Below are positions 1-64,000 of a stretch of DNA of 64,000 bases, in pieces. Below the pieces are notes generated by a model that worked only from the letters and a program-made list of their open reading frames with translations, was not told the DNA's origin and did no database searches. Every line of letters begins with the position of its first letter. Position 1 is the first letter of the stretch. Position numbers and translations under genes: made by a program. This DNA comes from a virus (Duplodnaviria; Caudoviricetes): the IMG/VR virus record IMGVR_UViG_3300025387_000015, positions 1 through 64,000 of that record; one strand, 5' to 3'.

Positions 1-2
1 AT

Positions 3-182
3 GTTGGTTTGATTGCTCAAGATGTTCAAGCAGTATTACCTGAAATAGTAAAAGAAGCGCCAGATGGTTATCTTGGTCTAGCATATACTGATGTTATTCC
101 TTTACTTGTTGCATCTATTAAAGAACTATCAGCAAAACTAGACGAATCAAACTTACGAATTAAAGCGTTGGAGTCTAAGTAA
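3..182 (+). CDS. 3' end of a tail fibre protein with Peptidase_S74 intramolecular chaperone (partial)
   Basis: Manual translation of frame 3: [16 protein letters not shown]...[26 protein letters not shown], giving the GxIAQ(D/E)V motif and C-terminal coiled coil of S74 chaperones. Confidence 0.85.
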
Positions 183-214
183 TGTCAATTAAGCTAAATT
201 CAACAGGTAACTAA
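182..214 (+). other. 10-codon mini-[13 protein letters not shown] bridging two fibre genes through TAATG overlaps
   Basis: Its ATG (182-184) overlaps the upstream TAA (180-182), and its TAA (212-214) overlaps the next ATG (214-216). Confidence 0.3.
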
Positions 215-1734
215 TGGCAATAACCAGATCACTTTCCTCTGCAATAACTGATGGTACTGGAGCTATCACTCCTGCCAACGTCTCTGTGTCAACTAATAAC
301 CTCACTGTTGGCACATCGATGTATGTTGTCGCTAATGGAAACGTTGGATTTGCATGTACTACTCCTGGTGCTTGGTTAGATATTTATGCATTAAATACAG
401 GAATTGGTCAATCTGGAAATAATGGTTTAGTGTTTAGAGCACAAGATGGCATAGGAAGGCCTCCTATTGCCGCTTATGGTGGCGTTGATGGTACTGGTTT
501 TCCTGATTCAGTTGCCACTGCTGTTGCAATTAGGCAAATATCTGGAACTGGTAGATCATTAACTACCACTGGATCTGTTATGGTTGGCGGATCTCTTACT
601 ACTGCTACTAATACCGCTACTATTGGAACTGGAACATATTTCGTTTCTAATGGTAACGTTGGTATTGCTAATAATTCTCCAACATCAACACTCACTGTTG
701 GTGGTAATACATACTTTGGTAACTCTATAACATTCTCAGATTCTACTCAGATGACTACTGCTGCTTCTACTGGTATGAAGAATAAACTTATCAACGGTGG
801 GTTTGATATTTGGCAACGTGCAACTTCTTTTTCAAACTGGTCTAGTTTCTCATATCTAGTAGATAGGTGGAGAATTGGTTTTGACGGTACTGCTCCTACT
901 GGTATATCTTTAACTCAAGGGACATTTACACCAGGTCAAACTGCTGTGGCAGGTGATCCAAAATACTATTTAATTTATACATTTCCTAACACTGGTACTC
1001 CATCAAATTATATTAGATCAGACACTGAAAGTGTTAGAACATTTGCTGGTAGAACTTGCACGTTCTCTTTTTGGGCAGCGGTTCCTTCAGGAACTATGAC
1101 AGTTGGTGTTATGATTGCTCAAGAATTTGGAACAGGTGGCTCTCCTTCTGCTGGTGTATACCCTACACAGACAAACTACACCGTAACCACAACATGGCAG
1201 CGTTTTGTTTTTACAGTTACTATGCCTTCTATATCTGGAAAAACACTAGGAACAAACGGCGATGATCGTATTTGGCCAGCTATATATTTTCCAACAAATG
1301 CTGCAGGAACTATATGGTTAGCAAATATGCAGTTGGAGGACGGTTCTGTTGCTACACCATTCGAAAGAAGACCATTGGCAACAGAACTTGCATTATGTCA
1401 GAGATATTATTACAGAATGTTACCACCAGCCTCTGTAGACGGTACTATATATGGATCAGGATGTAATGAATCATCAACTATTGCAGACTGTGCAATGGGA
1501 TGTTTTCCAACAACTATGAGAGCAATACCAACTGTTACATTAGGTTCTTCTGTTATTTGGTATTCTCCTACTGGAGGCGTAGTTACACCAACAATAAGAA
1601 CAAATAGATGCTCAACCACAAATCCTTCTTTGTATTTAAATATAACAGGAGCAACAGCAGGTCAAGCAGGTGTTTTGTTTAGTAATGGCACAACTCCGTC
1701 AACTTGTTATGTAGATTTTAGTTCGGAAATGTAA
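214..1734 (+). CDS. virion fibre/receptor-binding protein with C-terminal carbohydrate-binding-like domain (paralogue 1)
   Basis: GNVG(I/F) shaft repeats, then a domain bounded by GMKNKLINGGFDIWQR and QLEDGSVATPFERRPLATELALCQRYY; lies in the fibre cluster. Confidence 0.7.
   Translation: MAITRSLSSAITDGTGAITPANVSVSTNNLTVGTSMYVVANGNVGFACTTPGAWLDIYALNTGIGQSGNNGLVFRAQDGIGRPPIAAYGGVDGTGFPDSVATAVAIRQISGTGRSLTTTGSVMVGGSLTTATNTATIGTGTYFVSNGNVGIANNSPTSTLTVGGNTYFGNSITFSDSTQMTTAASTGMKNKLINGGFDIWQRATSFSNWSSFSYLVDRWRIGFDGTAPTGISLTQGTFTPGQTAVAGDPKYYLIYTFPNTGTPSNYIRSDTESVRTFAGRTCTFSFWAAVPSGTMTVGVMIAQEFGTGGSPSAGVYPTQTNYTVTTTWQRFVFTVTMPSISGKTLGTNGDDRIWPAIYFPTNAAGTIWLANMQLEDGSVATPFERRPLATELALCQRYYYRMLPPASVDGTIYGSGCNESSTIADCAMGCFPTTMRAIPTVTLGSSVIWYSPTGGVVTPTIRTNRCSTTNPSLYLNITGATAGQAGVLFSNGTTPSTCYVDFSSEM
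702..726 (+). repeat. 25-bp exact repeat TGGTAATACATACTTTGGTAACTCT, also at 2638-2662
   Basis: Direct base-by-base comparison of the two copies. Confidence 0.85.
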
Positions 1735-1744
1735 AGGTAATTAA

Positions 1745-3559
1745 ATGTCACAATATATAGGCCAAACACCAGGACAAGGGCAGATCCAGTACTTCACTTT
1801 CGTAGCGAATGCTGGTCAGACTTCGTTCTCTGGCGTTGACTCAAAAGGATACGTGCTAAATTATTCCGTTGGCTTCTGTGACGTGTTCTTGAATGGCCGC
1901 AGACTTACTCCTACGTCTGACTACACCGCTACTGACGGTTCCACGATCGTTCTTCAGTCAGCCACATCAGTTAATGATATTCTATTCGTAGCGTCTGCAT
2001 CGGCGTTCAACACGGCCAATTGGGTCACCAACTCAGTGAACTACGTCTATGTCGCCACTGCCGGTCAGACATCATTTACTGGTCTAGACTCTAATAACCA
2101 GACTCTATCATATGTCAATGGCACGATTATAGTCTCAGTGAATGGTCTTCATCTGCCACAGTCTGACTATACTGCGACTGATGGAACGAGCATAGTATTA
2201 AACTCTGGTGTTAACTCTGGAGATATAGTTCAGATATTCTCTCTAAGAACTATGAATCCAGTAAATATCTTCACTCAGACACAGAGCGATGCAAGGTATC
2301 TACAACTGACTGGTGGAACACTTACTACTAACAACTTAACTGTTGGTACTAGTTCATACTTTGTTTCTAATGGTAACGTTGGTATTGGTTCAACTACACC
2401 ACAACAAAAACTTGAAGTAGTTGGTCTTATTAATTCTTGTGATGCTGCAGGTAACAGCAGAACATATATGGGATGGAAATCTGGTTCTGCTTATGCAGGA
2501 AACAATGGTCTTCATCTAATAAACATTGATAATTCTAATTTACTGCTTGGAACAAATAACCAAACACAAGCGTTAATAACTACTGTTGGTAATTTTGGTA
2601 TTGGTAACACAGCACCTGCTCATAGACTATCGGTAAATGGTAATACATACTTTGGTAACTCTGTATCATTCTCTGATGGTTCTCAGTTTAACTCTGCTTC
2701 TTCATTAGGAATGAGAAACAGAATCATCAATGGTGACTTTAGAATTTGGCAGAGAGGAACCAGCTTCGCTAATCCAACCAGCGCAGCAAATCAATATGGT
2801 GCAGATAGATGGTGTTTTGTTAGACCAAGTTATGCTGGAAACACCACGATGTCTCAGGTTACTGGTCTTACTATCAATGGTAATAATAGAACCGCTATGA
2901 GATTACAAAGAACGTCTGGTGATATAAGCACAGGATTAATCCAAACATGTCAAGCGATAGAATCGTTGAACATCAGAGATCTTGCAGGACAGACTATTAC
3001 CATTTCTGGTTACTATAGAACTGGCGCTAATTTCTCAAACACGAGTTTAAGTATTCAGTTTGTTACTGGAACGGGAACGGATGAGACTAATCCTATAACG
3101 AATGGTTATACTGGAGGTACCGTTGCCATCTCTACTTCTGTTGCGGCAAATACTAATTTTACAAAATTCAGTGTGACTGGAACTCTTGCTTCTAACATCA
3201 ATGAAGCTGGATTGACTTTTATATATGGTCCATCAGGAACGGCAGGTGCCGCTGATTACTTTGACCTCATAGATATCCAAGTTGAAGCAGGTTCAGTAGC
3301 AACACCATTTGAGCGTAGACATTATACTCAAGAGTTGGCCCTATGTCAGAGATATTATTTTACAAATCCAAGTCAATCATATGTTATCAATGGTGTTGGT
3401 GCTACATATACTCCATATTTTTTCAAAGTTAGTATGAGAGTAGCTCCGACAGTAACTCTAAGTGCTTCTGCTACGCTTACTAACATAGATACACATGGAT
3501 TTTATGCTCAACCAGGAACAGCTGCATCTACAACTGTTACAGCATCAGCAGAACTATAA
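1745..3559 (+). CDS. virion fibre/receptor-binding protein with two N-terminal tandem repeats and CBM-like domain (paralogue 2)
   Basis: Two ~70-aa repeats (AGQTSF...NG...DYTATDG..IVL), GNVGIG repeats, and the GMRNRIINGDFRIWQR...ATPFERR...LCQRYY domain. Confidence 0.7.
   Translation: MSQYIGQTPGQGQIQYFTFVANAGQTSFSGVDSKGYVLNYSVGFCDVFLNGRRLTPTSDYTATDGSTIVLQSATSVNDILFVASASAFNTANWVTNSVNYVYVATAGQTSFTGLDSNNQTLSYVNGTIIVSVNGLHLPQSDYTATDGTSIVLNSGVNSGDIVQIFSLRTMNPVNIFTQTQSDARYLQLTGGTLTTNNLTVGTSSYFVSNGNVGIGSTTPQQKLEVVGLINSCDAAGNSRTYMGWKSGSAYAGNNGLHLINIDNSNLLLGTNNQTQALITTVGNFGIGNTAPAHRLSVNGNTYFGNSVSFSDGSQFNSASSLGMRNRIINGDFRIWQRGTSFANPTSAANQYGADRWCFVRPSYAGNTTMSQVTGLTINGNNRTAMRLQRTSGDISTGLIQTCQAIESLNIRDLAGQTITISGYYRTGANFSNTSLSIQFVTGTGTDETNPITNGYTGGTVAISTSVAANTNFTKFSVTGTLASNINEAGLTFIYGPSGTAGAADYFDLIDIQVEAGSVATPFERRHYTQELALCQRYYFTNPSQSYVINGVGATYTPYFFKVSMRVAPTVTLSASATLTNIDTHGFYAQPGTAASTTVTASAEL
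2663..2733 (+). repeat. 71-bp exact direct repeat, copy 1 (copy 2 at 6072-6142)
   Basis: GTATCATTCTCTGATGG...GAATCATCAATGG is identical in both places; flanking bases differ on both sides. Confidence 0.9.
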
Positions 3560-3569
3560 AGGCAATTAA

Positions 3570-4592
3570 ATGACAAGTAAGATACTATCAGCAGCGATTG
3601 GCGCAGGAACGATAGCGGGAAACAGCACTAACTTGACTGTGTCCTCGAACGGTTCTGTTCAGCTAGCGGCTAATAACATTACTGAGATATACGCAGCTGC
3701 TAATGGTAATGTGGGAATCGGGAACTCCACGCCAGCAAATATATTATCAGTAAATGGTAATACTTTTATTGGTGGTAATATTGTTACTGGTTATCCTGGT
3801 TCACCTGGATATGTTTCAAATAAAAGTACTGCAGGGCAGTTTGATGTTGGTCTTCTTGGCGGCGATGCTGATGCATCTGGTTATCTTTATAACAGAAATA
3901 CTGGTGGTAATATTATATTTGGTTCTAATAATGTACAAAGAATGGCAATTTCTTCTGCTGGTGATGTTAATATCGGTGGTGCTACTGCTACTCCTCCTAA
4001 CAATCTTCGATATTTAGATCTTTATAACACAGAAACAACAAATGTTAATTCTGGTTCTATTATGCGTATTATCACAGCTAACTCTACAGGTGGAGCCGCT
4101 GTTACTGTTGATTTAGTAAAATATAGATATGGCGCTTTTAATATAAACAACAATGATGCTAATGGCACGATAAATTTTGGTACTGCTGGTACTAATCGTA
4201 TGACTATTGATAGTACCGGCAACCTACTGTTCAACTCAGGTTATGGTTCTGCGCAAAATGCTTATGGTTGTCGTGCATGGGTAAATTATCAGGCACAAGC
4301 AACAGTAGCCATTCGTGCCAGTCAAGGTGTTACTAGTATTACTAAAAATGGTACAGGTGATTATACAGTAAATCTTTCTTTTACAATGCCAGATATAAAT
4401 TATTCTTATGTTGTTGCAATATCATCGTATGTTGGAGGTACAACACTTGGTGCTACACCTATGCTTAATACAACAATTGGTGACGCAGAACAAGCACCAA
4501 CAACAACAACTTTCAGATTTGCTACTTGTGTGTGGAATGCTGGTTCTAGTGGACAAGACGCTAAGTATCTCAATATAATAGTAGTTAGATAG
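3570..4592 (+). CDS. tail fibre-like virion protein
   Basis: ANGNVGIG repeats and a C-terminal CRAWVNY...TGDYTVN beta domain typical of phage fibre tips; followed by chaperone-like genes. Confidence 0.65.
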   Translation: MTSKILSAAIGAGTIAGNSTNLTVSSNGSVQLAANNITEIYAAANGNVGIGNSTPANILSVNGNTFIGGNIVTGYPGSPGYVSNKSTAGQFDVGLLGGDADASGYLYNRNTGGNIIFGSNNVQRMAISSAGDVNIGGATATPPNNLRYLDLYNTETTNVNSGSIMRIITANSTGGAAVTVDLVKYRYGAFNINNNDANGTINFGTAGTNRMTIDSTGNLLFNSGYGSAQNAYGCRAWVNYQAQATVAIRASQGVTSITKNGTGDYTVNLSFTMPDINYSYVVAISSYVGGTTLGATPMLNTTIGDAEQAPTTTTFRFATCVWNAGSSGQDAKYLNIIVVR

Positions 4593-4601
4593 GAATTAAT
4601 T

Positions 4602-4856
4602 ATGACACAAAAGATTATATACCCACAAGAAAATGGTTCAATAGCAATGATTATACCAGCACCTAATTGCGGTATATCAATTGAAGAGATTGCTAGAAAA
4701 GATGTTCCTGCTGATACTCCATATCTCATATTGGATGATTCAGATATTCCGCATGAACATTCTGAATACTTCAATGCATGGGAAGCAGACTTTTCTGATC
4801 CGCATGGACATGGCATTGGGCATGAAGCATGGTTCAAGGAGCAAGAAACAAAATGA
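4602..4856 (+). CDS. tail fibre assembly-associated small protein
   Basis: IIPAP...IARKDVP...AWEAD pattern; overlaps the next chaperone gene by ATGA. Confidence 0.55.
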   Translation: MTQKIIYPQENGSIAMIIPAPNCGISIEEIARKDVPADTPYLILDDSDIPHEHSEYFNAWEADFSDPHGHGIGHEAWFKEQETK

Positions 4857-5092
4857 TAACTATCAATATGGACAAAGCAAAAGATATACATAAGAATAAA
4901 CTTCGTGCTGAAAGAGAACCAATTTTGAAAGATCTAGACGTTAAATTCCAGAGAGCGCAGGAAGATGGTTCAGACACTAAAGATATAGTCACTAAGAAAC
5001 AAGCACTCAGAGACGTGACGAAACATCCTAAACTACTCAACGCTGAGACTATAGAAGAATTGGCTGTGCTTACATTAGAAATATTAGTATAA
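4853..5092 (+). CDS. phage tail (fibre) assembly chaperone-like protein
   Basis: Start placed at the ATG at 4853 (ATGA overlap). LRAEREPILKDLD...KQALRDVT matches the R..R...L...D...RQALRD chaperone pattern. Confidence 0.6.
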   Translation: MITINMDKAKDIHKNKLRAEREPILKDLDVKFQRAQEDGSDTKDIVTKKQALRDVTKHPKLLNAETIEELAVLTLEILV

Positions 5093-5095
5093 ATA
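5088..5095 (+). promoter_or_regulatory. T4-type late promoter TATAAATA
   Basis: Exact consensus 17 nt upstream of the ATG at 5113; the phage encodes gp55. Confidence 0.7.
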
Positions 5096-5112
5096 CCAAT
5101 AAAAGGTAATAT

Positions 5113-5604
5113 ATGTCAATAACCAACGACCTATCAAAGTTAGCAAACTCAGCAAACGTACTCGTCAATTCAATAACAGTGAACTCTACCGCTATTGTCT
5201 CTGAAGTCATCGCCGGTACGCTGACCACTGGTAACGTGACTATAAATGGCTACGTATACGCCAACAACGGGTTGCTATCAAACACATCGTATACCGGTCC
5301 ATACGCTGATGGTATTGTTATGGATTATGTCACTGGTAATGGTCGTGTATCAGTCGGCGTTGGTGACACGCTAAGTTTCTATACTAACAATGTAGCTGGT
5401 AACTTAATGTTCTCTGCTAACTCAACGGCGCTGTCTGTGAATGGAACTACTGTCTCTCTATTTGGAGAGTCTAATCCAAATAACTTTGCTTCTGGAACAT
5501 ATGCCACGAACGCTGCCCTAAATACAGTTATAGTCGGTCCATATACTATTGCAACTGGCAACACATTCACAGTCACTACGGGATCTAGAGTAGTTATAAT
5601 ATGA
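5113..5604 (+). CDS. virion structural protein of the fibre cluster
   Basis: N/T/S/G-rich beta protein ending GPYTIATGNTFTVTTGSRVVII; overlaps the next gene by ATGA. Confidence 0.55.
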   Translation: MSITNDLSKLANSANVLVNSITVNSTAIVSEVIAGTLTTGNVTINGYVYANNGLLSNTSYTGPYADGIVMDYVTGNGRVSVGVGDTLSFYTNNVAGNLMFSANSTALSVNGTTVSLFGESNPNNFASGTYATNAALNTVIVGPYTIATGNTFTVTTGSRVVII

Positions 5605-7070
5605 GTACACTAATAGCCACAAATATCAACACCGCCAACGGCACCACTGATATGACTATCAGACCTGGTAACACCACTTCTGGTGGTATCGTACTACCAG
5701 CGAATGGTTCTGGTGTTGTTATTCAGAGCAGTTCTACTTCTAATGCCATTTATATTACTTCAAATTCCACTCAGTCAACGACAGTATCAATAGGAACAGC
5801 TGATGCTAGCTATTCTGGTAATGTTGCTTCAGCGTTTACTATCAATGCAAACAACAGGACTGGTCTGGCTATAGGAGCGAACAACACTCAACTGTCGTTT
5901 GCCATCAATCCACAGGCAAATGGTTCTTGGTTAATGTACGATCGTGCGGCAAATGGTGGTGTTGGCGTTTGGTCTGCTGGTATATATCAGGCTAATGGTA
6001 ATGTTGGTATTGGAAATTTAAATCCAACCACGATGCTCTCTGTCGCTGGTACAACGTATCACGGTAACGCCGTATCATTCTCTGATGGTTCTCAGTTTAA
6101 CTCTGCTTCTTCATTAGGAATGAGAAACAGAATCATCAATGGCACAATGGTTATTGATCAAAGAAATTCTGGTGCATCTTTTACTGTTCTTGGTTCTTCT
6201 GGTTATGGAAGTTGTGATAGATGGGCTTCTATAGCAGGAGCAACTTCCACTTGGACAATGCAAAGAGTATCAACAAGTGGGCTTTCTGTTTTTCCTTATG
6301 CTTTACAAATTGGGAGAAATACAAGTTCAACATCAACATCAGCTGTTTATGTTGGGCAAGTTATAGAATCCATAAATTGTCAAGATTTAGCAGGACAATC
6401 TATTAATTTAAGTTTTTATGCAAAAGCAGGTGCAAATTTTTCTGCTTCTAGTAACAATTTGACTATTGAAGTATGGACAGGATCAGGTACAGATCAAGGT
6501 TGGAATTCTTTAGGTAGTGCAACATGGACTTCTCAAGGATATGCGATAAACTCAACTGCAACACTATCAACGACATTCCAACGATTCACATTTTCTGGTA
6601 CAGTACCATCAGGAACTAATGAAATTGCTGTTAGATTTTCTTACTTTGGCGTTGGTACTGCTGGCGCTAATGATTGGTTTCAAGTTACCGGTGTCCAACT
6701 AGAACAAGGATCTGTAGCTACTCCATTCGAACGTAGACCTTATGGAACAGAACTGACTCTATGCCAGAGGTATTATCAGATAATATCATTTGGTCAATAC
6801 CAAAGATATGGATTGTTTTATTGTGATACTACGACTTCGGCGCAAGGCGTTTATTATTCCCCTGTAACTTTTAGATCAACACCAACTTTAACATTTTCAA
6901 ATATATCATTAAATGGTACGACAGTTACTTCTGCTTCTGCACAAGTTACTTCTTGTACTACAGTATATCTTATTTTAAATGTTGCTTCTGGTTTAACTAC
7001 AGGAACGATGTCTCAACTTTATGCTCCTACAACATCAGCAAGTTATATAGCATATAATGCAGAATTATAA
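5601..7070 (+). CDS. virion fibre/receptor-binding protein with CBM-like domain (paralogue 3)
   Basis: ANGNVGIG repeat plus the GMRNRIING...QLEQGSVATPFERRPYGTELTLCQRYY domain. Confidence 0.7.
   Translation: MSTLIATNINTANGTTDMTIRPGNTTSGGIVLPANGSGVVIQSSSTSNAIYITSNSTQSTTVSIGTADASYSGNVASAFTINANNRTGLAIGANNTQLSFAINPQANGSWLMYDRAANGGVGVWSAGIYQANGNVGIGNLNPTTMLSVAGTTYHGNAVSFSDGSQFNSASSLGMRNRIINGTMVIDQRNSGASFTVLGSSGYGSCDRWASIAGATSTWTMQRVSTSGLSVFPYALQIGRNTSSTSTSAVYVGQVIESINCQDLAGQSINLSFYAKAGANFSASSNNLTIEVWTGSGTDQGWNSLGSATWTSQGYAINSTATLSTTFQRFTFSGTVPSGTNEIAVRFSYFGVGTAGANDWFQVTGVQLEQGSVATPFERRPYGTELTLCQRYYQIISFGQYQRYGLFYCDTTTSAQGVYYSPVTFRSTPTLTFSNISLNGTTVTSASAQVTSCTTVYLILNVASGLTTGTMSQLYAPTTSASYIAYNAEL
6072..6142 (+). 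repeat. 71-bp exact direct repeat, copy 2
   Basis: Identical to 2663-2733. Confidence 0.9.
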
Positions 7071-7079
7071 AGGTATCTA

Positions 7080-8351
7080 ATGTCTACACTAGTATGTGCA
7101 AACGCTTCAGTATCTTCTACTCTTACAGTTGGTGGCTCATTCACCATCAACGCTACTGGCACGACTATTAACTCTATTGCCACTAATGCATTTAGTGTTG
7201 GCACTGCTTTATATATTTCTGGTAATGGTAACGTTGGTGTTATTGGAACACCCGCTTCATGGAACCCATCAGTAAGTGCAATTCAGATATTTGCCCAAGG
7301 TTCGAACCAAAGAACTGGAGCGTTTATCCATGATAATGGTTATTATGGAGAGACAGCTATTTCTACGAATGCTTTTTGGGCTTCAGGTGGAACTACTTGG
7401 AACTATCAATCTTCTAATCCAGCGACAAGATATTCTCAAAATGGACCTACAGGTGCAGGGACTCATGCTTGGTATTACGCCGCTTCAGGAACTGCAAATA
7501 ATGCTATTACCTGGAATGAATCTATGCGTATTTCTAATTCTGGTTATGTTGGTATTGGTACTTCACCATCTTGTAAATTTCATGTAGTAAGCGGAAATAC
7601 GTTCTTCCAAGTTGATTCAGGATATTATACATCTGCTCAATTTGGTCCAAGACAGGCAAATGATGGATATTGTTCTGTAGGATTTTATGCAAACAGTACT
7701 GTATCATGTAAAATTGATGTTCAAAGTGGTGGAATAAATTTCTTCACAAATAATATGAGTTTTAATGCTGCAACTATTGATAATGCTGGTAATATATATT
7801 CTGGTCCTAATGGAATTATATACCTAACACCGACTCACTCTGATGCTGCTGGTGCTATTAATAACATCGGTATGTATATGAGCAGCACAGGACGTGCAGT
7901 ATTTCATATGAATGATGGTGTTGGTACAGCAGATGCTTTTTCATTATATACTTCTACTGGTGGTCAAGGTGGTTCGAATATGGCTAAAGAAGTATTCAGA
8001 ATACTTTCTTCAGGTAATGTTCAAAACATCAATAATAGTTATGGTGCTATATCAGATGTTACTCTTAAAGAGAATATTGTCGATGCAACACCAAAGTTAG
8101 ATGATATATGTAAAGTTCAAGTAAGAAACTTTAACTTCATAGACGATACAAACAAGAAAAAACAAATTGGTGTTATCGCTCAAGAGCTAGAACAAGTATT
8201 TCCTGATATGGTGGAAGCAGATGAAAATGGTATTAAAGGTGTGAAATATAGTGTGTTTGTACCAATGCTGTTAAAAGCAATTCAAGAAATAAAATTAGAA
8301 TTAGATGAAGCAAAAGCAGAAATTGCAGTATTACAAGGGGCAAGTCATTGA
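7080..8351 (+). CDS. tail fibre protein with Peptidase_S74 chaperone
   Basis: GAISDVTLKENI (Ser-Asp...Lys autocleavage motif), QIGVIAQELEQVFP and a C-terminal coiled coil. Confidence 0.85.
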   Translation: MSTLVCANASVSSTLTVGGSFTINATGTTINSIATNAFSVGTALYISGNGNVGVIGTPASWNPSVSAIQIFAQGSNQRTGAFIHDNGYYGETAISTNAFWASGGTTWNYQSSNPATRYSQNGPTGAGTHAWYYAASGTANNAITWNESMRISNSGYVGIGTSPSCKFHVVSGNTFFQVDSGYYTSAQFGPRQANDGYCSVGFYANSTVSCKIDVQSGGINFFTNNMSFNAATIDNAGNIYSGPNGIIYLTPTHSDAAGAINNIGMYMSSTGRAVFHMNDGVGTADAFSLYTSTGGQGGSNMAKEVFRILSSGNVQNINNSYGAISDVTLKENIVDATPKLDDICKVQVRNFNFIDDTNKKKQIGVIAQELEQVFPDMVEADENGIKGVKYSVFVPMLLKAIQEIKLELDEAKAEIAVLQGASH

Positions 8352-9544
8352 GTACACTCCAATGCGCAAACATTATATTTGAATCTACAGCAAACAATAG
8401 ATTACAGTATCTAGGTTCTAATAATCTCGCTATTGTCACCTCTGGTTCTAATGTGATGTATATTGCTGCTAATGGTAACATTGGTATTAATACCACAACG
8501 CCAAATACAGCGTTGCATATTGGTTCGTCAAACTCAAGCGTAACCAGCGCTATATCATTCTCAGACAATTCAATGGTTGGTACCGCTGCTTCTCTTGGTA
8601 TGAGAAACAGATTGATAAATGGTGCATTTGATATTTGGCAGAGGGGAACATCTTTTAGTAATATGTCATCATCCAATACATACGTTGCCGATAGATGGAG
8701 TTGTTATAGACAAGGATACACAGCAAACTGTACTGTGTCACAAGTCACAGGATTGTCTATTAATGGTATAAACAGAAATGCATTAAGAATGCAAAGAACT
8801 GCTGGTGATACATCAACACAAGCATTAAATATTACTCAGGCATTAGAATCTATTAATTCTAGAGATTTAGCTGGTCAAACAGTCACTCTAAGTTTTTGGG
8901 CTAGAGCTGGTGCAAATTTTTCTCCTACTAGTAGTCAAGTATTAGCAGTTATTCAATCAGGAACAGGAACTGATGAAACTATTAGAAATGGTTTTACTGG
9001 TGGCACTCCTTTAAGTAGTAGCAATATTACACTAACAACATCATTTCAAAAATTTGCATTAACAGGAACTACACCAAGTAATTGTAACCAAATTGGTATA
9101 AATCTTTACTGGACTCCAACCGGTACTGCTGGCGCTGCTGATTATGTTGATATTATAGACGTTCAGCTAGAAGCAGGTTCAGTAGCGACACCATTTGAAC
9201 GCAGACAATATGGTCAAGAATTATATCTCTGTCAGAGATACTACCAGTTATTAACAAATCCAAAACTGAATGGTGTTATGGGAGGTGCAACTAGTGTTAA
9301 TAGAATGGGTTGTAACTTATTACAACCTATGAGAACTACTCCAACGTCTTATACATTAACAGGAACCATACCAATTTATAATGGTGGTACTGTTGGTACT
9401 GTAACTGCTATTGGAGTTCCATATTATTCTATTAATACATTAGAATTTGATGCTACAGCAGCTACTGGTTCATATGCTCAATATCAACCTATAACAACAT
9501 ATCAATCCGGTACATACTCAATTGGTGTAAACGCAGAACTATAA
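8348..9544 (+). CDS. virion fibre/receptor-binding protein with CBM-like domain (paralogue 4), TTG start
   Basis: GMRNRLINGAFDIWQR...QLEAGSVATPFERRQYGQELYLCQRYY; the N-terminus MSTLQCAN resembles MSTLVCAN of the 7080 gene. Confidence 0.7.
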   Translation: MSTLQCANIIFESTANNRLQYLGSNNLAIVTSGSNVMYIAANGNIGINTTTPNTALHIGSSNSSVTSAISFSDNSMVGTAASLGMRNRLINGAFDIWQRGTSFSNMSSSNTYVADRWSCYRQGYTANCTVSQVTGLSINGINRNALRMQRTAGDTSTQALNITQALESINSRDLAGQTVTLSFWARAGANFSPTSSQVLAVIQSGTGTDETIRNGFTGGTPLSSSNITLTTSFQKFALTGTTPSNCNQIGINLYWTPTGTAGAADYVDIIDVQLEAGSVATPFERRQYGQELYLCQRYYQLLTNPKLNGVMGGATSVNRMGCNLLQPMRTTPTSYTLTGTIPIYNGGTVGTVTAIGVPYYSINTLEFDATAATGSYAQYQPITTYQSGTYSIGVNAEL

Positions 9545-9602
9545 ATTTATAACCCCTAAATAAACTCGTAATCCTGTCCACACAATGTAAAGGAGAATTG
9601 AA

Positions 9603-9770
9603 ATGGAAAAGGTAAATCTAACTCTAACTGTTAATCAGCTAAACGTAATCTTTGGCGCTCTTGGTAAGGCTCCATATGAAGCTGTATTCCAGCTAGTAGA
9701 AGAGATCAACAAGCAGGTAGTTCCACAGCTTCAGGCAATGCCACAGCCAGCACCTTCCGACAAGGAATAA
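9603..9770 (+). CDS. small 55-aa protein (not in ORF track), possibly a fibre chaperone
   Basis: MEKVNLTLTVNQLNVIFGALGKAPYEAVFQLVEEINKQVVPQLQAMPQPAPSDKE*, with AGGAG RBS at 9591-9595. Confidence 0.7.
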   Translation: MEKVNLTLTVNQLNVIFGALGKAPYEAVFQLVEEINKQVVPQLQAMPQPAPSDKE

Positions 9771-9773
9771 TAA

Positions 9774-10142
9774 ATGTCAGTAACATACACTTGGAAAGTA
9801 ACTGGTATCAAGACTACGTCAGTGGCAAACACTGCTGACGTCGTCGTCCAGACCTATTGGGAAAAAACTGGAACTGATGAGAATGGAAACTCTGGTACGT
9901 TCAATGGAGCGACCCCTTTCGCAGTTAACTCCAGTTTTGCTACTTCAAATAATTTTATTTCTTTTGACAAGCTAACAGAAAATACTGTTATCTCTTGGAT
10001 TCAAGCGGTAGTCGTTAATGAATATGAGAATCATGTTAATACGCGTATTCAAGAACTAATTAACGACGCTATTAATCCAGTCAAAGATACATCATTACCA
10101 TGGGCTAACGTGACATCTAATGTAGCAACCAGTAATACATAA
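9774..10142 (+). CDS. fibre-associated small protein, paralogue of 17581-17943
   Basis: MSVTYTWKVT...W.K.GTDE.G..G.F.G...F..LTE..V.SWI...PW pattern shared with the 17581 gene. Confidence 0.6.
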   Translation: MSVTYTWKVTGIKTTSVANTADVVVQTYWEKTGTDENGNSGTFNGATPFAVNSSFATSNNFISFDKLTENTVISWIQAVVVNEYENHVNTRIQELINDAINPVKDTSLPWANVTSNVATSNT

Positions 10143-10165
10143 GGTAACGCCATTGGGTATGTCAG

Positions 10166-12391
10166 ATGTCAGATAATTTTACATTCGTATCCAATGGCGT
10201 TCTATCCACTTATGTCTATGGTAACCAAGGTTCTTTCAATCAGGTAGCCAACGTGGCTGTAGCTGATGAAGTATATAATCTAAACGTATCTATCAACACG
10301 ACTTCAGTAAGCATCTCGAATCCTGATAATTCTATATCAATCACGTGCCCTAACACAGTTCAACAGTCTATTGGAACGTACTGGCTAAACTCAAACGGCG
10401 CGTGGTCAATAATAACACCAGCATCACTTGGTGTTCCAACAATAGCTCAACTTCAAGCAAATCTTGCAAGTCTCTCATCTTCAACATCAGCAAATATTAG
10501 TTCAGCAAACGCTGTAACAGCAAACCTAGCTTCATACACTGCAGCCAATAACGGGTTATTCGCAAACTCTTCCGGAACATTCGTAGTAGCAAATAATGGT
10601 GTTTCTGTTTCTTCTTCCGGAGTATCTGTCGTTGGTAACAGTGGAATAACAGTTGGTCCAGGCGGTGTATATGTTAATGCACAATATGGTTTATACGCTG
10701 TTCCCTCTGGATTATATGTAAAAGCAAACACTGGATTAACTGCAACAACTGATGGTTTATTCGTAAACAGTGCTTATTTAACAAGTTATATTGCTAATTC
10801 AACATCAAACAATTCTGTAAATCTTAATGGAATAATTGGTTCTGCGTATCAGTTAAATTCGACACTGGCCGCTAACGTAGCAACTATGACAGCCAATAGT
10901 GCTACTTATGTCAATGGAACAGCTGCCAGCAATTTCATAACAGCTTCACAGATCAGCGCAGCGTATCTACCTTTGGCTGGTGGGACTCTGACTGGCCCAC
11001 TTGTGTTTTATGAGACTGCCGGTGCAGCTTCTAATCAGTTCTGGTTAGGTAGAGGCGGTGTCACTGGCTCTGGCACATTCGCAATGTATGCACCATCTGG
11101 TTTTGGTTTGGAGTTTGGTATTGCTAATTCTGCCAAAATGTGGATGGATACCAATGGTGTTATGTATATTAACAATCAATTACAAACACCTAAAATCTAC
11201 GATTATGATAACACTGGTTATTATATTGATCCTGCATCAACATCAAATTTCAATGCTATAACTGCAGCGACTTTATATACAACAAATTATCTTTATATGG
11301 TGAATGGTATTAATGGTGGTGTCAACACAACAGGTGGTCCATTATTATATTCTGACAACACTAACTGGGTGTTAAAATCCGGAGGCGGAAATGGTTCTTG
11401 GTTAATACAGAATTATGCTGGAACTAATGTATCATCTTTTAATGCTTCTGGTCAGATGTATTTTAAAATATATTACGACAATGATAATACTGGATATTAT
11501 TGTGATCCTGCAAGTACTTCTCGCCTTGGAACAATGTGGGCAGACCAAATAAGATCACAAGATAACTGGTATCTGGACAGTCAAGGCAATCAAAGATTAT
11601 TAACACCTTATAATGATCATAATTATTACAGATCATGGAACTATCATGTATTTCGTAATTCAGCTGGAACTGATGTTCATTACATTGCTGGCGATGGCAA
11701 TGTATGGATGGGAACATATAAAGATTGGTTAAGCAGCCAGATTCGTTCTAATATATTTTATAGTCACAACAATAGTGGTTATTATACTAACCCTCAAAGT
11801 CAATCAAGAATGAGTAGTTGTAATTGGGATGTTAACGTTTGGAATTATTCATCTGATGGATGGAGAAGAATATATTATGCTAATGGCGATAGAACAATTT
11901 ATGAAGGTGGAACTACTGGTCAATGGGTTCATGAATTCAGAACACAAGATGATGCAGCTAGATGGCTTATGGCATATTCTGGTAATTTCTATGCTGGTGC
12001 AGATATAATATCTGCATGGTCTGATAGAAGAATGAAAAAGAATATTGAAAAGATTACAGATTGGAGAACAATTTTAGAAAATATTAATGGTTATAGATTC
12101 CAATGGAATGACATTGGTAAAAAAATAATGTCAACTGATAAAGACGAAATAGAAATAGGTCTAATTGCTCAAGAAGTTAAATCAGTATTACCTCAAGGTA
12201 CAGCAATTAATATGTTACAATATAAAGATGTGGGTATACCAAAAGATGGTATAGACTATGATCCTGAAAATCCATACTTATCAGTCAAAGAAGAAAAACT
12301 TATTCCAATTCTAGTTGAAGCTGTCAAAGCACAGATGTCGAAAATAGATGAACTAGAAGAAAAAATTAAAAATCTTGAAGCTCTAATATAA
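10166..12391 (+). CDS. long tail fibre protein with Peptidase_S74 chaperone
   Basis: Repeats of Y(D)xDNTGYYxDPASTS, then SAWSDRRMKKNI and EIGLIAQEVKSVLP, with a C-terminal coiled coil. Confidence 0.85.
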   Translation: MSDNFTFVSNGVLSTYVYGNQGSFNQVANVAVADEVYNLNVSINTTSVSISNPDNSISITCPNTVQQSIGTYWLNSNGAWSIITPASLGVPTIAQLQANLASLSSSTSANISSANAVTANLASYTAANNGLFANSSGTFVVANNGVSVSSSGVSVVGNSGITVGPGGVYVNAQYGLYAVPSGLYVKANTGLTATTDGLFVNSAYLTSYIANSTSNNSVNLNGIIGSAYQLNSTLAANVATMTANSATYVNGTAASNFITASQISAAYLPLAGGTLTGPLVFYETAGAASNQFWLGRGGVTGSGTFAMYAPSGFGLEFGIANSAKMWMDTNGVMYINNQLQTPKIYDYDNTGYYIDPASTSNFNAITAATLYTTNYLYMVNGINGGVNTTGGPLLYSDNTNWVLKSGGGNGSWLIQNYAGTNVSSFNASGQMYFKIYYDNDNTGYYCDPASTSRLGTMWADQIRSQDNWYLDSQGNQRLLTPYNDHNYYRSWNYHVFRNSAGTDVHYIAGDGNVWMGTYKDWLSSQIRSNIFYSHNNSGYYTNPQSQSRMSSCNWDVNVWNYSSDGWRRIYYANGDRTIYEGGTTGQWVHEFRTQDDAARWLMAYSGNFYAGADIISAWSDRRMKKNIEKITDWRTILENINGYRFQWNDIGKKIMSTDKDEIEIGLIAQEVKSVLPQGTAINMLQYKDVGIPKDGIDYDPENPYLSVKEEKLIPILVEAVKAQMSKIDELEEKIKNLEALI

Positions 12392-12394
12392 ATA
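12387..12394 (+). promoter_or_regulatory. T4-type late promoter TATAAATA upstream of the Cys-rich peptide/radical SAM cassette
   Basis: Exact consensus; AGGAG RBS at 12401-12405 and ATG at 12414. Confidence 0.7.
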
Positions 12395-12413
12395 GGGTAA
12401 AGGAGAAAAGAAA

Positions 12414-12611
12414 ATGGCTTACTATATAGGAGGAACAGCTGTAGTCGATACAACAACTTTAGAATATGTTTCTTATAATTATATTGGTGGAGATGGAGCT
12501 GGATTCAGATTAGTAACATGGCAAGTTGGAATTTATAAAAGCGGTCAAACAGTAGTTTGTGATTACGATAGTAATTGTAACTGTAATTGTAATTGTAATT
12601 GTGGCGGTTAA
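12414..12611 (+). CDS. 65-aa Cys-rich peptide ending CDYDS(NC)5GG, putative radical SAM substrate
   Basis: Strong RBS, its own late promoter, six C-terminal Cys residues, and two genes upstream of a SPASM radical SAM enzyme. Confidence 0.75.
   Translation: MAYYIGGTAVVDTTTLEYVSYNYIGGDGAGFRLVTWQVGIYKSGQTVVCDYDSNCNCNCNCNCGG
12573..12602 (+). repeat. hexanucleotide tandem repeat (AAYTGT)x5 encoding (Asn-Cys)5
   Basis: aattgt aactgt aattgt aattgt aattgt read directly from the sequence. Confidence 0.9.
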
Positions 12612-12612
12612 A

Positions 12613-13473
12613 ATGACTCCTATAAAATTATTAAATTATTTTGCTACGACATCATACAACCATCCTGAGTATATGGAAGTAACTCAGAAAGATGATAATA
12701 ATTTACAAGTTAATGCTAACATACTTCCTCCAAACAAACAACTCAGCTGGAATATAAATTTTGATGAACTTCTAAGATCAGAAGAATGTCAAAATGGAAT
12801 GGGTGTTTGGACTCTAACTGGTTTTGCCAGAAAAGATTTTCAAAACGTTGAAACTGTAATAACACCTCCATTACAGAATGAACTAAAAAGATATTATCAT
12901 GATAATTTTTTGGACTATGACGCTGCTTATCCTGGTCCAATTGAGAACAATCCTGTAATCAAAAACATAGGATATCTTTTCGTTTCAGAACAAGAGAAGA
13001 TATTATCTCTTGTTACTAATTATGTCTGTATAATAAAAACAAACATTAGATATAAAAGAATTGATCTTCATCTAGCCGAGTATCCATTTTTTCCTATAGA
13101 TGGCGCTAATAATGGTTATTTTATGACTGGTTCTATTACTGATAATACAGTGGCAAACCCATTGAATAAGCCAAGTCCATTTAAACTAAATTATAAAGGA
13201 CCAACTGAAGTATCTGGAAATAATTCTGTCAACTTAACCTTTGATGTTGAGTTTCAAAATTTAGACTTAAAACCATGGAGCTATGGTGATTATAACAAGT
13301 TATATGCAGTGACAGATAAAGGCACAGTTGATACTTCTTGTGTTATTACCAATAACTCAGGCTCATTATCTTTTAGCGCCGCAAACATGAATGTTGGTGA
13401 TACTGCTAATGTGAGAATTGGCGCTCATTGGTTCTACATATCAGAGGTATTTCAAATAACTAAAACTTCTTAA
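12613..13473 (+). CDS. hypothetical partner protein of the radical SAM cassette, with beta-rich (Ig-like?) C-terminus
   Basis: Start placed at the ATG at 12613, one base after the peptide stop; the ORF fills the gap to the rSAM gene and has no motif I recognise. Confidence 0.6.
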   Translation: MTPIKLLNYFATTSYNHPEYMEVTQKDDNNLQVNANILPPNKQLSWNINFDELLRSEECQNGMGVWTLTGFARKDFQNVETVITPPLQNELKRYYHDNFLDYDAAYPGPIENNPVIKNIGYLFVSEQEKILSLVTNYVCIIKTNIRYKRIDLHLAEYPFFPIDGANNGYFMTGSITDNTVANPLNKPSPFKLNYKGPTEVSGNNSVNLTFDVEFQNLDLKPWSYGDYNKLYAVTDKGTVDTSCVITNNSGSLSFSAANMNVGDTANVRIGAHWFYISEVFQITKTS

Positions 13474-13482
13474 GGATATAAC

Positions 13483-14766
13483 ATGTTTAAACTTGAGTTA
13501 CGAGATAGAGAAGGAAAAAATCATTATCTTTTTTATGATCCTCATAAGTCACTGATCACTGATGAAGATGGAAATGATATAGTTTCTAATATAAAAGAAA
13601 CTCAACAGTATAATACTGTTAAAGCAATATCTCCAGAAAATCATGGAAAGAAAAGTAAAAATATTAAAACACTAAAAATACAATTAGGATTGGCTTGTAA
13701 CTATTCTTGTTCTTATTGCAGTCAAAAAGAAGAAATTAAATTTGGATCTAAAACAAATATTAGAGATGCTGAAATATTCATGTCTAATTTGGATAAATGG
13801 TTAGTTGGTGAACCTAATAGAATTGAATTCTGGGGAGGTGAACCTTTATTATACTGGAAAAAGATAAAATTCCTTGTAGAGAAATTATCTGAAAAGTATC
13901 CTAAAACAGAGTTTCTTATTATATCAAATGGTAGTTTACTTACTGATGAAATAATCGAGTACATAGAAAAATATGATATTATATTTGTTATTTCTCATGA
14001 TGGCCCTGGACAACATGTTCGTGGACCAGATCCATTTGATGATGAAAATCAATTTAATATGATTAAAAAATTATATAATGTTAGAAAAAATAAAGATAAG
14101 ATGTGTTTTAATGCTATACTTTCTCCTGTTAATTACGACATAGAAAAAATTATTAGTTTCTTTAAAAATAAAATTGATGAAGATGTTAATGTTAACCTTG
14201 AAGGTGTTTTCATAAGTCATGAGGGTAACGATCAATATTTTACACAAGAACAATACAGTCAATTAACAAATAATGTTGCTCTTGCGTCTATGAAGCCAAG
14301 AAAAGAATTAATGGGTTGTTTTAATCATGCTATAAATGATTTTATAAAATCAATTGTCACAAAAAGGCCATCAGACTCTCTTGGTTTACATTGTGGAATG
14401 GACAGTGAAGATAAAATATCAGTTGATCTTCTTGGTAATGTAATGACATGTCAGAATACTGGTGCTTTGGGAAAACATAGAATAGGTAATATACAAGATT
14501 TTGATAATATCAAATTGAATACATCTTGGCATTGGAAATATAGAGATGAATGTTCTGAATGTCCTGTGTTACAAATCTGCCAAGGTTCTTGTATGTATAT
14601 GGAAGGAAAAAATTGGTATCATACTTGTAATAACTATTACCATTATAATATTGGTATTCTTGGGGGTGCATTATACCATATGACAGGTATGGTATTAACT
14701 GGAGTTTATGGCAAAATAAGAAGACCTAATCCAGAGCAATATGGAATTGAAGATACTAGCAAATAA
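13483..14766 (+). CDS. radical SAM enzyme with C-terminal SPASM domain (peptide/protein maturase type)
   Basis: CNYSCSYC (CxxxCxxC) and FWGGEPLL, then SPASM Cx13Gx4C followed by Cx2Cx5Cx3Cx11C (CSECPVLQICQGSC...C). Confidence 0.92.
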   Translation: MFKLELRDREGKNHYLFYDPHKSLITDEDGNDIVSNIKETQQYNTVKAISPENHGKKSKNIKTLKIQLGLACNYSCSYCSQKEEIKFGSKTNIRDAEIFMSNLDKWLVGEPNRIEFWGGEPLLYWKKIKFLVEKLSEKYPKTEFLIISNGSLLTDEIIEYIEKYDIIFVISHDGPGQHVRGPDPFDDENQFNMIKKLYNVRKNKDKMCFNAILSPVNYDIEKIISFFKNKIDEDVNVNLEGVFISHEGNDQYFTQEQYSQLTNNVALASMKPRKELMGCFNHAINDFIKSIVTKRPSDSLGLHCGMDSEDKISVDLLGNVMTCQNTGALGKHRIGNIQDFDNIKLNTSWHWKYRDECSECPVLQICQGSCMYMEGKNWYHTCNNYYHYNIGILGGALYHMTGMVLTGVYGKIRRPNPEQYGIEDTSK

Positions 14767-14773
14767 TAATTTG

Positions 14774-14781
14774 TATAAATA
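14774..14781 (+). promoter_or_regulatory. T4-type late promoter TATAAATA
   Basis: Exact consensus in the intergenic gap before the 14817 fibre gene. Confidence 0.7.
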
Positions 14782-14816
14782 AACCATAATAACAAGAACC
14801 AGGGGACAGGGAACCT

Positions 14817-17576
14817 ATGGCTGATAAAGATTTTAAGGTCAAGAATGGCCTAACTGTAAATAATAACCTAATTTGGGCAAACAACGGTCAAATTGGATTT
14901 AATACTAACTCTCCAGACGCTAACGTAACTATTGTTGGTAATGCCAACACCCAAGGAAATGTAGCAATTACTGGTACTCTTGGAGTAAGCAACACCATAT
15001 CTGTTACTGGGATCGCCACTTTTGGAAACTCAGTTTCTACCAATGGCAACATTTATACCAACGGCTCTATCTACGCTCAAGGTATTGCTAACGTCCAGTC
15101 TTCGATTTATGGTTTTGCCAACCTAGCAATTGTTGGAAATACTACTCTTGGTAACACTTTGAGCGTTGCTAATAATTCTTTATTCCTTGGCCCTGTTACT
15201 ATGAACGCCACAACAACAATGGCAAACAACAGTAACCACAATGGCCCAGCCAATTTTTCTAATACGATCACAGTTTTTGGTTATTCTAATTTAGTTTATA
15301 ACACTGCAGTTGGCGGAACATTTATATCTAATGGTGCTGCAACATTCTCCAATTCAATCGCAGTTACTGGTAATGCTACATTTTCTAATTCAGTAGCTGT
15401 TACTGGAAACGTCACTTTCTCTAATACTTTAGTTGTGACGGGTAATGTTATTTTTTCAAACACAATAAATGGAAGAAACGTTTACGAATTCCTTGTCGCA
15501 AACAACTCAACACCGTACAATATTACCGGACAATTTAAATTTTATAATTCTATAACAATTCTTGGTGCATTGATAGATGGCGGAGGTAATAGTGGTGGCG
15601 CAAATAATGTATTAATCTCTAATAATGGCACAGTATTCTGGGGTCCAATTGGTTCGGCTTCTGTTACTGCTCCTGCTGCCAATGGTTTACCTTCATATGC
15701 ATCAAACACACAAATTATTTTCAATGACAGAGGTGGATTAAGTTCTAACGTTAATATAACATATAATATGGATAATTATACATTTACTGCTCCAGTAATT
15801 GTTTGTTCTAATGGCACTTTATCATTAAATGCAACATCTAGCTACTTTTTTTCAAATGGATTAATTAGTTTTGGTATCAATAATCCTACTAATAAATTAC
15901 ACGTAGTAAGTTCATTAAACTCTGCCGATGGTATTATCGTAAGAAACACTAATACTGGTTCTTCTTCTCAATCATATATTTCGTTAGGAACTTCTGCTGC
16001 TTCTGGTTTTAATATCGGACAAAATTATTCTGATAAATCTGCTTATATAAATCTTGTTGATAATTCATATTTAAATATTAGCGCAAATAACAGTTCAAAA
16101 TTATATATCTCCGCGAACGGCAATGTTGGTGTTGGAACTACTTCTCCTGCTTATGGTTTAGATATATCTGGTATTATCAGAGGTACAAGTGAATTTATAA
16201 GCACATCATATGGCAATGGCGGTCAATTCCGTGCTATTTCTGGCAACTATGGTGTAATGTTTAGGAATGATGGTTCTAATTTTTATCTATTATCTACTGC
16301 TTCAGGAAGTCAATATGGTTCTTACAATTCTTTAAGACCTTTTAATTATAACCTTGGAACCGGTGCAGTAAGCATTGATGGAACTGGAGCAGGTACTACG
16401 TTTGGTGGTACAATTAGTTCTGGCGCTATTTCATCTTCAGGTGGGTTATCTGGAACTACTGGAACTTTTAGTTCTACAGTTTCTTCTACACCAGGTGGTT
16501 CTTTGGGTCTTAATATAAATGGTTCGAGCTGGATGATCGGACTGCAGCTCAACAGCGGTACAGTATCAAGAGCATATAATGATGGTACACCAAGATGGAA
16601 TTTTGAACACAGACCAGTATTTGCTGGCAATCTAGCTCTTGACGCAGGCAATTATAATAATTATGCCCCATCTAAAGATGGCACAGGCGCTTATGGTAAC
16701 TGGAATATTAATGCAGTTGGCCTTACTGGTTATACTATTAATCAGAATTTAGGTACAGGCAATTCACCAACATTTTCTGGTTTAACAACTGTTGGTGATA
16801 TTGTCACATACAGAAGCGGAGGAACTACTGGTTATCACTTTTTGAATAGTGCAACAACAAGATATATTGGATTCGATGGTAGCAATTACGTAATGCCTAG
16901 TTCTGATCTATATGTTAATGGTGGTCGTGTTCTTACTTCTAGTAATTATACTGGATACAATAGTTGGGGTGGAACGGGAATATATGCAGAAAGATTCTAT
17001 GATTATTATAGCAACGGATATTTTTTCATAGGTCGTAGTCAGTCAAGAATGAGTTCTGTTAATCTTGATGTTGGTGTTTGGAATTATTCATCAGAAGGTT
17101 GGGCTAGAATATTATTTAATAATTCAGCTAGTACTGTGTATCGTGGCGCTAGCACAAGTCAGTGGGTTCATGAATTCCAAACAAATGATGGTGACACTAA
17201 ATGGTTGATGGCTGCAGCTGGTGATTTTTATGCTAAAGGAAATGTTGTTGCATATTGGACATCAGATATAAAATTTAAAGAAAATATTAAACCATTATCA
17301 AATGCATTGAGTAAAATCAATAAAATAAATGGCGTGGAATTTGATTGGAAAGATGATTATCTGGATACTTTAGCAATAAAAGATCCATATTATATCAAAA
17401 AACATGATGTTGGTGTTATTGCACAAGAGATTGAAGAAGTATTACCACAGATAGTTTCAACTAAAGAAGATGGAACTAAGGCTGTAAGATATGAAAAGAT
17501 TGTTGCTCTATTGATTCAAGGAATAAAAGAACTTTCCGATGAGGTTAGTGAATTAAAGAAACAGGTTAAAGGATAA
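14817..17576 (+). CDS. long tail fibre protein with Peptidase_S74 chaperone
   Basis: Tandem (V/A)TGN(A/V)TFSNS repeats, GNVGVG, then YWTSDIKFKENI and DVGVIAQEIEEVLP. Confidence 0.85.
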   Translation: MADKDFKVKNGLTVNNNLIWANNGQIGFNTNSPDANVTIVGNANTQGNVAITGTLGVSNTISVTGIATFGNSVSTNGNIYTNGSIYAQGIANVQSSIYGFANLAIVGNTTLGNTLSVANNSLFLGPVTMNATTTMANNSNHNGPANFSNTITVFGYSNLVYNTAVGGTFISNGAATFSNSIAVTGNATFSNSVAVTGNVTFSNTLVVTGNVIFSNTINGRNVYEFLVANNSTPYNITGQFKFYNSITILGALIDGGGNSGGANNVLISNNGTVFWGPIGSASVTAPAANGLPSYASNTQIIFNDRGGLSSNVNITYNMDNYTFTAPVIVCSNGTLSLNATSSYFFSNGLISFGINNPTNKLHVVSSLNSADGIIVRNTNTGSSSQSYISLGTSAASGFNIGQNYSDKSAYINLVDNSYLNISANNSSKLYISANGNVGVGTTSPAYGLDISGIIRGTSEFISTSYGNGGQFRAISGNYGVMFRNDGSNFYLLSTASGSQYGSYNSLRPFNYNLGTGAVSIDGTGAGTTFGGTISSGAISSSGGLSGTTGTFSSTVSSTPGGSLGLNINGSSWMIGLQLNSGTVSRAYNDGTPRWNFEHRPVFAGNLALDAGNYNNYAPSKDGTGAYGNWNINAVGLTGYTINQNLGTGNSPTFSGLTTVGDIVTYRSGGTTGYHFLNSATTRYIGFDGSNYVMPSSDLYVNGGRVLTSSNYTGYNSWGGTGIYAERFYDYYSNGYFFIGRSQSRMSSVNLDVGVWNYSSEGWARILFNNSASTVYRGASTSQWVHEFQTNDGDTKWLMAAAGDFYAKGNVVAYWTSDIKFKENIKPLSNALSKINKINGVEFDWKDDYLDTLAIKDPYYIKKHDVGVIAQEIEEVLPQIVSTKEDGTKAVRYEKIVALLIQGIKELSDEVSELKKQVKG

Positions 17577-17580
17577 TAAA

Positions 17581-17943
17581 ATGGCAGTCACTTACACTTG
17601 GGAAATAACTCAATTACACGTTTCTGATCTTCCAAATAATCCAAATACGGTAGCCAGTATATCTTGGAGAAAAATTGGAACTAATGAAGATGGAGTTATT
17701 GGTATTTATGAAGGAGGAACTAAATTTGATTTAGATGCTGTCGCTATTACTCTTGGTACTAATTCTAATACTAAATTCGTTGATTTCTCAGATCTTAAAG
17801 AAAAAACAATATTGAGTTGGATAAAGAAAAATATAGATAAAAGATACGAAGATTATATAAACAATTCTATTGATCAAAAAATAAATGAAAACAAATATAA
17901 CAAAAAAATTGTTGATTTCCCTTGGAAGAAAAATAAGGATTAA
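17581..17943 (+). CDS. fibre-associated small protein, paralogue of 9774-10142
   Basis: MAVTYTWEIT...W.KIGT.EDG...G.TKF...F.DL.E..ILSWI...PW. Confidence 0.6.
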   Translation: MAVTYTWEITQLHVSDLPNNPNTVASISWRKIGTNEDGVIGIYEGGTKFDLDAVAITLGTNSNTKFVDFSDLKEKTILSWIKKNIDKRYEDYINNSIDQKINENKYNKKIVDFPWKKNKD

Positions 17944-17945
17944 AT

Positions 17946-18656
17946 ATGTCTTTACCTGGTTCTGGGCAAATATCTTTAGGTGATGTAAGATCCATCATCC
18001 AACCAGGAGGTGGTCAAATAGATATGAACAATGGTAATGGTAGATATATGGCCCATGGTAGTTTTGATTATAACACATGGATCAGTATGAGTGATTTTCG
18101 TAACAAACCAAGTTCCGGTGGAATTAGTTATACTACCGGTAATGGATATGCAGTAAATACTTGGTATTCTTTCATTTGTCCTGCTTATCAAACCTTCGCA
18201 GCTTCAGTTAATGGTGGTGGTGGCGGCGGTGGTGGCGGAGATAACCACAATGGACCATATGGCAACAATGGTGATCCAGGCGGCCCAGGAGCTCCTACAT
18301 ATTTTCAGTTTCCTGGTTTCGTAAGTCACGGTTATGGTGGAGCTGCCGGTGGTGGCAATGCTGGTTGTGGAAACGTTGCTGCCGGTGGTGGCGCTGATGC
18401 CACAGGTGGTTTTGGTTCATTTACTGGAGGTGGGGCAGCAAACGGTGGTAGATGTGGTAATCCTCAACAAGGCGGAGCTTGGGGAGGAACTGGAGGTTCT
18501 GGTGGGACAGCTTATTCTGTTTTTACTTTTAATTCCAGCCCATACTATCCAGGTTATTCGTCAACGGTTAGCGTATATATAGGTAATGGTGGCACTGCTG
18601 GCCCACAAAATGCTGGACCTGGTGGCGCTGGATATGTTAATGTATCTTGGTCTTAA
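17946..18656 (+). CDS. glycine-rich distal adhesin (gp38-like)
   Basis: N-terminal MSLPGSGQISLGDV...ISMSDF attachment-like segment, GGGGGGGG and repeated GGxGG loops, ending GYVNVSWS; sits downstream of an S74 fibre, as gp38 follows gp37 in T2/T6-type phages. Confidence 0.6.
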   Translation: MSLPGSGQISLGDVRSIIQPGGGQIDMNNGNGRYMAHGSFDYNTWISMSDFRNKPSSGGISYTTGNGYAVNTWYSFICPAYQTFAASVNGGGGGGGGGDNHNGPYGNNGDPGGPGAPTYFQFPGFVSHGYGGAAGGGNAGCGNVAAGGGADATGGFGSFTGGGAANGGRCGNPQQGGAWGGTGGSGGTAYSVFTFNSSPYYPGYSSTVSVYIGNGGTAGPQNAGPGGAGYVNVSWS

Positions 18657-18674
18657 TAAAAGGATTGTTTCATA

Positions 18675-19187
18675 ATGGATCTTTACATTCAATTAAAAGA
18701 TGGTGAACCTTTTGAACACCCAATTCCTGATTGGAATATGAAAATGTTTTTCCCAGATCTTGACCCTAGTAACCCACCAGAGGGGTTTGGGAGATTTGAA
18801 AGAGTTCCTTATCCAGAATTGACACCAACACAAATAGTTGATAAAATTAATTATGAATTAAGTAACTACTATACAGATCTTTATAAAACTAAAACTTGGA
18901 CAGACGTATATCATGTAAGAGATTTATCACAAGAAGAATTAGATAAAATAAACAATGATAGTATACCACCAAAACCAAATGATGGTAAAGATTATTACTA
19001 CGATGACAACCTAAAGAAATGGATTGATAGTTCACTGGCTATTGATGTGTTCAGACCTTTCTTCAAAAAATACAATATTGATTTTAAAACTTTTGATTTC
19101 GAAACATTAGATGGCCTAACTCCTGATCAGAAAAAAGAATTCGGTCAATTATTGTTACAACTAAACAAACAAGCTGCCATTTCTTAA
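18675..19187 (+). CDS. hypothetical protein, possibly a fibre/adhesin assembly factor
   Basis: Follows the adhesin; ends with PP.P.DGKDYYYDD...W, a pattern seen in fibre-associated small proteins. Confidence 0.45.
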   Translation: MDLYIQLKDGEPFEHPIPDWNMKMFFPDLDPSNPPEGFGRFERVPYPELTPTQIVDKINYELSNYYTDLYKTKTWTDVYHVRDLSQEELDKINNDSIPPKPNDGKDYYYDDNLKKWIDSSLAIDVFRPFFKKYNIDFKTFDFETLDGLTPDQKKEFGQLLLQLNKQAAIS

Positions 19188-19203
19188 AAATTAGGATTCA
19201 TTA

Positions 19204-20769
19204 ATGGATAAAATTATATCTAGGGAATGGATCCCTAATGACTCTAAATTTTATGCAGTTTCAGATTCTTTCAATAGCAAAGTTCAAGAATTTTCAAAAG
19301 AACAACTTTGTGTTATTATAGATTATTATAAAAACAAATTAGTAGACGCTGGCGTTGAACCTGGGCAAAAAATAGGAATAGGATTTGCCTCTACAGATAT
19401 TTCTTATACCGCTATTATTTTTGCTGCAGCCGAACTTGGTCTTAAGTTAGTAGTTCTCAACACTCTTACTTCTTTAAGGTTGATCAAATCCGCTAAATGT
19501 AGTGCTCATATGCCACTAGATGTATTTGTGTATTACCAATATAGGAACACTCATTTAGATCAGCTATTGAGAAATATCAAATACTATATTAATAATTCAA
19601 AAAAAGTTATACAAATAGATACAAATTGGTCATCAGAATCAATAAATTCTATTCCTAGAATTCCATTATACGCAAAACCAGAAAATGATTTATTGTTGTG
19701 TAGCAGTTCTGGAACAACTGGTGCACCAAAATTAATACATCACAACCAAGAATACCTTTACGATTTGGCAAAATACAACTGGGAACCATTAGAATTAAAC
19801 GAAAATGATTCTGTATATCATTTTTCTAGTTTGAATCATGGAGCTTCTCTGAGTGTGTTTTTCTTACCTGCCGTAAATAAATGTAAGAAACATTACTTTG
19901 ATTTACCAACAGAACTAAGAAGTCAAATAGATCACGAAAAAAACTTTGTATTCCAAGCATGTAAATTGTGCAACATTACTGTTATATTATCTCCGAACAA
20001 TAATATAACCGATGGTATAATTGAAGCTATACAGGATTCAGAAGATGGTTTACCAAATACGACAATTATAGTTCTTACTTTTATTAATCCTAGATGGTTA
20101 AATGTAGTAAAATCTGGCAAACTAAAAAAGATTATAAGCGCATTTGGATGTTCAGAAGCAGGTGGTCCAATATTACTGCCATACATAGATAAAAACACAG
20201 ATATAAATTCTTTTGATCCTAAATTTCTAGGAAAACCATTAGAAGGGTTTTTCAAAACAAACGTAGTTGATGGTATGTTAACAGTAAATCTTCCTAATGG
20301 AAATACCGTAGAAACAGAAGACATCATCAAAGAAACAGAAAATGGTTATTATTTTGTAAGAAAAAACAAACTTAAAAAAATAAATGATATTGACATAAAT
20401 CCTTTAGACATAATTGGATTACTTGAAACATACTGTTCCAGAAGCAGATTTGAAATAGTAATCGAAGAAGTTTACAATAAACTTTACATAGTTACTGACA
20501 ACCAAACCATGATAGACTATGAAGATGATATAAAGAAAATAATTAAAAATTTCTACGACGGGGAAGTAAACCTAACAGCTGTTATTTTCATGCCTAATTT
20601 TTCCGATGCTATAGTTTCAATAAAACCTGATAGGGACATTCTTTTAGACTACATTAGAGAAAGAGATTACTTCATGGGAAGCGTAGATGGTTTACCAAAT
20701 ATTCCACGTAAAGCTGTTGAAACTTTTTTTAAAACAATAAATGAAGAAATTAAGAAAATAAATAAATAA
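19204..20769 (+). CDS. ANL-superfamily (AMP-binding/acyl-CoA synthetase-like) adenylation protein, divergent
   Basis: LLLCSSSGTTGAPKLIHH (A3 P-loop), FGCSEAGG (YGxTE-like) and a degenerate TED (TGD-like) motif; 521 aa. Confidence 0.7.
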   Translation: MDKIISREWIPNDSKFYAVSDSFNSKVQEFSKEQLCVIIDYYKNKLVDAGVEPGQKIGIGFASTDISYTAIIFAAAELGLKLVVLNTLTSLRLIKSAKCSAHMPLDVFVYYQYRNTHLDQLLRNIKYYINNSKKVIQIDTNWSSESINSIPRIPLYAKPENDLLLCSSSGTTGAPKLIHHNQEYLYDLAKYNWEPLELNENDSVYHFSSLNHGASLSVFFLPAVNKCKKHYFDLPTELRSQIDHEKNFVFQACKLCNITVILSPNNNITDGIIEAIQDSEDGLPNTTIIVLTFINPRWLNVVKSGKLKKIISAFGCSEAGGPILLPYIDKNTDINSFDPKFLGKPLEGFFKTNVVDGMLTVNLPNGNTVETEDIIKETENGYYFVRKNKLKKINDIDINPLDIIGLLETYCSRSRFEIVIEEVYNKLYIVTDNQTMIDYEDDIKKIIKNFYDGEVNLTAVIFMPNFSDAIVSIKPDRDILLDYIRERDYFMGSVDGLPNIPRKAVETFFKTINEEIKKINK

Positions 20770-20787
20770 CATAAACGGGGAATTTAA

Positions 20788-21528
20788 ATGGCAATACCAG
20801 TAAACAGAGCTACGTTTAAAGAATACTGCCTGAGAAGATTAGGCAAACCATTAAACGAAGTAAACATTGACGACGATCAATTAGAAGATCGTATCGACGA
20901 TGCATTACAGTATTTCTGGGATTACCATTTTTCCGGATCCGAGAAAACTTATTACAAATATCAAGTAACTCCACAAGACCAAACTAACAAATATATTACT
21001 CTTCCAGACAACATAATTGGAGTAGTAAATATGTTTCCTGTTGGTCAAGCTCTCAACACCAATAATCTATTCAATATCCGTTATCAGATTGCACTCAATG
21101 ACCTTTACACCCTTACTTCGGTGTCTATGGTTCCATATTATATGGCACTTCAACATGTTCAATTTCTTGAACAGATGTTAGTTGGTCAACAACCATTAAG
21201 ATATAATCGTTACATTAATCGCTGCTATATAGACATGGACTGGAGTATCGTTAACCCAGGAGACTACATCATACTAGAAGCGTATCAAGTAGTAGACCCA
21301 GCAGTATATACTAAAGTGTGGACAGATCGTTGGCTCCAGAGATACGCTACTTGTCTAATCAAACAGCAGTATGGTACCAATCTTAAAAAATATGGTTCAA
21401 TGCCACTTCCTGGTGGTATCACTTTTAATGGTCAGAAGATATATGACGAAGCGACTGAAGAGCGTAAAGAGCTTGAAGACGAAATGATCAACAGCTACAG
21501 CTTGCCAGTTACGGACATGATCGGTTAA
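20788..21528 (+). CDS. gp13: neck protein
   Basis: FKEYCLRRLGKP.NEVNIDDDQLEDRIDDALQYF and LPGGITFNG; first gene of the T4 gp13-gp23 block. Confidence 0.92.
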   Translation: MAIPVNRATFKEYCLRRLGKPLNEVNIDDDQLEDRIDDALQYFWDYHFSGSEKTYYKYQVTPQDQTNKYITLPDNIIGVVNMFPVGQALNTNNLFNIRYQIALNDLYTLTSVSMVPYYMALQHVQFLEQMLVGQQPLRYNRYINRCYIDMDWSIVNPGDYIILEAYQVVDPAVYTKVWTDRWLQRYATCLIKQQYGTNLKKYGSMPLPGGITFNGQKIYDEATEERKELEDEMINSYSLPVTDMIG

Positions 21529-21547
21529 AATCCGTAACAAGTTATAA

Positions 21548-21555
21548 TATAAATA
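21548..21555 (+). promoter_or_regulatory. T4-type late promoter TATAAATA
   Basis: Exact consensus upstream of gp14. Confidence 0.65.
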
Positions 21556-21577
21556 GATAAAATAGAGGATTTATAAC

Positions 21578-22300
21578 TTGGCAACGAGCGTATTCTTTAA
21601 CAACTTCGGAGCTTCTCAAGAGCAAGATCTGTTAAATAATCTTATCATAGAATCAATAAGGATCTATGGTAACGACGTATATTACATTCCACGTAAATTA
21701 AATAATTATGATGATGTATATGGTGCTGATGATCAGTCATCATACGAACAGGCTATTCTTTTAGAGATGTATATCGAATCCTATGATGGGTTCAAGGGTG
21801 ACGGCAATTTTATGTCAAAGTTTGGCATTGAGATCAGAGATCAAGTTACTTTCGCAGTCGCAATGAGAATATTTGATGATGAAGTTGGAAACATAACTAC
21901 TCAACTAAGACCAAACGAAGGTGATCTGATATTCTTTCCACTAAACAAGAAATGTTTTCAAATCAAATACACTGATAAATTTGAGATGTATTATCCATTA
22001 GGTGCGCTGTATCTATGGAAGATGACATGCGAATTGTTTGAATATTCTAATGAAAGAATTTCAACAGGAATACCGGAAATTGATAATCTCCAAATCAAAT
22101 TTGATATTAATGCAATTGATTGGTCTATCAAAGATCAAGCTGGAAATATGTTATTAAATGAAGACGGAGATTATCTAGTTCTAGAAGGTTCTTCAACTTC
22201 AGATAAAGTTGTCTCTGACGATTCAAAAACTATACAAACTGAATCAAATACATTTGTTGATTTCAGTATTACTGATCCATTCAGTATGGGTAATATATAA
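21578..22300 (+). CDS. gp14: neck protein (TTG start)
   Basis: EQDLLNNLIIESIRIYG.DVYYIPR and RPNEGDLIFFPL; synteny. Confidence 0.9.
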   Translation: MATSVFFNNFGASQEQDLLNNLIIESIRIYGNDVYYIPRKLNNYDDVYGADDQSSYEQAILLEMYIESYDGFKGDGNFMSKFGIEIRDQVTFAVAMRIFDDEVGNITTQLRPNEGDLIFFPLNKKCFQIKYTDKFEMYYPLGALYLWKMTCELFEYSNERISTGIPEIDNLQIKFDINAIDWSIKDQAGNMLLNEDGDYLVLEGSSTSDKVVSDDSKTIQTESNTFVDFSITDPFSMGNI

Positions 22301-23268
22301 TGTTTGGTCAAACTTTTTACTTCTCAACTATTCGTAAATATGTTATTCTTGTTGGAACATTATTCAACGACATTCGCGTAATAAAGACAGACCCAAAATC
22401 AAACAATGAGGTATCACTAGTCAGGGTTCCAATCACTTACGGACCAAAAGATAAAATGTTAGCTCGTGTGTTTCAAGATCCTAACATTGATAGACCTACT
22501 GCTACTTTTCCATTACCAATGATATCGTTCCAGATGTTAAAATTATCATACGATGGAACAAGAAAATTACACACGATTGGCAAAGTCACAAACAAAAGCG
22601 AATTAACAACTGAACAGAGTATTTTCAGATACCAATACAACCCAGTTCCATATAATATAGACTTTAAAGTTCATATATATACTAAGAATGTCGAAGATGG
22701 AACTAAAATAATCGAACAAGTTCTTCCATTTTTTACTCCAGATTGGACAACAAGGGTCAAATTGATTCCTGAAATGAATATCACTATGGATATTCCTGTT
22801 GTTTTAAATGATATTTCATATGAAGATAATTATGAAGGAGACCTTAAAGACAGAAGAGAAATAATATGGACTTTGGATATGACTGTTAAAGGTTATATCT
22901 ATGGCCCAGTTAAGAAATCTGGAATTATTAAATTCGTTAATGTTGATTTTTATATTCCAGAGGTCAGCGATGGTCAGTTACCATCAGCCGTAGGTAACAG
23001 TTCAATTCAATATAAGTTTACAGTACAACCTGGTTTATCTAATACTGGGCAACCTATAAATTACAGTGGTAAAGCAAACACTAATACTGGTACAGTTCCA
23101 TATCAGGAAATACAAGCATCTGATGATTATGGATTTATTACTCAGATATATGATATAGCAGCTGAAAATAATTCTGTAGCATCTACTGTGACATTGACTG
23201 ACGATATTATTACTGTAAAAGTAGATAGTCTTATAACTATTGACACTACATATATTGAAGTAGCATAA
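22300..23268 (+). CDS. gp15: tail sheath stabiliser/terminator protein
   Basis: FYFSTIRKY...GTLFNDI, VPITYGPKDK, LP.ISF and EQVLPFFTP; synteny. Confidence 0.92.
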   Translation: MFGQTFYFSTIRKYVILVGTLFNDIRVIKTDPKSNNEVSLVRVPITYGPKDKMLARVFQDPNIDRPTATFPLPMISFQMLKLSYDGTRKLHTIGKVTNKSELTTEQSIFRYQYNPVPYNIDFKVHIYTKNVEDGTKIIEQVLPFFTPDWTTRVKLIPEMNITMDIPVVLNDISYEDNYEGDLKDRREIIWTLDMTVKGYIYGPVKKSGIIKFVNVDFYIPEVSDGQLPSAVGNSSIQYKFTVQPGLSNTGQPINYSGKANTNTGTVPYQEIQASDDYGFITQIYDIAAENNSVASTVTLTDDIITVKVDSLITIDTTYIEVA

Positions 23269-23272
23269 TTGA

Positions 23273-23701
23273 TTGGATAAAATAATGCAAGATGATGACG
23301 ATCCCATCGGAAAGACGTTGGGTTTGGAACCGTTGGAAAATAAAATTGATGTAATTGACAAAATGTTGATCGAAAGTCATGATGATTCTGCGTCAAAAGA
23401 TTTCGAAACAGCAAGGGCAAACTTACACGAAATGATTAACGACGGTAAAGAAGCCATGTTCAAACTAGCAGAGATAGCCTCTTCTAGTCAGCATCCACGA
23501 GCATTTGAAGTTTATGCTAAACTGATGGATACTATGATACAAGCAAACGAAAAATTACTGGATATGCAAGAAAAAATAAGAGAAATAAGGCATGTTGATT
23601 CTCCAATAAACGAGAAAGCCAAATCAGTAACAAATAATTTATTTGTTGGTTCAACTGCAGAACTCCAAAAAGTATTGAAAGACATGAAGAACAATGAGTG
23701 A
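23273..23701 (+). CDS. gp16: terminase small subunit (alternative start ATG 23285)
   Basis: DFETARANL, HPRAFEVYAKL and NNLFVGSTAELQK. Confidence 0.9.
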   Translation: MDKIMQDDDDPIGKTLGLEPLENKIDVIDKMLIESHDDSASKDFETARANLHEMINDGKEAMFKLAEIASSSQHPRAFEVYAKLMDTMIQANEKLLDMQEKIREIRHVDSPINEKAKSVTNNLFVGSTAELQKVLKDMKNNE

Positions 23702-25340
23702 CGACAAATTATTAGGTGGCTATAAAGGTAATGTCCTTCTAAAGAAATCAAATCAGTCTATAGAGTGGACTCAGGATTTAATCCAGGAATACATAAAGTG
23801 TCAGGAAGATCCAGTTTACTTTACTGAAAATTACATGAAAATCATTAACGTGGACGAAGGTCTGGTTTCTTTTAAATTGTATGATTACCAAAAAGAAATG
23901 GTAACTTCCTTTAAAGATAACCGTTATAGTATTATTACTACTGCTCGTCAGGCAGGTAAATCAACAACTACTTGTGCTTTCATTTTATGGTATATAATTT
24001 TCAATCCTGAGAAAACTGTTGCATTGCTGGCCAACAAAGGCGATACGGCTCGAGAAATTCTTGGACGTGTTCAATTAGCATATCAGCATCTACCAAAATG
24101 GTTGCAACAGGGTGTTTTGGAATGGAACAAAGGTTCATTCGTTTTAGAAAATAATTCAAGAGTTATCGCTGCTGCTACTTCTGCTTCTGCCATTCGTGGT
24201 TATTCTATCAACTTGCTGTTTATCGACGAAGCGGCGTTCATTGAAAACTGGGACGAATTCTTTACGTCAGTATATCCAACAATTTCGTCTGGTTCTGAAT
24301 CAAAAATTATACTTGTATCCACACCAAATGGTCTTAATCATTTTTATGCAACTTGGGTAAACGCTCAAGAAGGAAAAAATGGCTATAATCCAATATTAGT
24401 TAATTGGCAAAAAGTTCCTGGCAGAGACGAAGAATGGAAAAATAATACTATAGCAGGTATGAACTTCGATCTGGAAAAATTCGATCAGGAGTACAACTGT
24501 GAATTCCTAGGCTCTTCTGGCACTCTTATAGCTGGCTGGAAACTTAAAGAACTGGTGCATCAAGCGCCAATGGTAGAAAAGGAAGGTTTAATACAATATT
24601 TTCAACCCGAGAAAAATGATGTATATATGATGGTTTGTGACGTTTCTCGAGGTAAAGGTTTGGACTACTCGGCATTTCAATTGATAAATGTTTCAAGAAT
24701 GCCTTATCAGCAAACTTGCGTATACAGAAATAACGCTGTTACACCAATTGATTACGCTGAAGTAATCCATAGAGTAGCGAAAGCATATAATAATGCTTCT
24801 GTTCTGGTTGAAGTCAATGACATCGGTGAACAGGTTTCGCACTCTTTACACTATGATTTTGGTTATGAACACGTACTGTTTACAGAAAACGCTGGTAGAT
24901 CTGGTAAAAGAATTACTAGTGGGTTTGGTGGTGCTGCTGTCGATAAAGGCATCAGAACTACTAAAATTGTTAAATCTGTTGGTTGTTCCATTTTAAAACT
25001 TTTAGTGGAACAGAACCAATTTGTCGTTAACGATTTTCATACGATCAACGAATTATCAACGTTCTCCAAGAAAGGAACTTCCTATGAAGCAGAACCTGGT
25101 AAGCACGATGATCTGGTTATGTGTCTAGTGCTTTTCGCTTGGCTTTCCGAACAACAATATTTCAAGGATTATACTAATATTAATACCTTGAATTCACTAA
25201 GAGATAAAACTGAAGAGGACATGGAACAAGACATGGCCCCCTTTGGCTTTCTAGAAGATGGTAGAGATGGCTTTATTAATGATGAATTTGTTCAAATGCA
25301 CCCAGACGCCTGGATGTGGCAAGAACAACCTGACTTCTAA
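23694..25340 (+). CDS. gp17: terminase large subunit
   Basis: ARQAGKST (Walker A), LLFIDEAAF (Walker B), STPNGLNHFY, DVSRG..DYSAF and HDDLVM. Confidence 0.97.
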   Translation: MSDDKLLGGYKGNVLLKKSNQSIEWTQDLIQEYIKCQEDPVYFTENYMKIINVDEGLVSFKLYDYQKEMVTSFKDNRYSIITTARQAGKSTTTCAFILWYIIFNPEKTVALLANKGDTAREILGRVQLAYQHLPKWLQQGVLEWNKGSFVLENNSRVIAAATSASAIRGYSINLLFIDEAAFIENWDEFFTSVYPTISSGSESKIILVSTPNGLNHFYATWVNAQEGKNGYNPILVNWQKVPGRDEEWKNNTIAGMNFDLEKFDQEYNCEFLGSSGTLIAGWKLKELVHQAPMVEKEGLIQYFQPEKNDVYMMVCDVSRGKGLDYSAFQLINVSRMPYQQTCVYRNNAVTPIDYAEVIHRVAKAYNNASVLVEVNDIGEQVSHSLHYDFGYEHVLFTENAGRSGKRITSGFGGAAVDKGIRTTKIVKSVGCSILKLLVEQNQFVVNDFHTINELSTFSKKGTSYEAEPGKHDDLVMCLVLFAWLSEQQYFKDYTNINTLNSLRDKTEEDMEQDMAPFGFLEDGRDGFINDEFVQMHPDAWMWQEQPDF

Positions 25341-25404
25341 AAGATGATATTTAATAAATAATTTTAAATTTGGAATTAATTTCTTGTCTTAAAAGGAGAA
25401 AATA

Positions 25405-27711
25405 ATGGCTACTTTACTTAGTCCAGGCGTAAATGTTACCGAAATTGACCTCACCACAATAGTTCCATCAGTAGCTACTTCAACAGGCGCTATTGCAGGT
25501 CTATTCCGTTGGGGACCAGTTGGCCAGAGAGTTCTAATTGACTCAGAAACCAACCTTGTTAGTATGTTCGGTAAGCCAACAAATTACAATGCGGAAACAT
25601 TCTTTTCTGCCGCTAACTTCCTTGCATACACCAACGCTCTATATGTAGTTCGTGCAGCTAATACTTCTGGTGCTGTTGCTTCTCAGAATTTCGTAGCAAA
25701 CACAGTTGGTAACACTGTTTCAAATAACATTTTTCTTGTTGTTTCTGGTAACACTAATGGTATTTCTGCCGGTATGTATGTTACACAGTCAGCTAATCCA
25801 AACGTTGTTATTGCTTCAAGCACTACAACAGTTACTAATATTGTGAACTCAACTGCTATTCAGTTATCATCATCTGCAAATGTTAGTACTTCAGCTAACC
25901 TTTATTTTGGTTGGCCGCAGACTAGCTATTCAGCTCTTGGTCTAGAATCAGGAACTTATGTTTCAAACCTAGTAAACCAAATTATCACTAATGATATTGA
26001 TTATCAAAATACAATTGCTACTGGTAATTTCCAGAATGGTATTCAATACATTGCGAAATATCCTGGTTTAATCGGTAACTCTTTAAGAGTTTCAGTTGTT
26101 GATAATGCTAATTCTTATTCTTCAAATATCGCTCTTACGCCAAACAGCTCTATTACTGGCAACGTAACAATTTCTGTTGGTTCTAACTCTGCTCAGTTAG
26201 TGTTCCTCGGTGATACTTCAGGAACTTACGCAATTAATGTTGCAAGTCAAATTAGTGTTGGAGATCAGATCCAATTTGGTAACACTTCAATAAACCTTCA
26301 ATATATGCAGGTAACTGGTGTTTCTGGCGTATCATCAAATGGTCTTGGTTCATCAATTACCCTTAACTTCCAAATACCATATAGATTATCTTCAAACTAC
26401 TCTTCAAACGTAGTTAACAGAAATTGGGAATTCTTCAATGCCGTCGGAACTGCTCCTGGCCAATCACGCTGGCAACAGTACAATGGTAATACTGCTGCTA
26501 AAGATGAGCTACATGTAGTAGTTGTTGACAATGGTGGTCTATTTACCGGTACTCCTGGAACTATTCTTGAAACATTTAAAGGTCTCTCAAGAGCTACTGA
26601 TGCTCAGACTTCCGATGGTAGCACTAACTACTATGTTAACGTTCTTAATCAGAATTCATCTTATATTTGGTGGGCAAATGACAGAGGTCTAGCTCCATCA
26701 AATACTGGCATGAATCTAGTTTCTTCTTCTTCAAGCGGTCCTGGTAATTATCAGTTCGCTCTTGGTTCAGATGGCCTTAACGAGTCAAATATTGATCTTT
26801 CAACTGTTGCTTCTGGATATGACTTATTTGTATCAAAAGAAGATGTTGATATTTCTATCGTAATGCAGGGTCGTCCAATTGGAGGAACAACTGTAGTAAA
26901 CGGTCAGACTATCCAAAATCATTTATTAGCAAACTATATCATTGATAACTTGGCAGAAATCAGAAAAGACTGCGTTGTTGCTATTTCTCCTGATAAAAAT
27001 ATCACACTAAACAACTATGGCTTGCAATCAACTGGCCTAGTTAACTGGAGAAATGCTCTTCATGACAGTTCATATGCTGTTGTCGATTCTGGTTACAAAT
27101 ATCAATACGATCGCTATAACGATATCTATCGTTGGATCCCATTGAATGGAGACATTGCTGGCCTTATGGCAAGAACAGATCAAACTAATGATGCTTGGTG
27201 GTCACCTGCTGGCTTCAATCGTGGTCAAATCAAGAACCTTGTTAAACTAGCATATAACCCAAAACATACTGATAGGGATCTTCTTTATGTTAATGGCGTT
27301 AATCCAGTAGTTACTTTCCCTGGTCAGGGTACAGTTCTATTCGGTGATAAAACTCTTCAGTCAAAACCATCTGCATTCGATAGAATCAATGTTCGCAGAC
27401 TGTTTATTGTCCTAGAAAAGGCAATCTCTCAGGCTGCTAAGTACTCTCTATTCGAGTTCAACGATGCGTTTACTAGAGCTCAGTTTAAAAATCTTATTAT
27501 TCCATATCTTAGAACTATTCAGGGCAGACGTGGTATTACTGACTTCCTAGTAGTATGCGACGAAACCAATAATACTCCTCAGATAATTGATTCAAATCAG
27601 TTCGTAGGCGATATCTACATTAAGCCAGCTAGAAGCATCAACTTCATCCAGCTTAACTTTATCGCTGTAGGAACTGGCGTTCAATTCTCTCAGGTCGTTG
27701 GCCAGTTTTAA
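25405..27711 (+). CDS. gp18: contractile tail sheath protein
   Basis: LSPGVNVTEIDLT, FRWGP, WWSPAGFNRG and FDRINVRRLF. Confidence 0.97.
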   Translation: MATLLSPGVNVTEIDLTTIVPSVATSTGAIAGLFRWGPVGQRVLIDSETNLVSMFGKPTNYNAETFFSAANFLAYTNALYVVRAANTSGAVASQNFVANTVGNTVSNNIFLVVSGNTNGISAGMYVTQSANPNVVIASSTTTVTNIVNSTAIQLSSSANVSTSANLYFGWPQTSYSALGLESGTYVSNLVNQIITNDIDYQNTIATGNFQNGIQYIAKYPGLIGNSLRVSVVDNANSYSSNIALTPNSSITGNVTISVGSNSAQLVFLGDTSGTYAINVASQISVGDQIQFGNTSINLQYMQVTGVSGVSSNGLGSSITLNFQIPYRLSSNYSSNVVNRNWEFFNAVGTAPGQSRWQQYNGNTAAKDELHVVVVDNGGLFTGTPGTILETFKGLSRATDAQTSDGSTNYYVNVLNQNSSYIWWANDRGLAPSNTGMNLVSSSSSGPGNYQFALGSDGLNESNIDLSTVASGYDLFVSKEDVDISIVMQGRPIGGTTVVNGQTIQNHLLANYIIDNLAEIRKDCVVAISPDKNITLNNYGLQSTGLVNWRNALHDSSYAVVDSGYKYQYDRYNDIYRWIPLNGDIAGLMARTDQTNDAWWSPAGFNRGQIKNLVKLAYNPKHTDRDLLYVNGVNPVVTFPGQGTVLFGDKTLQSKPSAFDRINVRRLFIVLEKAISQAAKYSLFEFNDAFTRAQFKNLIIPYLRTIQGRRGITDFLVVCDETNNTPQIIDSNQFVGDIYIKPARSINFIQLNFIAVGTGVQFSQVVGQF

Positions 27712-27742
27712 TAAATAGATAAAACTCTAAGGGAGTACAAAA

Positions 27743-28345
27743 ATGCCATTTAATGTTAACACTTTTAAATCTCAAGGTCTGGTATATGGTGGTACCAGAC
27801 CATCCCTATTCAGTATTTCATTAATACCTCCAGGGGGAATTGGTATCGATAACGTATCAGTTCAGAAATTCAGTTTTGTTGCTCGAGCAGCTGAACTGCC
27901 AGCTTCTGAAGTCGCTTCTTTTGATGTTCCATATTTTGGAAGAAAAATTAAACTTTCTGGCGATAGAACTTTTTCTGACTGGCGCGTAACTATTATGAAC
28001 GATGAAGATTTTTCTGTACGCTCGTTGTTTGAAGCATGGTCAAACGCTATCAACCGTATGGTTGCTAACGTTCGTGATCCTGCTGCAGCAGGAGAAGCCT
28101 ATAAAACTCAATTAGAAGTTATGCAGTATGCTAAAGATGGTCAATTAATACGATCATATTTTCTAGTTGGAGCTTTTCCAACAGTTATTGATGCTATTCC
28201 ACTTGATTGGAATTCTACTAATGCTATTGAAGAATTTGCTGTTACTTTCTCTTATGATTATTGGATACCAAATGTTGAATCATCTTCATTCAAAGCTGGT
28301 GGCGTTAATCTTTATGCAGGAAGAGCATCATCGGGCAGTCCATAA
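27743..28345 (+). CDS. gp19: tail tube protein
   Basis: GGTRPSLF, LP...V...DVPYFGRKIKLSGDRTFSDW.VT..NDEDF and IEEFAVTFSYDYW. Confidence 0.95.
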   Translation: MPFNVNTFKSQGLVYGGTRPSLFSISLIPPGGIGIDNVSVQKFSFVARAAELPASEVASFDVPYFGRKIKLSGDRTFSDWRVTIMNDEDFSVRSLFEAWSNAINRMVANVRDPAAAGEAYKTQLEVMQYAKDGQLIRSYFLVGAFPTVIDAIPLDWNSTNAIEEFAVTFSYDYWIPNVESSSFKAGGVNLYAGRASSGSP

Positions 28346-28371
28346 ATAAATATATTTTTATACTTTGACAA

Positions 28372-28398
28372 GAGGGGAGTAATTCTCCCCTCGTATTT
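28372..28398 (+). terminator. hairpin after gp19, probable intrinsic terminator
   Basis: GAGGGGAG-TAATT-CTCCCCTC 8-bp stem followed by a weak T-tract. Confidence 0.5.
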
Positions 28399-28408
28399 GG
28401 AGAATTAA

Positions 28409-30211
28409 ATGGCAATATCCTTATTCGGATTCGAATTCAAGCGTAAAACTCAAGATCAAGACCCAATTCCATCATTTGCTCCAAAAGAATCAGATGATGG
28501 TGCAGTAGTCATTGCAGCTGGTGGTGCTTATGGAACTTACGTTGACCTTGATGGTACTGTAAGAACAGAAGCAGAATTAGTAACAAAATATCGTGAAATG
28601 TCACTTCATCCAGAATGTGATGCAGCCGTTGATGAAATTGTAAATGAATCAATTTCCATTGACGAAGAAGATATTGTTTCTATCAATTTAGATAATATTA
28701 AACTTTCAGATAATATCAAAAAAGCAATTACTGATGAATTCAATAATTGTCTAAAGATTTTAGATTTTAATAATCATGCTTATGAAATATATCGCCGTTG
28801 GTATGTTGATGGTAGATTATATTATCATGTTATTGTTGATCCAAAAGATCCTAAATCTGGCATCAAAGAAGTAAGATATATCGATCCTCGTAAAATACGT
28901 AAAGTAAGAGAAATCTCAAAGAAAAGAGTTTCCTCTGAAAACCCAGATGGTGCTTCAATTGCCAAAACAGTTAATGAATATTTTATATTCAATGATAAAG
29001 GTTTCAACTATGGAAACAAAGTAGTTGGCCCATCAACGACTGGTTTGAAAATTGCCAAAGATTCTATTTTACATATTGTTTCTGGATTAACTGATAACCA
29101 AGGAACAATGGTTCTTTCGTATCTTCATAAAGCAATTAAGTCGCTTAATCAGTTACGCACACTAGAAGATGCGTTAGTTATCTATAGATTATCTCGTGCT
29201 CCTGAACGCCGTATTTGGTATATTGATGTTGGTAATCTACCAAAAATGAAAGCTGAACAATACGTTCGCGATATTATGGTAAAACACAAGAATAGATTAA
29301 TTTATGATGGTAACACTGGCGAAGTAAGAGACGATCGCAAGTTTATGACAATGCTTGAAGATTATTGGTTACCACGTAGAGAAGGTGGTCGTGGTACTGA
29401 AGTTACTACGCTTCCTGGAGGTCAGACGCTTGGGCAGATGGACGACGTTCTATATTTCCAAAAGAAATTTCTAAACTGCTTAAATGTTCCTATTTCAAGA
29501 TTGAACTCAGATGCTTTGTTTTCAGTAGGTCGTGCAACTGAAATTACTAGAGATGAATTAAAGTTCGCAAGATTCGTTATCCGTTTAAGAACTAAATTTA
29601 CCAATCTATTCATTAAAATGTTAGAGAAGCAATTAGTTCTAAAGGGCGTTATGACAATTGAAGATTGGGAAAAGATTGCTGCAGATATTAAATTTGATTA
29701 CGCCAAAGATAACTATTTCACTGAATTGAAAAATGCTGAAATTGCTCAAAACCGTGTTCAACTTGTTCAAACTTTCGATCAAGCTGGTATTATCGGTAAA
29801 TATGTTTCTCATGATTATATCCGCAAAGAAGTAATGATGCAAACTGATGAGGACATCGATGAGCAAGATAAACTGATAGCAAAAGAAAATAATTCTGGAG
29901 ATAGTAGATGGATCAATCCAGCTATCGAGCAAAATATAGATATGATGAATCAAATGAATATGCAAAACCAACAAGCTCAAATGCAAATGGATGCTATGAA
30001 TCAACCACAAGAAGAACAACAGGATCCAGAAACTGCAAAGAAAATGGAATCTGTTCGTCAAGCAATGATAGTGGTTGACCAAATGAAAGAAAAAGGCAAA
30101 GATAACAGATCAATGCAAGATGAGGCCAAATACAAATCAGCATTACAGATTATCGCGAAGAATAAAGGTTTATTGTCCCAAATGGGTCAGCCACAGTCGG
30201 CAGCTCAATAA
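28409..30211 (+). CDS. gp20: portal vertex protein
   Basis: WYVDGRLYYH, IDPRKIRKVR, RAPERRIWYIDVGNLPK and EDYWLPRREGGRGTEVTTLPGG. Confidence 0.97.
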   Translation: MAISLFGFEFKRKTQDQDPIPSFAPKESDDGAVVIAAGGAYGTYVDLDGTVRTEAELVTKYREMSLHPECDAAVDEIVNESISIDEEDIVSINLDNIKLSDNIKKAITDEFNNCLKILDFNNHAYEIYRRWYVDGRLYYHVIVDPKDPKSGIKEVRYIDPRKIRKVREISKKRVSSENPDGASIAKTVNEYFIFNDKGFNYGNKVVGPSTTGLKIAKDSILHIVSGLTDNQGTMVLSYLHKAIKSLNQLRTLEDALVIYRLSRAPERRIWYIDVGNLPKMKAEQYVRDIMVKHKNRLIYDGNTGEVRDDRKFMTMLEDYWLPRREGGRGTEVTTLPGGQTLGQMDDVLYFQKKFLNCLNVPISRLNSDALFSVGRATEITRDELKFARFVIRLRTKFTNLFIKMLEKQLVLKGVMTIEDWEKIAADIKFDYAKDNYFTELKNAEIAQNRVQLVQTFDQAGIIGKYVSHDYIRKEVMMQTDEDIDEQDKLIAKENNSGDSRWINPAIEQNIDMMNQMNMQNQQAQMQMDAMNQPQEEQQDPETAKKMESVRQAMIVVDQMKEKGKDNRSMQDEAKYKSALQIIAKNKGLLSQMGQPQSAAQ

Positions 30212-30223
30212 GGAGTTATGTAA

Positions 30224-30412
30224 ATGATTGATGATAATAAATATAGTATAACGGATTTAATTTCTAACGCTTTTGATCAGAAGCCAACTGAATTCGAAAA
30301 TAATTTCGGTTCATTAATGGTTGATAGACTTAGATCAGCGGTAGAAATAAAGAAACAAGAAATTGCTGCTTCGATGTTCAATCCTGTAGCGGCAGAAACA
30401 GAGGAAGAATAA
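30224..30412 (+). CDS. small acidic prohead core-like protein (gp67 position)
   Basis: 62 aa with an acidic tail (ETEEE), located between portal and protease. Confidence 0.5.
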   Translation: MIDDNKYSITDLISNAFDQKPTEFENNFGSLMVDRLRSAVEIKKQEIAASMFNPVAAETEEE

Positions 30413-31314
30413 TGGCCAAGCATCTAAGAACCATTACAGAGGGTAAACTAGAAGGCGTCAAGAAATCTACAACAGTTCCTGGTTCAACAGGTTCTATTCC
30501 TGGCGTAGACTATGACCCAAAGGCACCCGACGATCAAGAATTTGTTAAATTACATTCTACTGAAAAGCATGCTGATCGTGTTGGTAATGGACCAGATGTT
30601 TATGCTGGATCAAAACAGAAACCATCTTTAGAAACTCCAGCTGCTAAGAATATGGGTCGTAAAAATATTAAAGACTCAATGAAAGTAAATGAAGGAGCAA
30701 CTTGCAACGAATCACCTGCCGGAACTAAATGCCCAGTTCATGATCTAGATGATTGTTCAGGTAAAACTGGAAAAAGCAAATACCTACTTTTAGATAAAAA
30801 TAAAATGAACGAAGAATCCGTCGAAGAGGGTATTCGCCCTATGACACGTAAATATTCTTCTTCAAAAGATGATCCTAAGAAATATTCTAACGAATATCCA
30901 AAACCATTCAGACAGCCAGGAACTCCATCAAAATCAGACTTAAGATCAATTATCTCTTCTGCTTCGAAAGGTAAAACTATCACTAAACTTCCTGCTGGTA
31001 AAGCAAAAGGTATAAAAGAAGAAGAGCAGATTGATGAAGTTTTAACAAAGAAAACTCCAGTCTCTTCAGTAATCCATGATTTCGTTCATTCAGATAATCC
31101 TAAGTTTGCAGGAAAATCTAAAAAAGAACGTCAGAAAATGGCACTAGGCGCTTACTATGGTATGCATCCAGAAAAATCTAAAAAGGTTCATGAAGATGCT
31201 GCCGAGCCAATGTTAGAAGGTGGTAAAAAGAAAAAAACACAAAAAGAAGATGGTCAAATTATGCCAGCTAAAACAGATAGCGGCGCAGCAGATGACGCAG
31301 CGAGGTTAGTATGA
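30412..31314 (+). CDS. prohead core/internal head protein
   Basis: Lys/Glu-rich, many (I/L/V/M)xE sites, IHDFVHSDNPKFAGKSKKER..MALGAYY segment; located between gp20 and gp21. Confidence 0.55.
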   Translation: MAKHLRTITEGKLEGVKKSTTVPGSTGSIPGVDYDPKAPDDQEFVKLHSTEKHADRVGNGPDVYAGSKQKPSLETPAAKNMGRKNIKDSMKVNEGATCNESPAGTKCPVHDLDDCSGKTGKSKYLLLDKNKMNEESVEEGIRPMTRKYSSSKDDPKKYSNEYPKPFRQPGTPSKSDLRSIISSASKGKTITKLPAGKAKGIKEEEQIDEVLTKKTPVSSVIHDFVHSDNPKFAGKSKKERQKMALGAYYGMHPEKSKKVHEDAAEPMLEGGKKKKTQKEDGQIMPAKTDSGAADDAARLV

Positions 31315-31556
31315 ATATTTTAAAACCACAAGGCGCAGAAATATCTATTGGTACAGCAAACACAGTTGCTAATTCTGTGTTAGTAAGAGTTTTAAACACA
31401 GGCGCTGCTGCTGTACTTAGATTTAAAGATAGTACTGGTTCAGAATATGCAAATCTGACTGTTTCGAATGCTCAGTATGTTGTTGTTCAAAAAAATACAA
31501 CAGACACGCTTACTGGCGCTAACATGTTAGCTGTTCCAGTGGCTTACAAAAATTAA
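31311..31556 (+). CDS. small hypothetical head-cluster protein
   Basis: 81-aa beta-rich ORF directly before gp21, overlapping the upstream gene by ATGA. Confidence 0.55.
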   Translation: MNILKPQGAEISIGTANTVANSVLVRVLNTGAAAVLRFKDSTGSEYANLTVSNAQYVVVQKNTTDTLTGANMLAVPVAYKN

Positions 31557-31565
31557 GGAACAGTA

Positions 31566-32237
31566 ATGAAACTAATTACAGAACTAGTAGAAGAAACAAA
31601 TTATATTACCGAAGTAAACGAAAGCGGCAGGAAAGATCATTTCATTGCTGGTCGTTTTATTACGGCAGAAGAAACAAATAAAAATGGAAGAAGATATCCG
31701 AAAGCTGTTCTGGAAAAAGAAGTTGATAGATATATTCGTGAGATGATTAACACCAAAAGAGCATTAGGCGAACTTAATCATCCACAAGGTCCAACTATCA
31801 ATCTTGATAGAGTTTCTCATATGATTACTGAACTAAAATGGGACGGTAATTACGTTAATGGTAAAGCCAAAATAACAGAAACTCCAATGGGAGAAATTGT
31901 TAAAGGTCTTCTTGAATCCGGATGGCAAGGTGGAGTTTCAACACGTGGCATGGGTTCATTGAAAGAATCAAACGGTACTATGGTTGTTCAGCCAGATTTC
32001 AAATTATCTACAGTTGATATTGTATCAGATCCATCAGGTCCAGGATGTTTTGTTAATGGTATCATGGAAGGCGTTGAATGGATTTTTGATCCTGTAAAGA
32101 ACACATGGCATGAAGAAAAACTTCATGAAATGAAAAAAGAAATTCGTAAAATGACTAGAGAAGAGATAGAAAAGAAGCAATTGGCTATGTTTGAAAATTA
32201 TATTGCTTCCCTGACAGTAAAAGATTATCTAATATAA
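31566..32237 (+). CDS. gp21: prohead protease
   Basis: MKLITE, NKNGRRYP, ALGELNHP, GVSTRGMGSL and DIVSDPS. Confidence 0.96.
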   Translation: MKLITELVEETNYITEVNESGRKDHFIAGRFITAEETNKNGRRYPKAVLEKEVDRYIREMINTKRALGELNHPQGPTINLDRVSHMITELKWDGNYVNGKAKITETPMGEIVKGLLESGWQGGVSTRGMGSLKESNGTMVVQPDFKLSTVDIVSDPSGPGCFVNGIMEGVEWIFDPVKNTWHEEKLHEMKKEIRKMTREEIEKKQLAMFENYIASLTVKDYLI

Positions 32238-32240
32238 ATA
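32233..32240 (+). promoter_or_regulatory. T4-type late promoter TATAAATA
   Basis: Exact consensus upstream of gp22. Confidence 0.65.
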
Positions 32241-32270
32241 ATTATAAATTTTAATAAGGAGACTATTCTA

Positions 32271-33488
32271 ATGGCTAATTTAGAAAACGAAACAGACTTC
32301 GAAGACGTTATTGATTCAACTGAAGAAGTCGTTGAAGAAGAGGTAGAGAACGTAGACGAAGCCGAAGAGGGATGGTCTGCTTCTAACAAAAAAGATAAAG
32401 CAAGAAGAGAAAAAGTAATGAAAGACACTAACGACGGTAAAGATCGTCCAGTAAAAGAAGAGACTATCGCTGCTGCTTCTCTTAAGACTCATGCATCAGC
32501 TGATAAGTCAAACGCTCCTGGTGATGATAAGGCTGTTACTTCTTCAAAAGTAGCCATGATGAAAAATATGACTCATATGATGGCCGGAATGGACAAAACT
32601 GATCTTCTTGATTTTTTCAATAAAACTATGGCACAATTTGGCCCAGGAAAAGATTACGGCGTTGGTGACAATTCAGGCTCAAACCAATCATCAATCGATA
32701 CTACTTTAGGTAAAGGTCCAAAAACAAAAGACGCTATGCCAAAACTAGACTCAAAGAATCATTGGGCAGAAGACGTTGAGGCTATGTTCTCAGGTCAAGA
32801 TCTTTCCGAAGAGTTCAAAGAAAAAGTAGAAACAATTTTCGAAGCTGCTATCAGCGCTCATGTTATCACTGAGACAGTTCGCCTCGAAGAAGAATTTGAA
32901 GCAAAACTAGCAGAAGAAGTTGAAGTAATCAAAGAAGAACTTTCAGCTAAACTTGACACTTATCTCGATTATGTTGTTGAGAATTGGATGAAAGAGAATG
33001 AAGTTGCTGTTGAATCAACTCTTCGTAACGAAATTATGGAAGAATTCATTGACGGTCTAAAGGGTCTATTTGCTGAACATTATATTGATATCCCAGAAGA
33101 CAAAGTTGATGTTCTTGCTGCTCTTGCTGAAAAAGTCGATGTTCTTGAAAAGAAACTTGACGAAGAAATCACTAAGAATGTAGCACTTGAAGAAGCAATG
33201 ATTGAAGAAGCCCGTAAGGACATCTTTGAAGAGATTTCTTCAGATCTTGCCTTAACACAGCAGGAAAAATTTGCAGCTCTTGCCGAAGGTATCGAATTCA
33301 CTGGTGATCTCGACACCTACACAAAGAAGCTAATGATCGTTAAAGAAAACTATTTCAAGGCTCCAACCGCTCCCTCTTCAAACATAACTGAAGAGACTTT
33401 TGAGGGTGATGTCACTGACAATGTTGTTTCTGTCGATCCAAGCGTAAATCGTTACGTTCAAGCAATCGCAAGAACTGTAAAGAAGTAA
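32271..33488 (+). CDS. gp22: prohead core scaffold protein
   Basis: Acidic coiled coil; LSEEFKEK...IFEAA and YLDYVVENWMKENEVAVE. Confidence 0.93.
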   Translation: MANLENETDFEDVIDSTEEVVEEEVENVDEAEEGWSASNKKDKARREKVMKDTNDGKDRPVKEETIAAASLKTHASADKSNAPGDDKAVTSSKVAMMKNMTHMMAGMDKTDLLDFFNKTMAQFGPGKDYGVGDNSGSNQSSIDTTLGKGPKTKDAMPKLDSKNHWAEDVEAMFSGQDLSEEFKEKVETIFEAAISAHVITETVRLEEEFEAKLAEEVEVIKEELSAKLDTYLDYVVENWMKENEVAVESTLRNEIMEEFIDGLKGLFAEHYIDIPEDKVDVLAALAEKVDVLEKKLDEEITKNVALEEAMIEEARKDIFEEISSDLALTQQEKFAALAEGIEFTGDLDTYTKKLMIVKENYFKAPTAPSSNITEETFEGDVTDNVVSVDPSVNRYVQAIARTVKK

Positions 33489-33491
33489 TTT

Positions 33492-33499
33492 TATAAATA
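33492..33499 (+). promoter_or_regulatory. T4-type late promoter TATAAATA
   Basis: Exact consensus upstream of gp23. Confidence 0.75.
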
Positions 33500-33531
33500 A
33501 ATAATAAACCTTAGTAAAGAAAGGAAAATAA

Positions 33532-34938
33532 ATGTATCTAGCTGAGGAAATTCAAAACAAGTGGGCACCAGTGCTCGACCACGATGCTCTAGGTTCTATT
33601 AAGGATCAGCATCGCCGTTCAGTTACTGCAGTTATGCTCGAAAACACTGAGAAGGCTCTTCGTGAGTCAGCTGCTCATGGTAGCTACCAGACTCTAACTG
33701 AGACTTCTTCAACTCTTCCAGTCAACGCAATGGGTTCATCTTCATCTGCTGCTGGTACTGGCGGTATCGATACTTTCGATCCTGTTCTAATCAGCCTCGT
33801 TCGTCGTGCAATGCCTAACCTAATTGCTTATGACATCTGCGGCGTTCAGCCAATGACTGGCCCAACTGGCCTTATCTTTGCTATGCGTTCACGTTATAAC
33901 ACTCAGGCTAACAGCACTGGCGGTTACGCTAACGGTGGTGTTGCTGATAACGAAACATTCTATAACGAAGTTAATACTGCATTCACTGGTTCTGGTTCAC
34001 TAACTGGCGCTAATGCTAATACTTTCGGTAACGGTTTCGTTGGAACTATCCCAGGTGCTACTAATACTACACCTCTAACTGCTACTAACACCTATAACAC
34101 TGGTGCTGGTATGACAACTGCTCAGGGCGAAGCTCTTGGCGTTGACTCTGGTAACACTTTCCCACAGATGGCTTTCTCAATCGAGAAGGTTACTGTAACT
34201 GCTCTAACTCGTGCTCTTAAAGCAGAATACACTATGGAACTTGCTCAAGATCTTAAAGCAATCCATGGTCTAGACGCTGAGACTGAACTTGCTAACATTC
34301 TTTCAGCTGAAGTTCTTGCTGAAATCAATCGTGAAGTAGTTCGTACTATCAACATCACTGCTACTCCAGGTGCACAGCTTAACACTACTACTGCTGGTGT
34401 ATTCGATCTAGACACTGATTCAAATGGCCGTTGGTCAGTTGAGAAGTTCAAAGGTCTTATGTTCCAGTTAGAGCGCGAAGCTAACCAAATCGCTAAGCAG
34501 ACTCGTAGAGGCAAGGGTAACATCGTTATCTGTTCTTCAGATGTTGCATCTGCTTTACAGATGGCTGGTGTTCTTGATTACACTCCTGCTCTTAACTCAA
34601 ACCGTCTAGAAGTTGATGATACTGGCAATACTTTTGCTGGTGTTCTCAATGGCCGTCTAAAAGTTTACATCGATCCTTATGCTGTCGGTGGTAACTATCT
34701 AACTGTCGGCTATAAAGGCTCTTCAGCTTTCGACGCTGGCTTGTTCTACTGCCCATACGTTCCACTACAGATGGTTCGTGCAGTTGATCAAAGCACTTTC
34801 CAGCCAAAAATTGGCTTCAAGACTCGTTACGGCATGGTTGCAAATCCATTCGCCGAGGGTATTACTAAGGGCGCTGGACGTCTCCAGATCTCAACTAACG
34901 TCTACTATCGTAGAGTTATTGTTAACAACCTTATGTAA
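33532..34938 (+). CDS. gp23: major capsid protein
   Basis: KWAPVLDH, LVRRAMPNLIAYDICGVQPMTGPTGLIFAMRSRY, RALKAEYTMELAQDLKAIHGLDAE and FQPKIGFKTRYG. Confidence 0.98.
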   Translation: MYLAEEIQNKWAPVLDHDALGSIKDQHRRSVTAVMLENTEKALRESAAHGSYQTLTETSSTLPVNAMGSSSSAAGTGGIDTFDPVLISLVRRAMPNLIAYDICGVQPMTGPTGLIFAMRSRYNTQANSTGGYANGGVADNETFYNEVNTAFTGSGSLTGANANTFGNGFVGTIPGATNTTPLTATNTYNTGAGMTTAQGEALGVDSGNTFPQMAFSIEKVTVTALTRALKAEYTMELAQDLKAIHGLDAETELANILSAEVLAEINREVVRTINITATPGAQLNTTTAGVFDLDTDSNGRWSVEKFKGLMFQLEREANQIAKQTRRGKGNIVICSSDVASALQMAGVLDYTPALNSNRLEVDDTGNTFAGVLNGRLKVYIDPYAVGGNYLTVGYKGSSAFDAGLFYCPYVPLQMVRAVDQSTFQPKIGFKTRYGMVANPFAEGITKGAGRLQISTNVYYRRVIVNNLM

Positions 34939-34980
34939 GATTAACTAAGTAGACCCCATAAACAAGGGGGCGAGAAACTT

Positions 34981-35005
34981 GGGGGGCAGCAATGCTCCCC
35001 TTTTT
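34981..35005 (+). terminator. Rho-independent terminator after gp23
   Basis: GGGGGGCA-GCAA-TGCTCCCC stem with GNRA loop, followed by TTTTT. Confidence 0.85.
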
Positions 35006-35009
35006 CATA

Positions 35010-35017
35010 TATAAATA
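35010..35017 (+). promoter_or_regulatory. T4-type late promoter TATAAATA
   Basis: Exact consensus just after the terminator and upstream of gp3. Confidence 0.7.
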
Positions 35018-35033
35018 GTTTAAAGGAGCTAAT

Positions 35034-35555
35034 ATGACAGCGATTAATGATACACCAACTAATCTGAATTATCTTAGTCCACTCAACTTCAAGTTTTTGA
35101 TAAAGAAAGCTCCTAATGTTAACTTCTTCATTCAGAAAGTTAATATTCCAAAACTAACATTAAAATCAGTAATAATCCCAAATCAATCCGTACCAGTTCC
35201 ATATCCAGGAGATCACTTGGATTATGGAACATTGGATATTACGTTTAAAGTAGATGAAAAACTTCAGAACTATCTAGAAATACATAATTGGATCAGATAT
35301 CTAGGTAAATTAGATTATAATGAATATTATAATTTAGAGAAGAATCCAACATATACAGGTGATGGTATATATTCTGATATTAATTTATCTGTTTTATCTA
35401 ACATCAAAACAATCAACTATGATGTTGTATTTATTGATGCATATCCAGTAGAATTGTCAAGTGTCACATTTAATACGACTGATAATGATGTTAATTATCT
35501 AGAGGCTTCAGCTTCATTTAAATACACTTACTACAATATTGCACAAACAGTTTAA
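35034..35555 (+). CDS. gp3: tail tube terminator/completion protein
   Basis: NYLSPLNFKF, FFIQKVNIP, L.ITFKVDE.LQNYLEIHNWI and F.DAYPV.LS. Confidence 0.88.
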   Translation: MTAINDTPTNLNYLSPLNFKFLIKKAPNVNFFIQKVNIPKLTLKSVIIPNQSVPVPYPGDHLDYGTLDITFKVDEKLQNYLEIHNWIRYLGKLDYNEYYNLEKNPTYTGDGIYSDINLSVLSNIKTINYDVVFIDAYPVELSSVTFNTTDNDVNYLEASASFKYTYYNIAQTV

Positions 35556-35617
35556 TATAGTTTTCCTTGACATAAATGATTATACTTGGTTATTCTGAAA
35601 TTGTCAAATCTTTTTTA

Positions 35618-35646
35618 TTGACTTTTAGATATTTTTATAGTATAGT
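35618..35646 (+). promoter_or_regulatory. sigma70-type promoter TTGACT-N17-TATAGT upstream of uvsY
   Basis: Hexamers at 35618-35623 and 35641-35646; a second TTGACA lies at 35567-35572. Confidence 0.6.
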
Positions 35647-35671
35647 ATGAAATATAATTGAGGAGAATTGT

Positions 35672-36106
35672 ATGAATATTGAAGAGATCATGACTCTGTG
35701 GGAATCAGATACAAATATCGATAGAACCGAATTAGGGGATGAAGCTCTAAAGGTTCCCAAACTCCACAGCAAATATTATAATATTTTAATTAAAGAAAGA
35801 TTACTGCTACGTAAACTCGAAGCAGAAATGAAACAACTAAAACTCGATAAGTATGAATTTCTCACTCAAGGACCAAACGACGAAACAAAAGAGAAAGGGT
35901 GGAAACTACCACCAAGGGGAATGATACTTAAAGGCGATCTACCAATGTATATTGATGCTGATAAAGATATGATTAATTTAAGTTTGAAAATTGGTATGCA
36001 ACATGAGAAAATAGAATTCCTAGATTCAGTAATTAAGACTATTATTAACAGAGGCTATATAATAAAGAACGCTATTGATTGGCAAAGGTTTACGATGGGA
36101 GCATAA
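35672..36106 (+). CDS. uvsY: recombination mediator UvsY
   Basis: W..D..ID...L..EAL..PKLHSKY and IKNAIDW..F..G. Confidence 0.9.
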   Translation: MNIEEIMTLWESDTNIDRTELGDEALKVPKLHSKYYNILIKERLLLRKLEAEMKQLKLDKYEFLTQGPNDETKEKGWKLPPRGMILKGDLPMYIDADKDMINLSLKIGMQHEKIEFLDSVIKTIINRGYIIKNAIDWQRFTMGA

Positions 36107-37560
36107 TGGTAGATGTAGTTGAGATCGAGAAATTCGATGAGGTGTATATAAAGATCAAAGCTGATCCTGGTGTTATGATGGAGTTGAGTGAGTATTTTAC
36201 TTTCAATGTCCCTGGCGCTAAATTCATGCCAGCATATAGAAGTAAATTTTGGGATGGTAAGATTAGACTTTTGAATGTTATGACTGGTTTATTATATGCT
36301 GGTCTTCTTAGATATGTTGAAGAATTCTGTAGATCAAGAGAATATATTATCGAACATCTTTCTGATTTTAGTTCAGAAGAATTTTCTGTCAAAGAAGCGA
36401 ACGAGTTTATCGCTAAATTGAAACCAACCATGCAGCCAAGAGATTATCAGATCGAGGCGTTTATGCATGCAGTTCGTGAAAGGAGAGCTTTATTATTATC
36501 GCCTACCGCATCTGGTAAATCATTCATCATCTATCTATTAACGAGGTATTATGCGAGTCGCACTCTTATTGTTGTTCCAACTACTTCTCTTGTTTCTCAG
36601 CTTGCCTCTGATTTTGCTGACTACGGGTTTGACTCTAATATGTGGGTACATCGTGTATTTTCTGGACAAGATAAAGTATCAGATAAGCCGATTACCATCA
36701 CAACGTGGCAATCGGTTTACAAATTACCTAAGACGTATTTCTCAAATTTTGATGTAGTGATAGGAGATGAAGCACATCTTTTTAAAGCAAAATCGCTTGC
36801 TTCTATTATGTCTAAACTTGATAATTGTAAATATCGCTTTGGCTTTACCGGAACTCTGGATGGAACTGAAACAAACCGCCTCGTTCTTGAAGGATTGTTT
36901 GGACCTGTTCGTAAAGTTATATCTACATCAGAATTGATTGAAAAGAAACATCTGGCGGAATTTAGTATTAAAGCATTAGTTCTCAGTTATCCTGATGAAG
37001 TTAGAAAATATGTTTCTTCTTTAAAATATCAAGATGAAATAGATTATATCGTCAGAATGCCAGAACGAAACAATTTTATTAAAAATTTAGCATTGTCTCT
37101 TGAAGGTAATACTCTTTTATTATTTCAATTCGTTGACAAACACGGAAAAGTATTATATGATATTATTAAGAGAGAAGCTGGTGATAGGAAAGTGTTTTAT
37201 GTTTCTGGTTCTGTAGATGGAGAAGAACGAGAAGAAATTAGAAGGATTGTGGAAAATGAATCAGATGCTATTATTGTCGCTAGTTATGGTACTTTTTCTA
37301 CCGGCGTCAATATTAAGAATCTGCATAGTGTTATTTTTGCTAGCCCAAGCAAGTCTCGCATTCGGAATCTTCAGTCCATTGGCAGGGGGTTACGTAAGTC
37401 TGATACTAAAACTGCTGCTACCTTATACGACATAGCAGATGATTTAACTTGGAAGAACAGAAAGAACTTTACTATACTACATTTTATGGAACGAATTAAG
37501 ATATATAATGAAGAGAAGTTCAAGTACAAACTCTATCAGGTAAAATTGAAAGTAACATAA
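36106..37560 (+). CDS. uvsW: DNA helicase UvsW
   Basis: Start placed at the TAATG overlap at 36106; SPTASGKS, VIGDEAH, GFTGT, STGVNI and QSIGRGLR. Confidence 0.95.
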   Translation: MVDVVEIEKFDEVYIKIKADPGVMMELSEYFTFNVPGAKFMPAYRSKFWDGKIRLLNVMTGLLYAGLLRYVEEFCRSREYIIEHLSDFSSEEFSVKEANEFIAKLKPTMQPRDYQIEAFMHAVRERRALLLSPTASGKSFIIYLLTRYYASRTLIVVPTTSLVSQLASDFADYGFDSNMWVHRVFSGQDKVSDKPITITTWQSVYKLPKTYFSNFDVVIGDEAHLFKAKSLASIMSKLDNCKYRFGFTGTLDGTETNRLVLEGLFGPVRKVISTSELIEKKHLAEFSIKALVLSYPDEVRKYVSSLKYQDEIDYIVRMPERNNFIKNLALSLEGNTLLLFQFVDKHGKVLYDIIKREAGDRKVFYVSGSVDGEEREEIRRIVENESDAIIVASYGTFSTGVNIKNLHSVIFASPSKSRIRNLQSIGRGLRKSDTKTAATLYDIADDLTWKNRKNFTILHFMERIKIYNEEKFKYKLYQVKLKVT

Positions 37561-38199
37561 ATGGAGTATTTCATTGAGAACAAAACAACATTACAACTAT
37601 TTCCTAGTTTAGTGTTTCAGGGTAAGATAAATGATGATAGTCTGTGTGATAGATTAGAAGAATATCTTTTGTCTTTGTGGAAAAATAAAGAGGGAATATT
37701 TGCCGAAGAAGAGGGGTTTACTTCTCACGATAATCTAAATGATAAACCAGAATTAAAAGAGTTATCTGATATTGTTTTGAAAGAAAGTAATTTTATACTA
37801 AATTTCTTTAAAGTAAAAAGAGACTCGCATTTTATAACTTCAATGTGGGCGAATATTTCTAGAGGAAGAAATATGCATCTAAAGCATATTCATCCTAATT
37901 CTTTTTTAAGTGGAGTGTTTTATGTTAAAACTCCAAAAGATTGTGGTCAGTTAGTAATAACAGACCCAAGACCTGGAAGTGAAGTAATACAACCAGACTA
38001 TCATGAACGTGATGTATATAATTGTGGAAAGTATCATATTATACCAGAAAAAGGTAATATACATTTTTGGCAGAGTTGGTTGCCTCATTGTGTAGAAAAA
38101 GCATATTCTAAATCAGAAGAGAACAGAATATGCATTGCCTTTAATATTATGATAAAAGGTAAAGCTGTGAACCCAACTCAGAGATATGATTTTAATTGA
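37561..38199 (+). CDS. 2OG-Fe(II) oxygenase-like protein
   Basis: H.H.HPNSFLSGVFYV, F.SWLPH.V and NRICIAFN. Confidence 0.8.
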   Translation: MEYFIENKTTLQLFPSLVFQGKINDDSLCDRLEEYLLSLWKNKEGIFAEEEGFTSHDNLNDKPELKELSDIVLKESNFILNFFKVKRDSHFITSMWANISRGRNMHLKHIHPNSFLSGVFYVKTPKDCGQLVITDPRPGSEVIQPDYHERDVYNCGKYHIIPEKGNIHFWQSWLPHCVEKAYSKSEENRICIAFNIMIKGKAVNPTQRYDFN

Positions 38200-38209
38200 G
38201 GCTAGAAAT

Positions 38210-38773
38210 ATGAGAAAGAAAAACAATTACATTAACAACAAAACACTTTATGGTTCTATGATTCATTACAAAAATGAAGTCAAAGAGGCAAAAGCAAACG
38301 ACGAAGAAGCTCCAATTGTTCCAAAGTATATTGGGGAGTCTATCATTCTTATCTGTAGTAATCTAGCAAAGAAACCAAACTTTTCTGGATATACATATAA
38401 AATGGATATGATTTCAGATGCAATTATGGACTGTGTTGCAGCTGTGGATAATTTTGATCCGGAAAGAACAAATAATCCTTTTGCCTATTTTACACAAATT
38501 GCTTGGAATGCTTTTATTCGTAGAATACAAAAAGAGAAAAAACAAACCTATATAAAACATAAGAATTTTGAAAACAGTTTTATGATGAATGAACTCTGGT
38601 CAGATGCTGAGAATATACATCTTAAAGCAAACGAATACTCCTCCGAAATAGTAAGATCTTTTGAAGATAAAAATAACTTGCCTAAAACTAAAAAGTCAAG
38701 TAAAATGGTTGGAGTAGAAAAGTTCTCAGGAGAAGAAGAAAATGAAAAAGAATCTACATCTAGTGCCAATTAA
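38210..38773 (+). CDS. gp55: late transcription sigma factor
   Basis: NYINNKTLY, PNFSGYTY..DMISDAI, NFDPE...NPFAYFTQIAWNAFIRRIQKEKKQ. Confidence 0.95.
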   Translation: MRKKNNYINNKTLYGSMIHYKNEVKEAKANDEEAPIVPKYIGESIILICSNLAKKPNFSGYTYKMDMISDAIMDCVAAVDNFDPERTNNPFAYFTQIAWNAFIRRIQKEKKQTYIKHKNFENSFMMNELWSDAENIHLKANEYSSEIVRSFEDKNNLPKTKKSSKMVGVEKFSGEEENEKESTSSAN

Positions 38774-38927
38774 TATTTCTGACATCGCAGAAAGACTGGA
38801 CTCAAAAACCCTATCTGAGAACGAGAAAGTAAATCTTTTGTTGAGGTTAGAAGCAATTCGTGACTTTTCTGCATCTGTGGTCGCAAAACATTCTCGTGGC
38901 CCAATATTGGTGCAAAATAAGAAATGA
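38742..38927 (+). CDS. small hypothetical protein between gp55 and gp47
   Basis: 61-aa ORF overlapping both neighbours. Confidence 0.5.
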   Translation: MKKNLHLVPINISDIAERLDSKTLSENEKVNLLLRLEAIRDFSASVVAKHSRGPILVQNKK

Positions 38928-39994
38928 AAATTGGCCTTTTAACAGACAGTCATGCAGGAGTAAGAAATGACTCTTTGGCATTTCATGATTATATGCAGAA
39001 ATTTTATTCTAATGTTTTTTTCCCTTATCTTGCTGATAATGGAATACGCACTGTTGTGCATTGTGGGGACATTATTGACCGTCGTAAGTATATTAACATC
39101 AACACGGCGTATCGTTTACGAAAAGATCTCATCGAGCCAGCCTTAAATCAAGGCATCGAATGGCATCAGATTATTGGTAATCATGATACGTATCATAAAA
39201 ATACTAATAAAGTGAGTTCTTTTATTGAACTTTTTGGCTCATACGAGAACTATACGACCCTAAATATATATGATGACACAACCGAAGTAATGTTCGGTGA
39301 TACTAAAATTCTGTTAATTCCGTGGATATGCGATGAGAATAGAGAACATTCTTTTAATCTGATAAGGAATACAGATGCGCAAATTGCTTTCGGTCATTTG
39401 GAACTCGAAGGCTTCGAAATGTTTAAGGGATCCATCGTTTCACATGGCGACGATCCAACTCTGTTTGGACGTTTTGATATTGTCTGTTCTGGGCATTACC
39501 ATCATCGGTCAAACCGTGGTAATATTTATTATCTCGGTTCTCCTGCAGAGTATACTTGGTCTGATTACAATGATCCTCGAGGGTTTCATATCTTTGACAC
39601 AGAAACAAGAGAACTAACATTTATTGAAAACCCCTATAAGATGTTTAAGAAAGTTTGGTATAATGATGGGAGCGAAGAGTTCCTAGACAGCGAAATGGAT
39701 TATGAGCAGTTTGCAGGTTGTATTGTTAAGGTAATCGTTCAGGAAAAGAATAATCCTTTCTGGTTTGAAAAGTTTGTTGATAATATAGAGAAACAAAATC
39801 CAGTAGATATACAGATTGTTGAAGATCATTTAAATCTTGGTCTAGAAGAAGATCAGGATATTGTCAACGAAGCTGAATCAACTCTTGAAATATTCAACAA
39901 ATATATTGATAATGTCGAAATTAAAGGTGTAGATAAAATAAAGTTACAAAAGAAAATAAGTGAATTGTATCATGAGGCATTGACACTAGAATGA
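38924..39994 (+). CDS. gp47: recombination endonuclease subunit (Mre11/SbcD-like)
   Basis: LTDSHAG, HCGDIIDRRK, IIGNHDTY, GHLELEGF and SGHYHHRS. Confidence 0.95.
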   Translation: MKIGLLTDSHAGVRNDSLAFHDYMQKFYSNVFFPYLADNGIRTVVHCGDIIDRRKYININTAYRLRKDLIEPALNQGIEWHQIIGNHDTYHKNTNKVSSFIELFGSYENYTTLNIYDDTTEVMFGDTKILLIPWICDENREHSFNLIRNTDAQIAFGHLELEGFEMFKGSIVSHGDDPTLFGRFDIVCSGHYHHRSNRGNIYYLGSPAEYTWSDYNDPRGFHIFDTETRELTFIENPYKMFKKVWYNDGSEEFLDSEMDYEQFAGCIVKVIVQEKNNPFWFEKFVDNIEKQNPVDIQIVEDHLNLGLEEDQDIVNEAESTLEIFNKYIDNVEIKGVDKIKLQKKISELYHEALTLE

Positions 39995-41691
39995 TATATT
40001 TTAAAAAGATTAGATGGAAGAATTTACTTTCTACAGGTAATGTGTTTACTGAAATAGACTTATGTGGTAAAGATACAACTCTTATAGTTGGTCAGAATGG
40101 AGCTGGTAAATCAACTCTTCTTGATGCTTTATCTTTTGGTTTATTTGGTAAACCATTTCGTAAAATCAACAAACCACAACTCGTTAACTCAATCACAGAA
40201 AAAAACTGTGTGGTAGAAGTAGAGTTCTCTATTGGCACAAATCAATATAAAATTATTCGTGGAATTAAACCTAACATATTTGAAGTTTATCAGAACGAAG
40301 ACATGCTAAATCAGTCTGCCGATGTCAAAGATTATCAAGAAATATTAGAGAAACATATTCTGAAGGTAAATCACAAATCATTTAATCAAGTTGTTATTCT
40401 TGGATCAGCAACTTTTCAGCCATTTATGCAGTTACCGGGAGGTCATCGTAGAGAGATTATCGAGGATCTTCTTGATCTTCAAATTTTCACTACGATGAAT
40501 TCTTTATTGAAAGATAAAATACTAAAGAACAATGACAGTATCAGTAATGTTGTTTCAGAAAAAAGATTAATTGAATCTAAAATTGAAATGACAAAAGAAC
40601 ATCTAAAAGAGATGCAATCTAATACTGATAAATTGATTGAGGAAAAACAATCTCAAATAAATGATACTGATAAACAAATAACAGAAATATATATTAAACA
40701 TAACACTATAGTTGATGAAATAGATAAACTACAATTACAAGTAGAGGACAATGAAAGCATTTCAAAGAAGATCAATAAACTCTCGCAATTACGGCACCAA
40801 ATCCATGCGAGAATGTCGCTCCTCAATGATGATGTTGAGTTCTTCAGCAAAAACACAAGCTGCCCGACCTGTAAACAAGAGATCGAAGAAGAATTTAAAA
40901 ATAAGTCTATTACAGAAAAGCAAGATCAAATTAAAGAAATTGAAAATGGACTTGAAAAACTTTCTGAAGAATATGAGACAGCTAATGTTCGATTAAAAGA
41001 AATAATGGAGATTAATAGTAAAATTCAAAATCTTCAGATGGAGAAAATTGAATTAAATACTAATATGAATTCAATGTCTCGCTTTTGTAAAATATTAGAA
41101 AAAGAGATTCTGGAATTACGTAATAAAGAAACTAAAGATATTAAAATTGTAGATTTCGAGAACGACCTTAAAGATATAGAGAATAAGTATATTGAGTTAT
41201 CAGAAGAAAAAAATGTATTATCTATCGCTTCTAGTATGCTTAAAGATGGCGGCATTAAATCTAAAATAATTAGACAATATATTCCTGTAATTAATAAGTT
41301 AATTAATAAGTATCTGTCTTCAATGGATTTCTTTGTTTCTTTTGAACTCAATGAAGAATTTGTTGAGAGCATTAAGTCTAGATACAGAGATGATTTTACT
41401 TATGCTTCTTTTTCTGAAGGAGAAAAACAAAAGATCGATCTAGCATTATTGTTTACTTGGAGAGCAGTAGCAAAACTAAGAAACTCCATAAATACTAATC
41501 TATTGATCATGGATGAAGTGTTTGACTCTTCTCTCGATCAGAATGCCACTGACTATCTTATGAATATTATTAGAGATATATCTAAAGATAGTAATATAAT
41601 TATCATATCGCACAAAGAACACATGAACGAAAAGTTCACAAACGTATTAAAATTTGTTAAACATAAGAATTTCTCACAATTACAGGAGTAG
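39991..41691 (+). CDS. gp46: recombination ATPase subunit (Rad50/SbcC-like)
   Basis: GQNGAGKST, CPTC zinc hook, FSEGEKQKIDL, LIMDEVFDSSLD and IISH. Confidence 0.96.
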   Translation: MIYFKKIRWKNLLSTGNVFTEIDLCGKDTTLIVGQNGAGKSTLLDALSFGLFGKPFRKINKPQLVNSITEKNCVVEVEFSIGTNQYKIIRGIKPNIFEVYQNEDMLNQSADVKDYQEILEKHILKVNHKSFNQVVILGSATFQPFMQLPGGHRREIIEDLLDLQIFTTMNSLLKDKILKNNDSISNVVSEKRLIESKIEMTKEHLKEMQSNTDKLIEEKQSQINDTDKQITEIYIKHNTIVDEIDKLQLQVEDNESISKKINKLSQLRHQIHARMSLLNDDVEFFSKNTSCPTCKQEIEEEFKNKSITEKQDQIKEIENGLEKLSEEYETANVRLKEIMEINSKIQNLQMEKIELNTNMNSMSRFCKILEKEILELRNKETKDIKIVDFENDLKDIENKYIELSEEKNVLSIASSMLKDGGIKSKIIRQYIPVINKLINKYLSSMDFFVSFELNEEFVESIKSRYRDDFTYASFSEGEKQKIDLALLFTWRAVAKLRNSINTNLLIMDEVFDSSLDQNATDYLMNIIRDISKDSNIIIISHKEHMNEKFTNVLKFVKHKNFSQLQE

Positions 41692-41694
41692 AAA

Positions 41695-42231
41695 ATGTTT
41701 GGATGGTTGAAGAATTTATTTAATTTTGGTGATTTTCAATTCAATCCTGAACCACTTGGATTGTATTCTGTTGATGTAATTGATCCAAATAAATTAAAAG
41801 GAAAAGATAGACCACTATATGTAAAACAAGTATTAATTGATCTTGGTTGGAAAGACTTTCAGGCAGCTGCTATGTGTGGTCAGTTTATGCAAGAATCTTA
41901 TACAGACCTTCGTTGTAATGTTTGGGGCGATAAACATACTGCGTATGGTATTGCCCAGTGGAGAGGCAATAGACTTGCTGACCTTGAAACATTCGCAAAG
42001 AATTTGAATAAAGAAATAGGTGATCTAGATACACAAGCACGTTTTGTTAACTGGGAGCTTACCAAAGGTTCGCAGAAAAATGTTGGTAATAAATTGAAGA
42101 AAACAAAAGATATTGACGAAGCTCTGTTAGTTGCTATTGGTTATGAACGACCACGTGGTTATACTACAGCAAATCCTGAGAATGGTGACGGATTTGCTAA
42201 TCGTTGCAAATATGCAAAGAGTTTAATGTAA
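41695..42231 (+). CDS. phage tail-type lysozyme (Phage_lysozyme2-like) muralytic enzyme
   Basis: AAAMCGQFMQES, AYGIAQWRGNR, LDTQARFV.WEL and YERP. Confidence 0.8.
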   Translation: MFGWLKNLFNFGDFQFNPEPLGLYSVDVIDPNKLKGKDRPLYVKQVLIDLGWKDFQAAAMCGQFMQESYTDLRCNVWGDKHTAYGIAQWRGNRLADLETFAKNLNKEIGDLDTQARFVNWELTKGSQKNVGNKLKKTKDIDEALLVAIGYERPRGYTTANPENGDGFANRCKYAKSLM

Positions 42232-42710
42232 TGGAACTTGTAAAACAAGATAATCCTATTTTAACAAAAGTTTGCGAGGATTTTGATTTTCAGAATCCTC
42301 CATTCGATCCTGTTGAGTTTGCTAAAGATATAATGGCTTTTCTTTATGAGAACAATGGATTGGGACTGGCAGCAAATCAGATAGGAATTCCTTATCGTAT
42401 ATTTGCTATGAGAGGAGCACCAGAAAACTTTGTTTGTTTCAACCCAAAGACTGTGACAATATCAAACGATAAAGTTGTCTTAGAAGAAGGTTGTTTATCA
42501 TATCCTGGTCTTTTAGTTAAAGTTAAAAGACCTTCTATGATCAGAACAAGATTCACCACACCAAATGGCGATACTATTACAAGACAATTCATTGGTATGT
42601 CAGCAAGAGTCTATCAACACGAAATGGATCATCTAGATGGCATTAGGTTTTTTGACAAAGCTAATAAGTTTCATAAAGATCAGGCGTTCAGAAAATGGAA
42701 AAGAAAATAA
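42231..42710 (+). CDS. def: peptide deformylase
   Basis: GLGLAANQIG, EEGCLSYPG and YQHEMDHLDG; start at the TAATG overlap at 42231. Confidence 0.96.
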   Translation: MELVKQDNPILTKVCEDFDFQNPPFDPVEFAKDIMAFLYENNGLGLAANQIGIPYRIFAMRGAPENFVCFNPKTVTISNDKVVLEEGCLSYPGLLVKVKRPSMIRTRFTTPNGDTITRQFIGMSARVYQHEMDHLDGIRFFDKANKFHKDQAFRKWKRK

Positions 42711-43132
42711 TCCCAGCAAGAATAGAAGATGCCGTAATCATAAAGAATATCGACGACGTAAGTTTCGAGAAGATATTTCATGAAGATCTAAAATACTATG
42801 AGCAATGTTTTAAAAATGGATACGATGTTTTTCTTTTGATGGTAGATGGTATAGCTGCAGGAGCGTTGATACTTTCGTTTATAGATTATGAAACAGTTGG
42901 TATTGAATCTATCTCAATAGCGCCTCAGTACCAGAAAAAGGGTTTAAGTAAATTCTTAATGGATTTTGTGGATGTTTATGCTGCTCCATATAAAAAGATT
43001 ATTCTTGAAGTTTATATCGGTAACAAAAAAGCGATTGACATTTATACTAAAAAAGGGTATGATATAATTGCTACGTTGGAAGATTATTATGCTGATGGTT
43101 ATAATGCATATGTTATGGAGAAAAAACTGTGA
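42695..43132 (+). CDS. GNAT acetyltransferase (RimI-like)
   Basis: ISIAPQYQKKGLSKFL (acetyl-CoA motif A), LEV...N..AI..Y.K.GY and YYADG.NAYVM. Confidence 0.85.
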   Translation: MEKKIIPARIEDAVIIKNIDDVSFEKIFHEDLKYYEQCFKNGYDVFLLMVDGIAAGALILSFIDYETVGIESISIAPQYQKKGLSKFLMDFVDVYAAPYKKIILEVYIGNKKAIDIYTKKGYDIIATLEDYYADGYNAYVMEKKL

Positions 43133-43266
43133 AGTATTTTGATTTTGATATGCTCAACAAACATTTCGATGAACGATTATCATATATCTCTTCTTGGCTG
43201 TGGTTTATAATCATAGTCATGTCAGTATATGGTATTGCCAAAATGTTCTTAAAGTATGATAACTGA
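43129..43266 (+). CDS. small membrane protein (45 aa, not in ORF track)
   Basis: GTG start overlapping the upstream TGA; MKYFDFD...SWLWFIIIVMSVYGIAKMFLKYDN*; its stop overlaps the next ATG. Confidence 0.5.
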   Translation: MKYFDFDMLNKHFDERLSYISSWLWFIIIVMSVYGIAKMFLKYDN

Positions 43267-43826
43267 TGAATATATTCTTTATCGATGAAAATCCTGTTCA
43301 AGCTGCGCAGTGGATGGTAGATCGTCATGTTGTTAAGATGATCTTAGAATCTGCACAGCTTCTTTCAACCGCACATCGTATTCTCGATGGCAAAGAAATT
43401 CAGATACAAGCAAACATAGAACAAGAAGATGGTTCTCTCAAAACTCGCAAAAAGAAATTATGGATATTAGGAGACGCTCGTGACACAGTTTTATATTCAG
43501 CTACGCACATTAATCATCCGAGTTGTATATGGACTCGCGCAAGCGTTGAGAATTATAATTGGTTAGTTGATCATTTCTTTGCTCTTATGCAAGAATATAA
43601 TTATCGTTATGAAAAACAACATAAATGTTTTGGTGAACTTAGTTATATGCTACAATCTCCACCAAAAAATCTAGAAGAATACGATATGACAGTAATTCCA
43701 TCTGCTATGGATGATAAGTATATTGTGTCTGATAATCCTGTTGTTAATTATCGTAATTACTACAAAAATGGTAAAACCCATCTTCATAAATGGAAAAAAC
43801 GTGAGGCTCCGGAGTGGATAAATTAA
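43266..43826 (+). CDS. pyrimidine-dimer DNA glycosylase (DenV)-like family protein
   Basis: MNIF.ID.NP..AAQW.VDRHVVKMILESAQLLSTAH, THINHP, W and YRNYY. Confidence 0.75.
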   Translation: MNIFFIDENPVQAAQWMVDRHVVKMILESAQLLSTAHRILDGKEIQIQANIEQEDGSLKTRKKKLWILGDARDTVLYSATHINHPSCIWTRASVENYNWLVDHFFALMQEYNYRYEKQHKCFGELSYMLQSPPKNLEEYDMTVIPSAMDDKYIVSDNPVVNYRNYYKNGKTHLHKWKKREAPEWIN

Positions 43827-44392
43827 AAGAAACAGTCATTATTGATGACATTATATCAAACGATTTACAAGATAAATTTCATGATCTAGTCATGTCTCAG
43901 CCATTTAGGTTTTTGAAAGACATGTCTTATACTGATGGAGAAATTGTTAATCCATCTTATGGGTTCAATTTATTGTTTAAACATCCAGAATATGGAGTAT
44001 TATCTCCATTGTATGAACAAGTATGTGTTCCTATTGTCAATTCTGTGATAGAAAAACTTACTTTAGAGATTAAAGATATATATTATACTAGAGCTTTTCT
44101 TCAAGTTCCTTTGTCTAAAAAATTTTACAAAGGTAAAAATGGAGTACACGTAGATATACCAGATCCACATTATGCTTGTGTTTACTATTTGAATGACTCA
44201 GATGGAGATACTATTATATACGAACAGAACATACATGATACTGATCCTGGTTCTAAAGGCGTAGATTTGATAAGACACAAAACAGTTACACCGAAAAAAG
44301 GTAGATTTGTTATGTTTGACGGTGCAAGGTATCACTGTTCGAGCCAGCCACAAGAAAACTATCGTTGTATAATAAACTTTGACTTAATATAA
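43814..44392 (+). CDS. 2OG-Fe(II) oxygenase
   Basis: HVD (HxD), VYYLNDSDGDT, PKKGR.V.FDG..YH.S and R.IINF. Confidence 0.85.
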   Translation: MDKLKETVIIDDIISNDLQDKFHDLVMSQPFRFLKDMSYTDGEIVNPSYGFNLLFKHPEYGVLSPLYEQVCVPIVNSVIEKLTLEIKDIYYTRAFLQVPLSKKFYKGKNGVHVDIPDPHYACVYYLNDSDGDTIIYEQNIHDTDPGSKGVDLIRHKTVTPKKGRFVMFDGARYHCSSQPQENYRCIINFDLI

Positions 44393-44405
44393 GGAATGTA
44401 GTATA

Positions 44406-44783
44406 ATGTCAAATATGTTTCAGGATGTAAAAGATTTTCAAACAGCTGTTGGGCAGAATGTTGGAACAAAACCAGAATTACCTGATGGTGCTGAACGAGA
44501 GTTGAGACTTAAACTACTAAAGGAAGAATATGAAGAATACATTCAAGGAGAATGCCAAAACGATGTGGAGAATATTGCTAAAGAGCTCGCTGATATTATT
44601 TACATTGTTTGTGGCACTGCTGCATCTTACGGTATTCCCCTCGATAAAGTCTTCGACGCAGTACACGCCTCGAATATGGCAAAATTAGTTGATGGTAAAC
44701 CAGTACGCCGTGCTGATGGTAAAATTCTGAAACCAGATGGTTGGCGACCACCTGATATTAAATCTATTTTATGGAGTGAGTGA
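44406..44783 (+). CDS. MazG-like (PRA-PH type) NTP pyrophosphohydrolase
   Basis: LLKEEYEEY, KELADIIY, VHASNMAK and DGKILKP.GW..PD. Confidence 0.88.
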   Translation: MSNMFQDVKDFQTAVGQNVGTKPELPDGAERELRLKLLKEEYEEYIQGECQNDVENIAKELADIIYIVCGTAASYGIPLDKVFDAVHASNMAKLVDGKPVRRADGKILKPDGWRPPDIKSILWSE

Positions 44784-46150
44784 TGGTTAAACAGATTGTA
44801 GCAAAAGAAAAAATTGATTGCACACATCTTCTTGGTACATTCCTTGACGAAAGTCATTTTGATGTGGTAATTGAAGAAGATTGTGACGGTTATCAACCTG
44901 CCATATGCGATCTTGGGCAGAAAGCAGTTTGTGATATTGAATGTGATAATTGTGATAAAGGTCATGACGAGCGTAGAATTGCTTTTAAGTTTCGCAAGAA
45001 TTTCTTTTCTAAAGAAGAACAGGATATGGCTTATCGTGGTTTGAGAGAAGCTGCGACAGAAAGTCAAAATCGTGGTCTTGCTGCTGGGCCACGTGGAGAA
45101 ATGTTAGCAACGGAGGGTCGTGGCGGTAGAGATTGGGTTACTCCTTATCAACACGAGATTCTTGATTTTCTTTTGGATGATGGTGCTAATCTTTACAATG
45201 ATACTTCGATTGCGAGTATTCGCGAGAAGTATAAAAATGGCAACCCAAAGGATTCAGATGAAACACGTGGAACTGTTTGGTTACGTTCAGAAGTAACTAA
45301 AAGATACCCTGAATATCATGGCTGGTTTGATAAATGGGTAGATGGTCTTAGTAACAAATCTAAAGATGAAGTTCTAGCAGAAGCAAAAATGGTTGCCGAG
45401 AAGTGGGCATCTACAACCAATTATGCTAAATCTGTATTCTCCGGTGTTGCTGGTTGGTATGATAGATACCCAAGAATTCCTTATGGTCGTGCTACTTCTT
45501 ATACTGAGAAACACCCAGAATTGTTTGAACTAGCATATCCTTTCCTTCAAACATTGAATGATGGTTTTAAAGAATTACTTCCTTGGCGTTGGGCAAACCA
45601 GAAACGTCAAGCAGATAAACTTGATCCACGTTTCTTGGTTCCTGGAACTGTTTTCACAACAATTACTGTTAATAAAACTTTCCGTACAGCAGCACATCTT
45701 GATGCTGGTGATTATGCCGATGGCCTAAGTAATCTACTTGTTCTAGGAACTGGAGAATATACTGGAGGTTATCTTGTATTTCCGGAATATCGTATTGCTA
45801 TTAATGTTCGCCCTGGTGATCTTCTTCTTGTCAACAATCATGAAGTTATCCATGGAAACACACCTATTGTTCTTAACAATCCTGACGACCCTACTTGTGA
45901 GCGTATTTCTGTAGTATGTTACTTCAGAGAAAAGATGTTAGAACTACAGTCTTATGAGTATGAAAATCTAAGACGTAAATATGTTGATGAACGTAGACTA
46001 AATAAATCACACAAACTACAACGTCCGTTGTGGAATGGTATCTCTCCCGGAATGTGGGAAGAAAAAGAATGGTATGATTTTCTCCATGCTCATGGTATGA
46101 AAGATCCATATGGTAATGATGAATTGGCGAGTTTGGAAGGATTTTTCTAA
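44780..46150 (+). CDS. TET/JBP-family 2OG-Fe(II) dioxygenase (nucleobase hydroxylase)
   Basis: FTTITVNKTFRTAAHLDAGD (HxD), GGYLVFPEY, GDLLL.N.HEVIHGNTPI (H) and RISVVCYFREKM (R). Confidence 0.85.
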   Translation: MMVKQIVAKEKIDCTHLLGTFLDESHFDVVIEEDCDGYQPAICDLGQKAVCDIECDNCDKGHDERRIAFKFRKNFFSKEEQDMAYRGLREAATESQNRGLAAGPRGEMLATEGRGGRDWVTPYQHEILDFLLDDGANLYNDTSIASIREKYKNGNPKDSDETRGTVWLRSEVTKRYPEYHGWFDKWVDGLSNKSKDEVLAEAKMVAEKWASTTNYAKSVFSGVAGWYDRYPRIPYGRATSYTEKHPELFELAYPFLQTLNDGFKELLPWRWANQKRQADKLDPRFLVPGTVFTTITVNKTFRTAAHLDAGDYADGLSNLLVLGTGEYTGGYLVFPEYRIAINVRPGDLLLVNNHEVIHGNTPIVLNNPDDPTCERISVVCYFREKMLELQSYEYENLRRKYVDERRLNKSHKLQRPLWNGISPGMWEEKEWYDFLHAHGMKDPYGNDELASLEGFF

Positions 46151-46935
46151 TGGATTATCAAATAGCAATCCCATCATACAAACGTCCAGAAACTATCAAA
46201 AAGAAAACATTGAAAGTTCTCGAGAGTTATAATATTGATCCTTCTCGTATTACAATTTTCGTGGCGGATGATGAAGAACTTACTAAGTATAAAGAATCCT
46301 TAAAAGATACACCTTATCAGAAACTTGTTGTTGGTGTTCATACCATTGGTGCCCAACGTAACTTCATCGAAAAGTATTATCCTGAGGGAACAAAACTCAT
46401 GATGTTTGATGATGACGTTGAAGAAGTTCAAAAGAAAATTAGTGAACAAAAGCTCGGAAGAATTGACAATTTAGAAGAAGAGGTTATAATAAAAGGGTTT
46501 GAAGAATGCGAGAAAATTGGAGCTAAGACTTTTGGTATCTACGCAGCTTCTAATGCTTATTTTATGAAAGATAGAATATATACCAAACTTTGTTATATTA
46601 TTGCCTCTATGTTTGGAGTTATTGTCGAACATTCCAACGATCTTGAGCGTGTGACAAATCATGGCGAAGATTATGAATATTCTATTCGTCAGTATATACG
46701 TAATGGTTCGGTTGTTAGGTTTGACAATTATACAGTAAAATCTAACTATTATAAAGAAGATGGTGGATTACAAACTATTCGCACAAAAGAATATGTTTAT
46801 GAATCTATTAAAAAGATCGCAGATATGTTTCCTGATTTCTGTACGATGTATATCAGAGAATCGACTGGTAATGCTGAATTGAGATTAAAGGATACAAGAA
46901 AAGAAGTTGGAAATACTTTAGAAAGTTTCTTTTGA
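46150..46935 (+). CDS. TET-associated (GREB1-like) GT-A glycosyltransferase
   Basis: IAIPSYKRP, GA.RNFI, MFDDDV (DxD) and GEDYEYSI; coupled to the TET/JBP gene by a TAATG overlap. Confidence 0.8.
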   Translation: MDYQIAIPSYKRPETIKKKTLKVLESYNIDPSRITIFVADDEELTKYKESLKDTPYQKLVVGVHTIGAQRNFIEKYYPEGTKLMMFDDDVEEVQKKISEQKLGRIDNLEEEVIIKGFEECEKIGAKTFGIYAASNAYFMKDRIYTKLCYIIASMFGVIVEHSNDLERVTNHGEDYEYSIRQYIRNGSVVRFDNYTVKSNYYKEDGGLQTIRTKEYVYESIKKIADMFPDFCTMYIRESTGNAELRLKDTRKEVGNTLESFF

Positions 46936-46949
46936 TTATTGGAGGAATT

Positions 46950-47321
46950 ATGGCAAAGGTGACGCATGGTGGGTATATGTTTGAGAATGGTGATACATTT
47001 ACCCAAACAGTATCTGTTTCTTCTACAGGTTCTTTAAAATTAGAACCACTTTACAAATATGCAGAAGGACAGATTATATCAGATTTCAAAGAATATATAG
47101 ATAAAACGTATCAGCAGCACTACAAGACAGAAGAAGATAGGATCGAATGTTTTGATGCTTGGATTGCTCTTGATGATGCCACACCTACTTTCAGAAATAC
47201 TGCTTTAAAGTATTTGTGGCGTTATGGTAAGAAGAATGGTAATAATAAAGATGATTTAATGAAAGCTCTTCATTATATTCTAATGTGTTTATATAACGAT
47301 CATTACAAGAAAGGTGAATAA
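46950..47321 (+). CDS. DUF3310/SaV-like protein (nucleotide kinase-like)
   Basis: Y.QHY, N.ALKYLWRYGKKNG...DL.KALHY; GGAGG RBS at 46941-46945. Confidence 0.7.
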   Translation: MAKVTHGGYMFENGDTFTQTVSVSSTGSLKLEPLYKYAEGQIISDFKEYIDKTYQQHYKTEEDRIECFDAWIALDDATPTFRNTALKYLWRYGKKNGNNKDDLMKALHYILMCLYNDHYKKGE

Positions 47322-47324
47322 ATT

Positions 47325-48179
47325 ATGGAAATTCAAATCCCAGTAGAAAAGCTACGCGAACGTGGACTGTTTGTTGCCACTCCTATGTATGGTGGTCAGT
47401 GCGCAGGTATGTTTGCTCGTTCAGTAGCTGATTTGTCGGCTCTGTGCACAAAGTATGGTATTCCTTTACAGTTCTATTTCTTGTTCAATGAGTCGTTGAT
47501 TACTCGAGCAAGAAACTATTGTTGCGATGAATTCATGCGTTCTAACACACAACACATGATGTTTATTGACTCTGATATTGGTTTCAATCCACAAGATGTT
47601 ATTGCTCTTATGGCTCTTCAAGCAAATGACGAGAAGTATGACATCATTGGTGGCCCATATCCTAAGAAGTGTATCTCTTGGGAAAAGATTAAGCACGCTG
47701 TTGATAAAGGTGTTGCTGATGAAGATCCAAACGTTCTGGAGAAGTTCGTTGGTGATTATGTGTTCAATCCAAAGGGTAATCAGACAAGCATTCCTCTTTC
47801 AGAACCAGTTGAGGTTCTTGAGATTGGAACTGGTTTTATGATGGTAACAAAGAATGCTATGCAGAAATTCTACGATTCTTATAAAGATCAGTACTCATAT
47901 AAACCAGATCATGTTCGCACTGAACATTTTGATGGTTCACGTGAAATCCTTATGTACTTCCAAGCAGAAGTTGATCCAGTTTCTAAGCGATATCTTTCAG
48001 AAGACTACTGGTTCTGCCAGAAAGCGCAGCAGATTGGTCTAACAACTTGGTTCTGTCCTTGGATGGTTCTACAACATGTTGGTACATATATTTTTGGTGG
48101 GTCTCTTGCTGATATTGCTTCAGTTGGTGCATCAGCTACAGCTGATCCGTCAAAACTTGGTGGTAAGAAAAAGAAGTAA
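47325..48179 (+). CDS. GT-A-fold glycosyltransferase-like protein
   Basis: FVATPMYGG, ESLITRARN, MFIDSDIGF (DxD), GTGFMM and YLSEDYWFC. Confidence 0.75.
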   Translation: MEIQIPVEKLRERGLFVATPMYGGQCAGMFARSVADLSALCTKYGIPLQFYFLFNESLITRARNYCCDEFMRSNTQHMMFIDSDIGFNPQDVIALMALQANDEKYDIIGGPYPKKCISWEKIKHAVDKGVADEDPNVLEKFVGDYVFNPKGNQTSIPLSEPVEVLEIGTGFMMVTKNAMQKFYDSYKDQYSYKPDHVRTEHFDGSREILMYFQAEVDPVSKRYLSEDYWFCQKAQQIGLTTWFCPWMVLQHVGTYIFGGSLADIASVGASATADPSKLGGKKKK

Positions 48180-48194
48180 GCGAAAGGATATATT

Positions 48195-48848
48195 ATGAAT
48201 ATTAGTGCAAACACCGTTACTGTTCTTAAAAACTTCCATTCTATCAATCCTTCGATTGTTATCAAGGAAGGCAATGTGCTGGAGACTATCTCCAGCACTA
48301 AAACAATCAAAGCAAAAGCAGTAGTTAATACTACTTTCCCTCGTCGGTTTGCTATGTATGATCTCAATAAATTAATCTCTATGATTAGTTTTTATGAGAA
48401 TCCACAATTAAGGTTTGAGGACAATAGCGTAGTTGTATTTGATGGAACAGAACAAACAGTTATTCCTTATTCAGATGAATCAACTATAATTAAGGTTCCT
48501 GAAAAGGAAATTAAGTTGCCTTCTATTGATGTTTCAGTTAAGATTACTAATGATAATATCAAGAAGGTAGAAAAGGCTCTTGGATTGCTTTCTGTTCCAG
48601 AAATCTTTATTTCAGGAGATGGTAATACTGTTTATCTCCAAGCAGCTGATTCAAAGAATCCATCAAGTTATTCTCACTCTATTCCTGTTGGAGAGACGGA
48701 TAAAACTTTCCGTGCAATTTTTAAAGCGGAGAATATTAAAGTTTTGCCAGGTGATTATAATGTTGAAATTTGTTCTAAAGGTATCTCAAGGTTCTTTAAC
48801 GATAATCTAGAGTACTTTATTGCAGTTGAATCAACTTCAACTTTCTGA
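48195..48848 (+). CDS. gp45: DNA polymerase sliding clamp
   Basis: TVLKNF.SINPSI, F..YDLN, NIKVLPGDY.V and YFIAVE. Confidence 0.92.
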   Translation: MNISANTVTVLKNFHSINPSIVIKEGNVLETISSTKTIKAKAVVNTTFPRRFAMYDLNKLISMISFYENPQLRFEDNSVVVFDGTEQTVIPYSDESTIIKVPEKEIKLPSIDVSVKITNDNIKKVEKALGLLSVPEIFISGDGNTVYLQAADSKNPSSYSHSIPVGETDKTFRAIFKAENIKVLPGDYNVEICSKGISRFFNDNLEYFIAVESTSTF

Positions 48849-48855
48849 TAAAATT

Positions 48856-48880
48856 GGGGGTCTTGCACCCCCTTCTTTTT
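48856..48880 (+). terminator. Rho-independent terminator after gp45
   Basis: GGGGGT-CTTGC-ACCCCC followed by TTCTTTTT. Confidence 0.75.
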
Positions 48881-48896
48881 GTTATGATGGAGAAAT

Positions 48897-49196
48897 GTGA
48901 TGAGAATGCCAAAGAGACCCAGAACTGGGGTCGTCACGAGAAAGATTGCAGAAGATTTACAAGTAACGACCATTTATGGTAACAAAGAAGTTGTTAAAAT
49001 TACTTGCGCAACTTGTGGTATTCCGAAACTAAAATCTGAATTTTATTTAGAATCCAAAAGTAAAAGGAAGTACCAAAATCAAGTAAGAAAACAGTGTGTT
49101 AATTGTTGGGATCAATACAATGGATACATGGGTCCAAACAAAACTGTTTCTAGCAACAATATTATATCATTCTGTGAAGAGGTCGTAGATGCTTGA
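48897..49196 (+). CDS. hypothetical protein with two CxxC motifs
   Basis: CATC and CVNC; inserted between gp45 and gp44. Confidence 0.55.
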   Translation: MMRMPKRPRTGVVTRKIAEDLQVTTIYGNKEVVKITCATCGIPKLKSEFYLESKSKRKYQNQVRKQCVNCWDQYNGYMGPNKTVSSNNIISFCEEVVDA

Positions 49197-50127
49197 GCAA
49201 TTTTTGTGGGTAGAGAAATATCGCCCAAAGACTATAGAAGAAACTATTTTACCTTGTGACTTAAAAGCAGTATTCCAACAGTTTGTCGATCAGAAAAGTA
49301 TACCTAATCTTATACTTACTGGAACAGCAGGTATTGGAAAAACTACTGTAGCAAAAGCAATGCTCGAACAACTTGGTTGTGATTATATTGTAATTAATGG
49401 ATCTATGAATGGCAATATCGATACCTTACGAAATGAAATTCTTAACTTCGCATCAGCAGTATCATTATCAGGTGGAAGAAAATACGTTATCCTTGATGAA
49501 GCAGATTACCTTAATGCCAACAGCACTCAACCTGCACTTCGCAACTTCATGGAAGAATTTTCCAGAAACTGTGGATTTATTCTCACATGTAATTTCAAAA
49601 ATAGAATTATCGAACCGTTACATTCTAGGTGCTCTGTCATAGATTTTAAAATAAATAAAAAAACAACAGCTAAACTGGCTGCTCAATTTTTCAAAAGATG
49701 CTGTCTGATATTGGAACAGGAGGAAATTAAACATGACAAAGCAGTTGTGGCAGAAGTTATCAACAAACACTTCCCAGACTGGAGGCGTGTACTCAATGAA
49801 TTACAGAGATATTCTGCTACTGGCAGTATTGATTCTGGTATTCTTGCCAATCTTCAGGAAACTTCCATCAAGCAGCTTATTGAGTTCATAAAAGAAAAGA
49901 ATTTCACTGAAGTCCGTAAATGGGTATTTGAAAATCTAGACACAAACGTAAATGAATTGTTCAGAAAATTATATGACACTTCTTCTGAATATCTTAAACC
50001 AAATGAAATTCCAGCTTTTGTTTTGCTTATAAGTAAATATCAATATCAGTCTGCTTTTGTTGCAGATCAAGAAATAAACTTGGTTGCATTTTTCTCTGAA
50101 GTAATGTTAGAAGGTTTCTATAGATGA
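49189..50127 (+). CDS. gp44: clamp loader large subunit
   Basis: LWVEKYRP, GTAGIGKTT, ILDEAD, LRNFMEEF and PLHSRC. Confidence 0.96.
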   Translation: MLEQFLWVEKYRPKTIEETILPCDLKAVFQQFVDQKSIPNLILTGTAGIGKTTVAKAMLEQLGCDYIVINGSMNGNIDTLRNEILNFASAVSLSGGRKYVILDEADYLNANSTQPALRNFMEEFSRNCGFILTCNFKNRIIEPLHSRCSVIDFKINKKTTAKLAAQFFKRCCLILEQEEIKHDKAVVAEVINKHFPDWRRVLNELQRYSATGSIDSGILANLQETSIKQLIEFIKEKNFTEVRKWVFENLDTNVNELFRKLYDTSSEYLKPNEIPAFVLLISKYQYQSAFVADQEINLVAFFSEVMLEGFYR

Positions 50128-50486
50128 ACCCTTTTGACTTAGTAAATGATATATCATATGCAAAGAAATATATTCTAGAAGAAGAAAAGCATTATTTACC
50201 CTTTATAGTAAATACTCATTTTTCTTATTTTGGTGATTCTATATTCTTTGCTAATGAAATGAATATGAATTACCATTTAGATAAGAAATTACAACATGAC
50301 TATTATTTTCATGCCCTTCGTAAAAACAAAAGAAAGTCTAAATGGCACAAAAAAGGAAATGAAGACTCATTAGATTGCATACAACGTTATTATGGATATG
50401 GACCACAAAAGGCAAAAGAAGCTGCCAAGATCTTATCCAAGAAACAGGTCGAATATATTGTTAAAAAAATGACTCCAGAAGCATAA
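50124..50486 (+). CDS. gp62: clamp loader small subunit
   Basis: Y.PFIVN..FS...D.I.FANEMN and YYGY...KA.EA..ILS; synteny. Confidence 0.9.
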   Translation: MNPFDLVNDISYAKKYILEEEKHYLPFIVNTHFSYFGDSIFFANEMNMNYHLDKKLQHDYYFHALRKNKRKSKWHKKGNEDSLDCIQRYYGYGPQKAKEAAKILSKKQVEYIVKKMTPEA

Positions 50487-50497
50487 ACACAATTTTA

Positions 50498-50505
50498 TAT
50501 AAATA
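50498..50505 (+). promoter_or_regulatory. TATAAATA late-promoter consensus upstream of regA
   Basis: Exact consensus in an AT-rich gap; a chance match is possible. Confidence 0.45.
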
Positions 50506-50540
50506 TTCGGTATGCAATAATAATAAGAAAAGGGTGAATT

Positions 50541-50945
50541 ATGAATGATATTTTAGACTCTCTAATTGAGGTTAAGATTGATGGAGAAGAGTCTTTCTTA
50601 AAGATCAAAGAAACTCTAACTAGAATTGGTGTTGCTTCTCGTAAAGAAAACAAGTTATACCAATCCTGTCATATCTTCCATAAACAAGGGCATTATTATA
50701 TTGTCCATTTTAAAGAAATGTTTATAATTGATGGAAAACCATCAAATTTCTCAGAAGAAGATATGGGTCGCCGAAACAAAATTGCAGAACTACTCCAAGA
50801 CTGGGGTCTATTGAAAATTGTAGACCAAGAAAGAATCAAAGATCCAATCGCACCAATGAATCAGATCAAAGTTCTTAATTATAAAGAAAAAGATCAATGG
50901 ACATTGGAAGCAAAATATCAGATAGGTCGTAAACGAACCACTTAA
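50541..50945 (+). CDS. regA: translational repressor RegA
   Basis: FLKIKETLTRIGVAS, LYQSCHI.HKQG.YYIVHFKE and RRNKIA.LL.DWGL. Confidence 0.96.
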   Translation: MNDILDSLIEVKIDGEESFLKIKETLTRIGVASRKENKLYQSCHIFHKQGHYYIVHFKEMFIIDGKPSNFSEEDMGRRNKIAELLQDWGLLKIVDQERIKDPIAPMNQIKVLNYKEKDQWTLEAKYQIGRKRTT

Positions 50946-50960
50946 TGGAGAAAATATATT

Positions 50961-51326
50961 ATGTTTGGATTTACTGTGAAGAAAAAAATTGAAACTCCAG
51001 CTGATGAAAAAATAGAGGAAATTAAGAATATTTTATTTCCTCCTTCCTCAGTAAGAGAAAAGTACGACGAAGAACAAGATAAAACAATCAAATATCAAGT
51101 AGACTACAGCATAGATATGAATCTAGATGCTGCTATCATTGATCTACAATCCGGTTACAATGATGAAACAGTCATAAATACTCTCAATGATACTTTAGAT
51201 CGACTCTATAAAGTTAGAGAACTACTCGAAGCTCATGCCGAGATTGATAAAAATGCCGAGTATATTATTGTCGACTCGATGAAACATAATCCGGATCTCG
51301 AGAATATAGAAGCATCAGAAATTTGA
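50961..51326 (+). CDS. hypothetical protein
   Basis: GGAG RBS; 121-aa acidic ORF. Confidence 0.6.
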   Translation: MFGFTVKKKIETPADEKIEEIKNILFPPSSVREKYDEEQDKTIKYQVDYSIDMNLDAAIIDLQSGYNDETVINTLNDTLDRLYKVRELLEAHAEIDKNAEYIIVDSMKHNPDLENIEASEI

Positions 51327-51351
51327 CTTTTTCAGAAATTTAAAGTATAAT
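51323..51351 (+). promoter_or_regulatory. sigma70-type (early) promoter TTGACT-N17-TATAAT
   Basis: Hexamers at 51323-51328 and 51346-51351, then AGGAG RBS and ATG at 51375. Confidence 0.75.
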
Positions 51352-51374
51352 AGATATACGATAGGAGATCGCGT

Positions 51375-51785
51375 ATGTCTATGCATATTCTTCCCGCTTA
51401 TTACACAACAACTGTTTCTCGACGTAAGTCCAAGAAAAAAACTAAAGATAAAATCACACAACACGATATATGGTTACTTAAGAATGGTGTTCATCCTGAA
51501 CAAATTCGTTTAAAGAAAACAGTTGACAAAAATTGGAAAAAAGAGTATAATGAATCGTTGAAGGTTGATCGTAGTGATTATGTTTCCTCAGGTTTGTCAG
51601 GTTCTAAGTCTTCCTGCGCAAAACGTGATATTATGACCAATCTTCACAAAGAACCAAAACATGTGCAAGATGCAATTTTAGAGAAAGCGTCAAGAGTTAT
51701 GCCACTTTATAACAAAGGTGGTTTACAGTTACTTTCTCCAAAAGATGATTTAACTCAAATCGGTACCAAGTCTAGAAGAGGATAA
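51375..51785 (+). CDS. basic hypothetical protein
   Basis: RBS and promoter upstream; Lys-rich, ends with PLYNKGGLQ. Confidence 0.65.
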   Translation: MSMHILPAYYTTTVSRRKSKKKTKDKITQHDIWLLKNGVHPEQIRLKKTVDKNWKKEYNESLKVDRSDYVSSGLSGSKSSCAKRDIMTNLHKEPKHVQDAILEKASRVMPLYNKGGLQLLSPKDDLTQIGTKSRRG

Positions 51786-51790
51786 TTATA

Positions 51791-52006
51791 ATGGTTAAGA
51801 CAACAGTAAGTGAGACTAATATCCTTACGGATAAAATTTCTAAAATCAGTGAATCTTTTACTATCAATATGTATAATAATGGATTCATGTTAGAATTTAG
51901 TGGTAATGATAACAACGATGATTGGGCTACCATCAAGATCGTTTGTAAAACCACTAAAGAAGTCTTGGATTTGATCCAAGAAGCTGTTAAAATGCAACGT
52001 TATTGA
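51791..52006 (+). CDS. hypothetical protein
   Basis: FTINMYNNGFMLEFSG...W...KIVC; in-operon ORF. Confidence 0.6.
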   Translation: MVKTTVSETNILTDKISKISESFTINMYNNGFMLEFSGNDNNDDWATIKIVCKTTKEVLDLIQEAVKMQRY

Positions 52007-52017
52007 GGAGAAAATAT

Positions 52018-52281
52018 ATGACTGCTAGTATTACTAAGGTTGAGAAAGTTTTTGAAGCTCTTGTTGGTCGTGGTGAAGAGTTAACTGCTGCTCAAATCAA
52101 GACACGTTATGGTATTGCTAACCCACATGATGCTATTTACCAGATCCGTCAGCAGGGTTATGCAATTTATTTGAACGAGAAGAAGAACTCAAAAGGTGAA
52201 ACTGTTGCTCGTTATCGTTACGGCAATCCTTCTCGTAAGCTAGTTGCTGCTGGCTATCGCGCATTGGCCGCTGGCCTCTGA
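52018..52281 (+). CDS. small winged-helix-like DNA-binding protein
   Basis: GEELTAAQIKTRYGIANPHDAIYQIRQQGY.I helix-turn-helix pattern; GAGGAG RBS. Confidence 0.6.
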   Translation: MTASITKVEKVFEALVGRGEELTAAQIKTRYGIANPHDAIYQIRQQGYAIYLNEKKNSKGETVARYRYGNPSRKLVAAGYRALAAGL

Positions 52282-52284
52282 GAT

Positions 52285-52308
52285 AGAGGGAGTTAATCTC
52301 CCTCTTTT
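52285..52308 (+). terminator. Rho-independent terminator
   Basis: AGAGGGAG-TTAAT-CTCCCTCT followed by TTT. Confidence 0.7.
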
Positions 52309-52312
52309 ACAA

Positions 52313-52738
52313 ATGAAAATATTAATTATTGGATTACCTGGAAGCGGTAAAACAACATTTTCCAAAAAACTTTACGAAGAACTAGAAAAAAGAAATATTC
52401 TAGTTGCTAGATATAATGGCGATGAAGTTAGAGAATATTATAAAGACTGGGATTTTTCTTCGGCAGGAAGATTGAGACAACTAGACAGAATGGTCGAAAA
52501 TGCTGAACTGTGCGAAAGAAATGGCATAGTATCTATTTGTGATTTTATTTGCCCATATGAATTATTCAGAGATTATTTTGATGCGAACATAACAATATGG
52601 ATGGATACCATAAAAGAAAGCAAATACGAAGACACAAATAAGGTATTCGAGGAACCTTCTAAATACGATTATCGTATAACAAGTTTCCAACAAATTGATA
52701 ATTTCGATTTTTTCCCGATAGCTCAGTTGGTAGAGTAG
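52313..52738 (+). CDS. adenylylsulfate kinase (CysC)-like P-loop kinase
   Basis: GLPGSGKTT, NGDEVR, DFS.AGR.RQ, ICP and FEEP; 3' end overlaps tRNA-Asn. Confidence 0.8.
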   Translation: MKILIIGLPGSGKTTFSKKLYEELEKRNILVARYNGDEVREYYKDWDFSSAGRLRQLDRMVENAELCERNGIVSICDFICPYELFRDYFDANITIWMDTIKESKYEDTNKVFEEPSKYDYRITSFQQIDNFDFFPIAQLVE

Positions 52739-52787
52739 GTGACTGTTAATCACTTGGTCCTTGGTTCGAGTCCAAGTCGGGGAGCCA
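52712..52787 (+). tRNA. tRNA-Asn (GTT)
   Basis: Full cloverleaf: acceptor TTCCCGA/TCGGGGA, D arm GCTC/GAGT, anticodon loop CT-GTT-AA, T arm CTTGG-TTCGAGT-CCAAG and encoded CCA. Confidence 0.93.
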
Positions 52788-52793
52788 TTTAAC

Positions 52794-52822
52794 TTGACAA
52801 TTACCTCTTTTGATGGTAATAT
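52794..52822 (+). promoter_or_regulatory. sigma70-type promoter TTGACA-N17-TAATAT with extended -10 TG
   Basis: TTGACA at 52794-52799, TG at 52814-52815, TAATAT at 52817-52822. Confidence 0.65.
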
Positions 52823-52891
52823 ATAGTTAAGGTTGATCGCTCAATAGATCCGTGTGGTCCAAAGGTTAGCCCACTCCTAATGGAGAGAAAT

Positions 52892-53200
52892 ATGAAAAAG
52901 AAAGTTATCACATTACTAACAATTCTTGGTATTTCACTTGCCGCTGTCGCTCCTGCTAATGCTTGGTGGCGTGGTGGTGGATACTATGGTGGATATGGCC
53001 GTGGATTCTATGGTGGTTATGGTTATGGTGGATATGGCGCAGCTCTGGGTATTGGTGCTGGTGCTGCTCTACTTGGTGGTATCATCGGAGGTGCTATTGC
53101 TAATGGTGGTGGCTACTATGGTGGTGGTTATTATCCTTATGGCAACTATTATGGTGGATATGGTTACGGTTATCCTTATGGTGGCTATTACGGGTGGTAA
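52892..53200 (+). CDS. secreted Gly/Tyr-rich protein
   Basis: Signal peptide ending APANA, GGYYGGYG repeats and a glycine zipper GAALGIGAGAALLGGIIGGAIA. Confidence 0.7.
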   Translation: MKKKVITLLTILGISLAAVAPANAWWRGGGYYGGYGRGFYGGYGYGGYGAALGIGAGAALLGGIIGGAIANGGGYYGGGYYPYGNYYGGYGYGYPYGGYYGW

Positions 53201-53201
53201 A

Positions 53202-53525
53202 ATGAAAAATTTGCTATTGACTCTTTTGTGTGTTATTGCTTTTACTTCACAAGCAAAAGCATTTAATGATGACTTCTTCAACTTCGGGGACGCTCAGTAC
53301 AATATATACAATGATAATCGTCGTGTTACGCAAAAGAAAACAGTAGTAAAGAATTATTATAACACAATAGTAAAGGAAGTGCCAGTTCCGGTACCAGTAC
53401 CTGTGGCACCTCCACCAATTCCTCCTCGTGTCATACTTCCTTCTTGCCGTATGGTTCCCGCGCAGCCAATATTGGATCCTTATGGAAGAGTTCTGGATTA
53501 TATGTATATGAGAGTTTGTTATTAA
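53202..53525 (+). CDS. secreted Pro-rich protein
   Basis: Signal peptide MKNLLLTLLCVIAFTSQAKA and VPVPVPVPVAPPPIPP. Confidence 0.6.
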   Translation: MKNLLLTLLCVIAFTSQAKAFNDDFFNFGDAQYNIYNDNRRVTQKKTVVKNYYNTIVKEVPVPVPVPVAPPPIPPRVILPSCRMVPAQPILDPYGRVLDYMYMRVCY

Positions 53526-53601
53526 GCTGCTGTAGCTCAGCTGGTAGAGCAACTGATTAGTAATCAGTAGGTCGGGAGTTCAAATCTCTCCAGCAGCACC
53601 A
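53526..53601 (+). tRNA. tRNA-Thr with anticodon AGT (A34)
   Basis: Acceptor GCTGCTG/CAGCAGC, D arm GCTC/GAGC, anticodon stem ACTGA/TCAGT with loop TT-AGT-AA, T arm GGGAG-TTCAAAT-CTCTC, and ACCA end. Confidence 0.9.
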
Positions 53602-53614
53602 CTAAGGTAATAAT

Positions 53615-53731
53615 ATGAGTAAAGAAATACTTAGAAGACAGGCAATATTCAGAGTTGTCATGTTCTTTCTTATAACTATCGTAATTGGATTTGTTGCAGG
53701 GGATCTACACGTTTTCTCAAGCATGAATTAA
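53615..53731 (+). CDS. small single-pass membrane protein (38 aa, not in ORF track)
   Basis: AAGG RBS; MSKEILRRQAIFRVVMFFLITIVIGFVAGDLHVFSSMN*. Confidence 0.5.
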   Translation: MSKEILRRQAIFRVVMFFLITIVIGFVAGDLHVFSSMN

Positions 53732-53732
53732 A

Positions 53733-54170
53733 ATGATTACTTCTCGTGATGAAAAATATATGGCATTTACTCGTAGAATAGCCATACAAAACACTAACTC
53801 GCAGAACAGAGCAAGACTGGCTGCGAGTTTAGTCATACGTAATGATATTGTTTCTATTGGTCAAAATTCTATCAAATCACATCCTCTTCAAAAGAAGTTT
53901 GCTAAAAACATTGAAGCTATTTTTAAACATGCAGAAGTAGATTGCATAATTAATGCATTGAGGCACGTAGACGCCGAACAGTTATCAAAAGCAACCCTAT
54001 ATATACATAGAGTAAAAAAACAAACAAAAGATTCCGTGGAATGGTCTGATGGATTTGCGGAACCTTGTATTGGTTGCAAACAAGCAATTAAACATTTTAA
54101 TATTAAAAGAGTAATATTTTCTAGCGATGAAAACAAAAGCTATATTGAAATAAATAACACGTCCACATGA
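53733..54170 (+). CDS. zinc-dependent deaminase of the cytidine/dCMP/TadA fold
   Basis: IVSIGQN, HAEVDCI, ATLYI, EPCIGC and IKRVIFS. Confidence 0.85.
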   Translation: MITSRDEKYMAFTRRIAIQNTNSQNRARLAASLVIRNDIVSIGQNSIKSHPLQKKFAKNIEAIFKHAEVDCIINALRHVDAEQLSKATLYIHRVKKQTKDSVEWSDGFAEPCIGCKQAIKHFNIKRVIFSSDENKSYIEINNTST

Positions 54171-54196
54171 AGTGGTCAAATGATAAGGAGATTATT

Positions 54197-54436
54197 ATGT
54201 TAAATGGATATAAGACATATATTGTTGCTACGTTAATCGCAGTTTTTGGTGTTCTTGCTCAGTACGACTGGAATGGGTTTCTTAACGATCCAAAAGCTGG
54301 ATGGGTGGCCCTTGCTTCTGCTGTTATTATGGCAATCATGAGATCAATTACGCAAATCACTACTGTTAAAGAAGCACTATATACTGAACCACCAAAACCA
54401 AATACAAAACCAACCCCTACTACTAAGAAGAAATGA
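54197..54436 (+). CDS. small two-TM membrane protein (holin-like)
   Basis: AAGGAG RBS; two hydrophobic segments and a basic C-terminal tail (TTKKK). Confidence 0.5.
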   Translation: MLNGYKTYIVATLIAVFGVLAQYDWNGFLNDPKAGWVALASAVIMAIMRSITQITTVKEALYTEPPKPNTKPTPTTKKK

Positions 54437-54443
54437 GGATTTT

Positions 54444-54767
54444 ATGAAAAAGATTATTGTTCTAGTGACCGCAGGTTTTCTCGGTCTATCCGTTGCTGGT
54501 TGTTCTTCAACCGGTACTACATCACCAACAGTGGTAACAACCATTTCTGATGTTCAGGCAGTTGTTTCGAGCGCTTGTGGATTCTTACCAGCAGCAACAA
54601 CTATCGCTTCAATCATATCAGCAAACCCTGCTGTTGCAACAGCTTCTCAGATTGCAGGTATTATTTGTCAGGCTGTCTCAAAGAAGTCTGCTTATAGAGG
54701 CGCAGCTGCTCCAACTGTGGTAGTTAATGGCCAGACGATCGAAATTAAAGGTCATTTTGTAAGATAA
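54444..54767 (+). CDS. lipoprotein
   Basis: Signal peptide with lipobox VAGC followed by S/T-rich linker. Confidence 0.7.
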   Translation: MKKIIVLVTAGFLGLSVAGCSSTGTTSPTVVTTISDVQAVVSSACGFLPAATTIASIISANPAVATASQIAGIICQAVSKKSAYRGAAAPTVVVNGQTIEIKGHFVR

Positions 54768-54773
54768 AAATAT

Positions 54774-54781
54774 TATAAATA
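54774..54781 (+). promoter_or_regulatory. TATAAATA late promoter upstream of a structured leader and ATE-like gene
   Basis: Exact consensus in the intergenic gap. Confidence 0.55.
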
Positions 54782-54791
54782 ATATTAATAT

Positions 54792-54896
54792 GGCTGGTAC
54801 CTCTGATGCGAATCAAGTACCAGTCTTCTTTTTGCCTAAATATAAGGCGAATTTTGAATTGTCTCTGTTGATCAGATAATGTAAATCCAACAGAGA
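54792..54896 (+). other. three-hairpin structured intergenic region (possible leader RNA/ncRNA)
   Basis: GGCTGGTAC/GTACCAGTC with inner TGAT-GCGA-ATCA then TTCTTTTT; GCCT/AGGC; TCTCTGTTG/CAACAGAGA next to the RBS. Confidence 0.45.
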
Positions 54897-54904
54897 AAGG
54901 AACT

Positions 54905-55621
54905 ATGAAAACAAAGATAAGCCATTTCTTCGGCGACCAAGAAGATTTAGACTTACAGCTTGTTAAACTTTCACTTGACTTAGAAAACTCAAAAGAATCA
55001 GAAGCTCTAGAAAAAGGCTGGCTGATATACGATAATACCTGGTATACTTGCAGATCATCAAGAATTGTTGTTGATGAATATAATTATCAAATAAATTCTT
55101 CAAGTTCTAAAAAGAAAATTAAGAATTATTCTTTTGAATACAAAGATAAATTCGAAATAAACGATTCTGTAATTAAAGTATATAATAGATTTCTAGAGAT
55201 TAAAAAGTTCAAAAAATTTTATCCATTAGAAAAAGATATGGAAAGAAGTTCCGGAGTATTTGTTTATAATAAAGAAAATGAATTGGTGGCTTATACTAAG
55301 ATGGTAAAGTATGATGGTGGTATAGAAAGCCAGTTTACTGTTTGGGATTATTCTGAACCAAGAGCATCAATTGGTAAATATCTTGTTGATTATGAGATTG
55401 ATGCAACCATAGCTCTAAATTATAAATATCTTTATATTGGTCCAGTGTATGGCCTTAATTCTATCTATAAGATGAACTTTGGTGGATTCGAATGGTGGGA
55501 TGGAGAAAACTGGAAAAAAGATGATCATGAATTATTTAAAATCTTAGAAAGAGATTCTAAGATTAATACATTAGAAGAGTTAAGTAATGCATTCATTCAA
55601 AATACACAAATATATAAATGA
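54905..55621 (+). CDS. arginyl-tRNA-protein transferase (ATE1)/Bpt-like aminoacyl transferase
   Basis: L.KGW, SR..V, LVAY..M, ES.FTVWDY.EP..SIG, E...A....YKYLYIG, IYK..F.G.EW, similar in layout to ATE_N/ATE_C domains. Confidence 0.65.
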   Translation: MKTKISHFFGDQEDLDLQLVKLSLDLENSKESEALEKGWLIYDNTWYTCRSSRIVVDEYNYQINSSSSKKKIKNYSFEYKDKFEINDSVIKVYNRFLEIKKFKKFYPLEKDMERSSGVFVYNKENELVAYTKMVKYDGGIESQFTVWDYSEPRASIGKYLVDYEIDATIALNYKYLYIGPVYGLNSIYKMNFGGFEWWDGENWKKDDHELFKILERDSKINTLEELSNAFIQNTQIYK

Positions 55622-56045
55622 TCCTAAGTTTAAGCAACGTATGGAAGAAAAAGTCAAGATTGATAGAAATCATGATGTACCATACGTTGCTGGATATTCA
55701 AAAGATGGTAAGACAATATATATCGACCGTCATCTATTAAAGATGAAAAATGAACACGATATTGAGCCATATCTTATTGTTCATGAAAAAACAGAAAAAA
55801 CATTGATAGATATATTTAAACTAGACTATCAGCATGCGCATTATATTGCCATGGAACAAGAAAAAGAGGCTGTTAATACAGGTGGCCTAGAGTGGAGTGC
55901 GTACGAGAAGCACTATAACAAATTCATTAAAGGTTGTGCTCATGAAAAACTACAAAAGGTGCCAGCCGACTTAGACATGACACCCTATAAAGACGAGAAA
56001 GACTTTCATCTTCTCAGAGATATGGAAAAACAAGAAGTTAAGTAG
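55587..56045 (+). CDS. hypothetical protein with HExxE...H metal-site-like motif
   Basis: VAGYS.DG.TIYIDR, HEKTE and HAHYIA. Confidence 0.55.
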   Translation: MHSFKIHKYINDPKFKQRMEEKVKIDRNHDVPYVAGYSKDGKTIYIDRHLLKMKNEHDIEPYLIVHEKTEKTLIDIFKLDYQHAHYIAMEQEKEAVNTGGLEWSAYEKHYNKFIKGCAHEKLQKVPADLDMTPYKDEKDFHLLRDMEKQEVK

Positions 56046-56700
56046 TAAATATCTCTATTACCTTTGCAACATAATCAGATCTATTTTTAACAAATAGCTG
56101 TGGTTCTTCGTGATCTACAGCTATCATTATTGCTATCTGTGGAATAGCAATCTTATAAATCCATTCAAACATCATTGAATATACTGTAGTCTGCAGAAAA
56201 TAGGATTCAATCCACTCTTCTTTCTTCAGCTTTCTAGAAGTTTTAAAATCAATTACAGAAGGTACTCCATCGAACTCTGCGATTAAGTCGCATCTTCCAG
56301 CAGTCTTAAGTACAACGGAGTATAGAGGTAGTTCTATACCTAAGATATTATCTACGTGCTTATCGAGAAGAGGCTGTAAAGAATTAAAAGAATCAATGCC
56401 AGAAGGCATAGAATCTCTAAGGTGGTTCTCTTCGTTTCGAACGTATCGTTCTGCAAGAGTATGGACTGCTGTTCCTCTTCTCGCAGCTTGAGTAGATATT
56501 TTATTAGCTTCTTCGTGTCCAACTTTATTTCTCCACTCAATAAGAGCAGTTTTATCTAATTTGTCAGACAGAACAGTTGTTACCGAACGGAATTTACTTC
56601 CATCCGGTAACACATAATATCTTTTGCCATCAATATTTTCTGTTGTAATATCGATTTCAGGAACTAAGTTATGCTTGAATATCTTTCTGGAAACCATCAA
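56038..56700 (-). CDS. PD-(D/E)XK (Cas4/RecB-like) exonuclease
   Basis: SVTTVL, RGTAVH, AGRCDLI, VIDFKTS and YFLQ...Y. Confidence 0.88.
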   Translation of the reverse strand: MMVSRKIFKHNLVPEIDITTENIDGKRYYVLPDGSKFRSVTTVLSDKLDKTALIEWRNKVGHEEANKISTQAARRGTAVHTLAERYVRNEENHLRDSMPSGIDSFNSLQPLLDKHVDNILGIELPLYSVVLKTAGRCDLIAEFDGVPSVIDFKTSRKLKKEEWIESYFLQTTVYSMMFEWIYKIAIPQIAIMIAVDHEEPQLFVKNRSDYVAKVIEIFTT

Positions 56701-57319
56701 TCACCGTATACTTCGCATCCATCCGAGCAGTAGTAATAAAGTTACCAGGTTTATTCGGATTAGGAGCGATCCACTGTAAAGCAACAGGACCAATTCCTTT
56801 TGCTAAGAAATAACGAGCACCAGTAGTTTTAGAACCCCAAGACTGCTGATAAACAATCGTCAGAACATCATTGTATTTATCCCCATTGGTAAGGGTCAAT
56901 TCTTCCATCCAAGATTCCCATATAACAGTTTGAGTTCCCGTTTGGAACGCTGGAGGATTACAAGATAGTGGGTCCATTTTAGGTCTATTTTGATAGAAAC
57001 TACCTATGTTTGCCCATTCTCCCCAACCAATACCAGGATTCATTACTACTTTCTTACGAGCACCAAATAGACCACCTTTTGGGTAGTCGTCTCTCCATTC
57101 CATAATACCTTGGCCAGGAGTATATCTCATATACCATGTATCCTGCCACTGCATAGCAGCATTATACTCAACATAAAGCATATCCTTCTTATCATCAGAG
57201 AGAAGAAAATATGCTACTATATCTGGCATTGAACCATCTACCGCTCTATATGTGAAAGTGTTAATCTTTCCATAAGAAGGAGATGGCCAGTAAGAAGGAA
57301 CAAAATAGGTATTTGCCAT
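56669..57319 (-). CDS. hypothetical protein
   Basis: 216-aa Trp/Tyr-rich ORF in the minus-strand operon; no motif recognised. Confidence 0.6.
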   Translation of the reverse strand: MANTYFVPSYWPSPSYGKINTFTYRAVDGSMPDIVAYFLLSDDKKDMLYVEYNAAMQWQDTWYMRYTPGQGIMEWRDDYPKGGLFGARKKVVMNPGIGWGEWANIGSFYQNRPKMDPLSCNPPAFQTGTQTVIWESWMEELTLTNGDKYNDVLTIVYQQSWGSKTTGARYFLAKGIGPVALQWIAPNPNKPGNFITTARMDAKYTVIDGFQKDIQA

Positions 57320-58081
57320 TTAGTATCCTAAGTTTTCTACAGTTATAATAAACTCTTTAACAATATCAGATCTGACAATATCATCATGAGTAAATTCAAC
57401 CATGGCAAATGATTTCATTCTTTTAATAACTTCAATGAATTTAAGAATATCTTCTTTTCTATTGTCTTCTCTATAAGTATTTCTAATATCACTCTGACGA
57501 TAATCACCACAGAATATAATTCTGCAGTTTTTACCAATACGAGTTGCAGTGGCGTATGCCTCATTCCAAATTAAATTCTGTGTTTCGTCTACGATAACAA
57601 TACAGTTCTCGAGAGTGATACCACGAATATAAGAAGTAGAAATAAACTCTACTATGTTCTTATTCTTCATGTATTCGTATGCATCTCCCCTTCCAAACAA
57701 CTCAGTAAATATAGCTTGGTAAGGAGCTTCATATACTTTAGTTTTTTCTTTGAGGTTTCCTGGAAGAAACCCAACATTCTTTGAAGGTTCAGCAGATCTA
57801 CAAATATATATTTTCTTGTATTCTTCAGAGCCATTCAGAACTTCTTTGAGAGCAAGATATGTAGATAAAAAAGTCTTACCAGATCCAGCAGATCCAAGGA
57901 GCATCAAATGAAGACCTTGATTGTATGCCTGAAATGTAAGTTTTTGGTTATTAGTTAATGGTTCAATATGTTTAAGTTTAAAATTTACCTTTTCTTGAAA
58001 GTTCTCTTTTTGTTGGTTTCCTTGTCGAAGAAGTCTTTTCTCTCTACGAGTTAATCTTCTTGTTCTTGATTCTTCGTCCAT
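57320..58081 (-). CDS. phoH: PhoH-family ATPase
   Basis: GSAGSGKTF, RS, GFLPG...EK, RGITL, IVDETQN and GDYRQSD. Confidence 0.93.
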   Translation of the reverse strand: MDEESRTRRLTRREKRLLRQGNQQKENFQEKVNFKLKHIEPLTNNQKLTFQAYNQGLHLMLLGSAGSGKTFLSTYLALKEVLNGSEEYKKIYICRSAEPSKNVGFLPGNLKEKTKVYEAPYQAIFTELFGRGDAYEYMKNKNIVEFISTSYIRGITLENCIVIVDETQNLIWNEAYATATRIGKNCRIIFCGDYRQSDIRNTYREDNRKEDILKFIEVIKRMKSFAMVEFTHDDIVRSDIVKEFIITVENLGY

Positions 58082-58089
58082 TATTCCTC

Positions 58090-58335
58090 TTAAAAAGTGT
58101 TGATAGTGCTCCTCTTGATACCTCTATTTGCATTCTTCTTCATTTGTTTAAGCAAGTCACGAAAACCTTCATCTGGTTTTGTCATACCCCTGCCAGAAGA
58201 AATCATTGGAGCACCATGTACTAGTTGAGTTACATTTGGATTTTCTTCCAAATACACATCAAGTGCGGAGATCGTCATGAACTCCTCATACTCTTCGCCA
58301 GTATCATTGTTTAAAAACTTATAAGTAGGCATCAA
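58090..58335 (-). CDS. FmdB-like small regulatory protein lacking the zinc-ribbon cysteines
   Basis: MPTYKF.N..TGEEYEEFM.IS. Confidence 0.6.
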   Translation of the reverse strand: MMPTYKFLNNDTGEEYEEFMTISALDVYLEENPNVTQLVHGAPMISSGRGMTKPDEGFRDLLKQMKKNANRGIKRSTINTF

Positions 58336-58535
58336 TATTTCCAGTTATTATCTTCGATATCATAATCATAATCATCTTCTGCTTCGAGCAACTCATCGAT
58401 GTTTTTGGTACGAAGAGCATGCTCAACTCTTTTTTCTTTTCTCTTTTTTAAGTATTCACTTGGAGCATGACGATATTCGTCTTCTTCGTGTGAATAATCA
58501 TTTTTACGAAATTTCTTAATTGACATTTTGCTCAT
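58332..58535 (-). CDS. small hypothetical protein
   Basis: Charged 67-aa ORF coupled to both neighbours. Confidence 0.55.
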   Translation of the reverse strand: MSKMSIKKFRKNDYSHEEDEYRHAPSEYLKKRKEKRVEHALRTKNIDELLEAEDDYDYDIEDNNWKY

Positions 58536-58969
58536 TCTACAATTAACCCCGGAAGTCCTTCTTTTACATGTTGAAGCGTAATACCATTAAATGGCATCTT
58601 CTTATCCTTAATGGCACAAAGAAGTTTAGCGTCATTAGGATCTACTCTTTCGAGTAACTCAATGAACATAACTTCCCTCTTAGATTGAGGAAGATTGTCA
58701 TGAAACCCTTTGATAAAATAACGTAGCTTTTCACAGTCTTTGATAAGAACGTGCTGTTGGTCAACTAATTCGTTTGGTTTATAAGGAGGAGTTCCTGGAG
58801 GTAGAAGCCATTCAACTTTAGGATCAAACGCTCCTTGAAGGATAATACGTAAAGGTAGGCTATCATTATGTCTGATAGCGTTAATCTTATCTTGTGTCTT
58901 TTTTAACTTAGTTACTTTTTCTAAAAATTCATACAAACCGATTTGCATTTCATTCTCCTTAAAATTCAC
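58532..58969 (-). CDS. conserved T4-like hypothetical protein
   Basis: FDP...WLLP.G.PPY and RE.MFI.LLE.V.P.DA.LL...KDK. Confidence 0.65.
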   Translation of the reverse strand: MNFKENEMQIGLYEFLEKVTKLKKTQDKINAIRHNDSLPLRIILQGAFDPKVEWLLPPGTPPYKPNELVDQQHVLIKDCEKLRYFIKGFHDNLPQSKREVMFIELLERVDPNDAKLLCAIKDKKMPFNGITLQHVKEGLPGLIVE

Positions 58970-59819
58970 TGATATATTCAGCTAAGTTTTTCAATTTATT
59001 TGCTATAAAATAATTCATTAATTTACTACGGTCACGCCCAGTTTGTTCATTATACTGGGTTAATACTTTCTCTTTAATTTCATTTGGAGTATATTGAAGA
59101 TCTATAAGCTGTCTATTACGGCAGAAATTACGATAAGTCTTTTCATCATAATCTTTTCCTGGAATACTGTTCAATAATTGTTCCATTCTTTTAGCAGTAA
59201 GTGGCTTCTGTCTAGTTCCAACAACAAAGCAATTATCGTCAGATAGAACATTTGGAACTCCATCGCTAGTATCGCCCTTCATAATGTGCTCGAGTAAGAA
59301 ACGGTCTGGGTTGTCATGTTTGATCCACTTCTTTCGAGTAGGATCATATTGACTAACATTAGCGTGCTTATGCAACTGAATAAAATCTTTGTCCCCTGAG
59401 AGAATTAGAATCTTCATGCCAGTATTTAGTTCTTGGCCGAATTCAGACACTAAGCTGGCAATAATATCATCTGCCTCGGCTGATTCAACATCAATGACCC
59501 TGTATGGGAAAAACTCCTTGAGTTCGGCACGAATTTTGTTCATGCACTCAAAGATTTCTTTCCAGTTGAGTTCTGACTCTGCAATGGCTTTTTTACGATT
59601 TGCTTTATAATATGGAAATAACTGTTTGCGCCAGTAATTGGTGTTGTCGCATGCAATGACAATCTCACCATATTCTGAGCCAAACTTTTGTTTGTATGAA
59701 CGAATGGCATTAAGCACCATATGCCTTACCATTCCTTCTTCTACTTGGGCATTTAGATGATTCCCAAGTTGCATCATCAAATTAGATAACATCACCTGAT
59801 TCAAATCAACGATAATCAC
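58959..59819 (-). CDS. rnh: T4-type RNase H (5'-3' exonuclease)
   Basis: IVDLNQ, IACD...YWRK..FPYYKA.RK, EADDII, ILSGDKDFIQL and GDTSDGVPN. Confidence 0.95.
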   Translation of the reverse strand: MIIVDLNQVMLSNLMMQLGNHLNAQVEEGMVRHMVLNAIRSYKQKFGSEYGEIVIACDNTNYWRKQLFPYYKANRKKAIAESELNWKEIFECMNKIRAELKEFFPYRVIDVESAEADDIIASLVSEFGQELNTGMKILILSGDKDFIQLHKHANVSQYDPTRKKWIKHDNPDRFLLEHIMKGDTSDGVPNVLSDDNCFVVGTRQKPLTAKRMEQLLNSIPGKDYDEKTYRNFCRNRQLIDLQYTPNEIKEKVLTQYNEQTGRDRSKLMNYFIANKLKNLAEYISEF

Positions 59820-59820
59820 T

Positions 59821-60204
59821 TTATTCCTCGCTTACATCTTCCCTAAGATCAACGTGCACCTCGTCTGCTATTCTAAGGGCACCTTCTTCGTTTTCATCAT
59901 CTTGGAATACTTCATCGCACAATCTCTGGAAAGGATGATATATTCCGTAATGTTTACATAGCATAGAACGTATAGATTCTACCAGAAAAGCTCCATCCAT
60001 AACATCATCCTCTAAATCTTCTTCGTCAGGATAAAATCCTGCAATTTCTAATTGAGTAAAGATTAAAGGAATAAGATTAGTAATAGTTTCTTGAATGTGA
60101 TATAGATTCATCTGTTCGACGTTATGGTTTATCTCGTCGATAGAAATCATCTTTTGTATGTTTTTATTTTCTCTGGGGAAAACAATTACGTTATTACTAG
60201 TCAT
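59821..60204 (-). CDS. hypothetical protein, apparently leaderless
   Basis: NVIVFPR...HPFQ pattern; the promoter abuts the ATG and there is no SD. Confidence 0.65.
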   Translation of the reverse strand: MTSNNVIVFPRENKNIQKMISIDEINHNVEQMNLYHIQETITNLIPLIFTQLEIAGFYPDEEDLEDDVMDGAFLVESIRSMLCKHYGIYHPFQRLCDEVFQDDENEEGALRIADEVHVDLREDVSEE

Positions 60205-60210
60205 AATTTT

Positions 60211-60239
60211 ATTATACCCTACATTATGGGAATTGTCAA
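60211..60239 (-). promoter_or_regulatory. perfect sigma70 promoter TTGACA-N17-TATAAT
   Basis: Reverse complement of 60234-60239 is TTGACA and of 60211-60216 is TATAAT, with a 17-nt spacer. Confidence 0.85.
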
Positions 60240-60241
60240 TC

Positions 60242-60249
60242 TATTTATA
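60242..60249 (-). promoter_or_regulatory. TATAAATA late promoter in tandem with the sigma70 promoter
   Basis: TATTTATA on the + strand at 60242-60249. Confidence 0.5.
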
Positions 60250-60832
60250 ATTTAAGAGAAGAACAAGGTTTATTGGCATACATCTTACGAATATTTTGCG
60301 CAAGAACATGCATAAGAATCTGGTGACAATCCTCCACGACTCCATAATTATCGCATTTGACATGTATAATTTGGTCAGCAAGATTTTCCTTTACAACAGC
60401 TCCACCACCGAAACCAACAAATGCGATAGTACCAAAGTTCTCTTCTTTTGCTTGCTTCAGACCTTTAATTATATTAGGAGAATTGCCTGAAGATGATATA
60501 GCAAGAACGACAGCATAATCGTCTTGTGCATATTTAATTTGTTTTGAGAAAACTTCATCATAACTAAAGTCATTGGCAATCGCAGTCATAAGTGACATAT
60601 TACAACCAAGATTTCTTGTGTTAGGTGTGAAGTCTGTATCTTCGCCAACACCTTTAGTGTGATCGCAAGACCAATGGTCAGCGATAGCAGCAGAACCACC
60701 ATTACCGATAGTAAGTATTGGGTGTCTGTGAATTGCGCAGTAAGTTAATACGTTCATAACCTTTGTCAATTCAACTTCGTCGACAGTATTCAAGGCATCA
60801 TTAATCATCTGTTGATATTCTTTAAGCATCAC
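60245..60832 (-). CDS. gmhA: phosphoheptose isomerase (sedoheptulose-7-phosphate isomerase)
   Basis: GNGGSAA.ADH, TAIAND.SY..VFSKQ, ISSSGNSPN and VEDCHQILMH. Confidence 0.92.
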   Translation of the reverse strand: MMLKEYQQMINDALNTVDEVELTKVMNVLTYCAIHRHPILTIGNGGSAAIADHWSCDHTKGVGEDTDFTPNTRNLGCNMSLMTAIANDFSYDEVFSKQIKYAQDDYAVVLAISSSGNSPNIIKGLKQAKEENFGTIAFVGFGGGAVVKENLADQIIHVKCDNYGVVEDCHQILMHVLAQNIRKMYANKPCSSLKL

Positions 60833-61803
60833 ACAAGCTCCAACGTAGATCCATTTTTCGCAAATCTAAATTTAAATCTCTGATAGTTTTTCATTGATTC
60901 CAGTACTCTGTTTTTACATTTATCTGGAACGTAGACCAACAGATAACCGCCGCCGCCTGCTCCTAATATCTTACCACCCAGAGCGCCACCCTTCATGGCT
61001 CTGTCATACATCTCATCGATTACAGGATTTGTAACATTATCAGAAAGTTGTTTCTTTATCTGCCAACTTTGATCAAGAAGATTACCAAAATCGTCAATTC
61101 TCTTCTTCTGTAGGAGTTTAAGAGAAGTCCTTGCTAGCTCTACCATAGCTTTAGTCTGCTCTACATTTACATTATTTTTTAGATTTTCTACCTGTTTTGA
61201 TAATACTGAAGATGCTTGTCTGTTAATTCCAGTATTAAATGCTAGTAGATTATTATCTAATTCATACATGGCGCTGGCATCAATGTCAACTGGTTTTACT
61301 CTTGTCTCATTACCATGAAAGTATATAGTGTTAAATCCACCATAAGCTGCAGCGTATTGATCTTGCTTTCCGATTGGTTCTGAACAACGAATAATCTCAA
61401 TATAAGAAGCAAGTTCTGCTAATTCTTTATGATCTATATTCTTATTATGAACTATTCTATAGATAGCGTTGATTAAACCTACCGTAAATGTAGATGATGA
61501 ACCCAATCCAGTTCCCTTAACAGGAACATCAGAAAAGGATGCAATCTCAATATTTGATGGAAATTCGAAGTGTTTCAGAGTCTCTCTGACTCTATCGTGT
61601 TTAACGTCATCGAGATTATCTGTCTGTTCTAATACAGAATAGATTACTCTAATATGATTGGCAACACAGCGATTAACAGCCAAATAGATATAACTATTAA
61701 TTGCTGTAGATACTACCATTCCTTCGTTCTCTTCGTAGAACTGAGGAATGTCAGAACCTCCTCCAAAGAAGGAGATCCTGAGTGGTGTTTTTGTTACTAT
61801 CAT
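60829..61803 (-). CDS. hddA: GHMP sugar kinase, D-glycero-alpha-D-manno-heptose-7-phosphate kinase-like
   Basis: TPLRISFFGGGSD, GTGLGSSS, IGKQDQYAAAYGGFN and GGKILGAGGGG. Confidence 0.88.
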   Translation of the reverse strand: MIVTKTPLRISFFGGGSDIPQFYEENEGMVVSTAINSYIYLAVNRCVANHIRVIYSVLEQTDNLDDVKHDRVRETLKHFEFPSNIEIASFSDVPVKGTGLGSSSTFTVGLINAIYRIVHNKNIDHKELAELASYIEIIRCSEPIGKQDQYAAAYGGFNTIYFHGNETRVKPVDIDASAMYELDNNLLAFNTGINRQASSVLSKQVENLKNNVNVEQTKAMVELARTSLKLLQKKRIDDFGNLLDQSWQIKKQLSDNVTNPVIDEMYDRAMKGGALGGKILGAGGGGYLLVYVPDKCKNRVLESMKNYQRFKFRFAKNGSTLELV

Positions 61804-62792
61804 GTTCTATACGTAAACATCTCTGTTGGCATTTTTCTAGATTCAACAGTAGGATATTGTTCTTTCAACTCTACCATTAAAGACTCCCACTGTGAGCTAA
61901 TCCTATCAAGATTGAATCTAGTATCAGCATATGCTTTGGCAAACTTCAAATAATTCTGAATATCCGGATTATTTACTTCTTGAATTGCTTTATCAAGATA
62001 TTTGTAAAACACTTCAGCATGTTTAGCATTATCTTGATCCCACTGATACATGAAAGTCATTCCACCAGCTGTATCTGGAAGAGCAGCAAGATTAGGATTT
62101 ACGCAAAGTAATCCAGCTGACATTGATTCCATCAAAACACGACATGATGTTTCTTGCCAGATACATGGGTAAGCAAGAATATGAGAGGCCAATAAATGTT
62201 CTCTAAGTTTTTCTTGAGGAGAAAACCCATGATAAGTCATGTTTGGATGATTGGTAATCTGCTCGTAAAGAGGCTCAAAGTGCTTATCGGCGTCAGACCA
62301 ACCATAAATCTTGAATGAAGAAAATACATGTAGATGAATATTATTGTATTTCTTGCTAAGAGCATCAACAACTGGATATAGTAATTCCAATCCACGGTGT
62401 GGAGTAGAAAAATAGATAAGATTTACTTTATCTTTTGCTTTTTCTACTTTCTCAAATGGTTCGATTGGAGTTTCAATAACTTGAAGTTTAGAGTTAAATG
62501 GAATACCTAATCGTAAACACCAATCCTGAAGTTGCCAATTAGAAGAGAAAACCATCTTATGAAAACGGTTTCTGCTGTGCTCTTCTTTAAAATGAGCACA
62601 CTCTGGATCTTGTGCTAGATCATGCGCCCAGTAAACACGGATCTTGTCTTCTTGGAGATCACGAATACGAGAAGGAATGATTTGAAAATCTTCTGCCAAT
62701 TCAGGAGAGACTTTCTTACCAATACTTCTCTTTGTTATTTCAGTACCACCCTGCGACTTAGCAGAGATTTCATTTTCCTCAACGAACGCCAT
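61800..62792 (-). CDS. GT-B (GT4-like) glycosyltransferase
   Basis: GGTE, W.HD, IYFSTPHRGLE.L and YP...QETSC...MESMSAG (Ex7E). Confidence 0.85.
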   Translation of the reverse strand: MAFVEENEISAKSQGGTEITKRSIGKKVSPELAEDFQIIPSRIRDLQEDKIRVYWAHDLAQDPECAHFKEEHSRNRFHKMVFSSNWQLQDWCLRLGIPFNSKLQVIETPIEPFEKVEKAKDKVNLIYFSTPHRGLELLYPVVDALSKKYNNIHLHVFSSFKIYGWSDADKHFEPLYEQITNHPNMTYHGFSPQEKLREHLLASHILAYPCIWQETSCRVLMESMSAGLLCVNPNLAALPDTAGGMTFMYQWDQDNAKHAEVFYKYLDKAIQEVNNPDIQNYLKFAKAYADTRFNLDRISSQWESLMVELKEQYPTVESRKMPTEMFTYRT

Positions 62793-63333
62793 TCTTCAAC
62801 TCCATTTCGATTATATTAACTGCTTCAACCAAATCATTTGCATTATAATCTGGTACTATATGTTTATATTCTTCTGGTGGTTCATATTTGTAACTATCAC
62901 TATTTACTAATATAGTTTTGATAGAACATTTATTGGCAGGAACAATATCTTTCCATCTATCTCCAATCAAATAACTACTATCAGCGTCAACATCATATAT
63001 ATTCATTAATGTTTGGAACATTCCAGGGTTTGGTTTATATTGGTTAGATTTTTTATTCAAAGCAAACATAACATGATCAATACCAATGTTTTCTTGAAGA
63101 TGAATGCATATTTCCCAAAGATCTCCCATTATCATATCGCCATCATTGATACCAGGTTGATTGGTAACAACTAAAGCTCTAAATCCCATATCTTTAATAC
63201 GTTTAATACAATCTTTTACGTAAGGGAAAACTTCATATTCAGACAAACGCCAAGGAGAAGTTAATCTGCCATCTTCACGTTGAATCAGAGGATTTAATAC
63301 TCCATCTCTGTCTAAGAAGACTGCTTTTTGCAT
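62779..63333 (-). CDS. gmhB: HAD phosphatase, heptose-1,7-bisphosphate phosphatase-like
   Basis: FLDRDGVLN, VVTNQPG, KPNPGM and IGDRWKDI. Confidence 0.88.
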   Translation of the reverse strand: MQKAVFLDRDGVLNPLIQREDGRLTSPWRLSEYEVFPYVKDCIKRIKDMGFRALVVTNQPGINDGDMIMGDLWEICIHLQENIGIDHVMFALNKKSNQYKPNPGMFQTLMNIYDVDADSSYLIGDRWKDIVPANKCSIKTILVNSDSYKYEPPEEYKHIVPDYNANDLVEAVNIIEMELKNGVR

Positions 63334-63734
63334 CTTTCTCTCAATTCTGATGATGAAAAATTATGGTATCTTTCAAGAAATACTATTTGTATGTCTCTTA
63401 CTCTACAGATATTAAGTCCAGTTATTTCTTTATTTTTATCAGAATAATCAGCACCTATGAACCTTTTTTGCACACATAGTGTAGATAACATATTTACTAA
63501 ATCTTGTTCAGTATCATATGGAATAATATTATCTACATGTCTAATAGCAGAAAGTTGAACATATCTCTCAAACGTAGACTGTACTGGCTTATTCTTTGAG
63601 TAAGGTCTGTCTATTGTTGGATCGGTATGCAGCCCTACAATAAGCCAGTCACAGTTTTGTTTTGCTTCAGCGAGCATCGAAATATGACCAGCATGTAACA
63701 GGTCAAATGCTCCAAATGTAATTCCAACTATCAT
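63312..63734 (-). CDS. HIGH-family nucleotidyltransferase (TagD/RfaE domain II-like)
   Basis: GAFDLLHAGH, IVGL, ER...L, GADY and SSSELR. Confidence 0.88.
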   Translation of the reverse strand: MIVGITFGAFDLLHAGHISMLAEAKQNCDWLIVGLHTDPTIDRPYSKNKPVQSTFERYVQLSAIRHVDNIIPYDTEQDLVNMLSTLCVQKRFIGADYSDKNKEITGLNICRVRDIQIVFLERYHNFSSSELRERCKKQSS

Positions 63735-64000
63735 CAGTAAGTATCTACTACCTGAACATACTCTACTGCACTGATATGAAAAGATCTCCAGCCATTATTC
63801 TGAACATCCCAAACTGCAAGAACATCTGGATTGCTGTTATGGAACTCTTTTACTTTTGGTGATTCTGAAATGCTATAAGATTCCGGAAGAACATCGGGTC
63901 GAAGAGAACAACGCATAGTACGCTTTTCTCCATTAACTTTCGTAAAGAAAACTTCACATACACTCTCTTTAAGATCGTTCAGTAAAACATCACGTTCGTA
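63734..64000 (-). CDS. WYL_2/SH3-like conserved phage protein (5' end outside window)
   Basis: The frame stays open to the window edge: ...LKESVCEVFFTKVNGEKRTMRCSL...VWDVQNNGWRSF. Confidence 0.7.
   Translation of the reverse strand, partial: YERDVLLNDLKESVCEVFFTKVNGEKRTMRCSLRPDVLPESYSISESPKVKEFHNSNPDVLAVWDVQNNGWRSFHISAVEYVQVVDTY

Follow-up and report, generated by a model that had tools for sequence, protein, structure and literature searches.

A phage radical SAM/SPASM cassette that probably modifies a cysteine-tailed component of the tail-fibre tip

Introduction

What use might a bacteriophage have for a radical SAM enzyme encoded among its tail-fibre genes? The question is raised by an uncultured T4-like aquatic phage in which such an enzyme forms a trio with a 65-aa Asn-Cys protein and a 286-aa middle protein (MID). 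The window analysed here is a stretch of 64,000 nucleotides from the 76.5-kb record of this virus. A sequence-only reading of the same DNA had suggested that the phage makes a RiPP-like, modified peptide as a virion component. Comparative genomics supports the gene linkage and the fibre connection contained in that suggestion, while its thioether and virion parts stand as predictions. In the literature, we found no published description of such a phage cassette or of such a fibre-tip modification step.

Layout of the cassette

The three genes lie adjacent at 12414-14766 with S74 tail-fibre genes on either side, and the block sits within a structural module that continues downstream with neck and sheath genes (Table 1). 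The arrangement first reported was accurate in its particulars: a TATAAATA box and an AGGAG ribosome-binding site ahead of the 65-aa ORF, a peptide ending in CDYDSNCNCNCNCNCGG, a 286-aa ORF and a radical SAM ORF with a full SPASM motif are all present at the positions given for them, and PF13884 matches both of the flanking genes between which the block was said to lie.

Table 1 Features of the cassette and its flanks (window coordinates)
Feature	Position	Strand	Basis or remark
Upstream tail-fibre gene, 741 aa	10166..12391	+	Peptidase_S74 PF13884 E 3.3e-14, residues 619-677; tail-fibre PHROGs
TATAAATA, T4-type late-promoter-like box	12387..12394	+	Overlaps stop codon of upstream fibre gene
AGGAG ribosome-binding site	12401..12405	+	8 nt 5' of ATG at 12414; direct sequence reading
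65-aa fibre-type protein gene, presumed substrate	12414..12611	+	ORF; N-terminal MAYYIGGTAVVD motif, C-terminal (Asn-Cys)5
(Asn-Cys)5 codons, N54-C63	12573..12602	+	Gly-Gly then stop codon after tract
286-aa MID gene	12613..13473	+	ATG 1 nt past stop codon of 65-aa gene
Radical SAM/SPASM enzyme gene, 427 aa	13483..14766	+	PF04055, TIGR04085, phrog_1802 E 7e-61
Second TATAAATA box, 5' of downstream fibre gene	14774-14781	+
Downstream tail-fibre gene, 919 aa	14817..17576	+	Gp34_trimer + Peptidase_S74 PF13884 (E 2e-15); cassette end

Such an arrangement has no name, and we define it as a protein with a C-terminal (C-X)n tail, a MID-family protein and a phrog_1802-type SPASM enzyme, encoded on one strand within a tail-fibre module. 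All three components are recognizable in the window, by the phrog_1802 match (E 7e-61), a match to the MID HMM and the tail motif.

Across the window TATAAATA is not over-represented (11 copies against 9.4 expected), and nine of them precede an ORF start on their own strand by 24-43 nt (binomial p about 4e-16). This placement is non-random and fits T4-type late promoters; the motif ahead of the 65-aa gene suggests that the cassette is expressed late.

A proposed maturation cassette

We put a probability of roughly 60% on the reading that the three genes are one late-transcribed maturation cassette for a component of the tail-fibre tip, on whose tail a ladder of thioethers is built. Judged from the enzyme class and the spectrum of acceptor residues, the enzyme most likely puts thioether links into the tail of a fibre-tip protein. 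It would cleave SAM reductively and take hydrogen from a residue beside or near each cysteine (Asn here), after which the cysteine sulfur, bound on an auxiliary Fe-S cluster, would be joined to that carbon. As many as five or six thioether rings would follow one another like rungs, with a mass change of -2 Da for each. The Ig-like MID would hold or present the substrate to the enzyme. Where a phage fibre keeps its C-terminus, the same tail is fused to the fibre end; in phages such as this one, with a self-cleaving S74 chaperone at the end of the fibre, the tail comes on a separate small protein, which presumably joins the processed fibre tip. The S74 fibre encoded immediately upstream is the likely partner.

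The small protein and its middle partner

The 65-aa protein ends in ...VVCDYDSNCNCNCNCNCGG, and an in-frame Cys-X-Cys-X-Cys-X-Cys coding tract occurs only once in the 76.5-kb record. A homologue of 61 aa and 44% identity occupies the same position in a related locus (L010), as do homologous small proteins in others (among them L015, L017, L019, L020, L024 and L025); they share a MAYK.G.T.V.D start and invariant tail cysteines. Across relatives, the tails carry 4-12 alternating cysteines, and the residues found between these are Asn (149), Ala (49), Asp (33) and Arg (12). The 65-aa product would be a miniature fibre-type protein, with its C-terminal (Asn-Cys)5 tail as the presumed substrate.

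MID belongs to no Pfam or PHROG family. Its own unnamed family comprises 1,084 representative clusters among the 1.8 billion proteins searched, and by iterated HMM a member adjoins the enzyme in 65 loci, sometimes downstream of it: the order varies, and the gene set is kept. The AF2 model (pLDDT 71, pTM 0.62) is all-beta with a C-terminal Ig-like domain, residues 185-286 resembling Ig domains of the intimin type (Z 9.8, rmsd 2.5 over 87 residues). Only two glycines are invariant in the family and there are no conserved catalytic residues; presumably MID acts as an adaptor or chaperone and does no catalysis. At its N-terminus (residues 2-26) the modelled enzyme has a short unit of three beta-strands, which could not accommodate a winged-helix leader-recognition (RRE) domain. 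As the enzyme lacks such a domain, the holding or presenting of the substrate most likely falls to MID.

A SPASM enzyme apart from the characterized families

The enzyme scores 44 bits against the radical SAM model PF04055 (cut-off 29.5; E 3.6e-11) and 35.9 bits against the NCBIfam SPASM model TIGR04085 (cut-off 27). Invariant in 30 homologues are the cysteines of the cluster motif CNYSCSYC (C72-x3-C76-x2-C79), WGGEP at 117-121, and the C-terminal seven-cysteine SPASM pattern for two auxiliary 4Fe-4S clusters (C304, G318x4C323, C357xxC360x5C366x3C370, C382). The set of motifs expected of a three-cluster SPASM enzyme is complete.

Among solved folds and sequence families, those closest to it are enzymes that form thioethers in peptides, and their relatives (CteB, PapB and the anaerobic sulfatase maturase anSME, PDB 4K36-4K39). 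The AF2 model (pLDDT 90.9) lies nearest to CteB 5WHY/5WGG, ChlB 9GM3, anSME 4K39 and TigE 8VPO, and matches CteB and the anaerobic sulfatase maturase across about 380 columns. The best structural match is CteB 5WHY (Foldseek E 8e-13, TM 0.56), and the best NCBIfam match is the PapB model NF047865 (E 2.5e-24, residues 61-372 aligned). anSME is the second-best PDB sequence match (4K37, E 2.6e-16) and a top fold match (Foldseek E 3e-11), and a homologue in Achromobacter phage JWF is annotated as an anaerobic sulfatase maturase.

Membership in a named family was considered and set aside in each case: 86.1 bits for the PapB-family ranthipeptide maturases (NF047865, curated equivalog cut-off 340), 62.1 for the SCIFF maturases, as CteB (TIGR03974, cut-off 425), and 33.7 for the anaerobic sulfatase maturases (TIGR03942, cut-off 349). 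TIGR04463, considered in the comparison with CrpC, matches weakly (E 4e-11, cut-off 525 bits), and by the NCBIfam cut-offs the enzyme does not belong to the QhpD family. Since it scores far under the curated cut-off of every characterized family, the reaction type is not transferable by homology. Nor does the enzyme clade alone dictate the substrate, given its close relatives that lack a Cys tail: in one relative (L011/L013), a paralogue of 68% identity adjoins two proteins, one PP-loop-like and the other of 98 aa and free of Cys, and a bacterial homologue of 44% identity stands beside a YcaO fusion, without the middle protein.

Parallels in known systems

The acceptor residues find a parallel in NxxcB, a SPASM-type enzyme of a streptococcal radical-SAM RiPP that joins Cys to the beta-carbon of Asn and will also use Ala, Gln or Asp in place of Asn (PMC9389541). 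Its acceptors mirror the inter-cysteine residues of the phage tails (Asn, Ala and Asp foremost), the substrates of both contain Cys and Asn, and N-C-N-C contains the NxxC spacing. No NxxcB model is among the NCBIfam matches listed. In contrast, NxxcA is short and secreted, is regulated by quorum sensing and carries a single crosslink, whereas the cassette is viral, has an extra Ig-like partner, and places 4-12 alternating C-terminal cysteines on a fibre-type protein or a whole fibre.

PapB/PapA (freyrasin) and CteB/CteA (SCIFF, thermocellin), the best NCBIfam and structural matches, illustrate how several thioethers can be installed in a repetitive Cys-rich core. The substrate motif differs, being C-X-C here as opposed to C-X3-D or the SCIFF motif; CteB carries a winged-helix leader-binding domain where the phage enzyme has only its short beta unit; and the phage product is probably kept on the virus particle.

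A precedent for thioether installation by a SPASM enzyme on a whole Cys-repeat protein comes from Methanococcus voltae, in which the three-cluster enzyme CrpC forms thioether (ranthionine) links on CrpA (PMC13692751, Dieter et al. 2026). There, too, the substrate is a whole protein, conserved in its N-terminal part and followed by repeats towards the C-terminus (PMC13692751). The archaeal system differs in being cellular, in its 17-residue repeats with C-X-X-Q/D and in the predicted RRE domain of CrpC, and viruses go unmentioned in that paper (PMC13692751).

Other chemistry on the same tail is an unlikely explanation, albeit one that deserves weight: formylglycine formation, epimerization or C-C links, or a metal-binding tail along a trimeric needle. 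That the enzyme reaches the cut-off of no characterized family speaks for it, as does the rank of anSME among the best sequence and fold matches; anSME shares the SPASM architecture and likewise acts on Cys in a protein substrate. However, sulfatase-maturase chemistry acts on a single Cys/Ser in a C/S-x-P-x-R motif, whereas the substrate here has many alternating cysteines, and neither that motif nor a sulfatase gene is present in the cassette or nearby. The ranking Asn > Ala > Asp also matches a reported thioether former, NxxcB, which argues against different chemistry. In many relatives the cassette also includes 2OG-Fe(II) oxygenase-like genes, which hint at Asn/Asp modification, or a second radical SAM gene, and the chemistry may exceed simple thioethers.

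As for metal, alternating cysteines in a beta strand would all face one side, and they could equally serve as ligands. The tip of T4 gp37 offers an example: its His-x-His iron sites make a metal-stapled fibre tip, an alternating ligand-type motif at the distal end of a trimeric T4-type fibre. The gp37 sites form spontaneously, without a dedicated enzyme, whereas the present motif is accompanied by a radical SAM enzyme. If the tail did no more than bind metal, there would be no call for a dedicated three-cluster enzyme retained alongside it in hundreds of phages.

Fused and split tails tie the cassette to fibres

The tail is not confined to small proteins. It forms the C-terminus of proteins of at least 250 aa in 35 distinct relatives, and all eight of the long Cys-X-tailed proteins tested (307-704 aa) match tail-fibre PHROGs, two of them with collagen repeats. 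Of the 61 stand-alone tailed proteins, 42 have an S74 ORF in the 5 kb before them, as against none of the 35 long tailed fibres (Fisher p 1e-12). The postulated link between peptide and fibre is thereby upheld: long tailed forms are tail fibres, and short forms come after S74 fibres. From the fused fibre forms and the gene position, we infer that the 65-aa protein is incorporated into the virion.

These observations weigh on an improbable alternative, namely that the crosslinked core is a free RiPP which leaves the cell at lysis to act as a toxin, signal or metallophore, and that the gene lies beside fibre genes only incidentally. The 65-aa protein does resemble a RiPP precursor in its size, its "leader-like" N-terminus and its Cys-rich C-terminal "core"; the enzyme is of the classic RiPP maturase class, and the bacterial homologue is part of a RiPP-like gene cluster that includes a YcaO enzyme. 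Yet a free product sits poorly with tails that end whole fibres, with small forms that bear a fibre-type N-terminal motif directly after S74 fibres, and with a late-promoter box that places the 65-aa gene in a structural operon. We also rejected a canonical RiPP biosynthetic cluster: a precursor-like small protein is present, but no leader protease, exporter or transporter, or immunity gene is found in or near the cassette, whose neighbours are fibre, neck and sheath genes.

Tail and enzyme recur together

The association of tail and enzyme across phages speaks for the maturation of a fibre-tip component, and the co-occurrence that the sequence-only reading proposed to test holds in both directions. 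Relatives of the enzyme are encoded in 548 viral stretches, of which 80 loci were kept for analysis; many loci are near-copies, and fewer observations are independent than the counts suggest. An ORF with a C-terminal (C-X)3+C tail lies on the enzyme strand in 55 of the 80 loci, always upstream, compared with one in 80 on the opposite strand. Where 4 kb or more of upstream sequence was available, 52 of 64 distinct enzymes have the strict tail and at least five more a shorter C-X-C tail, contrary to the possibility, raised at the outset, that homologues of the enzyme usually lack such a peptide.

In the reverse direction, 119 viral stretches were picked solely by a DNA pattern for NCNCNCNC. The pattern falls in the C-terminal tail of an ORF in 69, and the enzyme family is encoded on the same stretch in 53 of them; all but one of the remaining 16 have less than 3 kb of downstream DNA, so that given sufficient flanking sequence the enzyme is almost always present. 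Matches outside such tails are accompanied by the enzyme in just 1/50. The association supports the view that the peptide, the middle gene and the enzyme form a functional unit. Since hundreds of phages carry the trio, chemical modification of a fibre-tip component is very probably something that phages do.

It would be very surprising if the genes had no functional link at all, with (NC)5 a translated hexanucleotide repeat and the enzyme serving, for example, DNA or nucleotide modification: the tract is indeed an imperfect (AATTGT)n repeat and phage radical SAM enzymes act in thymidine hypermodification (PMC8989533), but the two-way co-occurrence extends over very diverse phages whose tail tracts have non-repetitive codon usage and varied X residues, and the enzyme is of the SPASM peptide-maturase type, unlike the nucleotide-modifying type, with its gene in the structural module and outside the DNA-metabolism module.

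A radical SAM cassette among tail-fibre genes

All the elements that the sequence-only reading had named, namely a late-promoter-like box, an AGGAG and three ORFs encoding a 65-aa protein with an (Asn-Cys)5 tail, a middle protein (here MID) and a radical SAM/SPASM enzyme, were found within the interval it had given (Table). We consider that the enzyme modifies the Cys-X tail (C-terminal alternating cysteines, X being any residue) of a fibre-tip component, and put the probability of this reading at about 0.75. Around the cassette lies a T4-type structural module with several fibre genes carrying Peptidase_S74 (S74), a self-cleaving fibre chaperone, as well as DUF7936 small proteins, and a T4 neck protein and gp15 sheath stabiliser are encoded downstream. 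The viral record in IMG/VR extends to 76.5 kb, the window being its first 64 kb, and is an estimated 46% complete. Its few nucleotide matches within the window are to tail-fibre genes of Pelagibacter phage HTVC008M, marine single-cell viral contigs and T4-like cyanophages.

Table. Positions of the cassette and of neighbouring features in the window
Feature	Position	Length (aa)	Remarks
DUF7936 gene	9774-10142	122	before first S74 fibre; paralogue of 17581-17943
First S74 fibre gene	10166-12391	741	upstream of cassette
TATAAATA box	12387-12394		T4-type late-promoter-like octamer
AGGAG	12401-12405
65-aa ORF	12414-12611	65	C-terminus VVCDYDSNCNCNCNCNCGG
(NC)5 tract	12573-12602		imperfect in-frame hexanucleotide repeat (AATTGT/AACTGT)
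MID ORF	12613-13473	286	ATG one base past stop codon of 65-aa ORF
Radical SAM ORF	13483-14766	427
Second S74 fibre gene	14817-17576		downstream of cassette
DUF7936 gene	17581-17943	120	after second S74 fibre
Gly-rich protein gene	17946-18656	236	no Pfam match; after second S74 fibre and DUF7936 gene
AMP-binding (adenylate-forming) enzyme gene	19204-20769	521	PF00501, E 7e-13
PF13759 gene	37561-38199		only one in window; 23 kb from cassette

The TATAAATA octamer occurs in the window about as often as chance predicts (11 found versus 9.4 expected); for nine of these copies, an ORF on the same strand starts 24-43 nt further downstream (p about 4e-16), which is what T4-type late promoters look like. 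This placement suggests that the cassette is expressed late.

Genes for Cys-X tails are easily overlooked. The database gene call for MID (P0121, 304 aa) begins at a GTG at 12559 and so overlaps the (NC)5 codons in another frame, while alignments of homologues favour the ATG at 12613; in the related locus L007, a Cys-rich ORF (4830-5087) is absent from the gene calls. Because tail ORFs are overlapped in one case and uncalled in the other, automatic annotation tends to miss them, and the cassette gives annotators a means of finding these short genes. Tails of relatives hold about 2 to 12 Cys-X units, and given the repetitive nature of the (NC)5 tract, repeat slippage could alter tail length. 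A second Cys-X tract further along the record (74836-74856) was rejected, as it sits in an overlapping frame of another gene.

Co-occurrence of enzyme and Cys-X tail

Scanning viral contigs with single-sequence patterns of either the enzyme or the 65-aa peptide returned no relatives, and an enzyme-alignment scan of IMG/VR was therefore employed, which identified at least 548 encoding stretches, with 80 loci kept for comparison. A strict tail was defined as at least four strictly alternating cysteines (C-X-C-X-C-X-C) within the last 22 residues of an ORF. Such an ORF was present in 55 of the 80 loci, always on the strand of the enzyme and always upstream of it; on the opposite strand, which served as a control, the same 80 loci yielded one match, a simple repeat. 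The sequence-only reading had proposed testing whether SPASM enzymes co-occur with such peptides, and held that a usual lack of the peptide would refute it. The lack is not usual: of 64 distinct enzymes preceded by 4 kb or more of DNA, 52 have a strict tail, and at least five of the other 12 have a shorter C-X-C tail.

The reverse search, in which viral contigs were scanned with a degenerate DNA pattern for NCNCNCNC, leads to the same pairing. In 69 of the 119 stretches recovered, the motif forms the C-terminal end of an ORF, and 53 of these 69 also encode the enzyme family; nearly all tails lacking an enzyme (15 of 16) have less than 3 kb of downstream sequence. Matches that are not tails, mostly simple repeats or giant-virus DNA, are accompanied by the enzyme in one of 50 cases. 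Many loci are near-copies, such that the forward and reverse counts are not independent, and in a quick tree the enzyme-tail pairing is spread over the entire enzyme family rather than confined to one clade. With the enzyme in at least 548 viral stretches and the helper family in about 1,000 clusters, the cassette is widespread, and its carriers include aquatic T4-like phages, which are abundant, and at least one phage in culture, Ralstonia phage RSP15.

Tailed proteins as probable fibre components

Proteins bearing Cys-X tails range from 55 to 704 aa in length. All eight of the long members tested (307-704 aa) match tail-fibre PHROGs, and two contain collagen triple-helix repeats. An N-terminal MAYK-G-T-V-D...IDW-R-I-N-P motif is common to the short members, that of the window among them, as are the invariant tail cysteines; the 65-aa protein is a shortened member of this group. 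Its nearest relative, a 61-aa protein at locus L010, is 44% identical and likewise follows an S74 fibre, of 770 aa. Locus L007 encodes three tandem paralogous small fibre-type proteins (4464-5087), of which the first two (57 and 58 aa) are cysteine-free and the third has a very Cys-dense C-terminus, ...NCACVCACCCCCACCCNC.

The two forms of tailed protein differ in their relation to S74. An S74 domain is found in nine of 10 proteins lying just upstream of stand-alone tailed proteins, and in none of eight long tailed fibres. When all loci were surveyed with an S74 HMM built for the purpose, a test restricted to the nearest upstream ORF showed little signal (10 of 39), as helper genes are often interposed; a 5-kb window was used instead, and an S74 ORF was found within that distance upstream of 42 of 61 stand-alone tailed proteins versus 0 of 35 long ones (Fisher p 1e-12). 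An S74 fibre sheds its own C-terminus after trimerisation, and so cannot keep a C-terminal tail, for which a separate small tailed protein is a natural solution. By this logic, the 65-aa protein of the window would act functionally at the end of the 741-aa fibre.

An uncharacterised SPASM family and its presumed helper

The radical SAM enzyme retains every expected motif: CxxxCxxC, WGGEP and the full seven-Cys SPASM pattern are invariant across 30 homologues (41-68% identity), and the enzyme scores above the cut-offs of both the Pfam radical SAM and the NCBIfam SPASM domain models. It falls far short of the cut-off of every characterised equivalog model, among them those for PapB (86 vs 340 bits), SCIFF (62 vs 425), QhpD-type enzymes (60 vs 453) and sulfatase maturases (34 vs 349), and matches PHROG 1802 strongly (E 7e-61), a family whose only annotation is 'radical SAM domain-containing protein'. 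In its AF2 model (pLDDT 90.9), the nearest folds are those of CteB, ChlB, anaerobic sulfatase maturase and TigE, and at the N-terminus a small three-strand unit takes the place of a winged-helix leader-binding domain. Collectively, motifs, domain scores, missed equivalog cut-offs and fold mark it as a SPASM enzyme that modifies peptides or proteins and whose family is uncharacterised. DNA hypermodification, a role of radical SAM enzymes in Ackermannviridae, was rejected on enzyme type and gene context.

MID belongs to no Pfam or PHROG family. A direct sequence search of 5.8 billion proteins recovered only MID itself and two fragments, the ESM Atlas gave no usable match, and tblastn against 50,697 phage records detected neither MID nor the 65-aa peptide. 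An iterated HMM located MID in 65 of the fetched loci, usually between tailed protein and enzyme and sometimes after the enzyme, and a profile search of 1.8 billion representatives returned 1,084 clusters, with E values of 1e-10 or better for 874. Two glycines are the only invariant residues among 38 members. The AF2 model is all-beta (pLDDT 71, pTM 0.62), with a well-predicted C-terminal domain that resembles Ig domains of the intimin/invasin type (Z 9.8, rmsd 2.5 over 87 residues). Foldseek and VIA, whose searches scarcely covered the N-terminal half, found nothing beyond generic Ig-like sandwiches, with nanobodies, intimin, macroglobulin domains and pilus chaperones at similar Z. As these matches are generic, they do not indicate a specific function, and we read MID as a predicted non-catalytic adaptor or chaperone.

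Candidate chemistry and its implications

The residue between tail cysteines is most often Asn (149), followed by Ala (49), Asp (33), Arg (12) and a few others, and 34 of 60 tails end exactly on cysteine. By function, the nearest systems are NxxcB/NxxcA, the ranthipeptide enzymes PapB and CteB, and CrpC/CrpA, although the phage enzyme is a member of none. NxxcB joins Cys to the Asn beta-carbon, requires Cys and tolerates Ala, Gln or Asp as acceptor (PMC9389541, a review of streptococcal radical SAM RiPPs), and the N-C-N-C of the phage tail contains the NxxC spacing; CrpC illustrates that a SPASM enzyme can put thioethers on a whole Cys-repeat protein, CrpA (PMC13692751). By analogy with these systems, thioether formation on the tail would be the most likely reaction, one that homology does not establish. 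The sequence-only reading, which envisaged a thioether-crosslinked or metal-loaded peptide in the virion, is supported in part, by the two-way co-occurrence of the trio and by the link to fibres. We also lean towards the full statement, thioethers and virion incorporation included, with less assurance than that the enzyme modifies the tail.

It is conceivable, but in our estimation improbable, that the enzyme makes thioethers in the (Asn-Cys)n tails after trimerisation of the fibre-type protein, perhaps between chains, to yield a covalently locked, protease- and redox-resistant 'cysteine ladder' at the distal tip of the host-binding fibre, possibly carrying metal. If so, this would constitute a new class of enzymatic virion maturation, and hundreds of phage lineages would adjust their host recognition or environmental stability through the repeat number and the choice of X.

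We class the cassette as a probable case of RiPP-type SPASM chemistry that has a viral structural protein as its target and involves a new helper family. The main known forms of covalent maturation in virus particles are proteolysis and the chainmail of the HK97 capsid. Radical crosslinks installed by an enzyme in a host-recognition fibre would, if confirmed, represent a new principle of virion assembly, and would take RiPP-type radical SAM chemistry beyond secreted peptides, into viral structural proteins. In full-text literature searches, no description emerged of a phage fibre modified by a radical SAM enzyme; a radical SAM maturase does appear in one cyanophage study, listed but not analysed, as an 'antibiotic synthesis gene' (PMC12801897).

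Variants and exceptions

In many related cassettes, MID and the enzyme are separated by one to three 2OG-Fe(II) oxygenase-like genes of about 210-250 aa, and in some the main radical SAM gene is immediately preceded by a second, shorter one (about 335 aa); loci named for these variants are L025, L049, L050, L061, L066, L073, L086, L127 and L128. Neither type of gene adjoins the cassette of the window, where the sole PF13759 gene is 23 kb distant. A minimal version occurs in the cultured Ackermannviridae member RSP15 (4422-8332), where a side tail fibre (ORF048, ending ...NTNCQCGN) is followed by the MID homologue ORF047, by ORF046 and by the enzyme ORF045, making this phage a possible experimental model.

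Cys tails do not accompany the enzyme clade in every case. For example, IMGVR_UViG_3300025382_000007 (loci L010 and L013; see also L004 and L011) has radical SAM cassettes in two paralogous copies, some 14 kb from each other. The L010 paralogue is accompanied by a Cys tail and MID; the L011/L013 paralogue by a PP-loop-like 353-aa protein (SGGIDS motif), a Cys-free 98-aa protein and a 231-aa protein, with 2OG oxygenase, cupin, aminotransferase and hydrolase genes as neighbours. The window enzyme is 68% identical to each paralogue. An origin of the window enzyme as a chimera, by deletion between the two paralogous cassettes of a relative, was rejected, since this identity to both holds throughout and informative sites alternate between the two along the sequence.

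On a Ramlibacter chromosome (L214, 4901-10745), a 44%-identical homologue resides in a RiPP-like cluster together with a TPR protein, a YcaO-nitroreductase fusion, a 63-aa peptide with one Cys, a 330-aa protein unrelated to MID and an acetyltransferase; this cluster has neither Cys tail nor MID. In Achromobacter phage JWF, where the enzyme follows a fibre gene, neither was detected.

Neighbouring genes

The Gly-rich protein encoded after the second S74 fibre and its DUF7936 gene may be a gp38-like adhesin, in which case the fibre sets would end differently, one in the (NC)5 protein and the other in the Gly-rich protein. The AMP-binding enzyme is an unusual occupant of a structural operon; its gene lies within the fibre/neck module, where it separates the second fibre set from the neck genes.
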